Shown here: one piece after another, positions 1 to 64,000 of the stretch
Layout of the letters: the number at the start of each line of letters is the position of its first letter
How positions within the stretch are numbered: the stretch's first letter is position 1
Source: Candidatus Latescibacterota bacterium
GTDB taxonomy: Bacteria; Latescibacterota; UBA2968
Length of the DNA stretch: 64,000 nt
Reading direction: 5' to 3'
NCBI GenBank assembly: GCA_965205975.1
Contig: OZ242195.1
Span: 1,056,001-1,120,000 of the forward strand
Program-made: the position numbers and the translations under genes
Notes under the pieces: model-generated
The model's database searches: none
The model's input: the letters and a program-made list of their open reading frames with translations, nothing else
What the model was told of the DNA's origin: nothing

Positions 1-140
1 CCCAGGCGTTGTGCGGTGGCATTGGCGCGAGTTTCGTCGATGTCACACACGCCCACGAGATCGGATAGTGGATTTTCAACATAAATATCAGCGTGCCGGT
101 TGCCAATTGGCCCCAGCCCGATGACACATACACGTAGCAT
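1..140 (-). CDS. Gfo/Idh/MocA family oxidoreductase, N-terminal part only (runs off the window)
   Basis: Manual translation from ATG at 140 gives MLRVCVIGLGPIGNRHADIYVENPLSDLVGVCDID, a Rossmann GxGxxG motif. GGAG RBS upstream. Absent from the ORF track. Confidence 0.8.
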   Translation of the reverse strand, partial: MLRVCVIGLGPIGNRHADIYVENPLSDLVGVCDIDETRANATAQRL

Positions 141-171
141 AAGGAAGGATCTCCATATTTGGGATTGGTGC

Positions 172-1221
172 TCAATCGTCCAGTGTTTGCTGGCGGCGGC
201 GGCGGGCGAGTTCGCGCAGATTGTCAACGCGGTCAGATTCATCGACGATTTCAGAGCCGAGAATTGCTTCGAGTACGTCTTCAAGGGTCAGAACGCCAGC
301 GAGGCCTCCGTATTCATCGATGACGGTAAAGAGGTGTTGGCGACGGTCGAGGAACATTTGCAAGATGCGGTCGAGGCTATGCGATTCGGCGACAAAATGC
401 ACGGGGTGCATGAGGTCTGATAATTTACTGTGACCGTGGTCATCTGTGAGTGCAGCCAGGATGTCGCGCCGCAAAACAATGCCGACAATGTCTTCAACGT
501 CTTTCTCGTAAACGGGAATGCGGCTGTGAGACCATATTCCGCGCTGGTCGCGGGCTTCTTCAACGGTGAGGTCGTCTTTGAGTGAAAAGACGACGGTTCG
601 GGGGGTCATGACTTCATGGGCGGTTTTGGATTTGAGGGAGAGTATATTTTGTATCACGCGCGCCTCTGTGGGGTCCAATGCGCCACTGCGCCTTCCCAGG
701 CGTGCGAGTGAAATGAGTTCTTCATCGGAAATATCCTGTTCTTTTTGTTCTTTGGCAATCATGCGCGTGGCCAGGCGCGACAATACAATAAATGGTGTGA
801 ATATCCAGACCAATAATTGGAGAGGGCGGGCGATCATGCTGGACAGTGGGCGAGCGTAAACCACGCCGACTGTTTTGGGCAGGAGTTCTGATAAGAATAA
901 GATGGCGAAGGTCATTGCGATGGAGAAGACTATGCCCGCAAAGGATTCGCCGGTATTTTTCTCTCCCATAACCGCGGTGGCAAAAAGAAATCCCGCCAAG
1001 CTGACGCCGCCGGTATTTGATATGGTGTTCAGGGATAAGATAGCGGAAATTGGGCGGTCAATAGTTTGGCGCAAGCGTCGCAAGATTAAACCAGAAGTTT
1101 TGTTTTCTCGCGCGAGGGTTTCAATATGGCTGATGGGCACAGAATAGAGTACGGCTTCAAAGAGCGAGCACATGGCAGATATTAAAATAACAGCAGCGAC
1201 AACAATAATAAGCTCGATCAT
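172..1221 (-). CDS. CNNM/DUF21 plus CBS-pair membrane protein (HlyC/CorC family)
   Basis: N-terminal TM helices, FLSELLPK, VMTPR, HSRIPVY and VIDEYGGLAGVLTLEDVLE motifs. Confidence 0.9.
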   Translation of the reverse strand: MIELIIVVAAVILISAMCSLFEAVLYSVPISHIETLARENKTSGLILRRLRQTIDRPISAILSLNTISNTGGVSLAGFLFATAVMGEKNTGESFAGIVFSIAMTFAILFLSELLPKTVGVVYARPLSSMIARPLQLLVWIFTPFIVLSRLATRMIAKEQKEQDISDEELISLARLGRRSGALDPTEARVIQNILSLKSKTAHEVMTPRTVVFSLKDDLTVEEARDQRGIWSHSRIPVYEKDVEDIVGIVLRRDILAALTDDHGHSKLSDLMHPVHFVAESHSLDRILQMFLDRRQHLFTVIDEYGGLAGVLTLEDVLEAILGSEIVDESDRVDNLRELARRRRQQTLDD

Positions 1222-1449
1222 GGGATTTTATCTCCTGGCACAGTTTGGCAAAGACGGGGAGGGTTTTGTCTTTATTTAAGCATAAATTATTTTTCGTCAA
1301 GGTGTTTGCGAGGCGGGTACTACTTTGATAGAAGTCCGACTCCTGGTTTGCAATAAGGTATTTTTTCTTGCCAAGTGAGGGTGAATCCGCTAAATTACGG
1401 CGTCCTGTTTTCCGAGATTTTATGGAGTTTATCATTTTTATAAAATGCT

Positions 1450-1830
1450 ATGAAGCGCGAAAGAATACATTATAACACGGTACGCGAGATTTGTTTTTCG
1501 CCAGAAGATATTGCTCGCCTTTCCGATAATTTACAGGAAAATGGCGCGCCATGTCATATCAGACATTTAGTGCCCGGCGAGGCAGACCCCGTGCGTTTGG
1601 CACAGGTCAAAGACGTCATTGAGACGGTGTTGACAGGGCGCAAGTACGAGGTTTTGTTGCTGCGCTCACAGGGCAAGACTTTTACAGAAATTGCGCTGCT
1701 TTTAGAGATCTCAAAAAGTGCAGTACAAAGCCACTACCGCCTCGCCATACGGCGGGTGCAACGCGCTCTGGGTATAGAATCCGGGCAAAGGGTCAAACCC
1801 CCATCACCATCGATGTATTCTATGGTCTAA
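1450..1830 (+). CDS. Small sigma-70 region 4/LuxR-type HTH protein
   Basis: LTGRKYEVLLLRSQGKTFTEIALLLEISKSAVQSHYRLAIRRV fits a region-4 HTH. No region 2 is present. Confidence 0.7.
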   Translation: MKRERIHYNTVREICFSPEDIARLSDNLQENGAPCHIRHLVPGEADPVRLAQVKDVIETVLTGRKYEVLLLRSQGKTFTEIALLLEISKSAVQSHYRLAIRRVQRALGIESGQRVKPPSPSMYSMV

Positions 1831-2000
1831 CTTTTCTCTCCCTGTTTTGTCAATCAGGTTCCGCTTTGTGCGCGACCTGTTTTTTTTTGCTCCAAGCCTC
1901 CAGTTCCTCGCCTTTTTCTTGTCTTTGTCTCATTCCTTTGTATCTTTGGTGGTCATTGAAGTTGTAAATCGCACTTTTTCATTTTTCAAAGGAGTTTTCC

Positions 2001-2378
2001 ATGGCTGTATTTCTTCATACGCGCGTTCGCGTGAGCGATTTGGACAGGTCGATCCAGTATTATTGCGATCATTTTGGTTTTGTGGTAAAGAGTCGTTCGG
2101 AAAAGTCGCCAGCGGGCAACCAGATTTGCCATCTGGAATTGCCAGGCAACGAGCATACGCTGGAATTGACGTATTCCGATGATTACGAGTTGAATGTGCC
2201 CGAAGATTTGATGCACTTCGCGATCGGCGTGCCCGATTTGATTGCATTTTGCGATGAGTTGGAAAAAAACGGACTCGAAATCTGGCCCGGCGATTGGCGA
2301 GAGACATTCCCCACAGGGCGCAAAATGGCGTTTGTCGATGATCCCGATGGGTATGAAATTGAGTTGTTGGAGAGGTAA
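2001..2378 (+). CDS. VOC/glyoxalase family protein (lactoylglutathione lyase-like)
   Basis: FLHTRVRVSDLDRSIQYY, LELTY, HFAIGV and AFVDDPDGYEIELLE motifs. AGGAG RBS. Confidence 0.9.
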   Translation: MAVFLHTRVRVSDLDRSIQYYCDHFGFVVKSRSEKSPAGNQICHLELPGNEHTLELTYSDDYELNVPEDLMHFAIGVPDLIAFCDELEKNGLEIWPGDWRETFPTGRKMAFVDDPDGYEIELLER

Positions 2379-2399
2379 ATCAGGCAAGGGGAGTAAGAC

Positions 2400-2627
2400 G
2401 TGCAGCACCGTCATTTGAATCATCAACGCTTTACACTCGCCGCGATAGACGATGTGATTCGTCGTGGTCGCTGGGATGATTGGGCTGAGTTGCGTCGTGC
2501 GGCTCTTGAAGACCGCGCTTTGCTCGATAAAATTGAGCGCGTTTGTGCCCATTGCGTTGCTGACCCGTATGCTCAGCGTCATCACTTTTGGATGAATTAT
2601 GTCAAAAAACACCGCGATACTCCCTGA
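2400..2627 (+). CDS. Small helical protein, putative antitoxin of the downstream nucleotidyltransferase
   Basis: 75 aa, GTG start with GGGGAG RBS. It overlaps the downstream AbiEii-like gene. Confidence 0.6.
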   Translation: MQHRHLNHQRFTLAAIDDVIRRGRWDDWAELRRAALEDRALLDKIERVCAHCVADPYAQRHHFWMNYVKKHRDTP

Positions 2628-3306
2628 GTGGGATCGCGTGCTGTCGTCGGCGTGTCGCCTCCAGCAGATCCTGCCTGAAGCTGTGTTGGTGGGGGGGACT
2701 GCGGCAGCCATCCATGCCGAGCATCGTCTTTCTCAGGACGCAGATCATGTATTGCTTGATCTGCGCCGTCGATTCGATGAGATTCTCGCTCAATTAGAGT
2801 CTGTGTCCGGATGGCAGACTGCCCGCGTGACGCGCCCGGTCCAAATACTCGGCAGCCTTGACGGAATTGAGACGGGTGTGCGCCAACTGATCCGCGGCGA
2901 GCCACTGGAAACGACGACGCTCCAACATCAAGGTGCGATGTTGACCATCCCAACTCGAGCGGAAATACTCCGCATCAAAGGCGTGCTGATTCTCAAACGC
3001 AACGCGACACGCGACTATCTCGACTTTGTCGCACTCGCACACCAAATGGACGACCAGGACGTAGCAGAGGCCCTGCGACCTTTCGATAGATTGTACCGCC
3101 AGGGCAACGGGGAGTCCACATTGCAACAATTACAGGTGCAACTCTCAAATCCCTTGCCCTACGACTTAGAGGACACAGAACTTTCCGAATACAAGGATCT
3201 TGCCGCACAGTGGCACGACTGGAACGCGGTGACAGCGGTTTGCATCCAGGTCGCGGTTGTTGTTTTCGATTACATTTGCGAACAGAATGACCCGGTCCAG
3301 GACTGA
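2599..3306 (+). CDS. AbiEii/AbiGii-like nucleotidyltransferase (putative toxin)
   Basis: VLVGGTA...HRLSQDAD (GG and DxD of the Pol-beta NTase fold) and C-terminal K...KRNATRDYLD. Confidence 0.75.
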   Translation: MSKNTAILPEWDRVLSSACRLQQILPEAVLVGGTAAAIHAEHRLSQDADHVLLDLRRRFDEILAQLESVSGWQTARVTRPVQILGSLDGIETGVRQLIRGEPLETTTLQHQGAMLTIPTRAEILRIKGVLILKRNATRDYLDFVALAHQMDDQDVAEALRPFDRLYRQGNGESTLQQLQVQLSNPLPYDLEDTELSEYKDLAAQWHDWNAVTAVCIQVAVVVFDYICEQNDPVQD

Positions 3307-3761
3307 TGTTACCCAATTTAACTGTGCGTCCAGCGCAGATTTCTGATAGAAATGCACTTAATGAACTGGTGGAAGCAGTTGGACCACAATGTGTTGTGAG
3401 GTTTTCGAGTGGGCGTGCTTCCATAGATATGAAGCAGACGCTTGTGGCTGTGCAGGGCGATTGTGTGATTGGGTTTGTGGCGTGGTATCAAGATGAAATG
3501 CAGGCTGTGATTGTGGGGCTTGGGGTGCGTGATACGCATCGGCGCTTTGGCGTGGCAACGCAGTTGGTCAATGCGCTGACAGAGCATTTGCGTGAGGCGG
3601 GTGTGCGGTTGTTGGAGGTGATTGTGTCGCGCGATAGGGCTGGTGCAATGACCTTTTTTAAATCGATAGGATTCAGGCGGTTGGGACGCAGTGCTGCGGA
3701 CCGAGTTACATTTGAGTATCGCTTGTGGGGGCGCAGAAATCGGGCAGATGGATTTGCGTAA
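3306..3761 (+). CDS. GNAT family N-acetyltransferase
   Basis: LGVRDTHRRFGVATQL (motif A) and AMTFFKSIGF. TGATG overlap with the upstream gene. Confidence 0.85.
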   Translation: MLPNLTVRPAQISDRNALNELVEAVGPQCVVRFSSGRASIDMKQTLVAVQGDCVIGFVAWYQDEMQAVIVGLGVRDTHRRFGVATQLVNALTEHLREAGVRLLEVIVSRDRAGAMTFFKSIGFRRLGRSAADRVTFEYRLWGRRNRADGFA

Positions 3762-3775
3762 TCAGTTGTATCTAT

Positions 3776-3817
3776 ACAGGAGGCGAGAGATGCGCGGTTG
3801 CATCTTTTGTCTCCTGT
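3776..3817 (+). terminator. Long stem-loop downstream of the GNAT gene
   Basis: ACAGGAGGCGAGAGATGC-N6-GCATCTTTTGTCTCCTGT forms an 18-bp stem with G-U pairs. Confidence 0.55.
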
Positions 3818-3860
3818 TATTAGTTTGGTAGCTCACGCAGGTGATTGAGAAAGGTGGATT

Positions 3861-5816
3861 ATGGCCGAAGTACAAGCCTCAAATACAACAGATGCGGCAA
3901 CGCGCGAGGGCATCACGCTCAGGGCTGTTTTTTTTGGATTGGTGGTGGTGCTGTGGATTGCGTTTTGGAATACGCATGCCGAGTATATCGCCCACACATC
4001 GCGTATGAATATCAGCCATTTCCCAATGGTATTGTTGTGTACATACATACTGGTGGTGTTGCTGAATCAGTTGGTGCGCTGGATAAAGCCCCGATATGCG
4101 CTGTGTCAAACTGAGTTGCTGGTGGTACTGGCGATGGGGCTTTTGGGCGCGGCCATTCCCGCTTATGGTTTGACGAGTTTTTTCCTGGGCATGATTTCAG
4201 TGCCGCATTATCTGGCGACGCCCGAAAATCAATGGTCGGAATTTGTCCATCCGCATTTGCCCGATTGGCTGGTACCGAGCAATGAAGGCCATGCCATGCA
4301 ATGGCTTTACGAGGGCTTGCCAGCGGGGCAGTCCATTCCCTGGGATGTGTGGGTTGTGCCGCTGTTCTGGTGGTTGAGCGTTGTTGCCGCCATTGTTCTG
4401 GCGTCTATCGCGCTTTCGAGTATGTTGCGAAAACAGTGGTCGGAGCACGAACGCGTGGCCTATCCCGTGCTCGGTCCACCCGTAGATTTGGCCTCAGCTG
4501 CCGACGCACCTAAGCGAGAAGGCATTTTGTACAATCGGTTGTTCTGGATCGGATGCGGCCTGATTTTTTTTGTGAAGGCGTGGAATATTATGTCGTATTT
4601 CAATCCCGGTGTTCCCATTATCTGGTTGGGACAGCAGTGGTTTTATTTTGCCAGATTTTATCCGCCACAGCATACAGGGGTGAATTTTTTTACGATTGGC
4701 TTTGCGTATTTTGCCAATGTGGATGTATTGTTTTCCATTCTGGTATTTCATGTTCTATATCTCAACGAGATTGCTTTTTTTCGCAGGATTGGGTTCACAT
4801 TGTCAGCCAAAACAGGTCCCGGCGATGCAGTGGCTGGTTTGCAAAGTGCCGGGGCATTTATCGCTCTGGTATTCTGGACATTTTGGACGGCGCGGTTGCA
4901 TTTGAAGGATGTGTTTCGCAAGGCTTGGCGGGGCGATGATACCGTGGATGATTCGAATGAGTTGATGTCGCACCGCATGGCGGTTATTTCGCTTGGGATC
5001 AGCGTGTTGTTCTTGCTGTTGTGGTTGCGCACTATGGGGTTGGAATGGAAATTTGCGTGTCTATTAACTTTGGGTTTGTTCATCGCTTATGTTGGGCTTG
5101 CCCGCATTATTGCCGAGACTGGTGTGGTGTATATGAGCATGCCGATCAACGAGGCAGGGTTTGCAGGTTTGTTTTTTCATCCGGCAGATTATTCGGCGGG
5201 GGCGCGAACGTCAATCACGTTGTTTTCTTCCCTGCGTTGCCAGAGCAAGGCGATGTTTATGGTGCCCCTGGTTCACATTGCGAGGTTGGGCGAGTTGATC
5301 CAGCAGCAAAGGGGGCGTTTGTTAGTGGTCGTGCTTGTGACGCTTGTCGTCGGGATCGGTGGCACGATAATTCTGACAATTTTTTTGAGTTATACATACG
5401 GCGCGTATAATTTTAATGATCTTCCATTTACGCGCTATCCGCCGCGCGTGTACGACGCTCTGGTCAAAGCGTTAAAAGAAGTGCCCGAATACAAACCCGA
5501 ACGCTATTTGTTTTTAGGTGCTGGGATGCTCATTTTTAGTGTTATGAGTGTTTTGCGGTATCGCTTTACATGGTGGCCCCTGCATCCTATAGGGATGATT
5601 GTGCCAGTGGGGCACGCGATGCATTCGACGATGTCTATTTTGATTGCGTGGAGTGCCAAAGCGATTATTCTTCGCATTGGAGGAGCTTCACTTTATCAGC
5701 GTAGCAGGCCCTTTTTTGTCGGGATGCTGGTGGGCTATGGGCTTGCCGTGTTTGTGTCATATCTGGTGGATCAAATCTGGTTTCCCGGACGCGGGCATCA
5801 CATGCATTCGTGGTAG
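3861..5816 (+). CDS. Polytopic membrane protein, DUF6785/DUF6784-like (putative transporter)
   Basis: 651 aa with many TM segments. GITLRAV, LRKQWSEHERVAYP, WWPLHPIG and RPFFVGMLVG motifs recalled for this family. Confidence 0.75.
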   Translation: MAEVQASNTTDAATREGITLRAVFFGLVVVLWIAFWNTHAEYIAHTSRMNISHFPMVLLCTYILVVLLNQLVRWIKPRYALCQTELLVVLAMGLLGAAIPAYGLTSFFLGMISVPHYLATPENQWSEFVHPHLPDWLVPSNEGHAMQWLYEGLPAGQSIPWDVWVVPLFWWLSVVAAIVLASIALSSMLRKQWSEHERVAYPVLGPPVDLASAADAPKREGILYNRLFWIGCGLIFFVKAWNIMSYFNPGVPIIWLGQQWFYFARFYPPQHTGVNFFTIGFAYFANVDVLFSILVFHVLYLNEIAFFRRIGFTLSAKTGPGDAVAGLQSAGAFIALVFWTFWTARLHLKDVFRKAWRGDDTVDDSNELMSHRMAVISLGISVLFLLLWLRTMGLEWKFACLLTLGLFIAYVGLARIIAETGVVYMSMPINEAGFAGLFFHPADYSAGARTSITLFSSLRCQSKAMFMVPLVHIARLGELIQQQRGRLLVVVLVTLVVGIGGTIILTIFLSYTYGAYNFNDLPFTRYPPRVYDALVKALKEVPEYKPERYLFLGAGMLIFSVMSVLRYRFTWWPLHPIGMIVPVGHAMHSTMSILIAWSAKAIILRIGGASLYQRSRPFFVGMLVGYGLAVFVSYLVDQIWFPGRGHHMHSW

Positions 5817-5821
5817 GGAAT

Positions 5822-7264
5822 ATGAGCAATCAGTCTTTGGCAACACGAGCGGTGCGCGGGGCGTTTTGGACAGGCGGTGGGTTGGGCGTGCATCTCATCG
5901 TGACACTGATTTTTTTTCGAATTCTGAATCTGGAAGATATGGGGTATTTCATCTGGGCACAGCGCGTTTTGGTTTTGTTTCAGATGGTTGGTGTATTGGG
6001 GCTAAACGATGCTCTGATAAAATATCAAGATGCCTCGCGGATTCATTTTTCTTCTGCTTTTTGGGCCTGTCTTTTTGTGGGGATTGTGCTTTTTGTCGGG
6101 TTTATAGGAAGTGAGTGGCTTCTCATTATCTGGTTGGGAAGAACGCCGAATATAGCGGCGTTTTTTGATATTGCAAAACCCATGGCTCTGATAATTCCCC
6201 TCGCGTCTGTTTCGGGCATTGTAAAAGCAATTCTGGCTCGGGATTTGCGTTTTCAATCCATAGCAATAAGTGAGGTGGCCGCTGCGTTGATTGCCGCAAT
6301 TGTTGGCATTGGTCTTCTCATTGGCGGTTGGGGCATAAAAAGTGCGGTTTGGAATGCAATAACGAGGGAGATCGCATTATTGGGCGGTTTGTGGATTGCC
6401 GCTGCCTGGATGCCGTCGCTGTCGTTTAGTTGGGCAAAACTGAAGGCGCTTTTGCCATTTGGATTTAATGTTTCTGGCGCGAATCTGCTCAACAATATCA
6501 ACAATAATCTGGACAAGGTCTATTTTGTTCCCGTTTTGCTGGGGCCTGTTGCGGCGGGGCTGTACGCTTTTGCCTATCAATACACAATGGTTCCATTGAA
6601 TCGGGCGAGTGTTGTGCTAACGCGGGTGATTTTTCCAGCTTTTTCTGTGGTGCAGCGCAATAATAAGACTTTGCGACGGGGATATACGCGCACTATTACT
6701 GCGATTGCCCTTTTGTCCTGGCCCGCGCTAATAGGTGGTTTTATTTATGGGCGAGAGATTTTGTTGCTCGTAAAAGGCGAGGAGATGTTGTCTGCTCTTA
6801 ATCCACTCAGGCTGTTGATTTTAGCAGGTATGCTCAAAGCTGTGGGGACGGTTGTGGGATCGGTTTTTCTCGCCAAGGGAAAGGCAAATTGGTCGTTTCG
6901 ATGGACGCTTGTAAATCTGATTGTTTTTGTGCCCGCGCTTTATTGGGGCGTGCGCTATGGTATTGATGGGATCGCCGCCGTGCTTTCAGCGGCTGCCGTG
7001 TTGTTTCTCGTGGTTACGCAATTACTGGTCAACCGGTTGATTGATTTGCGAATGACCGATTATTTTAAGTCATTTGTCGGGCCGTTGCTGACGACGCTGT
7101 TGGTTGCGGTTGCGCTGGTCGCGGTTCGTTCATTGACAGATTTGAAGCCTGTTGAAGCTCTGTTGTCGGGTGTGGTGGTCGGTAGTATTGCTTATGCTAT
7201 TGCTCTTCGTTTGTTTGCCTGGGAATTTGTGATGCGGTTCTGGCGTGATTTTCGGGGACAATAG
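5822..7264 (+). CDS. Polysaccharide flippase, Wzx/WzxC-like (MOP superfamily)
   Basis: SLATRAVRGAFW N-terminus, LARDLRF, GLYAFAY and RVIFPAFS motifs, multiple TM helices. Confidence 0.8.
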   Translation: MSNQSLATRAVRGAFWTGGGLGVHLIVTLIFFRILNLEDMGYFIWAQRVLVLFQMVGVLGLNDALIKYQDASRIHFSSAFWACLFVGIVLFVGFIGSEWLLIIWLGRTPNIAAFFDIAKPMALIIPLASVSGIVKAILARDLRFQSIAISEVAAALIAAIVGIGLLIGGWGIKSAVWNAITREIALLGGLWIAAAWMPSLSFSWAKLKALLPFGFNVSGANLLNNINNNLDKVYFVPVLLGPVAAGLYAFAYQYTMVPLNRASVVLTRVIFPAFSVVQRNNKTLRRGYTRTITAIALLSWPALIGGFIYGREILLLVKGEEMLSALNPLRLLILAGMLKAVGTVVGSVFLAKGKANWSFRWTLVNLIVFVPALYWGVRYGIDGIAAVLSAAAVLFLVVTQLLVNRLIDLRMTDYFKSFVGPLLTTLLVAVALVAVRSLTDLKPVEALLSGVVVGSIAYAIALRLFAWEFVMRFWRDFRGQ

Positions 7265-7342
7265 GTAAAAAATTGTGATTGTTTTGTCCGTCTGTTCATG
7301 GCATAATGCAAGTGTTCGGCTGGAAAATAGAAGGAGGCCGCT

Positions 7343-8425
7343 TTGAAAACCTATCGCGTGGGTATTATTGGATTGGGGCGAATGGGCAGCACTATTGACG
7401 ATGAAGGGCATGCTGTCAAACCGTATTCTATTGCGGCTTGTTGTGAGGTGATAGATCAACTCGAACTGGTCGCTGGCTCCGATTTGCAGGCAGATAAGCG
7501 GGCGGCTTTTACCGAGCGATGGGGTGTGAAGGCTGTGTACGAAGATTATCTGGAGATGGTGGCGCGAGAGTCGCTCGATCTGGTGGCGGTGTGTACAACG
7601 GCTTCGGGTTTGTTTAAGCCCGCTAATGAAGCCCCCGATGCCAATTTCAGGGGCGATTCGCATGCGGATTTAACCGTGAGCCTTGCCAATGCTGGGGTGC
7701 CGATGTTGTATGTGGAGAAGGCGATGGCGAGTTCAATGGTGCGGGCAGATGAGATTTTGGAAGCGGTGAAAGCAAATGGCACTGTGTTTAATACGGGTGT
7801 TTTGAGGCGATTTAACGTGAGCTATCACGCCGTGCGCCGCGCAATTGTCGAGGGTGAAATTGGTGAACCCAAAGCAGCTATTCACTACGCGGCCTCATCT
7901 TTGATGCACGGGCATATCCACTCTATAGATACGCTCTCCTTTTTGTTGGGCGATCCGAAAATCGAAGCAGTGCGGGGCGAGTTGTTGCCGCGAGATTTTG
8001 AGATTGAGAACAATCACATTGCTTTTGATCCGAGCGCGACCTTTCAACTGCGATTTGAAAATGGCGTAGAAGCCTGGTCGGTACCCGCTGGTGGATGGGA
8101 GTTTGAGGTGATAGGGACCAAAGGGTGTATCCGGTCGATCAATAACGGCGATGGCATAAAGCTCAGAAAAGCCGGCAGCCTGGTGGGCAAACGCCAGGGA
8201 TGGTATGATGCAGAGGTCGCGCCTGTTGTGCCCCAAAGCCATGTGGTGTCGTGTTTGGAGGATTTGATAGACGCTTATGAGCAAGGGCGTCCAACACTGG
8301 GGCATATAGAGATCGCCCATCACATCACTGAGGCATGTATTGCCGTGGCGGAGAGCCATCGTCGGGGAGGTGCGTGGGTTAATCTGCCGTTGGGGGACAG
8401 GGATTTGTACATCTTTCACGTTTAG
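7343..8425 (+). CDS. Gfo/Idh/MocA family oxidoreductase
   Basis: VGIIGLGRMG and YVEKAMA motifs. GGAGG RBS, TTG start. Confidence 0.9.
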   Translation: MKTYRVGIIGLGRMGSTIDDEGHAVKPYSIAACCEVIDQLELVAGSDLQADKRAAFTERWGVKAVYEDYLEMVARESLDLVAVCTTASGLFKPANEAPDANFRGDSHADLTVSLANAGVPMLYVEKAMASSMVRADEILEAVKANGTVFNTGVLRRFNVSYHAVRRAIVEGEIGEPKAAIHYAASSLMHGHIHSIDTLSFLLGDPKIEAVRGELLPRDFEIENNHIAFDPSATFQLRFENGVEAWSVPAGGWEFEVIGTKGCIRSINNGDGIKLRKAGSLVGKRQGWYDAEVAPVVPQSHVVSCLEDLIDAYEQGRPTLGHIEIAHHITEACIAVAESHRRGGAWVNLPLGDRDLYIFHV

Positions 8426-8445
8426 GCCATTATTGGGAGCGGACC

Positions 8446-9522
8446 ATGAAAACATACCGCGCAGCATTGATTGGATGCAGTCGGATGGGGGCATTTATTG
8501 ACAATGAGGTGGATCACACGCGGGCGTATTCCCATGCGGCGGGATACGAGGCATGTGATCGAACAGATCTGGTCGCGTGTTCGGATCTGCGCGAAGATGT
8601 GATGGCGCAGGCGGGCGAGCGATATGGGGTTCCAAAATCGCGGCAGTACACGGATTATCGGGAACTTATCAATACAGAAGAGCCAGATATTGTGAGCGTG
8701 GCGACGCAGCCAGAGCAACGCGCAGAAATTGTAGTGTATGCTGCCGAGCACGGGGCAAAGGCGATTTATGCTGAAAAAGCGATGGCGGCTTCTATGGCGG
8801 ATGCCGATGCAATGGTCAGTGCGTGTGAGCGCAATGAGGTGTTCTTCAATTTGGGCACCAATCGGCGATGGGATCGGGGGTATGACAGTATGAAGGAGGT
8901 GATAGACAGCGGGCGCATTGGACAGTTGCGATCGCTGATTATTCACCAGACGAGTTCTCTTTTCAATGGTGCGAGTCACAGTTTTGATCTGTTGATGCGC
9001 CTCAATAGCGACCATCCCGCGTTGTGGGTGCAGGGACATCTATCGCAGGGTGCAGATGAGATTGAGGGGAATATTTTGAAGGCGGATCCCGTGGGGCACG
9101 GGATTATCCAGTTTGAAAATGGCGTGACGGCGTATGCCCTCAATTCCGGGAGGGGTATGGAGGTCGAAGCCGTGGGCGATGCGGGTGTTGTGACGGCTTT
9201 GCAAAATGGTGCTGGGTGGCAGGTGCGCGAGGTGGTTGGGCACGATCACAGGGGGCGGAATGTGCTGGGGTTTGGGGATTTTCCAGAGGTGGAGCCGACG
9301 AGTTCAACGGTGCATTTGATTGAGGATCTGGCACACGCGCTGGATACGGGCGAACCGACGCGGTGCGGTGTGCGGTTGGCACATGCCAATCAAGAATTGA
9401 TTTTTGCTTGTGTCGAGTCGCACCAGCGAGGGGGCGAGCGGGTGCATCTGCCGTTGAAAGATTGTCCTTATCGCATGGATCGCGGTTTTGCACCCAGGCA
9501 ACCGAAGTTTGAACGTGAATAA
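8446..9522 (+). CDS. Gfo/Idh/MocA family oxidoreductase (paralog of the upstream gene)
   Basis: ALIGCSRMG and IYAEKAMA motifs. Shares MKTYR and ESH...GG motifs with its neighbour. Confidence 0.9.
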   Translation: MKTYRAALIGCSRMGAFIDNEVDHTRAYSHAAGYEACDRTDLVACSDLREDVMAQAGERYGVPKSRQYTDYRELINTEEPDIVSVATQPEQRAEIVVYAAEHGAKAIYAEKAMAASMADADAMVSACERNEVFFNLGTNRRWDRGYDSMKEVIDSGRIGQLRSLIIHQTSSLFNGASHSFDLLMRLNSDHPALWVQGHLSQGADEIEGNILKADPVGHGIIQFENGVTAYALNSGRGMEVEAVGDAGVVTALQNGAGWQVREVVGHDHRGRNVLGFGDFPEVEPTSSTVHLIEDLAHALDTGEPTRCGVRLAHANQELIFACVESHQRGGERVHLPLKDCPYRMDRGFAPRQPKFERE

Positions 9523-9533
9523 AGGAGGTTATT

Positions 9534-10550
9534 GTGGAATATCGCGAGTTTGGACAGACGGGTTTGAAGGTTTCGGCAATTGGTTTTGGATGCTGGGAAT
9601 TGGGCGGGGGATATGGGTCTATTGACGACGCTGAGGTCGTTGCCGCGGTCAACCGGGCTATTGACCTGGGGATCAATTGTTTTGATACGGCGCAGGGATA
9701 TGGCAAGGGCGCGTCTGAACGGTTGCTTGCGCGCGCGCTGGGTCCCAGGCGCAAAGATGTGATTCTGGTTACGAAGTTCGGCATTGGATACGAGCATGGC
9801 AGAGATAGCAGCAAGGAGATGGTCCACCGAGCGATTGAGCAGAGTTTGGAGATGCTGAATACGGATTATGTCGATGTGTATCTCGTGCATTGGCCCGACC
9901 GCGATACGCCTTTTGAAGAGACTATGGGCGCGTTGGAGGAAATCGTCCAGGCCGGGAAGACGCGGTTTGTGGGGCTGTCGAATTTTACGCCTCCGGAAAT
10001 CGCGCGGTGTATGGATGCGCGCCACGTGGAGGTGTTGCAATACGGGTGTAATTTGTTTGATCGCCGACATGTGAAATGGACGTTTCCCTACGCGGAAGCA
10101 AATAATGTGGGGGTGATGACGTACGGTTCTCTGGCTTATGGTTTGCTCGCTGGCGCATTTACAGAAGATACGGTTTTTGAAGATAATGATTGGCGCAGAA
10201 GAGGCGGTAGCAATACGACTTTGCGCCTGTTTGAACCGGGTATTTTCCAGCGCAATGTCCGGGCAGTGAATGAGTTGAAAGAGATCGCCGCGGGGCTGGG
10301 CAAAAATCTGCCGCACATGGCGCTGAATTGGGTGTTGTCTCACGCGGCTGTGAGTACGGCACTGGTGGGTGCGCGAAGGCCGGAAGAGGTAGAAGACAAT
10401 ATGGGCGCTCTGGGGTGGACATTGGATGAGGATACAAAGCGGGCAATTGATCGGGTTTTTGCTAAGTACGAGATTGATACGGCGCCCAATAAGTGGGGTG
10501 AAATTGATTCGAAGTGGATGGATATTGATCCGGCAGAATGGGCAGAATGA
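9534..10550 (+). CDS. Aldo/keto reductase
   Basis: GLKVSAIGFGCW, FDTAQGYG, TKFG, YLVHWPD and VGLSN motifs. Confidence 0.93.
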   Translation: MEYREFGQTGLKVSAIGFGCWELGGGYGSIDDAEVVAAVNRAIDLGINCFDTAQGYGKGASERLLARALGPRRKDVILVTKFGIGYEHGRDSSKEMVHRAIEQSLEMLNTDYVDVYLVHWPDRDTPFEETMGALEEIVQAGKTRFVGLSNFTPPEIARCMDARHVEVLQYGCNLFDRRHVKWTFPYAEANNVGVMTYGSLAYGLLAGAFTEDTVFEDNDWRRRGGSNTTLRLFEPGIFQRNVRAVNELKEIAAGLGKNLPHMALNWVLSHAAVSTALVGARRPEEVEDNMGALGWTLDEDTKRAIDRVFAKYEIDTAPNKWGEIDSKWMDIDPAEWAE

Positions 10551-10557
10551 GGGGGAT

Positions 10558-11505
10558 ATGATGAATAACGTGCGCGTTGGCGTGATTGGATGTGGCGGCA
10601 GGGGTAGGGGACACATTCGATCTTTGAAGGCGTTTGAAGATGTGTATCTCGCAGCGGTTTGCGATCCAGTTGTGGAGATCCGCGAGTCCGTGTGCGAAGA
10701 GTACGGGATCGAAGGGCAATATGGCGATGTTTCCGCGTTGCTCGAAGGCGAGGCTCTGGATGCGGTTTTTGTCGCCCCGCCTGCCCACTTAAATGCCACG
10801 CTTGCATTGCCGTGTCTGGAGGCTGGCGTCCATACTTTTTTGGAGAAACCTCCCGGTTTGAGCTTGAATGAGACCGAGGCGCTAAAAGCTGCATCGGACG
10901 AAACGGGCGCGAAAGCCATGGTGGGATGGAATCGGCGATTTCATCCGATTATTGTCGAGGCGCGAAATCTGGTGCTGGACCGCGGGCCTGTGACGCAATT
11001 GGTTGGGGAGTTCCACAAGAGTATCACGGATTTGGGAAATTCGGGCAAGTTTGCCGAGGTGCTGATGGATTGTATGCTTTTTGAGACGCCGATTCACGCC
11101 ATTGATACGGTCCGCTTTTTGGCAGGTGCAGATGTTTCCGAGGTTCATAGTGTGGTGCAGCGGTCTATGTCCGGTTATCGGGATGTCCACGCGGCTCTCG
11201 TCGCGTTTGAAAATGGCGTTGTCGCGCAGCTTATTCACAATTATACGACCAATGCCAGGTTGGAGCGTTATGAGATTCACGGGCACGAGATTTCGGCTTA
11301 TATGGAGGGCGTGTCGCGCGGAGAGGTTTTTTGCGATGGCGAGAAAAGGGAGTTGAGCGGGGATGGATCGGGGACAGACGAACAGAACCGATTTTTTATC
11401 GATTGCGTGAAAGAAGATCGTCCGGTTGCGCTTCCCGCGGCAAATTTGGATGAGGCGATTAAGACGATGGAACTGGCAGAAGCGATTATGGCTGGGACGC
11501 GATAA
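10558..11505 (+). CDS. Gfo/Idh/MocA family oxidoreductase
   Basis: VGVIGCGGRG, EKP and VGWNRRF motifs. Start reassigned to ATG 10558, after the AKR stop. Confidence 0.9.
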   Translation: MMNNVRVGVIGCGGRGRGHIRSLKAFEDVYLAAVCDPVVEIRESVCEEYGIEGQYGDVSALLEGEALDAVFVAPPAHLNATLALPCLEAGVHTFLEKPPGLSLNETEALKAASDETGAKAMVGWNRRFHPIIVEARNLVLDRGPVTQLVGEFHKSITDLGNSGKFAEVLMDCMLFETPIHAIDTVRFLAGADVSEVHSVVQRSMSGYRDVHAALVAFENGVVAQLIHNYTTNARLERYEIHGHEISAYMEGVSRGEVFCDGEKRELSGDGSGTDEQNRFFIDCVKEDRPVALPAANLDEAIKTMELAEAIMAGTR

Positions 11506-11521
11506 GGTCGGATTCTTTCTA

Positions 11522-11550
11522 TTGACAATATTTCTCGAATCCTCTACTTT
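11522..11550 (+). promoter_or_regulatory. Sigma70-like promoter
   Basis: TTGACA-N17-TACTTT upstream of 11587. Confidence 0.55.
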
Positions 11551-11586
11551 TTAGATATCAGAAACGAGAATGGGTGGAGGATTGAG

Positions 11587-11940
11587 ATGGCTGACGTGAC
11601 TGAGACTGATCAACTGCAAGAGTTGCGAGAGGAAAACGCTCGATTGAAAGAGCAGGTAACGTATTACGAACAGGATCAGGTTGCTCAAATACGCGGAGAT
11701 ATTGCTGGTTTAAGAGAGGGTACACAGAGAGATATCGCCGATTTAAGACAGGACCTGCATAGAGAAGTTGCCGGCTTAAGACAGGACCTGCATAGAGAGA
11801 TTACCGACTTGAAGCAGGGAGATATTGCCGACGTAAGACAGGATGTTAAAGTACTCTCCGGAAAAGTAGATAAAATTCTTTATGCGGTGATTGTCTCGCT
11901 TGTAGGAATCGCGGGTTTGATTATTGAATCGCTGACTTAA
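11587..11940 (+). CDS. Coiled-coil protein with 11-aa repeats and C-terminal TM anchor (DUF1640/CCDC90-like architecture)
   Basis: DIAGLREGTQR/DIADLRQDLHR/EVAGLRQDLHR repeats and a hydrophobic C-terminus. GGAGG RBS. Confidence 0.7.
   Translation: MADVTETDQLQELREENARLKEQVTYYEQDQVAQIRGDIAGLREGTQRDIADLRQDLHREVAGLRQDLHREITDLKQGDIADVRQDVKVLSGKVDKILYAVIVSLVGIAGLIIESLT
11698..11847 (+). repeat. Imperfect 33-bp coding tandem repeat (about 4.5 units)
   Basis: TTAAGACAGGACCTGCATAGAGA recurs at 33-nt spacing. Confidence 0.75.
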
Positions 11941-11962
11941 AGGGATTTAATAATGGCAAAAA

Positions 11963-12039
11963 CGAGGTGTGGCTCAGTCCGGTAGAGCACCTGCTTTGGG
12001 AGCAGGGGGCCGGGGGTTCAAATCCCTCCACCTCGACCA
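11963..12039 (+). tRNA. tRNA-Pro(TGG)
   Basis: CGAGGTG/CACCTCG acceptor stem, CCTGC-TTTGGGA-GCAGG anticodon arm, GGTTCAAATCC T-loop, encoded CCA. Confidence 0.96.
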
Positions 12040-12044
12040 ATAAC

Positions 12045-12075
12045 AAGGGGTTGTGAGTTTTGGTCGCAACCCCTT
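12045..12075 (+). terminator. Hairpin after tRNA-Pro
   Basis: AAGGGGTTGTGA-N7-TCGCAACCCCTT. Confidence 0.65.
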
Positions 12076-12092
12076 ATAGTTTTGAGGAATGT

Positions 12093-12135
12093 AAGAAAAA
12101 GCGCCTGTGCAAAATTGCACAAGCGCTTTCTTTTT
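12093..12135 (-). terminator. Bidirectional-type intrinsic terminator after tRNA-Gln
   Basis: GCGCCTGTGC-N6-GCACAAGCGC flanked by A and T tracts. Confidence 0.7.
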
Positions 12136-12209
12136 TGGTTGCCCCTCAGGGATTCGAACCCCGATACCTGGAACCAAAATCCAGTGTCTTGCCATTAGAC
12201 GAAGGGGCA
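12136..12209 (-). tRNA. tRNA-Gln(TTG)
   Basis: Minus strand: TGCCCCT/AGGGGCA acceptor stem, CTGGA-TTTTGGT-TCCAG anticodon arm, GGTTCGAATCC, CCA end. Confidence 0.95.
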
Positions 12210-12266
12210 ATAACTTATGTTGAAGGGTAAATATAAATTTTTAGCCAATTACAGGCAACTTACTTT

Positions 12267-13946
12267 TTACTTTTTGCTTTTCATTCTCGCCCAGGTGTCG
12301 CGCAGGGTAATCGTTCGGTTTAATACGAGTTTTTCATCTGAAGAATCTGTATCGACGCAGAAATAGCCCAGGCGTTCGAATTGGACCACGCTGCCAATTT
12401 CTGCCCCTTTCATGCTCGGCTCAACATAGCAGGTTGGGCGCACTTCCAGCGAATCGGGGTTCAGGTTGGCGGTAAAATCTTTGCCATCTTCGGTTCGGGT
12501 TGGAGTTTCTGTCATGAACAGCCGATCAAATAATCGCACTTCGGCTTTCAATGCGTGTTTGGCTGATACCCAGTGCAATGTCGAGCGAACCCTGCGTTTA
12601 TCGGGTGTTGTGCCGCCGCGGCTTTCGGGATCCCAGGTGCAGCGAAGTTCGATTATGCTGCCGTCGTCATCTTTTACTGCTTCCCGGCAGGTGATATAAC
12701 ACGCCGCACGCAATCGCACCTCGCGTCCGGGCGCAAGGCGGTAAAATTTGCGCGGGGGATCTTCCATAAAGTCTTCCCGCTCGATGTACAATTCCCGCGA
12801 AAAGGGCACGGGGCGCGTGCCGGCATCGGGGTCTTCGGGATTGATCATCGCTTCAAATGTCTCTTCTTCGCCTTCGGGATAGTTTTCAATGACCACTTTT
12901 AAGGGGTCAATCACGCCCATTACCCGGGGCGAGACTTTGTTCAGGTGCTCGCGGATATAGAATTCAAACAAATCTATTTCCGCCGTTGTATCTCGCCGGT
13001 TCATGCCCACGCGCCAGATAAAATTTTTAATGGCATGCGGCGGTATCCCGCGTCGCCGCATGCCCGAAAGCGTGGGCATGCGCGGGTCGTCCCATCCGTT
13101 TACGAGATTGCGTTCGACCAGTTGGGTCAACATGCGCTTGCTGGTCAATGTGTAGGTGATATTCAACCGCGCAAATTCAATTTGCCGCGAGGGGAAAATT
13201 TCCAATTGCTGGATGTACCAGTCGTACAGGGGGCGGTGTTCTGCAAATTCGATGCTGCACAGCGAGTGCGTGACTTGCTCTATGGCGTCGGATTGCCCGT
13301 GTGCCCAATCGTACATTGGATAAATACACCATTTGTCGCCTGTGCGATGGTGCGATGTGTGTTTGATCCGATACATGACGGGATCACGCATGTTCATATT
13401 TGGCGATGCCATATCGGCTTTTGCGCGCAATGTACACGCGCCATCGGGAAGTTCTCCATTTTTCATTCGCGCAAATAGATCGAGATTTTCCGACACGGTA
13501 CGATTTCGATAGGGGCTGTTTTTTCCCGGCTCTGTCACTGTTCCGCGGTATTCGCTTATTTCCTGTGGACTCAAGTCGCAAACATAGGCTTTTCCCTGTT
13601 GGATGAGTTCCACAGCATAATCGTAGAGTTGGTCAAAATAGTCAGAGGCAAAGTACAATCCGTCGCCCCAATCAAAGCCCATCCATTTCAAATCTTCCTG
13701 AATAGATTCGACGTATTCGGTATCTTCCCGGTCCGGGTTGGTGTCGTCAAACCGGAGATTGCACTGTCCGTCAAATTCCTCGGCGAGACCAAAGTCCAGA
13801 CAAAAAGCCTTGGCATGGCCGATGTGCAGATAGCCATTTGGCTCTGGGGGAAAGCGCGTTACAATTTTTTTGTGTTTGCCATTTTTTACGTCTTCGCGAA
13901 CAATTTCTCGGATAAAATCCGTTGGTGTGTCTTCGGTTGTTGCCAT
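12267..13946 (-). CDS. glnS: Glutamine--tRNA ligase
   Basis: [26 protein letters not shown] and QFERLGYF motifs. Confidence 0.97.
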
Positions 13947-13965
13947 TTTAAGACCTTTTGGGTTG

Positions 13966-15699
13966 TTAGTTGTTAGTCTTCATCTTTTTCACTTCACATT
14001 TCACCTGTTCTACGACCTGATCCAGAGGCACATCTGAGCGGCCATCTTCAGGCCGCAGTTTCATTTCCACCTGTCCATTTGCCAGGCCGCGCGATCCCAC
14101 GGTCAAGCGTATTGGTATGCCGATTAAATCTGCATCGTTGAATTTTACGCCTGCGCGTTCATCGCGGTCGTCGAGCAAGACATCCAGTCCCGCAGACTTT
14201 AGTTGTCCATACAATTTTTCGGCAGCTTCCAGTTCTCCTGCGGGTTTTCTGCCCGTCAGGACTGCGATTTGCACCTCAAAGGGCGCGACCGATATCGGCC
14301 AGATAATGCCCTGGTCATCGTGATGGGCTTCGATAATACACGCCAATAATCGGCCTACGCCAATGCCGTAACATCCCATGAAGAGGGGCTGCATTTTGCC
14401 GTTTTCATCCAGGACCTTCGCGCTCATGCTGTCGCTGTATTTTGTGCCGAGCTTGAAGATGTTGCCCACTTCAATGCCGCGCGTGCTGTTGAGCGGGGTT
14501 TCGCATTCTGGACAGGGCATGCCTTTTTCTACGGCGATGAGGTCTGTGACGATGTCGGGATCAAAATCGCGTCCCACGTTGACATTTAAGTAGTGATACC
14601 CTTCCTCATTCGCACCCGATACAAAATTTGTCCCTTTTGCGATGGCTTTATCCACGACCACAATGGCATTTTTTACGGCCATAGGCGAGGCATATCCGGG
14701 GATTGCGCCGACTGCGGTGATTTCCTCATCTGTTGCCGGACGCAATACCTGCGCCTTTACCACGTTGGCGAGTTTGGTCTCGTTCAACTCGTGATCGCCG
14801 CGCAATACCGCAAAAATAAATTTCTCTTCGCCACTTATTGTGCCGATTAAAAATACGGCTTTGGCTGTTTTGCTCTGCTGTACGTTTAAAAACGACGCGA
14901 CTTCTTCGATGGTTTTGCAATTGGGGGTCGCCACTTTTTGCAGGGGTTTTTCATCTTCCGCTTCAATGGCTTCCCGCTTATATGTCGCTACCTGTCGATT
15001 GGCTTGATAACCGCAAGTATCGCATAAGAGCAAGGTGTCTTCGCCGCCCGGGTTTAAGTACATAAATTCATGCGCTTCTGTTCCACCCATCATTCCCGGG
15101 TCGCTTTCTACTGAGATGACGTGGTCGCCCAATCCCGCGCGCTCAAATATCCGCTGATATGCCTCGTGCATGCGCGGGTAATACGCATCTAAACCCGCCT
15201 GGTCGATGTGAAAGCTATACCCGTCTTTCATCGTAAATTCGCGTACGCGAATCAATCCGCCACGGCTGCGCGGCTCATCGCGGAATTTGGTCTGGAGTTG
15301 AAACGCGCTCAATGGCAATTGGCGGTAGCTCTGGACCATGTGACGCGCCAGGTCGGTTACGGCTTCTTCGTGCGTCATTGCCAAACACATGTCGCGGTCT
15401 GCGCGGTCTTTCATGCGCATCATTTCCGGGCCGACATCGTCCCACCGACCGCTTTCGCGCCAGATTTCCGCGGGTTGTACCACGGGCATTGATATTTCAA
15501 AGCAATCCGCGCGTTCCATTTCTTCGCGCAAAATTTGTTCGATGTTCCTCTTCACGCGCAATCCCAGCGGTAAGAAACTAAAAATTCCCGATGCCAGAGG
15601 ACGAATTAGCCCTGCGCGCAAAGCCAACTGGTGACTGATGGCTTCTGCATCTGCAGGTACCTCGCGCAGGGTTTGTGTCAATAATTGAGAATAACGCAT
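13966..15699 (-). CDS. proS: Proline--tRNA ligase (bacterial type with INS editing domain)
   Basis: [45 protein letters not shown] and [10 protein letters not shown] motifs. Confidence 0.97.
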
Positions 15700-15806
15700 T
15701 TCTATTCCTTTAGAAAATTCCTGGAAAATATAAACAAAATACGAGGATCAGAGCCAAATATTGTGTTCAGTTTGATATTGTGGACGATTTGGCGTTACAT
15801 AAAGTT

Positions 15807-16490
15807 TCACGATGGGCGTCCAAGTGCGATTAACAGATCTGGACGATTCGAACCGATGGCGTCAACCCCCAGATCGATAACACGCTGTATCTCTTCAACC
15901 GTGTCGGGGTTCCAGGCGCGGATCAGGAGGCCGTGTGCATGGGCTTTCTGAACGAGCTGGGCGTCGATATTTGGATGGAGGATGTGTATCCCTACCGCTC
16001 CCATATCGACAGCCTGTTCACACGCATCAGCTGGTGGATTCGACCACAATGCACCCAGTGGCAGACTCGGATTAAGCTGACGCGCTTCGCGTAGCCGCTC
16101 ATGGACAAACGAGGTCAGAAGTACCTCGCTTTCTATATTATTTTGCTCAACTGTCCGGACGACTGGCTCGGCAGTGTCGGGTCCTTTCAGTTCAATCTGA
16201 AGAACAACCTTTCCGCGCACCAGGTTTATGACTTCCTGTAGTGTTGGAATGCGCTCTCCTTTGCCAGCGTCTAACTGCTTAACTTCCGCTAATGTCAAGT
16301 CGGCGACCGCACCATGTCCATCGGTCGTTCGATCCACGGTGGTATCGTGAATGACGACGAGGTGCTGATCGCGTGTGAGGTGTACGTCAAGCTCGATCTG
16401 ATCGACGCCGAGATCTATCGCTTTTTGCATGGATAGCAGCGTATTTTCAGGTTCGAGTGCTGCTGCTCCCCGGTGCCCTGTAAGAATCAT
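15807..16490 (-). CDS. Glycerophosphodiester phosphodiesterase family protein
   Basis: GHRGAAALEPENTL, IELDV, VIHD and IELK motifs. Confidence 0.92.
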   Translation of the reverse strand: MILTGHRGAAALEPENTLLSMQKAIDLGVDQIELDVHLTRDQHLVVIHDTTVDRTTDGHGAVADLTLAEVKQLDAGKGERIPTLQEVINLVRGKVVLQIELKGPDTAEPVVRTVEQNNIESEVLLTSFVHERLREARQLNPSLPLGALWSNPPADACEQAVDMGAVGIHILHPNIDAQLVQKAHAHGLLIRAWNPDTVEEIQRVIDLGVDAIGSNRPDLLIALGRPS

Positions 16491-16512
16491 TTGAGTCCTC
16501 TCTTTCATAAAA

Positions 16513-17328
16513 TTATCCAATTTCGACGACTAACCCATCTTCGCCTACCAGGACTTCGCCGCTATACTCTTTGCGAATCTGGTCGCCCATGCGATGCACA
16601 GCTTGTAGATCACCTGTGATGTCTTCGATTACCAGATGCTTGATTATCACGCGTTTTACATTGGCCGCGATTGCAATTTCTGCGATTTCTGGCGGTGTAA
16701 TATGCCACGATCCCCAGGGTTGGGTCGCCAGGAATTCAGCGGTACCCGAACATTCTATGGATAGCAAGTCGGCATTTTGACAGAATGCCGGGAATTCCGC
16801 ATCGGGATTCCCATCGCCCGTGATTACGACGCGATGTTCTCTGGTATCGACGCGATAGACGAGCGAGGGGATGCCGCCGTGGTCTGTGAATGTTGCGGAT
16901 AATTGAAAGTCGTCCGTGGATAGAAATTTGCCTTTTGTTCCGATCTCGATGACTTCTGGATCGAGTACACTGTCGTCTTTTCCATGCCCAATTCGACTTT
17001 GAATATCCTGCTCAAAGGGCGGGCGAATGACATGCGATACAAAGTGTTTTGTCCCGATGGGTCCATAAATTTTGAGGGATTTTTTGCGTACCTTTACCCA
17101 GCCCACAAAGATGAGATAGGGGACATCGACGATGTGATCGAAGTGCAGATGTGTCAAAAATAGCCGATCTACATCTTCACAATTCACACCTGCACGCGCC
17201 AGATTTGTACACGCGGACCGGCCGCAGTCAAACATCCAGTTCTCATTGCCGATTTGCAATAATTGCGATGGTCCGCCGCGATTCGGGTTGTCCCGCACCG
17301 CACCACTGCCGAGCATGATATATCGCAT
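16513..17328 (-). CDS. MBL-fold hydrolase (RNase Z/arylsulfatase-like)
   Basis: LGSG, FDCG, THLHFDH and TGD motifs. Start reassigned to ATG 17328. Confidence 0.85.
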   Translation of the reverse strand: MRYIMLGSGAVRDNPNRGGPSQLLQIGNENWMFDCGRSACTNLARAGVNCEDVDRLFLTHLHFDHIVDVPYLIFVGWVKVRKKSLKIYGPIGTKHFVSHVIRPPFEQDIQSRIGHGKDDSVLDPEVIEIGTKGKFLSTDDFQLSATFTDHGGIPSLVYRVDTREHRVVITGDGNPDAEFPAFCQNADLLSIECSGTAEFLATQPWGSWHITPPEIAEIAIAANVKRVIIKHLVIEDITGDLQAVHRMGDQIRKEYSGEVLVGEDGLVVEIG

Positions 17329-17339
17329 GATTAAATCCT

Positions 17340-18302
17340 CTATAACGGTCCGTTGACGGGAAATTCGGGTTTTTGTCCGTTGAGAACGCGCACGATATCC
17401 GCAGCGACCATTGCCATTTTTTGTATTGATTCGGTGGAGTGTCCGGAATAATGAGGCGACAGGAGCACATTGTCGAGTTCGCACAGGGGATTGTCTGGTG
17501 TTGCGGGTTCTTTTTCAAAGACGTCGATAATTGCGCCGCCAATTTGTTTGTTTTGGAGTGCGGTTACGAGCGCCTGTTCGTCGATAACTGGTCCGCGGCT
17601 GCAATTGGCGATAATGGTATGGGGTTGCATGCGGGCGAGTGTGTTGGCATTGATGAGGTGATGCGTGCTGTCGAGGAGGGGGACGTTGAGGCTGATATAG
17701 TCCGAGGTCGAGAGGAGGTCGTCCAATTCTACGCGGCGCACATTCAGGCGGTTTTCTTCTTCTGGGGGAGGGGGATATTCATCGGTGTAGATGACGTTCA
17801 TTCTGAAGCCGAGGGAGCAGATTTCCGCAAGGCGACGGCCTATGCGACCAAAGCCAATAATGCCCAGGGTTTTGTCGAGTAATTCGGGGGCGTGTACGCG
17901 GTCTCGGAGTGCCCAGTCGCCAGAACGGGTCGCGGTATCGGCTTGACCAATTTTGCGCGGCAGGGCAATGAAGGACATGGCGATGTATTCGGCGACGGCT
18001 TCGACAGGGGCGCCGGGTGTGTTGACGACGTAGATACCGCGCTCGGTGGCGGCGTCAACGTCAATGTTATCGACGCCAATGCCGTGGCGACCTATGACTT
18101 TGAGGCGCGGTGCCCGATCCATTACAGGACCGTCGATGATACCTCGGGCGCGTGCGAGAATGCCGTCTGCGTCTTTGACCGAGGCGATGATTTGATCGGG
18201 TTCAAATCCTTTTGCCCAGAGGATTTCGCAGTTGTTTTTGAGAAGGTGATCTTGTCCACAGGGATGTACGGGTTCAAAGAGCAGGATGTTGAATTTTGCC
18301 AC
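17340..18302 (-). CDS. D-isomer-specific 2-hydroxyacid dehydrogenase (SerA-like, no ACT domain)
   Basis: GIGVDNID, GIIGFGRIG, NCSRG, DVFEKEP and SPH motifs. Confidence 0.9.
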   Translation of the reverse strand: MAKFNILLFEPVHPCGQDHLLKNNCEILWAKGFEPDQIIASVKDADGILARARGIIDGPVMDRAPRLKVIGRHGIGVDNIDVDAATERGIYVVNTPGAPVEAVAEYIAMSFIALPRKIGQADTATRSGDWALRDRVHAPELLDKTLGIIGFGRIGRRLAEICSLGFRMNVIYTDEYPPPPEEENRLNVRRVELDDLLSTSDYISLNVPLLDSTHHLINANTLARMQPHTIIANCSRGPVIDEQALVTALQNKQIGGAIIDVFEKEPATPDNPLCELDNVLLSPHYSGHSTESIQKMAMVAADIVRVLNGQKPEFPVNGPL

Positions 18303-18342
18303 AGTGTATCCTTTCTATAGTTGTTTTGTTATGTTGAAATAT

Positions 18343-18371
18343 AGTGTATAGCGGGAGTACAATTTTGTCAA
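18343..18371 (-). promoter_or_regulatory. Sigma70-like promoter for the leftward operon
   Basis: Minus strand TTGACA-N17-TACACT. Confidence 0.6.
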
Positions 18372-18402
18372 GATGCGAGGATTTTATTTTTTATATTTCA
18401 TC

Positions 18403-18431
18403 TTGCTTCGTTTTTGGGTTTTGTATATATT
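18403..18431 (+). promoter_or_regulatory. Sigma70-like promoter for tRNA-Glu
   Basis: TTGCTT-N17-TATATT, 16 nt before the tRNA. Confidence 0.55.
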
Positions 18432-18447
18432 TCTCTTTCTATGAGGC

Positions 18448-18522
18448 GACCCCGTCGTTCAGTGGTTAGGACACCGGGTTTTCATCCCGGCAACGGGGGT
18501 TCGATTCCCCTCGGGGTCGCCA
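18448..18522 (+). tRNA. tRNA-Glu(TTC)
   Basis: GACCCCG/CGGGGTC acceptor stem, CCGGG-TTTTCAT-CCCGG anticodon arm, GGTTCGATTCC, CCA end. Confidence 0.96.
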
Positions 18523-18544
18523 TTAAAATTTAAGTGTATTATTC

Positions 18545-18574
18545 AAGGGTCGTGATCTCACGACCCTTATTTTA
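18545..18574 (+). terminator. Intrinsic terminator after tRNA-Glu
   Basis: AAGGGTCGTGA-TC-TCACGACCCTT followed by ATTTTA. Confidence 0.7.
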
Positions 18575-18657
18575 TTGGTGGATGAATGGGAGATACGGGC
18601 TATATTGGGGAATGGTCTGTTTGTTGATCAATATTCCGAATAGAGAAAGGAGTTCTT

Positions 18658-19794
18658 TTGACTATTGCACCTCTTCTTTCACCAGAGGCTTTTGAAGGTA
18701 TTGAAGGCATGACCCATCTTTGTACGGGGGGTGAATCTCCGTGGCTTAAAAGTCAGGCTGGGGTATATGCCGAGTTTGCCAAATTCAAAGGTGGATCGCA
18801 CAAGGGCCGCGATAAAATTTACGACCGCGGAGAGCGCTGTCGCCAGCGCATGGGGCAGCTCTGGAATGTGCCTGCTAATCGCATCGCGTTTATGCCTTCT
18901 GCTGCCGAGGGCATGGGCTGGTTTTCGCGGGGGTTAGACTGGCAGCGCGGCGATAATGTCGTGACCAATAATCTCGAGTTTCCCTCTGTGGCGTATGCGT
19001 GGAAGCATCTGAGATCCAGGGGCGTTGAGGTCCGTTTGGTTCCGCATAAAAAATGGACGGTGCGCGAAGAGGATCTCCTCGACGCTGTTGATTCTCGCAC
19101 GCGCGTTCTCGCTGTCAGCCATGTGGGGTTTTACACAGGGCAGTGTTTGAATTTGGCGCAACTCTCTGAGGGTGCGCGGAAGAAAGGCGCGTTATTCGCC
19201 GTTGATGCCACGCATTCTTCGGGTGTTTTGCGCGTGCCAGCGCAGTTGACCGATTTGACGGTGAGCAGCAGTTATAAGTGGCTTTTGGCAACGCACGGCA
19301 CGGCGCCTTGTTATTTGAGCGAGCGCGCAGAAGAGCAAGTCGCATCGACGTGTTTTGGCTGGCACAATCTCAAAGTGTGGCCCGAACAAACCGCCGAGCG
19401 CGATCCCGAGGTCGCCGAACAACCTATGCCGGAAAAACTCGAACCGGGGAACCCGGCTATGCAGGTGGTTATGCACCTGGATCACGCGCTGGGCGTGATT
19501 TTAGATATTGGTCCCGAGAAGATTGAAAATCACGCACGCGATTTGTCCGATTTGGTGTCCCGGGGGCTTGCGAAGTTGGGCTATGAGGTCATTTCGCCCA
19601 ATAAGCGGGAAGCGCGGTCGGGCAATACCTGCTTCGCGTGTGAGGATGGCCGCGAGATGGTCAATCGCCTGGAGGAGCGCAATGTTTTTTGCTGGGGCGA
19701 GTTTGGACGGGTGCGCGTTTCTACGCATTTGTACAATGGTAGCGATGATGTGGCGCGGTTGCTCGATGCGCTGAATGAAGTAATCCTCAGATGA
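18658..19794 (+). CDS. Class V PLP-dependent aminotransferase-fold enzyme
   Basis: EFPSV, VDATH, SSYKWL and RVSTHLYN motifs. Confidence 0.88.
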   Translation: MTIAPLLSPEAFEGIEGMTHLCTGGESPWLKSQAGVYAEFAKFKGGSHKGRDKIYDRGERCRQRMGQLWNVPANRIAFMPSAAEGMGWFSRGLDWQRGDNVVTNNLEFPSVAYAWKHLRSRGVEVRLVPHKKWTVREEDLLDAVDSRTRVLAVSHVGFYTGQCLNLAQLSEGARKKGALFAVDATHSSGVLRVPAQLTDLTVSSSYKWLLATHGTAPCYLSERAEEQVASTCFGWHNLKVWPEQTAERDPEVAEQPMPEKLEPGNPAMQVVMHLDHALGVILDIGPEKIENHARDLSDLVSRGLAKLGYEVISPNKREARSGNTCFACEDGREMVNRLEERNVFCWGEFGRVRVSTHLYNGSDDVARLLDALNEVILR

Positions 19795-19817
19795 CGCAGA
19801 TGGTCGCAGATAAAAAT

Positions 19818-19842
19818 GTAGGGGCGGGTTTCGAACCCGCCC
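19818..19842 (+). repeat. GTAG-type REP-like palindrome
   Basis: GTAG-GGGCGGGTT-TCG-AACCCGCCC. Confidence 0.65.
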
Positions 19843-19865
19843 GTTTTTAAGAAAGGATATTAACC

Positions 19866-20696
19866 ATGATGAAATTGGGTTGTATGTCTCTGAGTTACAA
19901 AGATCAGTTCACTGCTGGCGAAATTGATATGGCGGGATTTATCGACAAGGCTTATGATCTGCGTCTGGATGGGATTGATATTCATACGCGCGCGTTTGAA
20001 TCTGAAGACCCAGCTTATTTGCGGGATATTCGCATGCGCTGTCTCAGGCGCGGTCTGGTGATTTCGTATCTCGGTGTGAGCAATGATTTTGGCAGGCCCC
20101 AGGAAGAGTTGCAGGAGGTGATAGATAGTGTCAAGCACTGGGTCGATGTTGCAGAATTTATGGGGGTGCCACTCGTGCGGATTTTTGCGGCGTGGAATCG
20201 CAATGACGAGCCTGAAGAACAGGTTTGGGATCGCATGATGCCCTGTATGCAGGAGGTCGCAGAGTACGGACAACAAAAAGGCATTGTCCTGGGCTTACAC
20301 AACCACAATCACGGGTGTGTTACGCGCACGGGTAAAGATGTGCGCCGGATTCTCGAGACGGTCGATAATCCCTATTTGTCCCATATTCTCGATACGGGGC
20401 AATACGTCGGGTCGCCGGGATCGAGTGGTCAGCGCGGTACTGAAGATCCGGCATTGGATTTCTATGGGAGTATTGCGGAGACAGCCCCTCTTGCCGTGCA
20501 TGTCCGCGCAAAGGTCTATCGCATCAGTACGGGAGAAGAGGTGTGGCTGAATTATCCGCGCATTTTTGAGATTTTGAATGGTGTGAATTACAACGGGTGG
20601 GTATCGATTGTCTATGAGGGACAGGATGAAGAGGCAGAAGAGACAGCGGTACCCAAAGCCGTGAATTATCTGCGGCAATTTGTGCCGGGTGGGTGA
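19866..20696 (+). CDS. Sugar phosphate isomerase/epimerase (xylose isomerase-like TIM barrel)
   Basis: LHNHNH, LDTG, HVRAK and GWVSIVYEG motifs. Confidence 0.85.
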   Translation: MMKLGCMSLSYKDQFTAGEIDMAGFIDKAYDLRLDGIDIHTRAFESEDPAYLRDIRMRCLRRGLVISYLGVSNDFGRPQEELQEVIDSVKHWVDVAEFMGVPLVRIFAAWNRNDEPEEQVWDRMMPCMQEVAEYGQQKGIVLGLHNHNHGCVTRTGKDVRRILETVDNPYLSHILDTGQYVGSPGSSGQRGTEDPALDFYGSIAETAPLAVHVRAKVYRISTGEEVWLNYPRIFEILNGVNYNGWVSIVYEGQDEEAEETAVPKAVNYLRQFVPGG

Positions 20697-20711
20697 GGGG
20701 GTGAATAGAGC

Positions 20712-21533
20712 TTACCCATAAGCCATTTCGGGGTGTTTTCCGAGAACGCGGAGGAGGCGTTCGTCGGCACCTTCGAGGACGTAGTCTGGCATGTGATAGT
20801 TGAGATAGGGCCAGAATCGCTGGGCGACGAAACGCTGCCCATAGACCTGGTGAAAGAGGTAGCGGACGCGGTCGGATGTATTGGGGGCGCCGCGGTGCCA
20901 GGTCTGGCTGCTGAGGAGGTAGAGGTCTCCTGCTTTCATGTGCAGGGATTTTGGTCCTTGACCGTCGAAGGTTGGATTTTCTGGATCGTTGGGTTGCCTG
21001 CCCGCATAGTGGCTACCCGGCACGAATTGGCTGGGCCCATACTGATCTTCGTCCTGGTCTGTCAGGGCAATCTGGAACGACATGCGAAAAACGGGCATCC
21101 GAAGACGCCTGTCATGGCTGCTGATATTGTCGTCCGTAATGGGGAATTCCAGGCTGTCATCTACGTGAAAGCGGTTAATACCCAGATCTGTGCGGTTCAA
21201 GATGCATCCCAGTGCCATGCAATGGCACTGGGGACCGAGGACTGTTTCGGCGATAGATATGATAGGCTCGCGCACGAGCAGGTCGCGGAACATCCGGTCG
21301 CATTCAAATAGCCGATGCACAACGATGGGTTCTTTGCCATTGTGCTGCGGCTTTATTTTTACGTTTCGCATTTCGGCAAAATAGGGTTCTGCAAAGATTT
21401 GATCGACGCGCCTGCATATTCGTTCGCATTCTTCCCGGGACAAGACATTTCTGATGATGGTCGCGCCGTTTTTGTAAAAGTCTTCGAGAATCGGCGATAG
21501 TTCTTCTTCGGTAAAGGGTTCGTGAAGTGACAT
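20712..21533 (-). CDS. Phytanoyl-CoA dioxygenase (PhyH) family Fe(II)/2OG dioxygenase
   Basis: FHVD (HxD), VPGSH and WHRGAPNTSDRVR motifs. Confidence 0.9.
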   Translation of the reverse strand: MSLHEPFTEEELSPILEDFYKNGATIIRNVLSREECERICRRVDQIFAEPYFAEMRNVKIKPQHNGKEPIVVHRLFECDRMFRDLLVREPIISIAETVLGPQCHCMALGCILNRTDLGINRFHVDDSLEFPITDDNISSHDRRLRMPVFRMSFQIALTDQDEDQYGPSQFVPGSHYAGRQPNDPENPTFDGQGPKSLHMKAGDLYLLSSQTWHRGAPNTSDRVRYLFHQVYGQRFVAQRFWPYLNYHMPDYVLEGADERLLRVLGKHPEMAYG

Positions 21534-21553
21534 GGGATATTCCTCGCTGAAAA

Positions 21554-21616
21554 ACGAATCTACGAATCAGTTGGGTGGTTGGGCGGGGTTCGTCTATTCG
21601 TCTATTCGCTTATTCA
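21554..21616. repeat. Octamer-repeat arms flanking a G-rich core (copy 1)
   Basis: ACGAATCT-ACGAATCA, then TTGGGTGGTTGGGCGGGG, then TTCGTCTA x2 and TTCGCTTA. Confidence 0.7.
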
Positions 21617-23056
21617 GATCGCGCCTTTAGGAACGCCTTTGCCGACGTGGGGAAGCAAGCCCTGAATTGGTTGCCCGGGCACGAGTTTTCCATTCTGAAC
21701 AAATCCCTCTGGTCGTCCTGTGAGTTCCTCGATCAGTTGATTGCGCCACCAGGCCAATCGGTCGGGACGATCGCTGGACAGGTCGTTGATTTCACGGGGG
21801 TCTTCGGTTAGATCAAAGAGCAACTCTCTTCCCGTTTGGGTAAACCAGGCATATTTCTCCTTGCCGTCCGTAAGCCACTGATTGGCAGATGTCGCGTGTT
21901 CTCCGTGAATAAACGGACGCCAATTATTCCCGCTACAATTCAGCACACTTTCGCCATCGAGATCGTCCGGGGTATCGATTCCCGCGATGTCGCAGAAGGT
22001 TGGGAAGATGTCCCGCAGTTCTACCGGTGATTCTACGAGGGATCCACGCGGCACTGCGCCAGATGTTCTGGGCATTCTCAAGATGAAGGGCACGCGAGCA
22101 GATCCGTCATAAGGCACGCCTTTTCCCACATGATTGTGATCGTATAGCATTTCACCGTGATCCGCGGTGAAGAGTATGGCCGTGTTGTCCTGGACACCGT
22201 ATTCGTTGAGTGCCATGATCATGCGGTTGATCTGGAAATCGATATGTGAAATCTGTGCGTAATACGCTCTTCTGGCAAAATCTACCAGCGCTGGGTCCCG
22301 GGGGATCGGGCTGTCGTGGCCTCCTTTGCGGAGTTCGTGGTCAACCCAGTTTCCCATGGCGGGTGGGGGAATGTCCTTTTGCAAATAGCGATTTAAGAAA
22401 GACGCGGGAGGGTCCAGCGGCGGATGGGGCCGATGATAGGATAGCGTTAGGAAGAAGGGTTTGGATGTATCGCGCCTGCGCAAGAAATCAATGCCCTGCG
22501 AGGTGACCCAACTCGTGGGGTGAAGCATTTCGTGGTAGGGCCAGGCCTGTGCCGCATATCCATTGCATCCCACGCCAGAGTCGTTGTGGTCGGCATAGAC
22601 CTCGCCGAGTTTTTCCCGTAGCCAGGGGGTGTAATCGTCGTTCAATCCAAATTCGCGGTTTTCCCGCCGGGCGCGATGCATATAGCCGTCGTGCAGTACG
22701 ACGTTGTGAAAGCCCACGAGATTGCGCCAGGGATAGACGTGCATTTTGCCGACGCACTGGGTGTGGTAACCCGCATCTGATAGGGTTCCGGGGAGTGTTA
22801 CTGGATAGTCCCACTGCACGCCGCCGTTGGTGAGATATCCATGGCGCTTGGGGGCGAGACCCGTGAGGATTGTGGCGCGGGCAGCAACGCATACCGGGCA
22901 CGATGCATACGCCTGGGTAAATGTGATACCCTCGCCTGCCAGATAATCCAGATGAGGGGTTTCAACTGCGGGGTGACCGGTATAGCCCAGGCAATCCCCC
23001 CGCCATTGATCGGTCAGGATAAAAAGTATGTTGGGAGCGTTTTCGTTTGTTGGCAT
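21614..23056 (-). CDS. Sulfatase (Cys-type, CxAxR variant)
   Basis: TDQ, CVAARATILTG, GKMH, HRPHPP and ADHG motifs. Confidence 0.92.
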   Translation of the reverse strand: MPTNENAPNILFILTDQWRGDCLGYTGHPAVETPHLDYLAGEGITFTQAYASCPVCVAARATILTGLAPKRHGYLTNGGVQWDYPVTLPGTLSDAGYHTQCVGKMHVYPWRNLVGFHNVVLHDGYMHRARRENREFGLNDDYTPWLREKLGEVYADHNDSGVGCNGYAAQAWPYHEMLHPTSWVTSQGIDFLRRRDTSKPFFLTLSYHRPHPPLDPPASFLNRYLQKDIPPPAMGNWVDHELRKGGHDSPIPRDPALVDFARRAYYAQISHIDFQINRMIMALNEYGVQDNTAILFTADHGEMLYDHNHVGKGVPYDGSARVPFILRMPRTSGAVPRGSLVESPVELRDIFPTFCDIAGIDTPDDLDGESVLNCSGNNWRPFIHGEHATSANQWLTDGKEKYAWFTQTGRELLFDLTEDPREINDLSSDRPDRLAWWRNQLIEELTGRPEGFVQNGKLVPGQPIQGLLPHVGKGVPKGAI

Positions 23057-23057
23057 T

Positions 23058-23849
23058 TTATCCCCTTCGCTTGTTGGCTAAAACCCAGACATCGCGGAAG
23101 AAAGACTGGCGGCTTTCTTTTAGGCCATTGATCACGACCGGGTTCATGCAGGGCTTGGGTTCGTGGAATCGCACGGTTACGTGATTGTACGCGATGAGGA
23201 TGGCGCGGCGCGGATTGTCCGGATTGGTCCAGGTAGATCCCGTGTGCCGCACGCCTTCTGAAAATACGACGAGGCTTCCCGGCGGGCAGCCATAGGTTTC
23301 CCAAACGCCTGAGTTTGGGGCATCGGCCTCTTCAGGCCAGGTTCCGTCCTGGGCAGATGCCAGATTGGCTTTGTGCGAGCCGGGAACGAGGCAGGTACCG
23401 CCCTGGCCTTTTTTTACTTCGTTCAGTTCCCAGACAATGCGTGTCATTGCGCTGTAGATGCGACCGTTGTGAAAGCGAAAGGAAAACGATGGATGGAGAT
23501 TTGTTCCTCCCACGTGAGGCCGCCACTCGTTGCCGGTGTTCTCAGCGGACCGGCCGGATATGAATACGCTTTCCAATCGGATGCGCTCCCGATCCGGGTC
23601 AATGACTTCCTGGAGAATGCCCATGACCCGCGGGTGATCAATCAAAAATTCAGTGGAACCAGAAATGGGTGAGCGATGGTGCTCGGGAAGGCTTTCAGGC
23701 GTTTTCATATACGTTTCGACGTGGTCGCGTGCGATCGCGATTTCTTCGTCGGTGAGAACGCTGGGGATGACGAGAAAGCCTTTTAAGTCGAAGAGAAATT
23801 TTTCGTAATCCGACATGGGCAAATGCTCACGCGCTGTTTTCTCAGACAT
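23058..23849 (-). CDS. PhyH-like Fe(II)/2OG enzyme with HxG motif
   Basis: FLFDLKGFLV, PHVG, VPGSHK and VRHTG...RR motifs. Confidence 0.82.
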   Translation of the reverse strand: MSEKTAREHLPMSDYEKFLFDLKGFLVIPSVLTDEEIAIARDHVETYMKTPESLPEHHRSPISGSTEFLIDHPRVMGILQEVIDPDRERIRLESVFISGRSAENTGNEWRPHVGGTNLHPSFSFRFHNGRIYSAMTRIVWELNEVKKGQGGTCLVPGSHKANLASAQDGTWPEEADAPNSGVWETYGCPPGSLVVFSEGVRHTGSTWTNPDNPRRAILIAYNHVTVRFHEPKPCMNPVVINGLKESRQSFFRDVWVLANKRRG

Positions 23850-23891
23850 TGGTTTGCTCCTCTATTTTTCGGACTCTTGTAACTCGTCCTG

Positions 23892-25220
23892 TTAGTTCTT
23901 CCTGAATAGGAGCATTGCGATTCGCCTTTCTCCCACCACGACCTTCACAATGGCCTTGATATAGATGGGTTTTTTTAGCAATGCCAGTTCCCGGACTTTT
24001 GCCTTGAGCAGCGGATGTGGATCGTCGATTCTGATCACGCCTTTAAAAGAACGCTTTGAATTTTCGGCATCGACCATCTGTCCGTTCTGGACCATCTCGT
24101 TATTCTCTGGCTCATCGGCATCCATCTCGATAATCATACTTAGATCTGTGATTTCATTTACGGATAGGGGCAGTCCGCCCGTGTCGAATTGCCGTTCTAC
24201 AATGCGGTCTTGAAGCGTATTCTGGATTTCCTGTTGAATCTCGTTGGGAAAAGTGTGAATCCTGAATTCCGCGGTGTGGGTGCCTTCGATGACTGTGCCG
24301 GTTAGCGCTATCCGGCTTAATGGCTCGGCTTCGATCTTCTCTCCGAGATCGAGTGGGCTGGCATTCTGCACGTTTAATGTGCTGTGGAGATCTATTTTTT
24401 TTACCTTGCCGAGTGCGAATACCGTATCGTCTTCTATGGTGACGAGTTTGCCCGAAAAATACTCTTCCAATTGCTTGGTGACCTGACCATCCGAGATATC
24501 GTTGAATTGCGCAAATCCCGTGCTCCACCAATCCGGCAAATCGAGGTCTGTTCTCAGTATTTCGCCGTCTCCATAAGTTGTAATCAATTCAATCTGAGCC
24601 GGTTGACCGACGCGTGCGAGCCTTTGTGCGGCGCCCTTTAGACCTGCGGAAATACGCAGATCGTCAAAATCCAGGATGTGCGCGATTTCGTCCCCTTTCG
24701 GCACAACTGTTCCGACGACTTCCTCCTCGAACAGGATGACGCCGGCGTGCGTGGCTGTCAATGTTTCGCGCTGGGATAGCTCTTGTTCCCAGGCGGACGT
24801 CGCACTTCTCATTACACCCTGAAGCTCCCGTTCCGATAGAGTTAGAGAAGATGATGTTGCAAGGCTGTCGAGTTCACCGCTTAGTTCTTCTGCTACTTGT
24901 TTTGCGCGATAGCGGTTGACTTGGGATTTATCTCTGGAAATTTCAAATAGTGGCTGACCAATTGTTACGTCAGTTTTATTTTCGACGAGTGCTTCTATGA
25001 CTATGACATCCTCATCAGAAGATAGGACATATTCGTGTGGCTTGATCGGTTCGGCATTAGATAACACGAGGTCTTCTGTCTTCGTAAACCACAGAAAGGC
25101 GATGGCTGTGGCGACCGCAAAAACAAAGCCATACCCGAATATCTCCAGATATTTGACGTACTTCGCAATAAGTCTGCGGGTTCTCAAGCTCTGTGTTTTC
25201 GGTTTCTCTGTCGTTTGCAT
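23892..25220 (-). CDS. Membrane-anchored adaptor (HlyD/membrane-fusion-like) protein with a large insertion
   Basis: Single N-terminal TM, lipoyl-like halves (VTIGQPLFEI and VVPKGDEIAHI) around a helical hairpin. It follows an ABC gene. Confidence 0.55.
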   Translation of the reverse strand: MQTTEKPKTQSLRTRRLIAKYVKYLEIFGYGFVFAVATAIAFLWFTKTEDLVLSNAEPIKPHEYVLSSDEDVIVIEALVENKTDVTIGQPLFEISRDKSQVNRYRAKQVAEELSGELDSLATSSSLTLSERELQGVMRSATSAWEQELSQRETLTATHAGVILFEEEVVGTVVPKGDEIAHILDFDDLRISAGLKGAAQRLARVGQPAQIELITTYGDGEILRTDLDLPDWWSTGFAQFNDISDGQVTKQLEEYFSGKLVTIEDDTVFALGKVKKIDLHSTLNVQNASPLDLGEKIEAEPLSRIALTGTVIEGTHTAEFRIHTFPNEIQQEIQNTLQDRIVERQFDTGGLPLSVNEITDLSMIIEMDADEPENNEMVQNGQMVDAENSKRSFKGVIRIDDPHPLLKAKVRELALLKKPIYIKAIVKVVVGERRIAMLLFRKN

Positions 25221-25250
25221 TTTTTTCTCCGTAACAATGAGGAGATCGCG

Positions 25251-27047
25251 TTACCCAACTTGTCTGGTATCATCCAGGCCGAGGTATCGCCGGTACATCT
25301 CTGCGTACTCGCCCCCATTGCGAATCAGTTCTGCGTGTGTCCCTTGTTCGAGGATCTGACCGTCGCCGAGAACGATGATCAGGTCGGCATTTGCCACTGT
25401 TGTGAGTCTGTGAGAGACTATGAATGTGGTGCGTCCTTCTGCCACGCGATCCAGGCTTTGCAAAAATCGCTGTTCTGTGGCGCTGTCCAGGGATGATGTG
25501 GGCTCGTCCAGAATGAGAATTTTGGGATCGCGAACCATGGCGCGGGCAATCCCGATCCGCTGTTTTTGCCCCCCTGAGATTCGCGTACCTTCTCGAAGAT
25601 CGGTGTCATATCCGTTGCGTTGGGATGAGGCAAATGCGTCTATGTCCGCCAGTTGGGCGGCTCTGACCACTTCATCGTCAGATGCATGGGGCTGACCGAA
25701 CAGGATATTTTCTTTGATTGTTCCGTTGAACAAATGCGTTTCCTGTAAAACCAGACCAACCTGGTCCTGATAGGTGCTTGATCTCACTTCTCTGAGGTCC
25801 TGACCATCTACAATTACCCTGCCCGAATCCGGGTCGTATAGCCGGAGAAGCAGGTTCGCGACCGTGGTTTTGCCCGATCCACTGTGTCCCACCAGAGCGA
25901 TTTTTTGACCTGCCTGAACGGTGAAGCTCAGGTTGCGCAGGATCGGTGTGCCATCCTCGTAAGAAAAGGAAACATTGTCAAAGACGACATCGCCCCTGAC
26001 AGGTGGCATTGCTGGTGCATTGGGACGGTCTGTAACAGCGGGAACCTGATCCAGTGTTTCGAGAATGCGCTCGGCGGGAACCATTGCAATGCGAACTTGC
26101 TGAAAATACCGAATCAGGACTTGAATGGGATTGGACAGACGGTTCGAATAGGAGAAAATGGGGAAGACGGACCCATAGGAGAGGTTGCCTAAAATAACTT
26201 CTCTGAGGAAGTATAGTCTTATCAGTTGATTTTTAGCCCAGGGGAGCAAGCCGCTATTGCCCGCGATTTCTCGTTCGATGGTACGCATATAAAACAGGCG
26301 CATAGCGGCGCGATACCCTTCGATGGTGAGATTAACATATCGCTTTACTTCGTGCCGGCGCCGACCAAATGTCTGTACGACAGCTGCCCCGGCAACGCCT
26401 TCTTGAAGCCCGGCGTCGCGCGCCTGCCATCTCTCTCTTACGCGGCGATCAAATCTGCGCTGTATGGTCGCGATCTTCTGGGCGATCATCCCATAAGGGA
26501 TTGAGTAAATCAGAATGACCAGCGAGACCCGCCAGTCCAACCAGGTGGTGAAGATGAGTATGAGTATGAACTCATAGACCGCCCGCAATGTCGCTGGCAA
26601 GATGTCCGTAATCATGCGCATTACGGCCCCCGTATCTGCGCTCGCCCGATACATGTGCTCGCCAATACCTCGACTCTCGTAGAAGGTCATGGAGAGACGC
26701 TGGAGGTGGGTGAAGAAGTGGGTTTTGAGGGCTAAGCTCACGCGTAGATCTACGTAGTGATTGAGAACGGTTGACATGGTACCGACCAATCTCTGAATCA
26801 GGACGAGCACGACATAGGCGGCAAAGATGCGGTAGAACAGGTTCCAATCTTGATTTGGAAAAGCATCATCGATGAGAAACTTGCTCAGCCACGGATTCAC
26901 AACCCGAAACGTGCTGACGACGATCGTGCCCATTACGACGAGCAGTGCCTTATCCCAGACCGGGATCATCAGCCTGAGAAAACGCAGAAAGACTCTTATG
27001 AGCGACTGTTTTGCTCCCTTGCGGGGAGGAGGAAAATAGTTGAACAT
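25251..27047 (-). CDS. ABC transporter, fused TMD-NBD (exporter fold)
   Basis: GHSGSGKT, ISGGQKQR, ILILDEPTS and SHR motifs. Confidence 0.92.
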   Translation of the reverse strand: MFNYFPPPRKGAKQSLIRVFLRFLRLMIPVWDKALLVVMGTIVVSTFRVVNPWLSKFLIDDAFPNQDWNLFYRIFAAYVVLVLIQRLVGTMSTVLNHYVDLRVSLALKTHFFTHLQRLSMTFYESRGIGEHMYRASADTGAVMRMITDILPATLRAVYEFILILIFTTWLDWRVSLVILIYSIPYGMIAQKIATIQRRFDRRVRERWQARDAGLQEGVAGAAVVQTFGRRRHEVKRYVNLTIEGYRAAMRLFYMRTIEREIAGNSGLLPWAKNQLIRLYFLREVILGNLSYGSVFPIFSYSNRLSNPIQVLIRYFQQVRIAMVPAERILETLDQVPAVTDRPNAPAMPPVRGDVVFDNVSFSYEDGTPILRNLSFTVQAGQKIALVGHSGSGKTTVANLLLRLYDPDSGRVIVDGQDLREVRSSTYQDQVGLVLQETHLFNGTIKENILFGQPHASDDEVVRAAQLADIDAFASSQRNGYDTDLREGTRISGGQKQRIGIARAMVRDPKILILDEPTSSLDSATEQRFLQSLDRVAEGRTTFIVSHRLTTVANADLIIVLGDGQILEQGTHAELIRNGGEYAEMYRRYLGLDDTRQVG

Positions 27048-27102
27048 TGTCCGGTCTTAGTCCTGTCCAAATACAGGCGAGGGTTTCTTCCAAAGACACC
27101 AC

Positions 27103-27135
27103 AATTAGGCGAAGATATGTTCGAATGTCAATTGG
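27103..27135 (-). promoter_or_regulatory. Sigma70-like promoter, duplicated at 33986-34018
   Basis: Minus strand CCAATTGACATTCGAACATATCTTCGCCTAATT. Confidence 0.6.
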
Positions 27136-27249
27136 ATTCTCGGTTTTGTGGGAGAACAGAAAACAATTGCGTCTGGTAGAAAATTCACTTTTTTATACAG
27201 CAATCTATAATGTTGTGGCACATTTATTGTATCTGCAGGAGCTTATTTC

Positions 27250-29700
27250 ATGTTTAATCTGATCGGAAATTACGCCAAAATTGCTATCAGAAATTTGATG
27301 CGCAACAAAGTGTATTCTGCACTCAATATCCTCGGTTTGGGCATTGCCATGTCCTGCTGTCTTTTGATTGTGTTGTTTTTACAACGCGAACTGCAATACG
27401 ATCACAGATATGAAAAGGGAGATCGCATTTACAAAGTCGTGCGAGAAATAAATATCCAGGGCGGGTCGCGCAATTTTTCATGGGGCACATCGGGATCTTT
27501 GGGCCCCGCGTTGCAACGCGATTTTCCCGAAGTAGAGTCAGCCGTTCGAATATGGCCCTGGAACGTGAAGGTCGAACGCGAGAATATTTTGTTTCCCACA
27601 CGGCTCAATCGCGTTGACAAACACGTGTTTGACGTATTTGAAGCCGAATTTGTTCAGGGCAGCGCACAGACGGCTTTTGAAGATCCAACGAGTATTGTGA
27701 TTACCGAGCGCATGGCGAATGTTATCTACGGTGAGGAAAACCCGATGGGCAGGGTGCTCACCGTTGTCAATTCGATTTTTGGAGGAGATTATATTGTGCG
27801 GGGTGTGTTGAAAGATCGCCTTGAGCCTACGACAATCCCATTTAATATGTTCGTATCGAGAGACCCCAATGCCCAATGGAGTAACAAATTGCACAGATGG
27901 GATCCGGCTGCGGGTTTTCGGCCGGTACAAACCTATATTTTGCTTCAAGAAGGTGTTTCTCCCAAAACACTGGAGCAAAAATTTCCAGATTTTATAACGC
28001 GCTATATGGGCGCGGAAATCCAAAAACACAATGCGTATCATCTCCAACCCCTGCATCGGGTCTATTTGCATTCGCGTGCAGATTACGACATCCAGAGCTT
28101 CGGCGATATCGATCAACTCTATACGATGTGTGTGATTGCCGCATTTATTCTGATTATTGCTTGCGTGAACTTTATGAATCTGGCGACAGCCCAATCCGTC
28201 AGGCGCGCAAGAGAGGTGGGCTTGCGAAAAGTGGTCGGTGCCAGTCGCGGGCAGTTGATCCAGCAATTTCTGGGAGAGTCCCTGATTGTCGCCTGTCTCG
28301 CGTCGTTGCTTGCAATTATTGTCGCCCGGGCGATGCTGCCCGTGTTTAATGATTTGATCCAGCAAAATCTGGTATTAGATCTCAGGGCTTATATGACTTT
28401 GATCCCGGCGTTGATCGGCGTGGTACTGGTATCCGGGATACTCGCCGGAGGTTATCCCGCCTTTGTTTTGTCTGCCTGGCAACCGATTGATACATTGAAG
28501 AGCCAGGTTCAATCCAGATCGGGTGGTTCGTGGTTCTGGAAAGGGCTGGTGATATTCCAATTTTCAATTTCGATTTTTTTGATCGTGGGCACGCTGGTCG
28601 TGCGCAACCAGATCTCTTATATGCTGGATCGGGATCTGGGGGTTGATACAGAACACCTGGTCATGTTACCCATTTTTATTTCGAGCCGGGAGGCGCATTT
28701 TGTTCACGCCAACCGCCTGTCGTCGCGATACAGTACTGTGAAGCAGTCGTTTTTGAGGCATCCCAATGTCGTTGGGGCAACCGCATCTCAGTATCGCGCC
28801 TTCCCCAGCGGGGGTGGCTCGCGGCGCAAGCCCATTCGTCCAGAAGATTTGCCGGGAGATGACTGGTGGATTCTGGTCAACGAGGTCGATGCTGATTTTG
28901 TAAAAACAATGGGTATTGAGCTGGTTGCTGGTAAAGATTTTACTCCGGGCAAGGGCAATCCCCTCAGAGGATGGACGCGCGAATTTCTGATCAATGAGTC
29001 GGCGGCCAAATTATTTGGCTGGGATAATCCCATCGGCAAACAAATCCAGAAGTTAGATGGGGGCGGCGGCATGGGTACTGTTGTGGGCGTGTTTAAGGAT
29101 TACCATTTTGATTCCTTAAAGGAAAAAATCGCGCCCCTCGCATTTGTCCAGTGGGCCAGGCTATATGCGTATTTAACGCTGAAAATAAAGAGCGGGCAGT
29201 TTGTAGAAACGATGGATTTTTTGGAAGAGGAATGGTATAAATTCGTGCCCAACGAAGCGTTTAATCCCATTTTCATGGACGATGGATTTGCATCTGCGTA
29301 CCGGAATGAACTTCGCCTGAGAAGAATTGCTGGCATTTCTTCATTGCTGGCGATCGTGGTGTGTTGTTTGGGGCTGTTCGGTTTGGCTGCTATTTCTGCC
29401 CAACGGCGCACAAAGGAGATTGGTGTGCGCAAGGTGCTCGGTGCGTCTGCCGGGCAAATTGTAACGATGTTTTCAGCCGAATTTGTCAAGCTGGTCGCGT
29501 TTGCCAGTCTCATTGCCTGGCCTCTGGCTTATTACATGCTCGATGACTGGTTGGCCGATTTTGCCTACCGCATTGGTCTGGATATCTCAGTATTTGCATT
29601 GAGTAGTGTACTGGCTATTGCCATTGCCCTGATTACAGTGAGTTATCAGGCATGGAAAGCGGCGCAAACCAATCCTATTGAGGCGCTTAAGTACGAATAG
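27250..29700 (+). CDS. ABC transporter permease (MacB-PCD/FtsX duplicated architecture)
   Basis: KIAIRNL, RAREVGLRKVVGA, RTKEIGVRKVLGA and NPIEALKYE motifs. Confidence 0.92.
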   Translation: MFNLIGNYAKIAIRNLMRNKVYSALNILGLGIAMSCCLLIVLFLQRELQYDHRYEKGDRIYKVVREINIQGGSRNFSWGTSGSLGPALQRDFPEVESAVRIWPWNVKVERENILFPTRLNRVDKHVFDVFEAEFVQGSAQTAFEDPTSIVITERMANVIYGEENPMGRVLTVVNSIFGGDYIVRGVLKDRLEPTTIPFNMFVSRDPNAQWSNKLHRWDPAAGFRPVQTYILLQEGVSPKTLEQKFPDFITRYMGAEIQKHNAYHLQPLHRVYLHSRADYDIQSFGDIDQLYTMCVIAAFILIIACVNFMNLATAQSVRRAREVGLRKVVGASRGQLIQQFLGESLIVACLASLLAIIVARAMLPVFNDLIQQNLVLDLRAYMTLIPALIGVVLVSGILAGGYPAFVLSAWQPIDTLKSQVQSRSGGSWFWKGLVIFQFSISIFLIVGTLVVRNQISYMLDRDLGVDTEHLVMLPIFISSREAHFVHANRLSSRYSTVKQSFLRHPNVVGATASQYRAFPSGGGSRRKPIRPEDLPGDDWWILVNEVDADFVKTMGIELVAGKDFTPGKGNPLRGWTREFLINESAAKLFGWDNPIGKQIQKLDGGGGMGTVVGVFKDYHFDSLKEKIAPLAFVQWARLYAYLTLKIKSGQFVETMDFLEEEWYKFVPNEAFNPIFMDDGFASAYRNELRLRRIAGISSLLAIVVCCLGLFGLAAISAQRRTKEIGVRKVLGASAGQIVTMFSAEFVKLVAFASLIAWPLAYYMLDDWLADFAYRIGLDISVFALSSVLAIAIALITVSYQAWKAAQTNPIEALKYE

Positions 29701-29813
29701 ACGAATAGACGAATAGACGAATAGACGAATGGCAATACACACTGATTTTGGGAGGATGGGTGGGGTTCGTAGATTCGCTGATTCGTAGATTCGCTGATTC
29801 GTAGATTCGCTGA
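29693..29813. repeat. Octamer-repeat arms flanking a G-rich core (copy 2)
   Basis: (ACGAATAG) x4.75, then TTGGGAGGATGGGGTGGGG, then (TTCGTAGATTCGCTGA) x3. Confidence 0.85.
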
Positions 29814-29817
29814 TTTT

Positions 29818-31755
29818 TCAATCGGCTGCATCGACGTCTGTGCCCAACTGCATCTGCTCATCCCATATTCTGCGGTAGAGACCGTTTGCTGATAGCAAGT
29901 CGTCGTGTGTGCCGTTTTCGACAATTCTGCCCTCATCTAAAACGTAGATTCGGTCTGCTTTTTGAACGGTCATGAGCCTGTGGGAAACCATCACAGTGGT
30001 TCGTCCCTCCGATACGTTCCAGATTGTGTCCATGACGTGTTCTTCCGATCGAGAATCCAGGTTTGAGGTCGCTTCATCCAGAATGAAAACCGCGGGGTCT
30101 CTGATCAGGGCGCGGGCAATGCCCATTCTTTGCTTTTGTCCGCCGGATAATCTCGTTCCCTCTCCAATATCTCTTTCAAATCCCTCCGGGTGGGCGATGA
30201 CGGCGTCGTAAAGCGCGGCCATACGCGCTGCTTCCTCCACGTCTGTGTCCGAAGCCTTTAGATTTCCATACCGGATATTGTCGCGAACAGTTCCGGAAAA
30301 TAAAAAGGTGTCTTGAAGTACAACGCCGAGTTGATTGCGGTAGCTCAAGAGCCGGACGTCTTTCAGATCGCGTCCATCTACGAGAATTGATCCGGTGGTG
30401 GGATCGTAAAGCCTCAAGATGAGGTATAGCATCGAGGTCTTGCCCGAGCCGCTCGGGCCCACGAATGCGACGCGCTCTCCGGGACGGATTGTGATGTTGA
30501 TATTTTCCAGCACGGGTTGTCCCGATACGTATTCGAATCCCACATTTCTGAATTCGATTGTGCCGTTGATGGACGGCATGGTGCTCGCATCGGGCGCATC
30601 GCTTATCTGGGGGCGAACGTCGAGGGTTTGCAGGACGCGTTCGGCCTGGACGAGTTGCAGGCGAATGCTCTGGATCAGCCTGATCATTCTCTCCATCGGG
30701 CCTTCAAATTGCCGGGCGAGGAAAAACACAACACTGAATTCTCCGATGCTCAACTCCCCGGTCATGGTGTGGTAACCCACGTAGAGCCACAGCACTTTTT
30801 CAACGCCCTCAGAAAGAAACCACAGAACGCCCTGGTGCGTAAAGATATGTAGAACGCGGTACTTGATCCAGTATCTGCGGTTCTCGATAAAAGTTGACGC
30901 ATATCGGCGGGCAGACCAGCGCATGCGGCCAAAACCTTTGACGGTCTTGGTCGCGGCTATACCGTCTCTCAAGATTGACCTCAGGTACTGTGCCTGCATT
31001 CTCATGTCCCATCGGACTCTCTGAAGGCGCGTGTAGAAGTAGTGGGATAGGGCTGTGTAGGGAAAGGAATAGAGAAAAATCAGCAATGTGAGATAGGGAT
31101 CGACCAGACTGAGGATGATGCCCGTCCAGATAATCCGGTAGGCTATGGTGATCGCATTGGGAACATCGTCGGTGATCATGGTGATCAGGCCACCTCCGAC
31201 GTCAGCGGTGCTGCGATACATGTGTTCGCCGATGGGCCGACTCTGAAGAAAGCCCAGGGAAAGTTTGTGGAGGTGGTCGTAGAAGATCGTTCGCAGGTGG
31301 ATAGTGACTTTCATGTCGATATACCACCCGAGGATACGCCGTATTATCTGAGAGACATTCGAGATGACATACATCAGGAACTTGATACCAAAGACAATAA
31401 ATAAAAGCTGCAAGCGGCGATCCACTGGCAGGTCGATATTCAAGATGACGTCATCGACCAGATATCGATTTACAAAGACGCTTATCTCACGGAGCGGAAC
31501 GCCTACCATGATAAATAGCATCCCGAGGATGACTTTTGTCTTGTGGGGATACAGGTACTTAAAAAAACGCCAGAAGGTTTCCCATTCGCGGTTTGCACGT
31601 TCCTGATCTGGAGACCAGGCGGGACCTCGCCACACTTCGGGCTTTCTCTGTCGAATGTCGAGAAGTCTCATTGTCATCCTCAGGTCTTGTGAGACCTTTG
31701 TAAACTCCTGGCTTTTAGTTGTTCGCTGCAGATCGGACGTCTTCACCAACTTCAA
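29818..31755 (-). CDS. ABC transporter, fused TMD-NBD (paralog of 25251-27047); start uncertain
   Basis: GPSGSGKT, LSGGQKQR and FILDEATS motifs. Shares IGEHMYR with its paralog. Confidence 0.9.
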   Translation of the reverse strand: MKLVKTSDLQRTTKSQEFTKVSQDLRMTMRLLDIRQRKPEVWRGPAWSPDQERANREWETFWRFFKYLYPHKTKVILGMLFIMVGVPLREISVFVNRYLVDDVILNIDLPVDRRLQLLFIVFGIKFLMYVISNVSQIIRRILGWYIDMKVTIHLRTIFYDHLHKLSLGFLQSRPIGEHMYRSTADVGGGLITMITDDVPNAITIAYRIIWTGIILSLVDPYLTLLIFLYSFPYTALSHYFYTRLQRVRWDMRMQAQYLRSILRDGIAATKTVKGFGRMRWSARRYASTFIENRRYWIKYRVLHIFTHQGVLWFLSEGVEKVLWLYVGYHTMTGELSIGEFSVVFFLARQFEGPMERMIRLIQSIRLQLVQAERVLQTLDVRPQISDAPDASTMPSINGTIEFRNVGFEYVSGQPVLENINITIRPGERVAFVGPSGSGKTSMLYLILRLYDPTTGSILVDGRDLKDVRLLSYRNQLGVVLQDTFLFSGTVRDNIRYGNLKASDTDVEEAARMAALYDAVIAHPEGFERDIGEGTRLSGGQKQRMGIARALIRDPAVFILDEATSNLDSRSEEHVMDTIWNVSEGRTTVMVSHRLMTVQKADRIYVLDEGRIVENGTHDDLLSANGLYRRIWDEQMQLGTDVDAAD

Positions 31756-31792
31756 TGTTCCCGCAAGGGATACACCTCTTTAACCTTCCTCT

Positions 31793-33184
31793 TTAATTTT
31801 TCTTCCTATTCTCGTGATCTGGATATACAGCATTGAACACACGCGTTACCACATCGGGCGATGTCCGATTCTCAAAAGCCTCCAAAACTGGATCATTGGT
31901 TTCCCGCATTTGAGCCTGTAGAATCGCCCGTATTTCATCCGCTTTTGCACTGTATTCTGGGTCGTCAATCAAGTTTTTCAAACAATTGGGGTCCTGCTCC
32001 AAATCGTATAACTCTTCCGGCACGCGATACCGAAACATCCGCACCCGTTCCGCAATATCTGGATTGCCCGGTGCAGCCTCCTCCATTGCGTTCATTGTCA
32101 AGCCTTCATTGTTATTGCGGTACCGATAATCATCTCGCACCCACATATTAAAGATGTATCCAAATTGATGATTCTGCACACACCGCATCGGCGTTGCTGC
32201 TCCACCAGCCTTAGAATCGATCTGCGTAAATACATGCTCTCGCCCCTCCTGCTTTTCGCCTCTCAGTAGCGGCACAAAAGATTGCCCATCCACACCATCC
32301 AAAGCAGGCAACCCAATCGCATCTAACGCGGTCGGCAAGAAGTCAATGCCCGACATCAGTTCACGACATGTTGCACCTTCTTTTGCAACACCGGGCCATC
32401 GCACCAGCCAGGGTGTGCGTGTACTCGCCAGATATGCATTACACTTGGCAAACGGCACAGCCATCCCGTTATCCGACAAAAAAGCGACCAGTGTATTGTC
32501 TTTCAATCCCGCCTCTTCCAAAGCATTCATCACCGCCCCAAATGTATCATCCAGGCGTCTCACAGAATTGTAATACCACGAAAGTTCTTTGCGAATCAAT
32601 GGAAGATCAGGTAAAAACCCGGGCACTTCAATTTCATCGGGACTATACAACCGCGATGGTACCTCAGCACCACCGCGTGGTCCTTCATCTGGATTGTAAA
32701 ACGGTCGATGCGGATCATGAGAGTTCACCATAAAATAAAAGGATTTGTCGGCGCTTTTACAGTTCTCGAAAAATTTCTTACAATACGCCCCATACTTCTG
32801 AGGGCTACGGCCAAAACCCAGGTCTTCTTGATCTCGACTAAAATCCCATGTAATCGACTCTTTTGGCGTAGAATGATTCACTTTTCCGAGAAGGCCAGTC
32901 ATATACCCCGCATCGCTCAATGTTTCGATGATCGTCGGTGTGTCCTCAAATGTATGAAAAAATCCCATTCCGCCATTGTTATAACTATAGCGCCCGGTGT
33001 TCAACACATTGCGACTTGGCATACAAATGGCAACATTCACATGCCCATGACTGAACCGCATGCCCTCTGCTGCAAACGCATCCAGGTTGGGGGAAATATC
33101 TGGCACGTTTGATCCAAAACAACCGAGTGAATCGCAACCCAAATCATCTGCTGTAAACAGCAGGATATTTAATTTGTCTGCCAT
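31793..33184 (-). CDS. Sulfatase (N-sulfoglucosamine sulfohydrolase-like)
   Basis: TADD, CMPSR, HDPHRP and SDNG motifs. Confidence 0.9.
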   Translation of the reverse strand: MADKLNILLFTADDLGCDSLGCFGSNVPDISPNLDAFAAEGMRFSHGHVNVAICMPSRNVLNTGRYSYNNGGMGFFHTFEDTPTIIETLSDAGYMTGLLGKVNHSTPKESITWDFSRDQEDLGFGRSPQKYGAYCKKFFENCKSADKSFYFMVNSHDPHRPFYNPDEGPRGGAEVPSRLYSPDEIEVPGFLPDLPLIRKELSWYYNSVRRLDDTFGAVMNALEEAGLKDNTLVAFLSDNGMAVPFAKCNAYLASTRTPWLVRWPGVAKEGATCRELMSGIDFLPTALDAIGLPALDGVDGQSFVPLLRGEKQEGREHVFTQIDSKAGGAATPMRCVQNHQFGYIFNMWVRDDYRYRNNNEGLTMNAMEEAAPGNPDIAERVRMFRYRVPEELYDLEQDPNCLKNLIDDPEYSAKADEIRAILQAQMRETNDPVLEAFENRTSPDVVTRVFNAVYPDHENRKKN

Positions 33185-33203
33185 ACGACCCTCACTTTGA
33201 TGC

Positions 33204-33947
33204 CTATATGCTCCGTCCGCCATCTACAATGAGGTTTTCCCCCGTGACAAAGGGGCTGAGGATGAGTCCGAGGATGGCGTCGGCACAGTCTTCACCGGTT
33301 GCGACGCGGCCCATTGGTGTGGCTTCCAGGTGGAGTTTGCGGAAGGCGTCCCAGCCGATTCCCCAGCGCGTATCGACAAAGCCCGGGGAGATGGCGTTGA
33401 CCTGGATATCGGGTGCTTGACTGGTAGCCAGGGAATTCGTCAGACAGATCAGCGCGGCTTTGGATGCGGAATAGGCAATTGAACTGCCCTTTCCAGAGAT
33501 ACCGGAGATGGAAGCGACGTTGACGATGCTTCCACCGCCATTTTCTTTCATTTTTGGGATTGCTGCCCTGGCTGCGAAGAAGGCGCCCTTTACATTGACG
33601 GCTATCGCGCGATCCCAATCGTCCTCTGTCAGGTTTTCCAGGTCGTCCAGCGGCACGAACCGCGTCATGCCCGCGCTGTTGACGAGAATGTCGAGGCGGC
33701 CGAGTTCATCGACTACGCGATCTACCATCTGCCGAACGGTTGAATCGTCCGATACGTCTGCTTTGACGGCGATGGCTTTGCGCCCCAGTGCTTCGATATC
33801 TGCACAGGTTTTGTTGGCGTCATCTTCAGATCGGCTGTAGTTGACGGCGACGTCTGCGCCTTCTGTGGCGAATAGCAGCGACGTCGCGCGACCGATGCCC
33901 GTTCCTCCTCCAGTGACAAGTGCTACTTTGCCATCGAGTTTTCCCAT
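33204..33947 (-). CDS. Short-chain dehydrogenase/reductase
   Basis: TGGGTGIG, NSAG and YSASK motifs. Confidence 0.93.
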   Translation of the reverse strand: MGKLDGKVALVTGGGTGIGRATSLLFATEGADVAVNYSRSEDDANKTCADIEALGRKAIAVKADVSDDSTVRQMVDRVVDELGRLDILVNSAGMTRFVPLDDLENLTEDDWDRAIAVNVKGAFFAARAAIPKMKENGGGSIVNVASISGISGKGSSIAYSASKAALICLTNSLATSQAPDIQVNAISPGFVDTRWGIGWDAFRKLHLEATPMGRVATGEDCADAILGLILSPFVTGENLIVDGGRSI

Positions 33948-33985
33948 GGTGACTCCCTTCAATATTGTGTGTACAAAACCGCTTA

Positions 33986-34018
33986 AATTAGGCGAAGATA
34001 TGCCCAAATGTCAATTGG
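33986..34018 (-). promoter_or_regulatory. Sigma70-like promoter, duplicated at 27103-27135
   Basis: Minus strand CCAATTGACATTTGGGCATATCTTCGCCTAATT. Confidence 0.6.
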
Positions 34019-34188
34019 GTTTTTACTGATACTTAGATTTGATAGTATATGCGAAAAGGTGAGTATATTAAAGTGGAAATTGACACCGCGTGACTCTGAT
34101 ACGGTGTCTTTTTTTATTTTCTTTTTTGAATTTAATACCATATTGAGCTTACAAGACGATTTCAGGACAGATCACAGAGGATTAGGCT

Positions 34189-34968
34189 ATGACCCCCGAA
34201 GAAAAATTCATGTTTGACCTCGAAGGTTATCTCGTCGTCAGAAACGCGCTCTCCAAAGAGGAAGTTGATCAATGCAATGAAGTTGCAGATCGCATCACGC
34301 GCGACCAGTTTGAAATCTATCGAGACGACGGGCTAAAACTCGCTCGAAATATCACGCTGTGGGATCCCTGCGTTCAGAGTCTCATAGACCATCCCAAAAT
34401 TGTCCCTTATTTGATCGAACTTTTGGGACCGAGTATCCACTTTGATCAGGATTATTGCATTTTTTTGGACAAAGGCGGTTCCAAAGGTCCGCTGCACGCC
34501 GGTACGATGAAATCGAAAACGGAATTACTCCCATTTTTTTATACGTATCGCGATGGCATCATGCGCAATGGTTTGACAACACTGGTCTATGCGCTTACGC
34601 CTGTGCGAAAGGGCGATGGCGGTTTTTGCTGTATTCCTGGCTCGCACAAGTCCAACTTCCAACTCGACATCCCCGAGGATGTTATGTATTTCAAACAGCC
34701 CGCCCATTACGTCGTACAACCCGAACTGGAGCCGGGTGACCTGATCATTTTTACGGAGGCGACAGTACACGGCACTATGCCCTGGACAGCAAATCACGAA
34801 CGCAGATCATTTCTCTTTAAATACAATCCCGGGAATACGATTTCATGGGCGAATTATTACAATATAGATGACTACGATCACTTGACTGAGAACCAAAAAC
34901 GCATGATGACGCCGCCGGGGGGCCATGGGCCAATGAAGCCTCCAAGGCTTGAAGTCATTGCGCCATGA
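34189..34968 (+). CDS. PhyH-like Fe(II)/2OG enzyme with HxG motif
   Basis: FMFDLEGYLV, LHAG, IPGSHK and VHGTMPW...RR motifs. Confidence 0.85.
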   Translation: MTPEEKFMFDLEGYLVVRNALSKEEVDQCNEVADRITRDQFEIYRDDGLKLARNITLWDPCVQSLIDHPKIVPYLIELLGPSIHFDQDYCIFLDKGGSKGPLHAGTMKSKTELLPFFYTYRDGIMRNGLTTLVYALTPVRKGDGGFCCIPGSHKSNFQLDIPEDVMYFKQPAHYVVQPELEPGDLIIFTEATVHGTMPWTANHERRSFLFKYNPGNTISWANYYNIDDYDHLTENQKRMMTPPGGHGPMKPPRLEVIAP

Positions 34969-34986
34969 TACACAAAGGAGGTGGCG

Positions 34987-35979
34987 ATGAAAGCAGCTAT
35001 TTATTGCGGTCCGCATGATATCCAGGTGGCAGATGTGCCAAAGCCGGAAATCAAGGCAAATGAGATTCTGGTGAGGGTGAAGGCGTGTGGGATCTGTGGG
35101 TCGGATTTGCACGCTTATCGCATCGGGCTGTTTGAAGATTCTTTGGGACGTCCGATAGAAAAGGGCCTCATCATGGGGCACGAGTTTAGCGGTGAAGTTG
35201 TAGAGACGGGGCGAGATGTGCAGCGGTTTCAAGTGGGCGACCACATTTCTGGTGGGGGATTGGGCGGGTTTGCCGAATATCTTCCCCTGGAAGTCAATCC
35301 CAATCGTCCCTACAGGTTGCCCAAAACCATCAGCTTTGAAGAAGGCGCGATGATGGAGCCTCTCGCTACGTCGATACACGCAGTAGGGCTGGCAAAACCC
35401 ATTGAGGGAGAAACAGTTGTTATTCTGGGCGTTGGGATTATTGGCCTGGGATGCATCCAGGTCATTCGGGCAACTGCGGGCGGGCGCATTATTGCGGTTG
35501 ATACGTCGCCAAAACGGTTGGATATGGCGCGCCAATTGGGTGCAGATGAGATCGTGAACTTGACGGAGGTAGATCCCGTTGAAGCTGTTATTGAACTCAC
35601 GGGTGGTGAGAGACCTGTGGAGAGATTCGGTGCGCGGGGAGGAAATGCCGATGTGGTGATCGATTCTGCTGGCGCGAAAGCCTCGCCGAATCAGGGGTTG
35701 ACGATGCTAAAACAACAAAATGGCCGCCTCGTTCCCGTCGCATTATTTGAAGATCAACCCGAACTCGATTTCAATCAGGTGGTGCGCAAGCAAGTGACGC
35801 TTCAGGGCTCATGGTCCTGGACCCCCGATGACTACAGGTGGGGAATTGAACTCGTCAGGACCGGGAAAATTGATCGGAAACCACTCGTTTCCCACGCCTT
35901 TCCTCTCGATCAAGCCCCCGAAGCGTTTGCGACACAGGCCAAGCCAGGTGCTGCGATTAAAACCTTGATAAAACCTTGA
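34987..35979 (+). CDS. Zinc-dependent medium-chain dehydrogenase lacking the structural-Zn loop
   Basis: CGSDLH, GHEFSG and GVGIIG motifs. No CxxCxxC loop. Confidence 0.88.
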   Translation: MKAAIYCGPHDIQVADVPKPEIKANEILVRVKACGICGSDLHAYRIGLFEDSLGRPIEKGLIMGHEFSGEVVETGRDVQRFQVGDHISGGGLGGFAEYLPLEVNPNRPYRLPKTISFEEGAMMEPLATSIHAVGLAKPIEGETVVILGVGIIGLGCIQVIRATAGGRIIAVDTSPKRLDMARQLGADEIVNLTEVDPVEAVIELTGGERPVERFGARGGNADVVIDSAGAKASPNQGLTMLKQQNGRLVPVALFEDQPELDFNQVVRKQVTLQGSWSWTPDDYRWGIELVRTGKIDRKPLVSHAFPLDQAPEAFATQAKPGAAIKTLIKP

Positions 35980-36001
35980 GTAATTATGAAGAGGAGATAG
36001 C

Positions 36002-37159
36002 ATGAAAATTACCGATGTTCAAGCCTGTGTGATTGGCAAACCCGAACCCCACAGTGGTGGGTGCGTGTGGACATTTGTCCGGATATATACCGACGAGGGC
36101 ATTGTGGGTACGGGCGAATGCAATTCAGCCTCGTATTACACGGGTTTTGGTTTGAAAGAATCGATTTTAAAAATGAAGGGGATGTTGATTGGTGAAGACC
36201 CGATGAATGTGGGGCCGTTATACGAGAAAATGCGTCGTCGTGGACGGTATGCGGGTACTACCCATGCACCGCTGATTTTTGCACTGACCGGTATCGAAAA
36301 TGCGTTGTACGATATTGTGGGTAAGGCGTTGGGGGTGCCAATTTATCAGTTGTTGGGGGGCAAGTTCCGCGATAAGATCCGGCTCTACGCCGATTGTCAC
36401 GCTGGGGATTCGGCCACGCCAGAGGCGTATGCAGAGAAGGCGCTGAGTGTTGTTGAGGAGGGCTACAGCGCGGTAAAATTTGATGTGGATCATTCTGGTG
36501 TAGGCAAGCTGGATCCGATGAATTGGACGGTGGGGGCACGGGAAATGACGCATGTGATTAATTTGATCTGTGCGATTCGCGAGGGCATTGGTTTCGGTAT
36601 CGATTTGGCGATTGATTGCCACGGCCAGTTTGATTTGCCTTCGGCGATTACGTTGGCAAAAGCTGTGGAAGATGTGCGGTTAATGTGGTTAGAAGAGCCA
36701 GTACCTGCTGAGAATATTGATGCGTTGGCTCAGGTGCGTGAATCTACGAGCACAGTCATTTGCACAGGTGAAAATCATTATACCCGTTTTGAGTTTTTGG
36801 AGATGTTCAGACAAAAAGCAGTGGATATCATTATGCCCGATTTGGCCAAATCGGGTGGCATTATGGAGGCCAAGCGCATTGCCGAAATTGCCGATGCGCA
36901 TTATATCCCCATTGCGCCACATAATGTGTCGTCACCCCTGGGCATGATGGCTGCGTGTCACGTAATGGCGACAGTTCCCAACTTTTTTGTGCTCGAATTT
37001 CACGGGCGCGACATTCCGTGGTGGGCCGATCTGTGTGGAGGCGAAAAATTTATCAAAGGGGGCTGGATGGCTGTCTCTGACAAACCCGGTATTGGTGTCG
37101 AGTTAGATCCTGCTGTTGCCAAAACACTGCTGGCTGACGGGGATACCTATTTTGATTGA
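36002..37159 (+). CDS. Mandelate racemase/enolase superfamily dehydratase
   Basis: KFD, IDCHG, WLEEP, TGEN, APHN and PGIGVEL motifs. Confidence 0.9.
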   Translation: MKITDVQACVIGKPEPHSGGCVWTFVRIYTDEGIVGTGECNSASYYTGFGLKESILKMKGMLIGEDPMNVGPLYEKMRRRGRYAGTTHAPLIFALTGIENALYDIVGKALGVPIYQLLGGKFRDKIRLYADCHAGDSATPEAYAEKALSVVEEGYSAVKFDVDHSGVGKLDPMNWTVGAREMTHVINLICAIREGIGFGIDLAIDCHGQFDLPSAITLAKAVEDVRLMWLEEPVPAENIDALAQVRESTSTVICTGENHYTRFEFLEMFRQKAVDIIMPDLAKSGGIMEAKRIAEIADAHYIPIAPHNVSSPLGMMAACHVMATVPNFFVLEFHGRDIPWWADLCGGEKFIKGGWMAVSDKPGIGVELDPAVAKTLLADGDTYFD

Positions 37160-37183
37160 GGTTACAGCATGCTTTAGCAGTTG

Positions 37184-37891
37184 TTAGATGGGTTCAATAT
37201 CGCGCAAGATCCAGGACAGTAGCGTAAATGTGACAAAGACGGGCCGCTGTTGTGAATCGAATACATAGTGGATGGGTAATGTGCCCTGTCCTGTGTGGCG
37301 AAAAGATAGGAAGGATTGGCCGTTGGCTTCGATTTGTTCAGGCCCGTGCAATAGCTGATCTGTTTTGCAGTATGTCAGTTCGTCGATGGTTGTAAACGCT
37401 TCGTTCAGAAGGGTAACGCGATTGGCGAGCGCAAAGGGGAGGAGCCATTGGCACGATATGGGTGCATCCGCCGAGCGGTGCTTTTTGCCGGCTGTGCCGT
37501 TTATTTCTATGGTCGCGTCCCGAATTGTGCCATTGATAAGCAGGCGCTTATCCGGTGTTTCTGCCTGATACCAGTCGAGTTTCCAGTTTTGGATTGATTC
37601 TCCAATGCGCTCATCCCGCGCTGTTGTGACTGTTGCTTCATAAATTTCTTGTCCACCGCCATTGCGTTTTTCAACGATCTGGTATTCTGCGCCGTTCTCT
37701 TTATTGTAACGCGAGATTTCCACTGTCCCTATTGGTCTGTCATCGGTCAAACCGTCAGAATGTGTGTTTGTCCACTGCAGGATTTCGTAGGTCAATTTGC
37801 AATCGGAATCCAAACGAACGGTTTGATTTGGGGCATCGTAATTTTGCAATTGCCCGGCGATTGCGTTGAGTTCGGCTGGTATGGTGTTCAT
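37184..37891 (-). CDS. Hypothetical beta-rich protein
   Basis: GGAGG RBS and ATGA overlap with the upstream sulfatase. Confidence 0.65.
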   Translation of the reverse strand: MNTIPAELNAIAGQLQNYDAPNQTVRLDSDCKLTYEILQWTNTHSDGLTDDRPIGTVEISRYNKENGAEYQIVEKRNGGGQEIYEATVTTARDERIGESIQNWKLDWYQAETPDKRLLINGTIRDATIEINGTAGKKHRSADAPISCQWLLPFALANRVTLLNEAFTTIDELTYCKTDQLLHGPEQIEANGQSFLSFRHTGQGTLPIHYVFDSQQRPVFVTFTLLSWILRDIEPI

Positions 37892-39198
37892 GATCCCACC
37901 TCCTCTGTCCATCCTTTTCCCTGTTTGAGATTTTCCATTCTCTCTTCTCTTATTCGATCTCTTTCGCCCGTTTTATCAGGTCCGCTGTATGGTGTAACTG
38001 TATTTGCGTATTCGGCGAGGTGTGCCGCGTGCTTGTGCTTGATGTCATCAAACCCGGGTTCTGTAGTGAGATTGTGTTTTTCCAGGGGATCGTTTGACAA
38101 ATCGTACAGGGTACATTGCCCTGAGTCGTAGAGGATGGATTTGTACTGGTTGTCGCGAATGGCGATTGCACTCGCGTTTTCTCCTATGACGCTTTCTCGC
38201 CAGGTAATATCGTCTTTTCCTTCGAGGAGTGGGCGCAGGCTATTTGCATACGTAGCGTCTGGTAGGGGAGGTGCGCTGGCGTAATCGCAGATTGTAGCGG
38301 GGATATCCACGCCTGATATGAAGTGCGAATCGCTTTGTCCGCTGGGGATACTGCCGCGTTGCGAAATGACGAGCGGGACTGCCCAGGCTTCTTCTTCAAA
38401 AAAGCCTTTCAATACTCTTCGATGATGCCCAGAGCCTTCGCCGTGGTCGGCTGTAAAGATGATGAGGGTGTTTTCAATGAGGCCATTGTTTTCCAATGTG
38501 TCGTAGATCAATCCGATCTGAGCATCAACGGTTTCTACCATTCGGTAACACTGGTAGATGTAATATCGCCAATCTGTTTCCGACCAGTGGCCGACCCGGT
38601 GTTTCTGGTTTGGCGGCATGAGACTGATTTCGAAGTTGCCGGGCAAGTCGGGCAGGTCGGGCAACTGAGGCTCCATGCCGTATTTTCCCACGGGTCCGTT
38701 GACGCCGCAGACATAACAGCAGTCGTGTGGGTTTAAGAGGCCAACAGATAGGAAGAAGGGGCGGTTATCATTTGCGTGTTCGGCGATATATTGCGCCGCT
38801 GCTCTGGCAGAGCCAGAGTCTTGCAGTTCTCCATAGGGATGTCTGCCGTAGATCACGTCAAAGCTGTTGGCAACATCTCGTCCCGTGACATGCCATTTGC
38901 CGGAATACACGGAGTTGTAATCGGTATGCTTCGTCAACCACTGGCCGAGGTCGGGCAGGTCGGGATCGATGGGGAACGGATTGCTGATAACGCCGTGTTC
39001 GACGGACATGCGCCCGGTGTACCAACTCGCGCGCGCAGGACAGCAGACGGGGTTGGCACTATAGGACCGCGTGAAGGATATGCCTTCTGCGATCAAGCGA
39101 TCCATGTTGGGTGTTGACACGTCTTGATTCCCATAAGCGGATATCGCGAGGTGATGCTGTTGATCCGTGTGGATGAATACAATATTGGGTTGGTTCAT
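37888..39198 (-). CDS. Sulfatase (Cys-type)
   Basis: TDQ, CCPAR, GKWH, NPHD and ADHG motifs. Confidence 0.92.
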   Translation of the reverse strand: MNQPNIVFIHTDQQHHLAISAYGNQDVSTPNMDRLIAEGISFTRSYSANPVCCPARASWYTGRMSVEHGVISNPFPIDPDLPDLGQWLTKHTDYNSVYSGKWHVTGRDVANSFDVIYGRHPYGELQDSGSARAAAQYIAEHANDNRPFFLSVGLLNPHDCCYVCGVNGPVGKYGMEPQLPDLPDLPGNFEISLMPPNQKHRVGHWSETDWRYYIYQCYRMVETVDAQIGLIYDTLENNGLIENTLIIFTADHGEGSGHHRRVLKGFFEEEAWAVPLVISQRGSIPSGQSDSHFISGVDIPATICDYASAPPLPDATYANSLRPLLEGKDDITWRESVIGENASAIAIRDNQYKSILYDSGQCTLYDLSNDPLEKHNLTTEPGFDDIKHKHAAHLAEYANTVTPYSGPDKTGERDRIREERMENLKQGKGWTEEVGS

Positions 39199-39410
39199 TT
39201 TTTTTCCTATCACTTTTTTGTAGAACTATATTTGTTACGACAGATGTTGAGAATCTGGAGACATGAACGTGATAAGTGGGCTGGTATTCTGGCAAGAATG
39301 GATATGATCCGACGCTGTTTGGTGTGAGTTGTCTTGACGTTCACGGGTGGATAATATGCATTTCAAATGCACATTATCGACTTACATAGTTTCGCTCTCT
39401 CTCTGGGAAC

Positions 39411-39677
39411 TCATCCCTCCATCGCCTGCTGAATTTCATCCAGAGTTGGCTCATTCCCAGGTTGTGTTTTTCCCAGGAAAGTTCCAAATTTAGCGATCAC
39501 AAGGTCGGGATTTTTGCCACTCAGACGGCTTTTCATCCACTCGAGTGTTTCATCTTGTTGGACAGCCGCTTGAAGCCAGTAGTTTACTAAACTATTAAAA
39601 GACATATTTTTCTTTTTTGCCAGCCGCATCGCTTTGTCCTTTAGTTCATCTGGCAATCGTACAGAAATCGCGCTCAT
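39411..39677 (-). CDS. Ribbon-helix-helix antitoxin-like protein
   Basis: ISVRLPDELKDKAMRLAKKKNMSFNSLV. Lies downstream of the PIN gene. Confidence 0.8.
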   Translation of the reverse strand: MSAISVRLPDELKDKAMRLAKKKNMSFNSLVNYWLQAAVQQDETLEWMKSRLSGKNPDLVIAKFGTFLGKTQPGNEPTLDEIQQAMEG

Positions 39678-39693
39678 GGTTTGTCTCCATCGG

Positions 39694-40128
39694 CTATAGA
39701 TACAGGTCGCAAAATTGTTGAGGGGTCAAAACTACGAGGTCTGGAAATCTCAACTCACCCATTCTAAAGTCTGTAATATTTTTTGTCACCACCAAAGCGT
39801 TGGTTGCAATAGCCGCTTCTAATACAAAATTGTCTTCTTCATCGGGCAGATTTGGACGCCACAAATAAAATACTTCAGATCGAGAGGCAAGTGCCAGCAA
39901 TGCGTCCAGGACAAACGCGATTTCTTCTTTACTGGCACCTATTAATTTGCGGATGCTTCTTCTTGTCAAGACCGATTCATATTCGAGATATAGCTTTTGT
40001 GTTAAAACTAGGGGAATAGTTGTCTTTTGAATGTTTTGAAGAATTTTGAAACTGGGAGAGTCTATACGGCGACATAGTCCAGCTACAAGCACATTTGTAT
40101 CCAGAACGATTAACGGCGGCGTAGCCAA
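39694..40128 (-). CDS. PIN-domain (VapC-like) toxin
   Basis: VLDTNVL, EYE, PDEEDNFVLEAA and TKNITDF motifs. Confidence 0.88.
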   Translation of the reverse strand: MATPPLIVLDTNVLVAGLCRRIDSPSFKILQNIQKTTIPLVLTQKLYLEYESVLTRRSIRKLIGASKEEIAFVLDALLALASRSEVFYLWRPNLPDEEDNFVLEAAIATNALVVTKNITDFRMGELRFPDLVVLTPQQFCDLYL

Positions 40129-40274
40129 GTTGTCATCCCTCAGGCGATGGTGTGATTAAGGTTGTGATACCAAATATAATACCATTTTAGATAAAAATAC
40201 AAATAAATTGATGCTGACAGATCAATTCCAGTTGTGTATTTTGTACTGACTACCCATAACATGAGAAATTCGAG

Positions 40275-40481
40275 ATGAATTATCGAGAACCCCTTGTAAC
40301 TGTTATCACCGCAACAAATCCCGGTTTGCTCGCGGTGATCAAATCCGTGCTCGACGATGCTGAGATCCCCTGTATAACGCGAGGCGAGGGATTTCAAACC
40401 CTGTATGCTGCAGGACATGTTGACGTGCTGGTATTTGAAAGCGATGCCGAGCAGGCGCGGGCACTTTTAAAAGACCTTTGA
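40275..40481 (+). CDS. DUF2007-like small protein
   Basis: IKSVLDDAEIPC...GE...VLVFESDAEQARALL pattern. Confidence 0.7.
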   Translation: MNYREPLVTVITATNPGLLAVIKSVLDDAEIPCITRGEGFQTLYAAGHVDVLVFESDAEQARALLKDL

Positions 40482-40561
40482 CGTATTTTTCTATAGAAGG
40501 CGATGAGGTTAATTTGGTTCAAGTTGAGGAGAGCAATAGAGGTTGCTATTGTTCAGGTAAT

Positions 40562-41932
40562 TTATGGCAGTGCGTTTGTTAGGAGCGGATTTGTCCTACG
40601 CCAGGGTTTGAGGGCAAATCCGCAGCCCAGGTCTTGCTCAATCTCACGCCATTTTTTCACTTCCCCCGGCGTGATAAACGTTACTGCCTTTCCCGAGCGG
40701 CCCATGCGCCCAGTCCGTCCGACCCGGTGCGTGAAAAGCTTCTCTGAGTCCGGCAAGTCATAGTTGATGACCTGGCCGATGCCCTCAACATCCAGGCCTC
40801 GCGCAGCCACGTTTGTTGCCACCAAAATCGGTGCGGTACCGGAACGGAAGGCCATCATCACACGCTCGCGTGCGCTTTGGCTGAGATCGCCCTGGAGCAC
40901 TCCTACGGGGTAGCCCAACGTGCCGAGCCGTTTCGCCAGTCTCTTGACGCCGTGCCTGGTCCTGCCAAAGACGATTACCGGATCGCCGTTCCGCTGGTCC
41001 AACTGCGTTTGGAGTGCCTTTATCTTATCTTTTTGCCGGATGGTATAGACCAGGTGCTCCACAGTGGGCAGTGCTTTAAGGTCGCTGTCTATCTTCACCG
41101 TTACCGGGTTGCGCAGATATTTCTTCGCTGTGTTCGCCACCCACTCGGGCATGGTTGCAGAGAGGAGAGCGGTCTGCCGCCTGGAGGGCGTCTGGCTAAG
41201 GATCGCTTCAACATCTTGGGCAAAACCTTTGTCCAGCATTTCATCCGCCTCATCAAGGACAAGGAATTGCACTGATCGCAGGTCTAGCGTGCCCTGTCTT
41301 AGATGGTCTAACGTACGGCCCGGGGTCCCAATGATGATCTGGGGCCCGCACTTCAGGGCTTTGTACTCTGGCCTCAATGACCGGCCGCCGTATAGTAATG
41401 TTACGCGCAACCGCTGCGATGAAGCCAGGGCCTCTGTGACTTTAGCCACCTGAATGGCCAACTCCCGCGTAGGCACCAGCACAACTGCCTGGACCCGTCG
41501 CACCGATGGGTTCAAGCTCTCTGCCATGGGTACTGCAAACACCAGCGTCTTTCCAGACCCCGTGCGCGCCTGTCCGATCAGGTCCCGCCCTGCCAGGAGA
41601 TGGGGGATCGATTTCGCCTGAATGGGCGTAGGCTCTGATATGTTCATCCTGGAAATTGCCTCCCTGGTCGCGACTTTCAAAGCCATCTCAGGAAACACGG
41701 CGGCACTGGTGATATTAGCAATGGGTTTAGTCGCAGTAAGTGATCTGCTTACGGGGCTTTTGGCTGGAGAAGAACGGCTGTTGCGACGGTTTTTGAAGCA
41801 AGAGCGACAGTACACCGGCCGGCCCGGTCTTAGCCGGAAAGGGACGGTTGTCAAAGTGTTGCAATCGGCGCACGCGGTGCGCTTTGCACGGCGAGATGGG
41901 CGCGGGTTAGTCGAGCGAGATTTACGAGGCAT
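40562..41932 (-). CDS. DEAD-box RNA helicase with N-terminal CxxC-x17-CxxC zinc ribbon
   Basis: CADC-x17-CRSC, TPIQ, ARTGSGKT, PTRELA, DEAD, SAT, ARGLD and HRVGRTGR motifs. Confidence 0.93.
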   Translation of the reverse strand: MPRKSRSTNPRPSRRAKRTACADCNTLTTVPFRLRPGRPVYCRSCFKNRRNSRSSPAKSPVSRSLTATKPIANITSAAVFPEMALKVATREAISRMNISEPTPIQAKSIPHLLAGRDLIGQARTGSGKTLVFAVPMAESLNPSVRRVQAVVLVPTRELAIQVAKVTEALASSQRLRVTLLYGGRSLRPEYKALKCGPQIIIGTPGRTLDHLRQGTLDLRSVQFLVLDEADEMLDKGFAQDVEAILSQTPSRRQTALLSATMPEWVANTAKKYLRNPVTVKIDSDLKALPTVEHLVYTIRQKDKIKALQTQLDQRNGDPVIVFGRTRHGVKRLAKRLGTLGYPVGVLQGDLSQSARERVMMAFRSGTAPILVATNVAARGLDVEGIGQVINYDLPDSEKLFTHRVGRTGRMGRSGKAVTFITPGEVKKWREIEQDLGCGFALKPWRRTNPLLTNALP

Positions 41933-42412
41933 GCGGGAATAGACTCCTTAGTCTAAAGAGATGACTCAGCGTGGGGTAAAAATACGAGCAGGGAAGACCG
42001 ATGAGCTACTGCTGCGAGAAACCCGGTGCGCTAATCATAAAAAAGTGGGTACAAGCAACAAGCCCCCGATAGGGTCGCACATCGGGAGCTTGCGTTAAAT
42101 GCGGTGCCGTATAAGAGTTAGCAGTTGGAAGTTTAGCGCCAGCGGTAGGGAGCAAATAGACGCCCTTTACAGCTATTTGTTTACTATCTGAGCAACGCTA
42201 AAATATCATAATAGCCTTTAAATATGCGGGGAGTGAATGTATCTGTCAAGTGCAATTTTTGACATCATTTTGTTCTGAGCCTCGTACGAGTTGGGGCTTG
42301 GAAATGTTGAGCCGAATTGCTAATATAGAGATTAAAAAATTAAATTGCCCCACCATTGCGCTTCGCGCACTTCTCAGGAGAGCAGATATCTCAATAAAAT
42401 TAAGGATCTGAT

Positions 42413-44143
42413 ATGCACAATATTCTGAAGTTGATGGGTTATATGCGGCCCTATTGGAAGCAGGCGACTATCGGCCCGTTGATGAAATTGATCGAGGTGA
42501 TGCTGGAATTGATGCAACCCTGGTTGGTGCAGCGGATTGTAGATGAGGGGATTGCCAGGGGAGATCTGGATCTGGTGATTGAGACCGGTCTGTGGATGCT
42601 CGGTCTGGCTATTGGGGGCGTTTTATTTGGTATCGGCAATGCCTGGTTTGGCGTGTGGGTGGCGCAGCGGGTGGAGACCGATGTGCGAAGTGCGCTTTTT
42701 GGCAAAATTCAGTCGCTTTCGTTTGGCAATCTGGATAAGCTGTCAACGGGGCATCTAATTACGCGGCTGACCAACGATGTGCGGCAAGTGGGAGAAGTGG
42801 CACGTTTGTTATTACGCATTCTGTCGCGTATGCCCATGTCGATGGTGGGCGGTCTCGTGATGGCGATTATAACCAGTCCTCGCCTGGGATTGATCTTTAT
42901 TGGACTGGTGCCCGTGGTTTTGGGGACTCTGATTCTGGTGTTTCGAAAAGCCAATGCGATGTTTGCTGAAGTGCAGAATCGCCTGGATCGGGTGAATCAG
43001 GTGACGCAGGAAAATCTGGCAGGCGTGCGCGTGGTGAAGGCTTTTTTGAGGGCAAATCACGAGATCGAACGGTTTGGAACGGCCAATAACAGGTTGATGG
43101 AACAGACGATTCGGGTGACGCAACTGGTGGCATTGGTGATGCCAGTTATGATGCTGATACTGAACCTGGGTGTGGTGGGAGTGATCTGGTTCGGGGGGAT
43201 TGCAGTGACCCAGGGAGGGATGAAGCTGGGCGAGATTATTGCGTTTATCAATTATCTGTTGCTTTTCTTGCAATCCCTGATGATAGGCAGTATGGTGCTT
43301 ATTCGGATGTCCCGAGCAGAGGCTTCTGCCGAGCGCATTATTGAGGTGCTGAATAGCGAGCCAGAGGTGCATGATCGGGCGGATGCAAAGCGCGATGTGG
43401 TGTTGAAGGGGCAGGTCGCGTTTGAAAATGTGACGTTTAGTTATAATGAGACGGCGGATGATCCGGTATTGCGGAATCTGAATTTTGTCGCCGAGCCGGG
43501 GCAAAAGGTGGCGATTTTGGGTTCGACAGGGGCGGGCAAATCGTCGTTGGTGAATCTTATCCCGCGGTTTTACGATGTGGATGCTGGGCGGGTGATGGTG
43601 GATGGGATGGATGTGCGGGATATGGGACAGGAGGCACTGCGACAGCAAATTGGAATGGCGCTCCAGGAGTCGGTCCTTTTTTCCGGTACTATTCGGCACA
43701 ATATTCGGTACGGGCGGCCCGATGCGACCGATGAAGAGGTCGAGGCTGCTGCCAGGGCAGCTATGGCGCACGATTTTATTGTCCAGTTTCCAGATAAGTA
43801 CGAGACGCTATTGGGCCAGCGCGGCGTGAATTTGTCGGGGGGACAGAGGCAGCGGATCGCGATAGCCCGGGCGTTGATCTCCCGCCCGAAGGTGTTGATT
43901 TTAGACGATAGTACCAGTGCGGTAGATCTGGAGACAGAGGCAAGGATTCACGATGCGCTTGAAGAGATGGTCGGGTGTACGAGTTTTCTGGTAGCGCAGC
44001 GCATCAGTACGGTGTTGCAGGCAGACAAGATTCTGGTGTTGGACGATGGGGTGCTGGTTGCCGAGGGTACGCATCAGGAGTTGATGGCGTCCAGTTCAGT
44101 ATATCAGGAGATTTACGATTCACAACTCGGAGAGGGAAACTGA
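42413..44143 (+). CDS. Heterodimeric ABC exporter subunit (degenerate Walker B/H-switch)
   Basis: GSTGAGKS, LSGGQ, LILDDS and AQR motifs. Confidence 0.92.
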   Translation: MHNILKLMGYMRPYWKQATIGPLMKLIEVMLELMQPWLVQRIVDEGIARGDLDLVIETGLWMLGLAIGGVLFGIGNAWFGVWVAQRVETDVRSALFGKIQSLSFGNLDKLSTGHLITRLTNDVRQVGEVARLLLRILSRMPMSMVGGLVMAIITSPRLGLIFIGLVPVVLGTLILVFRKANAMFAEVQNRLDRVNQVTQENLAGVRVVKAFLRANHEIERFGTANNRLMEQTIRVTQLVALVMPVMMLILNLGVVGVIWFGGIAVTQGGMKLGEIIAFINYLLLFLQSLMIGSMVLIRMSRAEASAERIIEVLNSEPEVHDRADAKRDVVLKGQVAFENVTFSYNETADDPVLRNLNFVAEPGQKVAILGSTGAGKSSLVNLIPRFYDVDAGRVMVDGMDVRDMGQEALRQQIGMALQESVLFSGTIRHNIRYGRPDATDEEVEAAARAAMAHDFIVQFPDKYETLLGQRGVNLSGGQRQRIAIARALISRPKVLILDDSTSAVDLETEARIHDALEEMVGCTSFLVAQRISTVLQADKILVLDDGVLVAEGTHQELMASSSVYQEIYDSQLGEGN

Positions 44144-44144
44144 T

Positions 44145-45992
44145 ATGGCGGAAGTTGATCGACAGCGTGACGGTGAACCGCGAGAACCTGGCGGAATGAT
44201 GGGGGGGCGCCGTCGAATGATGATGATGGGAGACGATGAGCGGGCGCGGGATTTTCGGGGGACTGCCCGCCGTTTGATGGGGTATATGAGGCGCTACAGG
44301 GGGACATTGGTCGGGGTGGTGGGGCTGGTGGTGGTCTCAACGGGGTTAGAGGTGGCAGGGCCGTATTTGATGGGGCGTGCGATTGATGAATATATTGTCG
44401 ATAACGACTTGCCTGGTCTTTTTCAAATTGCCCTGTTGATGGCGGGGGTGTATGTGGCCCTGGCACTGACGACCTGGCTTCAGTCTTTTGTGATGGCGCG
44501 AGTATCTCAAAATGCTGTGAGGGATTTGCGTCAGGATATTTTTAACCGCTTGCAGGTGCTTCCGCTGCGGTTTTTTGATCGGCGTGCCAGTGGCGATCTC
44601 ATGAGCCGGGTGACGAATGATGTGGATAATATCAGCAGTGTGTTGTCGGAGAGCGTGACGCAGTTGATTAACAGCGTGTTGACTCTGGTGGGCGTGTCGG
44701 CCATGATGTTGTGGATGGATTGGCCGTTGGCGTTGATTAGCTTGCTTACCTTTCCACTGATGGCGTCTTTGACAGGGCAGGTCGCCAAACGCGCGCGGCG
44801 GGGATTTCGCGAGCAGCAGGCGGCACTGGGTGCGCTCAATGGGATGATTGAAGAGACGATTGCGGCAGAACAGGTGGTGAAAGCTTATGGACGCGAGCAG
44901 GCGTCGATTGAGGCATTTGAAAAGTTCAATAACAGGTTGAAGTATGCCGGTACGCGCGCGCAGTTTTTCGGGACACTGATGCCGCCTTTGACCTTTTTTG
45001 TGAACAATATGGGCCTGGTGATTGTGGCTTTTGCTGGTGGCTATATGGCTGTTCAGGGCGATGTGACAATCGGTGTGATTGCCGCTTTTATCAGCTATGT
45101 GCGGCAGTTTGGACGACCTTTGGGCCAGGTTGCCAATTTGTACAATTCGATACAGTCGGCACTGGCCGGAGCAGAGCGGGTTTTTGAGACTATTGACGAG
45201 TTTCCCGAAGTGCCTGACATGCCAGATTCGGTCGCGTTAGAACGGGTTCGGGGCGATGTGATTTTCGATCGGGTGTGTTTTGGTTATGAAAAAGATGTGC
45301 CAGTGCTCAAAGAGGTGAGTTTGCAGGCCAGACCGGGAGAGAAGATTGCGCTGGTAGGACCGACGGGAGCGGGCAAGACGACCATTGTGAATTTGCTGAC
45401 CCGGTTCTACGATATCGATAGTGGGGCGATCTATATCGACGGCCATGATATTCGGCAGGTGAAACGGAATGCTCTGCGCCAGCAACTGGGCATTGTGTTG
45501 CAGGATACTTTTTTGTTGTCTGATACTGTGCGGGAAAATATCCGTTATGGACGGTTAGATGCTTTGGATGAGGAGGTGGTTGATGCGGCCAAATTGGCCA
45601 ATGCAGATCCCTTTATTCACCGGTTGCCCCAGGGATATGATACGGTGCTTTCGGAACGCGGCGGCAATTTGAGCCAGGGACAGCGGCAGATGCTGGCTAT
45701 TGCGAGAGCCGCGCTGGCCGATCCGTCGATTCTCATTTTAGATGAGGCGACTTCCAGCGTGGATACGCGGACGGAAATGCGGATTCAACAGGCGCTTTTA
45801 AGGCTGATGGAGGGGCGCACGAGCTTTATTATTGCCCACCGATTGAGCACGATTCGCAATGTGGATGAAATTCTGGTCATTGACGACGGGCAGATTATTG
45901 AACGCGGGTCGCATCGGGCGTTGTTGGATGCTGAGGGATTTTATTACAATTTGTATATGAGCCAGTTCAAGGGAGAGGTCACTTTTGTTTAA
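44145..45992 (+). CDS. Heterodimeric ABC exporter partner subunit
   Basis: GPTGAGKT, LSQGQ, LILDEA and AHR motifs, the TM287/288-type pattern. Confidence 0.92.
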   Translation: MAEVDRQRDGEPREPGGMMGGRRRMMMMGDDERARDFRGTARRLMGYMRRYRGTLVGVVGLVVVSTGLEVAGPYLMGRAIDEYIVDNDLPGLFQIALLMAGVYVALALTTWLQSFVMARVSQNAVRDLRQDIFNRLQVLPLRFFDRRASGDLMSRVTNDVDNISSVLSESVTQLINSVLTLVGVSAMMLWMDWPLALISLLTFPLMASLTGQVAKRARRGFREQQAALGALNGMIEETIAAEQVVKAYGREQASIEAFEKFNNRLKYAGTRAQFFGTLMPPLTFFVNNMGLVIVAFAGGYMAVQGDVTIGVIAAFISYVRQFGRPLGQVANLYNSIQSALAGAERVFETIDEFPEVPDMPDSVALERVRGDVIFDRVCFGYEKDVPVLKEVSLQARPGEKIALVGPTGAGKTTIVNLLTRFYDIDSGAIYIDGHDIRQVKRNALRQQLGIVLQDTFLLSDTVRENIRYGRLDALDEEVVDAAKLANADPFIHRLPQGYDTVLSERGGNLSQGQRQMLAIARAALADPSILILDEATSSVDTRTEMRIQQALLRLMEGRTSFIIAHRLSTIRNVDEILVIDDGQIIERGSHRALLDAEGFYYNLYMSQFKGEVTFV

Positions 45993-46004
45993 AGGAGAGG
46001 AAAA

Positions 46005-46736
46005 ATGTCCTATCGACTAACACCAGAAGATGTGCGGTTCTTTCACGACGAGGGGTATCTCGGGCCATATACGATGCATTCGCCAGAAGAAATGGATCGT
46101 ATTCGGCCTGTTGTTGAGCGTGAAATTTTTGAAGCCGAAGGCCCGTTTCACGTCAATCGGAAAAAATCGCGGCATCTCGATAGTCGAACGATCTACGATC
46201 TGTGTACACATCCGACCATTATGGATCGGATAGAAGGCATTCTCGGTCCGGATATCGTGCTCTGGCAATCCAACTTTTTTAACAAACCCCCCGGTGCCAA
46301 AGAAATTCCCTGGCATCAGGATATGAATTTCTGGTCCACCGAAATAGAACCGGGGATTAATGTTTCTGCCTGGTTAGCCATTGACGATACAGATGTCACC
46401 AACAGTTGTGTTCAACTCATGCCGGGGTCACACCGAAAAATGATTCCGCACATTAAAGCAACACCTGAACAGGCTTTTCGCGAACAGGGCGACCCCGATC
46501 ACATCGGTGTTGACCCGGATCGCGTTGTGAAGATGAAAATGAAAGCCGGGCAATTTTTCCTATTCACCGAGCGCATGCTCCACTACTCAGCAGCCAATAC
46601 GTCTGATCGCCGACGTCTGGGATTGGCCATACGCATTACCATTCCGATTGTGCGCTGTTACAAAAGGTATCACCTTCATCTGGTGCGCGGTGAGGATCGG
46701 ATGGGATTTAATGTGTATGGAGATGCACCTGAATGA
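46005..46736 (+). CDS. PhyH family Fe(II)/2OG dioxygenase
   Basis: PWHQD, PGSH and LHYSAANTSDRRR motifs. Confidence 0.9.
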   Translation: MSYRLTPEDVRFFHDEGYLGPYTMHSPEEMDRIRPVVEREIFEAEGPFHVNRKKSRHLDSRTIYDLCTHPTIMDRIEGILGPDIVLWQSNFFNKPPGAKEIPWHQDMNFWSTEIEPGINVSAWLAIDDTDVTNSCVQLMPGSHRKMIPHIKATPEQAFREQGDPDHIGVDPDRVVKMKMKAGQFFLFTERMLHYSAANTSDRRRLGLAIRITIPIVRCYKRYHLHLVRGEDRMGFNVYGDAPE

Positions 46737-46777
46737 TCGGGATTACTAAACGACAATATCGAAAACGGTGAAAACTT

Positions 46778-47785
46778 ATGAAAAAAGCCATACTCCACGG
46801 TCCGCGAGACCTTCGCATTGAAGAGCATCCGCTTGATACGAGCGCGCTTGGCGCTGATGAGGTCTGGGTTGAAACGCAGATTAGCGCGTTTAAGATCGGA
46901 ACAGATCGGGGCAATTTTGAAGGTGCTGATCGCGTACCGGGGGCGCCGGATTATCCGCGATTTGTTGGCGATAGCAATCTGGGTATTGTTCGCGGTATTG
47001 GTGCCGAGGTCACGCGTTTTGAGGTCGGTGATCGCGTTGTGGCGACTCAGCCTCACCAATCTGAATACATCATAAACCAGTTTGGTGACATCTTCAAAAT
47101 ACCCCCTGATGCCGATGATGAAGATGGTGTGTATGCACACCTCTATGCACTCAGCGCACATTGTTATCACAAAGCATTATTTAGACCCGGGGAAAATGTC
47201 GCCGTTGTTGGCCTGGGTGTTCTCGGTCTGGGAGCAGTCGCTTTGGGTCCTTTGTTTGGTGCCCGCGTCGTTGGGCTTGGCAATAGTTCCATCAGGTTAG
47301 ATATGGCAAAGCGCATGGGTGCTCACGCGGCTTATTTATCAGATGATCCAGATATTGAAGAGAAACTCGACGCTTTTACAAGCGGAAGAGGCATTGATCT
47401 GGTTATTCTTACGGCGAATCCCTGGCCGGCTTTCAGAACATCTGTTGAAATTGTGCGGCCAAATGGTCGGGTCTCTATTGTCAGCCTTATGGGACGGGGT
47501 GAACCACCGCTCGATTTTAACCCTCTGGCAATGGAATGGTTTTACGCCAAGGGGATATCTCTGATTGCCGTGCATGGAGAAGATGCCCAATTATATCCGC
47601 ATGCCGATGCTTCGGGCCATTTGGGTCATTGCGATCACGTTCTTTCTCTTATGGCAGAAAAAAAACTTCAGCCCAGCCGTCTAATTACGCACCGTTTGCA
47701 TTATACGGAAATGGTTCAGGCTTATGAAATGGCATACACGCGTGAAAAATCTATGCTGGGTGTCATTTTTAATTGGCGGGAATAG
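46778..47785 (+). CDS. Medium-chain dehydrogenase/reductase without canonical Zn ligands
   Basis: GroES-like N-terminus and GLGVLG motif. KIGTD replaces CGSD and there is no GHE. Confidence 0.8.
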   Translation: MKKAILHGPRDLRIEEHPLDTSALGADEVWVETQISAFKIGTDRGNFEGADRVPGAPDYPRFVGDSNLGIVRGIGAEVTRFEVGDRVVATQPHQSEYIINQFGDIFKIPPDADDEDGVYAHLYALSAHCYHKALFRPGENVAVVGLGVLGLGAVALGPLFGARVVGLGNSSIRLDMAKRMGAHAAYLSDDPDIEEKLDAFTSGRGIDLVILTANPWPAFRTSVEIVRPNGRVSIVSLMGRGEPPLDFNPLAMEWFYAKGISLIAVHGEDAQLYPHADASGHLGHCDHVLSLMAEKKLQPSRLITHRLHYTEMVQAYEMAYTREKSMLGVIFNWRE

Positions 47786-47788
47786 GCT

Positions 47789-49120
47789 ATGTCACACGAT
47801 GTCACAAAATCGTTAGAGTTGTATAAAAAAGCGGGAGAACGCATTCCGGGGTGGACACAGCTCATCAGCCGAAGAGCTGACCGGGTTGCAAATGGCGTTA
47901 GTCCTCTCTATGTCGCGCGATCAAAAGGCGCGCGATTTGTAGATGTTGATGGCAACGAGTATATCGATTGGATCCGCGCTTTGGGCGCTATTATTCTGGG
48001 CTATGCAGATCCCGTTGTCGATGGTGCTGTTAAAAAGCAGATTGATCTGGGTAGCCTGCATTCCATGAATAGCGCGCTCGAAATTGAGCTGGCAGATGAG
48101 TTAATCAATACCATACCGAGTGCTGAAATGGTGCGCTATACAAAGGGAGGAGGGGAAGCCTGTGCTGTGGCTGCTCGCATTACTCGGGGCGCGACAAATC
48201 GGGACATTATTCTTTTTTGCGGTTATCACGGATGGCACGATTGGTATCAATCGGCAAATTATCTCGTTGATCCCGAGAGCGGAGAGTATCCCTTTGCCGG
48301 TATTGAGCCAATTGGTGTGCCGCGTGCGCTGGCGGGAACGGCGATTCCATTTACCTATGGTGATCTCGACATGCTCGGGCGTTTGCTGACCGAATATCAG
48401 GGCGAGGTTGCCGCAGTTATGATGGAGCCGGCTCGATCCGAGTGGCCCGAAGATGGGTACCTCGAAGGAGTCAAAGAACTCGCCCGCAGGCATGGCGCTT
48501 TGCTCATATTCGACGAAGTCTCCTGTGGTTGGCGTGAGTCTCTGGGTGGTATGCAGAAATATTTGGGTGTTACGCCAGATATCACGGTGATTGCCAAAGG
48601 CATGTCCAATGGGTATCCGATGGGGGCTGTTGTTGGATCGTGCGAGGCGATGGAACCCGCCAAGGCGATGTTTATTTCCAGTTCGTATTGGAGCGATAAT
48701 ATCGGGCCTATTGCGTCGCTGACCACCATCCGAGAACTCAAAAGGCGAGATAGCGAGACACATCTGGCCGAAATGGGCCAAAAAGTGGCCGGGGCAATTG
48801 ACGAAGCGGTCTTATCTGCTGGCCTTTCGGGATCGTGTAAGGGATTTCCCGCAACGCCCAATCTGGTGCTCGATTTGCCCGATGAGGCATTGAGCGGCAA
48901 GGTTCAGACGCTTTTTATTCAGGAGATGGCTCGCCGGGGGGTGCATTGTTACATGGGTTTTGGGCCTACGCTTGCACATACCGAAGAGGATGTGCGTATT
49001 ACTGCTGACGCGGTTGAAGCCTCTTTGCGCGTCGTAAAGCAGGGGCTTGAAAATGATTCTATCGACGATCTGCTCATTTGCGATCTGCACTCGGAACCCT
49101 TCCGCCGGATTGTTCGATAA
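47789..49120 (+). CDS. Class III aminotransferase (glutamate-1-semialdehyde aminomutase-like)
   Basis: DVDGNEYID, YHGWHDW, LIFDEV and AKGMSNGYP motifs. Confidence 0.88.
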   Translation: MSHDVTKSLELYKKAGERIPGWTQLISRRADRVANGVSPLYVARSKGARFVDVDGNEYIDWIRALGAIILGYADPVVDGAVKKQIDLGSLHSMNSALEIELADELINTIPSAEMVRYTKGGGEACAVAARITRGATNRDIILFCGYHGWHDWYQSANYLVDPESGEYPFAGIEPIGVPRALAGTAIPFTYGDLDMLGRLLTEYQGEVAAVMMEPARSEWPEDGYLEGVKELARRHGALLIFDEVSCGWRESLGGMQKYLGVTPDITVIAKGMSNGYPMGAVVGSCEAMEPAKAMFISSSYWSDNIGPIASLTTIRELKRRDSETHLAEMGQKVAGAIDEAVLSAGLSGSCKGFPATPNLVLDLPDEALSGKVQTLFIQEMARRGVHCYMGFGPTLAHTEEDVRITADAVEASLRVVKQGLENDSIDDLLICDLHSEPFRRIVR

Positions 49121-49131
49121 AGGAGAAAAAA

Positions 49132-51429
49132 ATGGCATTGACAATTGACGAAAAGCCCGCACAGCCGGGGGAATGGGGATTTAGACCGGAAAATGTGACG
49201 ACAGAGGAGACACCACCGGCATTTGTGTGGCGCCCGCAGGAGAATGCTGAGAGCTATGATATCCAGTGTGCGCGGGGCGCGGATTTTTCAAAGGTCGCGT
49301 ACGAGGCACGGAGATTGAACTATACGGTTCACCGCCCGGCAGAGGTGTTTGAATCGGGACAGTGGTATTGGCGGTTCCGATTTGTCGATGGGTGTGGACA
49401 GGTGTCGGATTGGAGTTCGGGGCGCGCTTTTGTGATTGCCCAGAATGCAAAAGCATTGCCATTGCCCAAACGCAGTGAATTGATTGGGCGCATCCCCAAG
49501 AGCCATCCGCGCCTGTTTGTGCGCCCAGAGGACCTGGATGGCTTGCGCGCACGAGCGCGAGGAGATCTGAAACCGATTTACGACGATCTGGTCGCAACGT
49601 GCGAAGATATCCTGGCCGATATGCCATCTACCGAAGAACCACCCCTGTATCCCGAGGGGACTGTTGTTCTGAGTGAGGAATGGCGGGGGATCTGGTGGGG
49701 AAACCGGATGTACACGATTCGCGTGTTAAACAGCGCGGCCACGCTGGCTTTTACGCGGCTTTTGGGTGGGCAAGATCACTATGGCGAGAAGGCTAAAGAA
49801 CTGCTGCTGGCGTGTGCCAAATGGGATCCCCTGGGGGCGACCGGGTATCGGTATAATGACGAAGCGGGTATGCCGTATAATTACTATTTTTGCCGCACCT
49901 ATACGTTTGTGAACGATTTGTTGAGCGAAGAAGAGCGCGATATATGCCGGGCGGTGATGAAGGTGCAGGGGCAGGAGATGTACGACCATCTGGCGACTGA
50001 GATGCGCTATTTGTGGCACCCTTATGGGAGTCATGCTGGTCGTGCCTGGCATTTTTTGGGTGAGATTGGTGTGGCATTTTTGGATGAGATTCCCGAAGCG
50101 GAGGAGTGGGTGTGGTTCGCGATGAATGTGTTTGGTGCGGTGTATCCCGCGTGGTGCGATGAAGATGGCGGCTGGCACCAGGGATTGCAATACTGGGAGA
50201 GTTATGTTCAGCGCTTTACGTGGTGGGCAGATATCATGCAGGCGGCAATGGGGATTGATGCGTATTGCAAACCGTATTTTGCACGCGCTGGCGATTATCC
50301 GATGTATTTTCAGCCTCCAGGTACGCGCGGGGGTGGCGTGGGCGATTTGACGACGACGAGAACATCGGATCAGAATTGCGATTTGATGCACACTCTGGCG
50401 GCTCAGGCGCGCAATCCATATTGGAAGTGGTATGTGGATATGCACCCGCAGAAAGAGAAAGAGGGTACGAGAGCGCGCAGGTTGGATGCCGTGGGTGCCG
50501 GGCGGTCGCTCTATATTGATTTTGTGCGGGGGGCATTGCCAGAAGTGCGCGGGGAAGCGCCGGTGGATTTGCCTGCTTCAAAATGTTTTCGCGGTACGGG
50601 GTTGGTGGCGATGAATTCGGATTTGACGGATGGGAAAAACAATGTGTCGGTCATTTTTAAGAGCAGTCCATTGGGGTCACAGAGTCACGGTTTTGACGCG
50701 CAAAATTCATTTTCGCTATTTGCTTTTGGCGAGCGGTTGTTGATTCACACGGGCCAGCGCGATATTCACGGCAGCGACCACCACAAGAATTGGATGCACC
50801 ATACAAGATCAACCAATTGCATTGGGGTAAATGGCGAGAGTCAGTTGTGCAATCACGCGGCGGCAACGGGTGAAATTCTGGATTTTCAAACGTCGGATGT
50901 ATGTGATTATGTGGCTGGCGAAGCCGCCCCGGCTTATGGGGGGAAGCTGAAAAAATTTACGCGGCAGATTTTGTTTGCCAAACCCGATGCGGTGGTGATT
51001 TACGATACGGTGGTGGCACCTGAGGCTTCGATATTTCAGTATTATTTGCACGCTGAAACGGAGATGGCTATCGAGGGTCAGACACTAAAAATTACAACGG
51101 GTGATGCGGGCTGTGTGGTGTCTCTGCTGCGTCCTGAAAACTTGAAAATCAGTCAGACAGATCAATTTGATCCACCGCCGAGAGAACGCGTTCAACTCAG
51201 AGAGTATCACGTGACGGCAGAGACACCGATACCGCAGGAAGAGACCACATTTATTGCGGTATTGCGACCGCACAGGACGGGGGCTGTGCCCAAAGGTGAT
51301 CCCGTTTTGATGGATGATGGAACGCTAATGGTACCATTGCCCGATGGCGAGTTGAAGGTTTGGGTGGGCGAGACATTGCGCGCTGAGAAAAGGGATCAAA
51401 AAGGTGTTGTGGTGGCAACTTTGCCTTGA
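49132..51429 (+). CDS. Heparinase II/III-like polysaccharide lyase (DUF4962-type)
   Basis: HPRLF, GGWHQGLQYW, SHGFDAQNSF and H..WMHHTRSTN motifs. AAGGAG RBS. Confidence 0.8.
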   Translation: MALTIDEKPAQPGEWGFRPENVTTEETPPAFVWRPQENAESYDIQCARGADFSKVAYEARRLNYTVHRPAEVFESGQWYWRFRFVDGCGQVSDWSSGRAFVIAQNAKALPLPKRSELIGRIPKSHPRLFVRPEDLDGLRARARGDLKPIYDDLVATCEDILADMPSTEEPPLYPEGTVVLSEEWRGIWWGNRMYTIRVLNSAATLAFTRLLGGQDHYGEKAKELLLACAKWDPLGATGYRYNDEAGMPYNYYFCRTYTFVNDLLSEEERDICRAVMKVQGQEMYDHLATEMRYLWHPYGSHAGRAWHFLGEIGVAFLDEIPEAEEWVWFAMNVFGAVYPAWCDEDGGWHQGLQYWESYVQRFTWWADIMQAAMGIDAYCKPYFARAGDYPMYFQPPGTRGGGVGDLTTTRTSDQNCDLMHTLAAQARNPYWKWYVDMHPQKEKEGTRARRLDAVGAGRSLYIDFVRGALPEVRGEAPVDLPASKCFRGTGLVAMNSDLTDGKNNVSVIFKSSPLGSQSHGFDAQNSFSLFAFGERLLIHTGQRDIHGSDHHKNWMHHTRSTNCIGVNGESQLCNHAAATGEILDFQTSDVCDYVAGEAAPAYGGKLKKFTRQILFAKPDAVVIYDTVVAPEASIFQYYLHAETEMAIEGQTLKITTGDAGCVVSLLRPENLKISQTDQFDPPPRERVQLREYHVTAETPIPQEETTFIAVLRPHRTGAVPKGDPVLMDDGTLMVPLPDGELKVWVGETLRAEKRDQKGVVVATLP

Positions 51430-51464
51430 GGTGAATCCTTGAACACTGTTAATGGAGGTGTGGC

Positions 51465-52745
51465 ATGATGCTCAAAGAGATGACAAATTCCGCTTCGGCG
51501 TTGACGGACGAGACATTTGAGGCGTTGTTCGAAGCCTGCCGGCCCCAAAAGGAAGGGTGGACAGATATTCCCTGGATCGGAGAACTCTGGAAGGGGCGAC
51601 AGAAGGCGGCGCGCGAGGAGAAACCACTGTTCATCTGGGCGATGAATGGTCATCCTCTGGGGTGTACGTGAAATAACGGGGTTACGGGCCGTGCGCTCGT
51701 TTTTTCAGATCCGCGCGTGATTGAGTTTTTGAATGAACGGTTTATCCCTGTGGCTGTGAACAATACCCGATTGCAGCGACAGGCCGATGATGAGGGTCGG
51801 TTTTTGCGCCTGATCTCCTGGCAAGGGCGGTACGGGTATTCTTTTGAGGAAGCACGGGCCAGATTGGAGGATATCGATCACGGGCTGAATCATCAGGGTT
51901 TATATGCAGTGACAACAGAGGGGGAAGTGTTGGGTAGTCGCAACAGGCTATTTCCGGGTGGCAAGCTTCCTGTACATGGTGTTGGTAGCGATCCAGACCA
52001 ATTTTTGTGGATGTTGAGACGGGCGCTGGAGAACTGGGAGAACCGCAAGACCCAGCGCGAGACATTGGAAATCGAAGATTTGGCGTACCGGGATCCCACA
52101 TTTAGCTGGATGGGGTATCCTGAAGAGGGATTGGTTTTACATCTGGGCGTTCGGGACCTGCCCCGGGAGGTGGATACGCGGCCTTCGGGAATGAAGCGAG
52201 AGGCGCACAATCAGGATTACGTCTGGTTTCGACGGGAAGAGGTGCTGTCTATGATTCCACTGGATGCAGTTGCGGGCGATGTTATTCCCGTGCCCGATGG
52301 GCTGGTCAGACGGCTGGTGCGTTATCATCTGGCGGATTATGTCCGAGGGGAAACGTCTTCGTGGCCATCCGAGGCGATCCGAGATGCGTCTATGACGTTG
52401 ACGGTGACTGAGGAGACACCGGAATGGGTTAATTTAAGGCTTTCCGGATCCGCGCAGTTGCTCTCGGAGGGGAGTTGGTACGAGGGCGTGTGCCAGGAGC
52501 GAGGGCTGGATGCATCGCTGTTGGGTTATCTCCGTTTTGATCGACGGACGGAACAGTTCGTGAGATTCGATGTTGTGGCGGTGGGATCGAGATGGGGTGG
52601 CACGGACTACAACGTACGGCAGGATGATCTGGAGCCTGCACCTATCGGGATTGCGATGACGATTGCTGGGAGGGAGGCGAGGGATCGCACAGCTCCGCAT
52701 GCGTGCCAGAGTCGAGGTGGTCTGGAAAGGTATTTTAATGCGTGA
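51465..52745 (+). CDS. Putative selenoprotein, thioredoxin-like fold with CxU motif (TGA 51669-51671 read as Sec); 426 aa
   Basis: ORFs 51465-51671 and 51717-52745 share a frame with no other stop between them. Read-through gives KPLFIWAMNGHPLGCT-U-NNGVTGRALVFSDPRVIEFLNERFIPVAV. GGAGG RBS only before 51465. Confidence 0.8.
51675..51701 (+). promoter_or_regulatory. Candidate bacterial SECIS hairpin
   Basis: AACGGG/CUCGUU lower stem, G-C pair, bulged U, UACG/CGUG upper stem and a G-first apical loop about 16 nt after the UGA. Confidence 0.6.
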
Positions 52746-52828
52746 TTTGATAGTTGGGATGTGTTTTATTTAAAAAAACTCGGCTCTTGCCGAGTTTTTT
52801 GTTTTTTCTCCACGATTTTTTATCTGAG

Positions 52829-52857
52829 GGAACGCCCGACCAGAGATACAGGTCTAA
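52829..52857 (+). promoter_or_regulatory. ECF sigma-type promoter candidate
   Basis: GGAAC-N18-GTCTAA upstream of the YHYH/sulfatase operon. Confidence 0.5.
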
Positions 52858-52900
52858 TAATTCAGGGCCGAAGGGAGTAACCAATCCACCGGAGAAAAAA

Positions 52901-54469
52901 ATGACCAGATATACACATAAATCGCCTGCTTCTATTGACCGAAGGGATTTTATCCACCTGGCCGGTCTTGGCGTAATGGGCGCGCTTGTTCTGGGGCTGG
53001 ATGTTCCTGTTGGCGCGCAAAAACAGCCCAATTTTATTTTTATGGTTTCTGACGATCAGGGGTGGGATGGCCTTTCGGTGCAGATGCACGATGCGATTGC
53101 TGGCTCAAAGAGCGACTTCTATCTGACCCCCAATATCGAGAAACTGGCACAGCAGGGCATGCGCTTTTCGGCTGCTTATTCGCCTGCTCCTGTTTGTGCG
53201 CCAACCCGATGTAGCTTTCAAACGGGTAAGAGTCCAGCAAAGAACCACTGGACAACGGTAGCCCCTCGTCAGGGTGCCACAGAGAACCATAAGCTCATCA
53301 CACCGATACATGGCAGAAATCTTGTCAGGAGTGAGACGACGATTGCCGAAGTGTTGCAACAGGCAGGTTATGCCACGGCGCATTACGGCAAATGGCATCT
53401 GGGTGGTGGCGGACCGGGCAATCACGGTTATGATGTCCACGATGGCAATACGGGGAATCAGGATGCGGCGCCTCATGTCGATCCCAATCCGGTGGATATT
53501 TTTGGCATGTCCCGGCGTGCGAATGCGTTTATGGAAGAGAATACCGAAGCTGGCAAGCCATTCTTTATCCAGTTGTCTTATTATGCGCTGCATTATCCCC
53601 GGAATGCGCTGGAAAGCACGCGGCAGGCATACCTCAATCGACCGAGAGGGCGCGTCCATCAAAATGTCAATCGCGCGGCGATTACCGAAGACCTGGATAC
53701 GGGGGTGGGTATGATCATGGACCAGGTTGAGCAACTCGGCATTGGTGACCACACCTATCTGATTTACATGTCTGATAATGGTGCTGTGGGAGGCGGTCTG
53801 GGTGTGTTGCGCGGGTCGAAGGGTTCTCTGTGGGAGGGTGGTATTCGCGTGCCGTTGATCATCCAGGGACCAGGTATAGAGCCAAATGCAGTTTGTCACG
53901 AACGCGTGGTCGGTGTTGATCTGTTTCCCACGCTTTGCGAACTGGGCGGTGTAAGTCAGCCGTTGCCATCGGGTATTGAGGGGGGGAGTATCGCGTCGTT
54001 ATTATCTGGTGGGTCGGGTGCGGTTGTGAGACCTCGTGAGGAATTGGTCTTTCATTTTCCGCATTATCAAAGTGAGGATGATGGACCGCATTCGGCAATT
54101 ATATTGGACGATTACAAGCTGATCAAGTTTTACGAGACCGATGATGTGCGATTGTATGATTTGGTCAATGATATTGGGGAACAAAATGATTTGTCCAAAG
54201 ATATGGGGGAAGAAGCGATGCGCCTGCGCGAACGACTCGAACAGTATCTCGAGTCTGTTGACGCTCAGATGCCAGTGCCCAATCCGAATTATACGACAGG
54301 CAAGTCGAGTGATTTTAATGGCGATGGGGAAATCGATTTTGAGGATTTTCTCGAATTTGCCAGAGCTTATGGGTCGGAGGACGCCCGGTTTGATCTGGAC
54401 AATAGCGGGCAGGTGGATTTTGCCGATTTTTTGAGGTTTATACAAGATTTTAGCAGCGCGGGGAATTAG
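52901..54469 (+). CDS. Tat-exported sulfatase with C-terminal EF-hand/dockerin-like module
   Basis: DRRDFI Tat motif, SDD, CAPTR, GKWH, SDNG. C-terminal DFNGDGEIDFEDF/DLDNSGQVDFADF. Confidence 0.9.
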   Translation: MTRYTHKSPASIDRRDFIHLAGLGVMGALVLGLDVPVGAQKQPNFIFMVSDDQGWDGLSVQMHDAIAGSKSDFYLTPNIEKLAQQGMRFSAAYSPAPVCAPTRCSFQTGKSPAKNHWTTVAPRQGATENHKLITPIHGRNLVRSETTIAEVLQQAGYATAHYGKWHLGGGGPGNHGYDVHDGNTGNQDAAPHVDPNPVDIFGMSRRANAFMEENTEAGKPFFIQLSYYALHYPRNALESTRQAYLNRPRGRVHQNVNRAAITEDLDTGVGMIMDQVEQLGIGDHTYLIYMSDNGAVGGGLGVLRGSKGSLWEGGIRVPLIIQGPGIEPNAVCHERVVGVDLFPTLCELGGVSQPLPSGIEGGSIASLLSGGSGAVVRPREELVFHFPHYQSEDDGPHSAIILDDYKLIKFYETDDVRLYDLVNDIGEQNDLSKDMGEEAMRLRERLEQYLESVDAQMPVPNPNYTTGKSSDFNGDGEIDFEDFLEFARAYGSEDARFDLDNSGQVDFADFLRFIQDFSSAGN

Positions 54470-54499
54470 CAAATAATTGTTTGTATAGGAGATTATATC

Positions 54500-55723
54500 A
54501 TGCGGTTTGTTGGGTTTGCGATGGTTGTGTGTTTGCTATGCGCTTTGAACACGAATGCCTACAGTGCGGATTCCTTATCCGTCGAGGCGGGCTATGGTCG
54601 GATTGTGCTTCCGGGGTCTCAGGTGGACCTCAAGGCCACACTTATCAATGGTCCGGGTGCCCAGGTTGTGTGGCGGCAAGTGCGCGGGACAGCGGCGACG
54701 ATCCGTTCACCAGACGCGCTGCAAACGACTGTGAGCGTTCCTGCCGATGTCAGCAGTGCGGAGACATTGCTATTTGAAGTGCGTGCTGAGATGGAATCGG
54801 GTCAACAAGCATCGGATACCGTTTGGATCGAGGTGTACGTACCTGAACAGAATTCCGCCGATCTGACGCTTATGGCAGATTTTTCGCCGAAAGTTGGCTG
54901 GGAGTGCAACCAGGATCCAGTAGAGGTTCCAGAGGTTCAGACCCGCGTTCTGGAAAATACCATCGAATACACGACCAATGGTATTCCCACCCATGCGACG
55001 GGAATATTTCCCAATCGGGGAAATCCGAACATGATTTGGTCGGTGCCGCAAACATGGCGAATTCCCCGCTATCCCGAAAAGACGGATACGCCCACTGAAA
55101 TGGCTACATTTGGCATTACGCTCGAGGGCATCAAACTCGAACCCGGCACTGCGGAGAGTTATCGCAATCAGCGGCAGTGGAATTACGAGGCACTGACCCC
55201 GGGTATGGCGCACCGATTGAGCGGCAATGCGCGGTTCGAATGGCTGGGTACAGATTGCAATAACGCACACGTTCAGCCAACGGGCATTTACCACTACCAC
55301 GGCGTGCCGCATGGCCTGGTCAATGAACTCGCCAGTGAAGCAGAGGGCCAGGCGATGGTATTGGTCGGGTATGCTGCCGATGGTTTTCCAGTCTATGTCG
55401 CCAGCGGACCCAATGCTCCTGAGGGGAGTTGGGAATTGCGCTCAGGCACGCGAGAAAGCGGGCCCGGGGGGGAATACGACGGCACATTTCGGGAAGATTG
55501 GCAATTTGTTGAGGGATCGGGTGACCTCGATCAATGCAATGGTCGGTTTGGGGTTACACCCGAGTTTTCGAAAGGAATATATCATTACTATCTTACCGAC
55601 GACTATCCGTACATGCCCCGCTGTGTCTGGGGGACGCCCGATCCTTCGTTCCGTCAACGCCGGGCTGGTGGACGACCTCCCGGCGGCCCGGGTTTCAGAA
55701 GGCGTCCACCGCGGCGGCGCTGA
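54500..55723 (+). CDS. Secreted YHYH-domain protein with Ig/PKD-like domain
   Basis: Signal peptide, AHVQPTGIYHYHG, GYAADGFP, DLDQCNGR and YHYY motifs. Confidence 0.85.
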   Translation: MRFVGFAMVVCLLCALNTNAYSADSLSVEAGYGRIVLPGSQVDLKATLINGPGAQVVWRQVRGTAATIRSPDALQTTVSVPADVSSAETLLFEVRAEMESGQQASDTVWIEVYVPEQNSADLTLMADFSPKVGWECNQDPVEVPEVQTRVLENTIEYTTNGIPTHATGIFPNRGNPNMIWSVPQTWRIPRYPEKTDTPTEMATFGITLEGIKLEPGTAESYRNQRQWNYEALTPGMAHRLSGNARFEWLGTDCNNAHVQPTGIYHYHGVPHGLVNELASEAEGQAMVLVGYAADGFPVYVASGPNAPEGSWELRSGTRESGPGGEYDGTFREDWQFVEGSGDLDQCNGRFGVTPEFSKGIYHYYLTDDYPYMPRCVWGTPDPSFRQRRAGGRPPGGPGFRRRPPRRR

Positions 55724-55757
55724 AACGATAGGGTATGAAGATTATAAGAAGAGGCTA

Positions 55758-57164
55758 ATGATGAGGCGAAAATTGAGGATGTTCAGATTGGTTTTTTGCC
55801 TGATGAGTGTGTTGTGTACCAGTTATGCAGAAGGGCACATGCTCTACAGCGATGAGAGTGATGTGACGGATTTCAATGGCGACGGAAAAACGGATTTCGA
55901 TGATTTTATTTTGTTCGTGGCCGCATTTGATTCACAACAGGTGCCGTTCGATCTAAATGGGAATGGTCTGGTAGATTTTCCCGATTTTCTGATATTTGTC
56001 GCCCAATTTGGTCAAACGTCTCCGCACGAAACGCCAGATACCTTATCCGTCGAGGCGGGCTATGGTCGGATTGTTCTTCCGGGTACACAGGTGCAACTCA
56101 ACGCCACGCTTAATGGTTCGGGTGCTCAGATTGCGTGGCGGCAAGTGGGCGGCATCGTGGCGGAGATTCGTTCACCAAACGCGCTCCAGCCGATTGTTAG
56201 CGTTCCCGCTATGGTCGGCCAGCCGGAGACCTTGCTGTTTGAAGTGCGTGCCGAAAAGGGTTCGGGGCAACAAGACTCGGATATCGTTTGGGTCGAGGCG
56301 TACGTGCCGCAACAGGATGTCACAGATTTGACGCTTGTGGCTGATTTTTCGCCGAGAAATGGTTGGGAGTGTAACCGCGATCCCGTCGCGGTTCCCGAGG
56401 TGCATACCCGCGTTCTGGATACGGTGATTGAATATACTACCAATGGCATTCCCGCCCATGCCACGGGACATTTTCCCAATCGGGGAAATCCAAATACGAT
56501 AGCCCCGGTGACGCAAACCTGGCGGATTCCCCGCTATCCCGAAAAGACGGATACACCTACTGATATGGCTACATTTGGCATCACGCTGGACGGTATCAAA
56601 CTCGAGCGCGATACCGCCGAGAGTTATCGCAACCAACGGCAGTGGAGTTACGAGGCACTGACCCCGGGTATGGCGCGCCGATTGAGCGGCAATGCGCGGT
56701 TCGAATGGCTGGGGACAGATTGCAATAACGCGCACGTTCAGCCAACTGGTGTGTACCACTACCACGGCGTGCCGCACGGCCTGGTCAATGAACTCGCCAG
56801 TGAGGCAGAGGGCCAGGCGATGGTATTGGTCGGATATGCTGCCGATGGTTTTCCATTTTATGTCGCCCTCGGACCCGATGCGCCCGAGGGTAGTTGGGAA
56901 TTGCGCCAGGGTACGCGAGAAAGCGCGCCGGGAGGGGCTTATGACGGCACGTTTCGGGAAGATTGGCGATATGTCGGGGGATCGGGCGACCTGGATCAGT
57001 GCAATGGTCGGTTCGGGGTGACGCCCGAGTTTCCGGAAGGGATCTACCATTATTATCTGACCGAGGATTACCCGTACATACCTCGCTGTGTCTGGGGGAC
57101 GCCCGATTCTTCGTTTCGGCGACGTCGGGCTGGTGGCCCACCTCCCGGTGGTCCAGGAGGTTGA
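55758..57164 (+). CDS. Secreted EF-hand/dockerin-like plus PKD-like plus YHYH protein (paralog of 54500)
   Basis: Start MMRRKLR at 55758 with GAGG RBS. DFNGDGKTDFDDF and YHYHG motifs. Confidence 0.85.
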   Translation: MMRRKLRMFRLVFCLMSVLCTSYAEGHMLYSDESDVTDFNGDGKTDFDDFILFVAAFDSQQVPFDLNGNGLVDFPDFLIFVAQFGQTSPHETPDTLSVEAGYGRIVLPGTQVQLNATLNGSGAQIAWRQVGGIVAEIRSPNALQPIVSVPAMVGQPETLLFEVRAEKGSGQQDSDIVWVEAYVPQQDVTDLTLVADFSPRNGWECNRDPVAVPEVHTRVLDTVIEYTTNGIPAHATGHFPNRGNPNTIAPVTQTWRIPRYPEKTDTPTDMATFGITLDGIKLERDTAESYRNQRQWSYEALTPGMARRLSGNARFEWLGTDCNNAHVQPTGVYHYHGVPHGLVNELASEAEGQAMVLVGYAADGFPFYVALGPDAPEGSWELRQGTRESAPGGAYDGTFREDWRYVGGSGDLDQCNGRFGVTPEFPEGIYHYYLTEDYPYIPRCVWGTPDSSFRRRRAGGPPPGGPGG

Positions 57165-57188
57165 CGAAGTCCATCGCTACACATTCGA

Positions 57189-57227
57189 GGGCGAGCAGTT
57201 GTAGGGACGATGCCTTTGTGCTCGCCC
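57189..57227. repeat. Intergenic hairpin containing a degenerate GTAG REP-like sequence
   Basis: GGGCGAGCA...TGCTCGCCC stem enclosing GTAGGGACGA. Confidence 0.4.
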
Positions 57228-57281
57228 ATCGGATGATCACATAACTTGATCGGGTATATCTGCGCGGAGGAGACAGACATC

Positions 57282-58439
57282 ATGTTTTTTAAATTATTGA
57301 AATCAAAATGGGTGCTGGGTGCGGTCTTCGCTTTATTTTGTATTTTTAGCCCAATCACTTTGAAAGCGTCACTGCCCGATTTTGATGGCGATGGCAAGGT
57401 CGATTTTTCCGATTTTCTACTTTTTGTAGCTGTATTTGGGCAATCGGCAGTTGGGCAAAATGCGATTTACGATCTGGACACAAGTGGAACAGTCGATTTT
57501 GGAGATTTTTTAATTTTTGCTACTGCATTTGGACAACCCGTCTCTGATCCTATTCGCGGTGTTAGCACTCAAGGATTTGCAACGCAAACAATTGCCAATT
57601 TGCTCGATTGTCCCGGGGGGCGTATAAGTCGTGTGGGGACAATTACATCTGACGATGGCAATGTGTGGATTATGCCTGCCGAGACGCAATACACAACCGC
57701 GAGACATGCATCGGATATGTATAACCAATGCACAGGTGTTTTCACTTCCAATAGCAGTGCTTTCAATTTGTCGGCTGTGCCAGTTGTAGAGATCGATCAA
57801 GACGGTGAGACGATTACGGGATATATCTTTGCTGACAATTACTTTGAATTGTATGTGAACGGTATCTTGATCGCGGTTGATGCAGTTCCGTTCACCCCGT
57901 TTAATTCGAGCATGGTTCGGTTTAAGGTTAAGCGGCCATTTACGATTGCAATGAAGTTGGTTGATTGGGAAGAGAATTTGGGGCTTGGTACAGAAGCTAA
58001 TCGCAATTTTTTACATCATCCTGGAGATGGTGGTTTGGTAGCGAGTTTTCACGATGCCAATGGAAATACTGTTGCAATTACAAATGATCAATGGAAAGCG
58101 CAGACCTTCTATATTGCACCCATTAGAGATTTGAGCTGTATTGTCGAGAGGGAAACCGAGCATTTGTCCGGCGACTGTGACACGCGTGGTACAAATGATG
58201 GCAGTCAATTTTACGCAATGCACTATTCCGTCCCATCTAACTGGTCTGAAAGCGACTTTGATGATTCGGCCTGGCCACGGGCATATACTTATACAAATGC
58301 GACAGTTGGCGTGAACAATAAACCCGCATATACAAATTTTACGGATCTATTTGATGATCCTGAGCACGATGCACAATTTATCTGGTCGTCGAATCTCATT
58401 TTGGACAATGAAGTGATTGTGCGATATACCGTAAAGTAG
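57282..58439 (+). CDS. Secreted EF-hand/dockerin-like plus beta-sandwich hypothetical protein
   Basis: Signal peptide, DFDGDGKVDFSDF, ADNYFELYVNG and FDDSAWP motifs. Confidence 0.75.
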   Translation: MFFKLLKSKWVLGAVFALFCIFSPITLKASLPDFDGDGKVDFSDFLLFVAVFGQSAVGQNAIYDLDTSGTVDFGDFLIFATAFGQPVSDPIRGVSTQGFATQTIANLLDCPGGRISRVGTITSDDGNVWIMPAETQYTTARHASDMYNQCTGVFTSNSSAFNLSAVPVVEIDQDGETITGYIFADNYFELYVNGILIAVDAVPFTPFNSSMVRFKVKRPFTIAMKLVDWEENLGLGTEANRNFLHHPGDGGLVASFHDANGNTVAITNDQWKAQTFYIAPIRDLSCIVERETEHLSGDCDTRGTNDGSQFYAMHYSVPSNWSESDFDDSAWPRAYTYTNATVGVNNKPAYTNFTDLFDDPEHDAQFIWSSNLILDNEVIVRYTVK

Positions 58440-58469
58440 TGTTATGCTATGGTGAGAGGAATTGGCCCA

Positions 58470-59897
58470 ATGAAGCGTAGAGAGTTTCTCGGTGTCGTCG
58501 GTGCTGGTGTATGTGGGGTGGCGGTGGCTAATGCGTTTGGTCAAGTTACTTCTAAGCGTCCCAAACAACCTAATTTTATTTTTATGGTTTCTGACGATCA
58601 GGGGTGGGATGGCCTTTCGGTGCAGATGCACGATGCAGTTGCTGACTCAAAGAGCGACTTTTATCAGACCCCTAATCTCGAAAAATTGGCACAACAAGGC
58701 ATGCGTTTTTCGGCTGCTTATTCGCCTTCGCCTGTATGTTCGCCCACGCGGTGCAGTCTTCAAACGGGCAAGAGTCCGGCGCAGAACCACTGGACAAAAG
58801 CATCTCCTATCATGACCGCTGCAGATGGCTATAAACTCATCCCTCCTATGCATGGCAAAAATCTCTCCAATGGTGAGACGACGATTGCTGAGATGTTGAA
58901 ACAGGCTGGTTATACCACAGCGCATTATGGCAAATGGCATCTCGGTGGTGGCGGACCGGGACGTCACGGTTATGACGTACACGATGGAAATACGGGCAAC
59001 GGGAATGCGGCTCCTTTTGTCGATCCCAATCCGGTAGATATTTTCGGTATGTCCAGACGTGCCAATGCGTTTATGGAGGAGAATACAAAAGCTGGCAAGC
59101 CGTTTTTTATTCAGTTGTCTTATTATGCCTTGCATTATCCCCAGAATGCGCTGGCGAGTACGCGGCAGGCATACGAAAATCGGTTGACAGGGCACAACTA
59201 TCGGGAGATCAACCGTGCGGCGATTACCGAAGACCTGGATACGGGTGTGGGTATGATTATGGATCAAGTTGAGAAACTCGGTATTGGAGATCACACGTAT
59301 CTGATTTACATGTCAGATAATGGAGCGAGTGGAAGAGGTCGGGGTGTGTTGCGTGGGTCAAAGGGTTCTCTGTGGGAGGGTGGTATTCGCGTGCCATTGA
59401 TTATCCAGGGACCTGGTATAGAGCCAAATACGTTTTGTCACGAGCGGGTGGTCGGCTTTGATTTGTTTCCCACGCTTTGCGAATTGGGCGGTGTGAGCCA
59501 GCCGTTGCCATCAGGTATTGAGGGCGGTAGCATCACGTCGTTATTATCAGGTGGTAAGGGCGTGGTTGAGAGACCGCGTGAGGAACTTGTGTTTCATTTT
59601 CCACATTATCAAAGCGGGGATGGACCGCATTCGGCAATCATGTTGGGCGATTACAAGCTGATTAAACTTTATGAGACCGATGAAGTGCGCCTGTTTGATC
59701 TGAGTAAGGATATAGGTGAGGAGAATGATCTGGCAGGTCGCAAACCTGAGGTTGTTGAGAAATTGCACGATCAACTGAATGAATATTTAGCATCCGTTGA
59801 TGCCCAAATGCCCCAGCCCAATCCGTATTACGATCCGAGTTGGCCGGTCGGTGGGCGAAGGGGGAGAAATAATCGGAGGAGAAGGAATCAGAGATGA
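58470..59897 (+). CDS. Tat-exported sulfatase (paralog of 52901)
   Basis: MKRREFL Tat motif, CSPTR, GKWH and SDNG. Long near-identical DNA stretches shared with the 52901 gene. Confidence 0.92.
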   Translation: MKRREFLGVVGAGVCGVAVANAFGQVTSKRPKQPNFIFMVSDDQGWDGLSVQMHDAVADSKSDFYQTPNLEKLAQQGMRFSAAYSPSPVCSPTRCSLQTGKSPAQNHWTKASPIMTAADGYKLIPPMHGKNLSNGETTIAEMLKQAGYTTAHYGKWHLGGGGPGRHGYDVHDGNTGNGNAAPFVDPNPVDIFGMSRRANAFMEENTKAGKPFFIQLSYYALHYPQNALASTRQAYENRLTGHNYREINRAAITEDLDTGVGMIMDQVEKLGIGDHTYLIYMSDNGASGRGRGVLRGSKGSLWEGGIRVPLIIQGPGIEPNTFCHERVVGFDLFPTLCELGGVSQPLPSGIEGGSITSLLSGGKGVVERPREELVFHFPHYQSGDGPHSAIMLGDYKLIKLYETDEVRLFDLSKDIGEENDLAGRKPEVVEKLHDQLNEYLASVDAQMPQPNPYYDPSWPVGGRRGRNNRRRRNQR

Positions 59898-60048
59898 TTT
59901 TGTATTCGTTAGAAGAACCGAAAACAGATTTGAGAATACCCATCTTTTTTATAGTTGTAACGCTTGACAATCCCACCAGCGGTGTTCCAATTGGACAGGT
60001 AAGATATTTCCTTGGGCTTGAGGAATTGGAGACTACAGGAGGTGGCAA

Positions 60049-62643
60049 ATGATGAGGCGAAAATTGAGGATGCTCGGATTGGTTTTTTGCGTGATGAGTA
60101 TGTTATGTGCCAGTTATGCGGAAGGGCACATGCTCTACAGTGATGAAAGTGATGTGACAGATTTCAATGGCGACGGAGAAACGGATTTTGAGGATTTTAT
60201 CTTGTTCGCGTCTGCATTTGGTTCACAACAGGTGCAGTTCGATCTAAATGGGAATGGTCTGGTGGATCTTCCCGACTTTCTGGTGTTTATATCTTCATTT
60301 GGACAGCCTGGGGCTGGATCCTCTGGTGGTACACAGGGCGATGCCCCTGTGAGCGCACAAGCATTCCAGCATTTTGCCGATCGGCTGAATATCCAGTGGG
60401 ATGATGATTTTTTATATATCGAGTCCGATGCTTTTCCAGATCACCGCATGATGGTGGGGATTACAGCCTGGAATCAGCAGGTGCCTTTGCCGCAGCCTTA
60501 TCAGGGCGATAATGCATGGCAGATTCCATTGAAACCTGCGGTTGCAGATGTGCCAGTTTATGCAAGCCAGACGCTGTTTCGGGGGGCTATTGGTCTGGCT
60601 ATTAACGGCGTGCCCATTTTTAATCCCATCAAACAGAATGGTCGCACAGATACGTATTTGGCTGGGGAATTAGATGAATTTGGGGGGCATGCCGGTCGTG
60701 CGGACGACTATCACTACCATATCGCGCCGTTGTTTCTGAACAAAAAAGTGGGCGATGCCGTACCTATTGCGTATGCCCTGGATGGCTATCCGATGTATGG
60801 TCTCAATGAACCCGATGGGACTCCAGCGAGGAACTTGGACGATTTGAACGGACATTTTGATGCAGATGGAAATTATCACTATCACAGCACGCTGGATTAT
60901 CCCTATGTCAATGGCGGATTTAAGGGTGTTATTGAACTTTTTAGGGGAGAAGAAGTCGCAAATCAACCCCGTACAAGGCCCGTTCGACCTTCGGGCACGG
61001 GTATGAGAGCGAATATCACAGATTTTGTGAAGGGGGCAGATGGCTGGTATCGGCTTACGTATGAGGCAAACGGTGGAACACAGGCGATTGCCTATTTTCT
61101 GAGACCAGATGGGGATTATGATTTTCAATTTACAGATGCCAGTGGCAATATCACGCGACAGGCTTACCGCTCCAATGGGAGTGTTGCAGTAGAAGGTGAT
61201 GCGGGAACGTCCGGTCAGGGCGGTGTGTCTAATGATTCAGGCCCCCAAACTGTAACCGATCCACCCGATACGGATTCCGATTCTTTGTTTGTTGCGTCCG
61301 AGTTGTTGGGACGACCAACCGACAGATCCGTGACTGTCAATGTGGTTCCATCAGCAGACCTGGAAATTTATCTGGAATACGGAACAGAATCAGGTGTTTA
61401 CACAAATCAGACATCCGTAGTGATGGGGGCACGAGATACACCGATTGAAATTGCGATGGAGGGGTTGCTTTCTGACACGCGGTATTATTATCGAACGCGC
61501 TACCGGCGCGCAGGAGAAACAGAGTTCAAAAGGCGAGGCGAATATACGTTTCACACATATCGTCCACCGGGTACAACATTCACTTTTTCAATTCAGGCCT
61601 GCGCACATTTAGATGGTCGATCCAGTCTGGAACTCTATCATCGATCACTGGAAAATGTCGCAGCATATCAGTCCGATTTTCTCATTGATCTCGGTGATAC
61701 CTTTATGTGCAATAAACACTCGGAACCACTTACGGCGACTGTAAGACCCGCACCCGATTACGCAACCGTTGAGCGTCGGTATTTGTATGAGCGCGGGAAT
61801 TTTGGAAAGATTACACATTCTATTCCGCTGTTTCTCGTCAATGGCAACCACGATGGGGAAGAGGGGTGGTCCTTGAATGGGACGCCAAACAATGTGGCTG
61901 TTTGGGCTACATTGGCGCGTAAAAAATATTATACGAATCCCATACCAGATGTGTTCTATTCCGGGGATTCCGATGAAGAGCCGTTTGTTGGTGTGAGAGA
62001 GAGTTATTATTCGTGGTCGTGGGGAGACGCGCTATTTGTTGTGATTGACCCTTATTGGTACACGGCGACAAAACCCAAACGAGGCGGCGTATCGGATAAC
62101 TGGCGCTGGACCCTTGGCGCAAAGCAATATCAGTGGCTGCGACAGGTGCTGGAGGCGAGTGATGCGACCTTTAAGTTTGTATTTTCACATCAACTGGTGG
62201 GGGGTATTCATACAGGAGAAGGACGCGGCGGTATTGAGATGGCTCCGTATTACGAATGGGGCGGAAAGAATAGAGACGACAGTTGGGGGTTTGACACAAA
62301 ACGCGCGGGATGGGACAAGCCGATTCATCAATTGATGGTGGAGAATAATGTGTCGGCTTTTTTTCACGGTCATGACCATGTGTTTGTGAAGCAGGAGTTA
62401 GATGAGGTGGTGTATCAGGTGTTGCCACAACCCAGTAATACCAATTATCGGAATGGTGACAAGATAGCTGTTGAAGGGGGGTATTTGAACGGCACTGTCC
62501 TGGGAAATTCGGGACATCTGCGTGTGACTGTTTCTCCTGATGATGTTGTGGTGGAATACATTAGAGCTTATCTGCCAAGAGATGAAGGTGCTGGACGGAC
62601 AAATGGTGAGGTGAGCTATTCTTATCGGATAGAGAAAAGATGA
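60049..62643 (+). CDS. Secreted EF-hand/dockerin-like plus YHYH plus calcineurin-like metallophosphoesterase fusion
   Basis: DYHYH and YHYH motifs, FN3-like region, DLGD, GNHD, FSHQ and HGHDH. GGAGG RBS. Confidence 0.85.
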   Translation: MMRRKLRMLGLVFCVMSMLCASYAEGHMLYSDESDVTDFNGDGETDFEDFILFASAFGSQQVQFDLNGNGLVDLPDFLVFISSFGQPGAGSSGGTQGDAPVSAQAFQHFADRLNIQWDDDFLYIESDAFPDHRMMVGITAWNQQVPLPQPYQGDNAWQIPLKPAVADVPVYASQTLFRGAIGLAINGVPIFNPIKQNGRTDTYLAGELDEFGGHAGRADDYHYHIAPLFLNKKVGDAVPIAYALDGYPMYGLNEPDGTPARNLDDLNGHFDADGNYHYHSTLDYPYVNGGFKGVIELFRGEEVANQPRTRPVRPSGTGMRANITDFVKGADGWYRLTYEANGGTQAIAYFLRPDGDYDFQFTDASGNITRQAYRSNGSVAVEGDAGTSGQGGVSNDSGPQTVTDPPDTDSDSLFVASELLGRPTDRSVTVNVVPSADLEIYLEYGTESGVYTNQTSVVMGARDTPIEIAMEGLLSDTRYYYRTRYRRAGETEFKRRGEYTFHTYRPPGTTFTFSIQACAHLDGRSSLELYHRSLENVAAYQSDFLIDLGDTFMCNKHSEPLTATVRPAPDYATVERRYLYERGNFGKITHSIPLFLVNGNHDGEEGWSLNGTPNNVAVWATLARKKYYTNPIPDVFYSGDSDEEPFVGVRESYYSWSWGDALFVVIDPYWYTATKPKRGGVSDNWRWTLGAKQYQWLRQVLEASDATFKFVFSHQLVGGIHTGEGRGGIEMAPYYEWGGKNRDDSWGFDTKRAGWDKPIHQLMVENNVSAFFHGHDHVFVKQELDEVVYQVLPQPSNTNYRNGDKIAVEGGYLNGTVLGNSGHLRVTVSPDDVVVEYIRAYLPRDEGAGRTNGEVSYSYRIEKR

Positions 62644-64000
62644 CCAGATACACACAATGGGCTTTGGGGGCGGTCTTCGCGTTATTTTGTATTTTTAGCC
62701 CAATTACGTTGAAAGCGTCACTGTCTGATTTTGATGGAAATGGCAAGGTCGATTTTGCCGATTTTCTCGCCTTTGCTGGTGCTTTTGGCACCGATCAAGC
62801 CCAATTTGATCTCAATCAAAATGGGCAGGTAGATTTTCCGGACTTTCTGATATTTGTTAGAGCATATGGCGCGAATGGTGACACATCCTTACCCGAGCCG
62901 TCTGCATTTTACAAGCTACCAGATGATTGGCAGGTTGTACCTATAGAACAACAAAATTGTGCAAAAGAGGATCTTGTTGGTGTTGATCATGTTTATGTTG
63001 AAACGGCATCAAAATTGTTGGTGTGGCTTACTGGCACGGTTGAAGATGCACATTATGAACCCATTGGTGAAGTGGCAAATTATTTTGGTTTTGCAGCACT
63101 CAGGAACGAGATTCGGGAACGCGATGGAAACAATGCAGATGCCTCTTTTCGAGGTGCAGTCTATAAGGAAGTCCTGGAGCTTTTGGATGATACTCAACGG
63201 TCGTTGTTATATGAATTATTGGCCGCGCATCGAACGGCAATCAACGGATTTTTAGAAGACCGTGTTTTGTTGGTCGATGAATTGTGGCGTTTAAAAAATA
63301 ACGTTACAATGGACTATGTTCGTGTGATGAACTTGATACAGTCAATAGGGGAATACGAAGGTACCATTACGGTCATAACGGCCCAATACTATGCAAAATT
63401 ACTACCTCTTTTGAGCGCTGAACAGGTGCAATACTTAGAAAATATTCGTCGTGGCGTTGTCACCGTAGATCAGATGCAAAATACCTCATTGCCATATGCT
63501 GCAGAAGCAAAAACTCAATTTAACGCACTTAGCCGTGATGATGCTACATTGATGCAGGAAGTGTCGAGCAAGTTCGTTGCCTGGGCAACGGGTGATTTAG
63601 ATGACGCGCTCTTTTTGCCAAGAGGTAAAATTGGCAACTACTTTGGGTTTTCAAGCTTTCGGTATGTAGATCGAACATCAGTGAGTCGTGGGGGGGCTGC
63701 GGATTTGATCGACCAGGTATTAACCCCAGATCAACAAGCCATTCTTTGTGGTCTCTCGACTAATGTTGTGGGTTATACCCAGGATTATGTTAATGGCCGA
63801 GCGACTTTGATCACGAAATTGGATGCTCTCAAAAAAGATCCCACGCTGTCAGTAGATCATCTTGTAACGGACTATGCTGACCTGGCTGGTCAGGGTGAGG
63901 GCCGCAGAGTCGTGGTAGAAGCATTAACATATCATCTCATAGAGTCTATGATGAGTGCAGAACAAATCCAAAGTCTTAAAGCACTTCGAGTCACAAATTA
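62640..64000 (+). CDS. Secreted EF-hand/dockerin-like protein with a duplicated helical domain (runs off the window)
   Basis: Manual translation from the ATGA overlap, MTRYTQWALGAVFALF...DFDGNGKVDFADF..., stays open to 64000. Absent from the ORF track. Confidence 0.8.
   Translation, partial: MTRYTQWALGAVFALFCIFSPITLKASLSDFDGNGKVDFADFLAFAGAFGTDQAQFDLNQNGQVDFPDFLIFVRAYGANGDTSLPEPSAFYKLPDDWQVVPIEQQNCAKEDLVGVDHVYVETASKLLVWLTGTVEDAHYEPIGEVANYFGFAALRNEIRERDGNNADASFRGAVYKEVLELLDDTQRSLLYELLAAHRTAINGFLEDRVLLVDELWRLKNNVTMDYVRVMNLIQSIGEYEGTITVITAQYYAKLLPLLSAEQVQYLENIRRGVVTVDQMQNTSLPYAAEAKTQFNALSRDDATLMQEVSSKFVAWATGDLDDALFLPRGKIGNYFGFSSFRYVDRTSVSRGGAADLIDQVLTPDQQAILCGLSTNVVGYTQDYVNGRATLITKLDALKKDPTLSVDHLVTDYADLAGQGEGRRVVVEALTYHLIESMMSAEQIQSLKALRVTN

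What the first reader, a model, noticed from the sequence alone, without database searches (positions are those of the whole stretch)
51465..52745. Hidden selenoprotein: a C-T-U thioredoxin-fold protein split by annotation into two ORFs
Seen: the 68-aa ORF ends GHPLGCT-TGA and the same frame continues without a stop through 15 codons into the 342-aa ORF, whose GTG lacks an RBS. The join reads IPW...KAAREEKPLFIWAM-NGHPLG-CTU-NNGVTGRALVFSDPRVIEFLNERFIPVAV. Knowledge: this fits the beta1-redox motif-helix-beta2 layout of Thioredoxin_7/DUF255-like domains, with the TGA at the redox site. From memory it also resembles the SCUGSG region of eukaryotic selenoprotein N. Inference: a 426-aa Sec enzyme with an uncommon CxU motif and a large unknown C-terminal domain, which standard pipelines would miss.
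Basis: partly seen in the sequence, partly recalled or inferred. Interest (0 to 1): 0.88.

Follow-up and report, generated by a model that had tools for sequence, protein, structure and literature searches.

The report
Uncatalogued selenoprotein, swapped selenoprotein-N domains
The two "hypothetical" genes are one gene whose internal stop codon almost certainly encodes selenocysteine; the predicted redox protein belongs to a large uncatalogued bacterial family and is likely a distant relative of the muscle-disease protein selenoprotein N with its two domains in the opposite order.

Summary
Observation confirmed: 51465-52745 is one 426-codon frame with a single internal TGA (codon 69). The genome has selA, selB, selD and tRNA-Sec. 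The TGA is kept in 119 of 119 loci found with a pattern that ends before it, and 8 of 18 full-length database homologues have Cys there. A SECIS-type hairpin follows, with compensatory changes at all 6 pairs. In 161 sampled Planctomycetota genomes, 48 of 49 with the family have selA, against 72 of 112 without. The model shows a thioredoxin-7-like domain with Sec at the attacking-cysteine position (C-T-U-N-N-G), then a beta-rich domain. Profile comparisons link that domain, through a Cys-Sec sister subfamily, to the domain that lies before the thioredoxin fold in Poribacteria selenoprotein-N homologues (probability 95%); the direct link to animal sequences was not significant. No Pfam or NCBIfam family fits, and a 2026 inventory of 119 families lists none like it. 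Function is inferred: a selenol redox enzyme or switch. The scan noted bacterial selenoprotein-N homologues and similar exported selenoproteins on other DNA; I found no note of the swapped order.

The parts
51454..51459 (+). Shine-Dalgarno-like GGAGGT before ATG 51465/51468
   Evidence: seen in sequence
51465..52745 (+). Complete gene, 426 codons plus stop, read through one TGA; no signal-peptide-like segment in this copy
   Evidence: hydropathy heuristic
51546..52052 (+). Thioredoxin-7/DUF255-like domain (about residues 28-196)
51663..51665 (+). Cys67, two residues before Sec; candidate resolving residue (inferred)
   Evidence: absent in TGA-bearing paralogues L167, L169, L171
51669..51671 (+). 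In-frame TGA, codon 69, predicted selenocysteine at the N-cap of helix 70-78, the attacking-Cys position
51684..51700 (+). SECIS-type hairpin: 6-pair stem, 5-nt loop starting 18 nt after the TGA, G then U at loop positions 2-3; the loop also encodes the conserved Arg76
   Evidence: consensus model from PMC13188914 section 5
52122..52667 (+). Beta-rich C-terminal domain (about residues 220-401), probably homologous to the pre-thioredoxin domain of SELENON-type proteins
52773..52800 (+). Intrinsic-terminator-like hairpin after the gene
   Evidence: pattern match only

Best explanation
This is one gene whose in-frame UGA is almost certainly read as selenocysteine with the help of a conserved hairpin just downstream, giving a 426-residue protein predicted to act as a selenol-based oxidoreductase and likely built from the same two domains as selenoprotein N in reversed order. 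SelB would bind the hairpin and deliver Sec-tRNA to codon 69 (established E. coli-type mechanism, inferred here). Sec69 sits where thioredoxins carry the attacking cysteine; it would attack a disulfide or oxidised thiol on a protein partner, and because the usual second cysteine is Gly72, the bond would be resolved by Cys67 (selenenylsulfide) or by an outside reductant (inferred). The beta domain would select the partner (inferred). Most non-Latescibacterota copies carry a hydrophobic N-terminal segment and would work outside the cytoplasm; this copy lacks it and would be cytoplasmic.
For: Shown: selA, selB, selD over their cut-offs and tRNA-Sec(UCA) in the genome; TGA is also its commonest ordinary stop (938 of 2317 long frames), so this is no genome-wide code change. 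TGA at the column in 29 of 29 spanning relative loci and 119 of 119 pattern loci labelled Planctomycetota, Verrucomicrobiota, Latescibacterota, Chloroflexota, Poribacteria, Omnitrophota and others; 118 of 119 downstream frames match the family profile. Cys at the column in 8 of 18 spanning homologues; 74 of 150 top hits begin at query positions 70-89. The linker codons vary synonymously (Gly72 uses all four codons). Hairpin: 89.0% of cells paired against 73.8+-1.4 shuffled, covariation 0.565 against 0.286, 0 of 500 shuffles, slid controls 27-40%. selA in 45 of 50 host genomes; 48 of 49 versus 72 of 112 in the Planctomycetota sample (Fisher p 9e-7, kin not independent). Fold. Position of Sec. 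SELENON link: Atlas first hit of Cys homologue P0116 is a cluster named Selenoprotein N (0.91, 196 of 256 features); Poribacteria proteins have beta domain then thioredoxin and match P0360 (BLASTP 1e-21), whose cluster holds SEPN1 of Bugula neritina; thioredoxin domains match at E 1e-13; beta domains at E 1.4e-4 directly and, through the Cys-Sec sister subfamily, at probability 99.1 (to this family) and 94.7-95.1 (to SELENON-type); that subfamily's beta profile ranks the window protein first and 138 SELENON-type proteins before the first of about 3,950 decoys. Hydrophobic N-terminal segment in 61 of 72 other loci against 0 of 36 Latescibacterota-like loci.
Against: No protein-level proof of Sec and no activity. 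10 of 18 spanning homologues have neither Cys nor Sec at the column, and three TGA paralogues lack Cys67, so redox chemistry and the resolving role are not universal. The hairpin alone folds at only -6.5 to -7.0 kcal/mol, short of the -7.5 consensus limit; the window's own minimum-energy fold is a different pairing with z -1.52; I chose the structure among three candidates on the same sequences. Beta-domain homology is remote: a 200-sequence profile of this family gave only E 0.011, the two animal sequences alone gave no significant match (ranks 402-1096), one beta-rich control scored 28-29 over 32-33 columns against two of the profiles, and the C-terminal part of P0012 did not return Selenoprotein N among the Atlas rows shown. 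No structure comparison with SELENON could be made. 7 of 119 loci stop early (three continue in another frame) and one same-genus genome holds only residues 199-426. No conserved gene neighbourhood points to a substrate.
Confidence: 0.68

Rival explanations
1. It is a selenoprotein, but a redox- or ligand-sensing module rather than a turnover enzyme: Sec acts as a switch or metal ligand and the two-domain unit reports to signalling partners.
For: 5 of the 18 spanning homologues are fused behind a Ser/Thr kinase domain; SELENON-type Poribacteria proteins occur fused to ECF-sigma domains; 10 of 18 lack a redox residue at the column; close folds include AGR2/AGR3 and UAS domains, which from my own knowledge act largely by binding; Cys-Sec motifs are discussed as metal ligands in 10.1101/2022.07.06.499078 (passages).
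Against: The free-standing forms keep TGA almost without exception (119 of 119; 63 of 67 places with one TGA, position not checked there), and Sec lies at the classical attacking position.
Confidence: 0.22
2. It is a real selenoprotein with a thioredoxin domain related to SELENON's, but the C-terminal domain is unrelated and the profile matches reflect a common beta-meander pattern.
For: Animal-only comparisons are not significant; one beta-rich control gave E about 1e-3 over 32-33 columns; PDB matches of the domain are generic barrels.
Against: The same 92-107-column register recurs; 72 unrelated family profiles reach scores of at most 17-22 against 34-43 observed; 30-40 block shuffles reach at most 19-21; the bridge profile scores the beta-rich control at only 12.
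Confidence: 0.18
3. The UGA is decoded as another residue (Cys or Trp read-through) or is a regulated stop, with the hairpin acting as a read-through or termination signal.
For: The hairpin plus a T-run scores as terminator-like in this window; one database homologue shows Trp at the column (P0153).
Against: The T-run is not conserved in relatives; the only UCA-anticodon tRNA found is tRNA-Sec; none of 41 selA-negative sampled genomes had a TGA-bearing member.
Confidence: 0.03
4. Two separate genes, or a pseudogene or sequencing error.
For: A few loci are broken or partial.
Against: Same codon, same frame and conserved linker across at least seven phylum labels; uninterrupted Cys homologues; the stop would cut the thioredoxin fold after its first strand.
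Confidence: 0.01

Closest known systems
Animal selenoprotein N (SELENON/SEPN1) and its same-order Poribacteria homologues
   Same: Thioredoxin-7-like domain with Sec at the same place, Gly three and Arg seven residues after Sec; probably the same beta domain; Atlas first hit.
   Different: Domain order reversed (thioredoxin first); C-x-U instead of adjacent C-U; no EF-hand or membrane anchor in this copy (EF-hand matches in P0359); SECIS inside the coding frame; homology remote and shown only through intermediate families.
VPGUxxT thioredoxin-like (seleno)proteins, NCBIfam NF041382/NF041383 (OS_HP5)
   Same: Weak match over residues 34-104; thioredoxin-fold selenoprotein with Sec near the N-terminus.
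   Different: 19.5 bits against a cut-off of 275; 3 and 2 of 37 members match weakly; different motif; no match to the C-terminal domain.
Thioredoxin_7 / DUF255 / DsbD-gamma / DsbH / AGR2-3 folds (PF13899, PF03190; PDB 3f9u, 2lst, 3ira, 3ph9)
   Different: No Pfam hit for the window protein; only 2-3 of 37 members match at E 0.02-0.03; no CxxC; a five-residue longer active-site loop; an extra beta domain.
Bacterial SelB/SECIS-dependent UGA recoding (consensus bSECIS model, PMC13188914 section 5)
   Same: Hairpin in frame just after UGA, 5-nt loop, 6-pair stem, G-U in the loop, 18-nt spacing.
   Different: Hairpin energy alone is slightly weaker than the consensus limit; no Rfam SECIS match.
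CxU-motif entries in the 2026 inventory (rhodanese form 3, UshA-like, ferredoxin-thioredoxin reductase, thioredoxin-like Sec.1)
   Same: C-x-U motif.
   Different: Their NCBIfam or Pfam models do not match this protein; the motif is therefore uncommon but not new.

Membership tests
Bacterial selenoprotein (SelB/SECIS recoding) | In-frame UGA conserved across homologues with conservation on both sides | tested here: met
Bacterial selenoprotein (SelB/SECIS recoding) | Cys-containing homologues at the same column | tested here: met
   8 of 18 spanning homologues
Bacterial selenoprotein (SelB/SECIS recoding) | selA, selB, selC, selD in the genome; co-occurrence across genomes | tested here: met
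   (only selA tested in other genomes)
Bacterial selenoprotein (SelB/SECIS recoding) | SECIS hairpin: loop 3-9 nt, G in the first two loop positions, 16-37 nt from UGA | tested here: met
   criteria
Bacterial selenoprotein (SelB/SECIS recoding) | SECIS free energy of -7.5 kcal/mol or lower | tested here: inconclusive
   upper hairpin alone -6.5 to -7.0; the 40-45 nt region folds at -13.6 in another pairing
Bacterial selenoprotein (SelB/SECIS recoding) | Selenium in the protein | not testable with these tools
   needs 75Se or MS
Thioredoxin-7/DUF255-like fold | Thioredoxin fold with the redox residue at the start of the helix after strand 1 | tested here: met
   (model with Cys for Sec)
Pfam Thioredoxin_7 / Thioredox_DsbH | Score over the gathering threshold | tested here: not met
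VPGUxxT family (NF041382/NF041383) | Score over the curated cut-off; VPGU motif | tested here: not met
   19.5 bits against 275; motif is PLGCTU
Selenoprotein N (orthologue) | Order beta domain then thioredoxin, adjacent Cys-Sec motif | tested here: not met
   window protein has thioredoxin first and C-T-U; SELENON-type order seen
Selenoprotein N (orthologue) | EF-hand and N-terminal membrane anchor | tested here: not met
   no Pfam EF-hand, no hydrophobic segment
Selenoprotein N superfamily (remote homologue) | Homologous Sec-bearing thioredoxin domain | tested here: met
   hhalign probability 98, E 1e-13 to Poribacteria SELENON-type; animal sequences held are cut at Sec, so not compared over the whole domain
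Selenoprotein N superfamily (remote homologue) | Homologous beta domain | tested here: inconclusive
   supported through intermediates (probability 99 and 95; BLASTP 1e-21); not significant directly against animal sequences; no structural test

The most novel reading that the evidence does not exclude
Selenoprotein N is one branch of a large, mostly bacterial selenoprotein superfamily whose two-domain core (Sec-thioredoxin plus a beta domain of undescribed fold) exists in both orders. This gene represents the thioredoxin-first form, found in about a third of sampled Planctomycetota genomes and in Latescibacterota, Verrucomicrobiota and Chloroflexota, sometimes as several paralogues, and wholly hidden by gene callers. 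It would be a soluble, anchor-free version of the SELENON catalytic core in which the enzyme's chemistry and the role of its second domain can be studied.
Probability: 0.7. Interest if true: 0.85.

Novelty: new variant of a known kind. Interest (0 to 1): 0.72.

Why it matters
The family is large (1,739 representatives at 50% identity with E up to 0.001; 49 of 161 sampled Planctomycetota genomes; 42 of 61 relatives) yet is stored almost everywhere as two hypothetical fragments and matches no Pfam or NCBIfam model, so the selenoproteomes of these phyla are undercounted. If the swapped-domain homology holds, it gives selenoprotein N, whose loss causes a human myopathy and for which my PDB searches found no structure, a deep bacterial family and small soluble relatives with natural Cys variants that are easy to express, crystallise and assay.

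Tried and rejected
Pfam and NCBIfam scans gave no family over cut-off. PDB sequence searches gave only weak thioredoxin-like hits; no SELENON chain appeared in sequence or fold searches. The viral fold library gave nothing at E up to 0.001. A second fold, of the downstream ORF without an alignment, failed (pLDDT 39.7), so the beta domain was never searched alone and its fold is untested. Two alternative hairpins after the TGA fitted worse. Rfam has no matching family. Neighbouring genes are not conserved: the largest cluster of flanking proteins covered 12 of about 110 loci, so the upstream PhyH, dehydrogenase, aminotransferase and heparinase-like genes were rejected as a functional context. 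A tree of 29 thioredoxin domains left the deep nodes open (29/87 support): no direction of the domain swap and no donor is claimed. The Cys-Sec sister subfamily was found in only 1 of 301 sampled genomes of one phylum. RNA-run contigs cannot show transcription or its level. Literature searches found no description of this family or of bacterial SELENON relatives; the 8 'selenoprotein N' hits in BSepDB are the words 'selenoprotein name' in the passages shown. No complex prediction was run: no partner is proposed.

Full report
OBSERVATION. The window holds a 68-codon ORF (51465-51671) and a 342-codon ORF (51717-52745) in the same + frame. Fifteen stop-free codons join them, and reading TGA as Sec gives 426 residues with one internal TGA at codon 69 in the context M-N-G-H-P-L-G-C-T-U-N-N-G. 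GGAGGT precedes the first ATG, nothing similar precedes the GTG, and a terminator-like hairpin follows the gene. The gene is single-copy in its genome. Titled loci with the same post-TGA peptide (L090, L118) are labelled Candidatus Latescibacterota.

THE TGA IS REAL AND CONSERVED. 42 of 61 related genomes have a match; 46 of the 49 places listed carry exactly one TGA and the other three do not span the site. Of 30 loci fetched, the 29 that span the site all have TGA at column 69; the 30th (L028) holds only residues 199-426. Titles (shown for 80) name Planctomycetota, Verrucomicrobiota, Latescibacterota, Chloroflexota, Poribacteria, Omnitrophota and Gemmatimonas. Seven of the 119 stop within 53-182 codons; three of these continue in another frame. 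Among the best 150 of 1,739 protein representatives, 74 begin at query positions 70-89, as expected for genes cut at the TGA; the 18 that span the site have C 8, S 3, D 2, A 2, G, R, N. A contig from a second sample and contigs of four RNA runs bridge the site without a listed change; they do not prove transcription.

MACHINERY. The genome has selA (582 bits, cut-off 268), selB (388, cut-off 242), selD (371, cut-off 125, itself with one TGA) and tRNA-Sec. TGA ends 938 of 2,317 long frames, so it is an ordinary stop elsewhere. selA is present in 45 of the first 50 of the 80 titled host genomes. In 161 Planctomycetota genomes, 49 have the family at E up to 1e-40 and 120 have selA; 48 of the 49 have selA against 72 of the other 112 (Fisher p 9e-7, overstated because kin are not independent; only 11 candidates per genome were scored). 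The one exception has no intact N-terminal half in frame (L229). 63 of 67 places carry one TGA (position not checked).

SECIS. After the TGA, third codon positions are frozen over +15 to +27 while Gly72 uses all four codons. Of three candidate hairpins, the one with a 5-nt loop at +19 to +23 fits best. On 58 distinct sequences (reduced from 147 loci by near-identity), 89.0% of cells pair against 73.8 in shuffles, all 6 pairs show two-sided changes, 0 of 500 shuffles reach the covariation score, and slid registers pair at 27-40%. Loop size, loop G-U and 18-nt spacing fit the consensus in PMC13188914 section 5. Against: the hairpin alone is -6.5 to -7.0 kcal/mol, the window's minimum-energy fold is another pairing, and the structure was chosen on these same sequences. 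The loop encodes Arg76 (CGT in 114 of 136 sequences), so that residue is constrained twice.

LINK TO SELENOPROTEIN N. The Atlas's first hit for the natural Cys homologue P0116 is a 98% eukaryotic cluster named Selenoprotein N (0.91; shuffled proteins reach 0.9 in 4-10 of 100); the C-terminal part of P0012 returned only unnamed clusters in the rows shown. A family profile run over 151 genomes of the phylum of the Poribacteria-labelled locus L100 found weak thioredoxin-domain matches in 139, up to 12 per genome, most with one TGA. Nineteen of 22 fetched loci encode proteins with a beta domain first and a thioredoxin domain with adjacent Cys-Sec second. One of them (L195) retrieves P0359 and P0360, which have a membrane-like segment and end at W-G-A-L-D-D-Q-S-C; P0360's cluster contains SEPN1 of Bugula neritina, and L195 aligns with it at E 1e-21 over 279 columns in the same order. 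This family's thioredoxin profile matches theirs at E 1e-13; its C-terminal profile matches their N-terminal beta domain at E 7e-4, 1.4e-4 with animal rows added (102 columns) and 0.011 with a deeper profile; crossed pairings give E 0.11 and 0.36. A sister subfamily with thioredoxin first and Cys-Sec (26 of 27 parsed loci with TGA, 6 of 33 not parsed) bridges the two: its 17-sequence beta profile matches this family at probability 99.1 and the SELENON-type domain at 94.7-95.1 (E 3-6e-8), and ranks the window protein first and 138 of 161 SELENON-type rows ahead of the first decoy. Controls: 72 unrelated family profiles scored at most 17-22 against 34-43, block shuffles at most 19-21; one beta-rich control scored 28-29 over 32-33 columns against two profiles but 12 against the bridge. 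The two animal sequences alone never matched significantly; they carry an insertion of about 30 residues in this region. I put the swapped-domain homology at about 0.8. The tree does not tell which order is older.

MECHANISM. Shown: sequence, conservation, machinery, covarying hairpin. From established knowledge of SelB/SECIS recoding: Sec insertion at codon 69. Predicted: fold and position of Sec. Inferred: Sec69 attacks a disulfide or oxidised thiol of a protein partner chosen by the beta domain, and Cys67 or an outside reductant resolves the bond. The sensor reading (kinase and ECF-sigma fusions, redox-dead homologues) is the main rival. No neighbourhood points to a substrate.

WHAT IS KNOWN. 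No Pfam or NCBIfam (June 2026) model is met; the nearest is the VPGUxxT family at 19.5 bits against 275. The 119-family table of PMC13188914 (abstract, section 5, all of section 7 and passages read) has no SELENON-like entry, and those of its entries that have NCBIfam or Pfam models do not match; entries defined only by CDD or PANTHER models or without a model were not tested. Passages of 10.1101/2022.07.06.499078, PMC12013277, PMC13326102 (its one supplement, cut when stored, is a genome list) and PMC12839072 (orthologues in vertebrates and some invertebrates, no mention of bacteria) do not describe it. PMC4807772 (passages and Table S9; two supplements not searched) lists one hypothetical and two thioredoxin-like split genes in a planctomycete that might be members; no sequences were available to check. 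Haft and Tolstoy 2025 is not held, though its families are listed in the review table. I recall, from no call, thesis work on a Poribacteria SelN homologue; one search found no paper with both terms. Earlier scan notes, seen after my own, report Poribacteria SELENON homologues and exported Planctomycetota thioredoxin-fold selenoproteins on other DNA; sequence and place look-ups found no look-alike and a word search for the swapped order found nothing. Some of those notes may concern this family or its sister subfamily.

VERDICT. A real, hidden selenoprotein gene (about 0.97), member of a large uncatalogued family, probably a domain-swapped relative of selenoprotein N (about 0.8), not an orthologue. 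Function inferred. New variant of a known kind; interest 0.72.

Noticed in passing
L186-L207 (genomes G150-G251) and table: Poribacteria-phylum genomes carry up to 10-12 TGA-bearing selenoprotein-N-type genes each, often clustered, some fused to ECF-sigma domains or extended by repeated beta-rich domains.
   Followed up: partly
L173/L208, L209, L210, L233-L263: Sister subfamily with thioredoxin first, motif R-C-U-G-G and the same beta domain; 26 of 27 parsed loci have TGA; it is the best bridge to SELENON-type proteins.
   Followed up: partly
L167, L168, L169, L170, L171, L172, L175 (genomes G096, G112): Further TGA-bearing paralogues in single genomes (up to seven in G096), with motifs such as E-T-U, R-T-U-G-A-C, F-C-U, F-A-U; L170 and L172 have the thioredoxin domain but no beta-domain match.
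   Followed up: partly
P0006, P0028, P0041, P0042, P0128: Ser/Thr kinases that carry the whole two-domain module at their C-terminus, with Cys or non-redox residues at the Sec column.
   Followed up: partly
L028 (G010) and L229 (G375): Broken or partial copies: G010 keeps only residues 199-426; G375, the one sampled family genome without a selA match, lacks an intact N-terminal half in frame.
   Followed up: partly
window 42413-51429: Upstream same-strand run: two ABC transporter subunits, a PhyH-type dioxygenase, a zinc-type dehydrogenase, a class III aminotransferase and a DUF4962/heparinase II/III-like protein; not conserved next to the gene in relatives.
   Followed up: partly
window 52901-59897: Downstream: two similar sulfatases and proteins with dockerin/EF-hand-like repeats, including two copies of an unidentified domain pair (54500-55723 and within 55227-57164).
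   Followed up: no
G085:C26:86621-87922: The selA match of this genome contains one TGA.
   Followed up: no
L160 (G111): The copy in the Poribacteria-labelled genome shows further in-frame TGA codons downstream of the Sec site, although one search counted one; possibly a low-quality or decaying copy, or a code issue.
   Followed up: no
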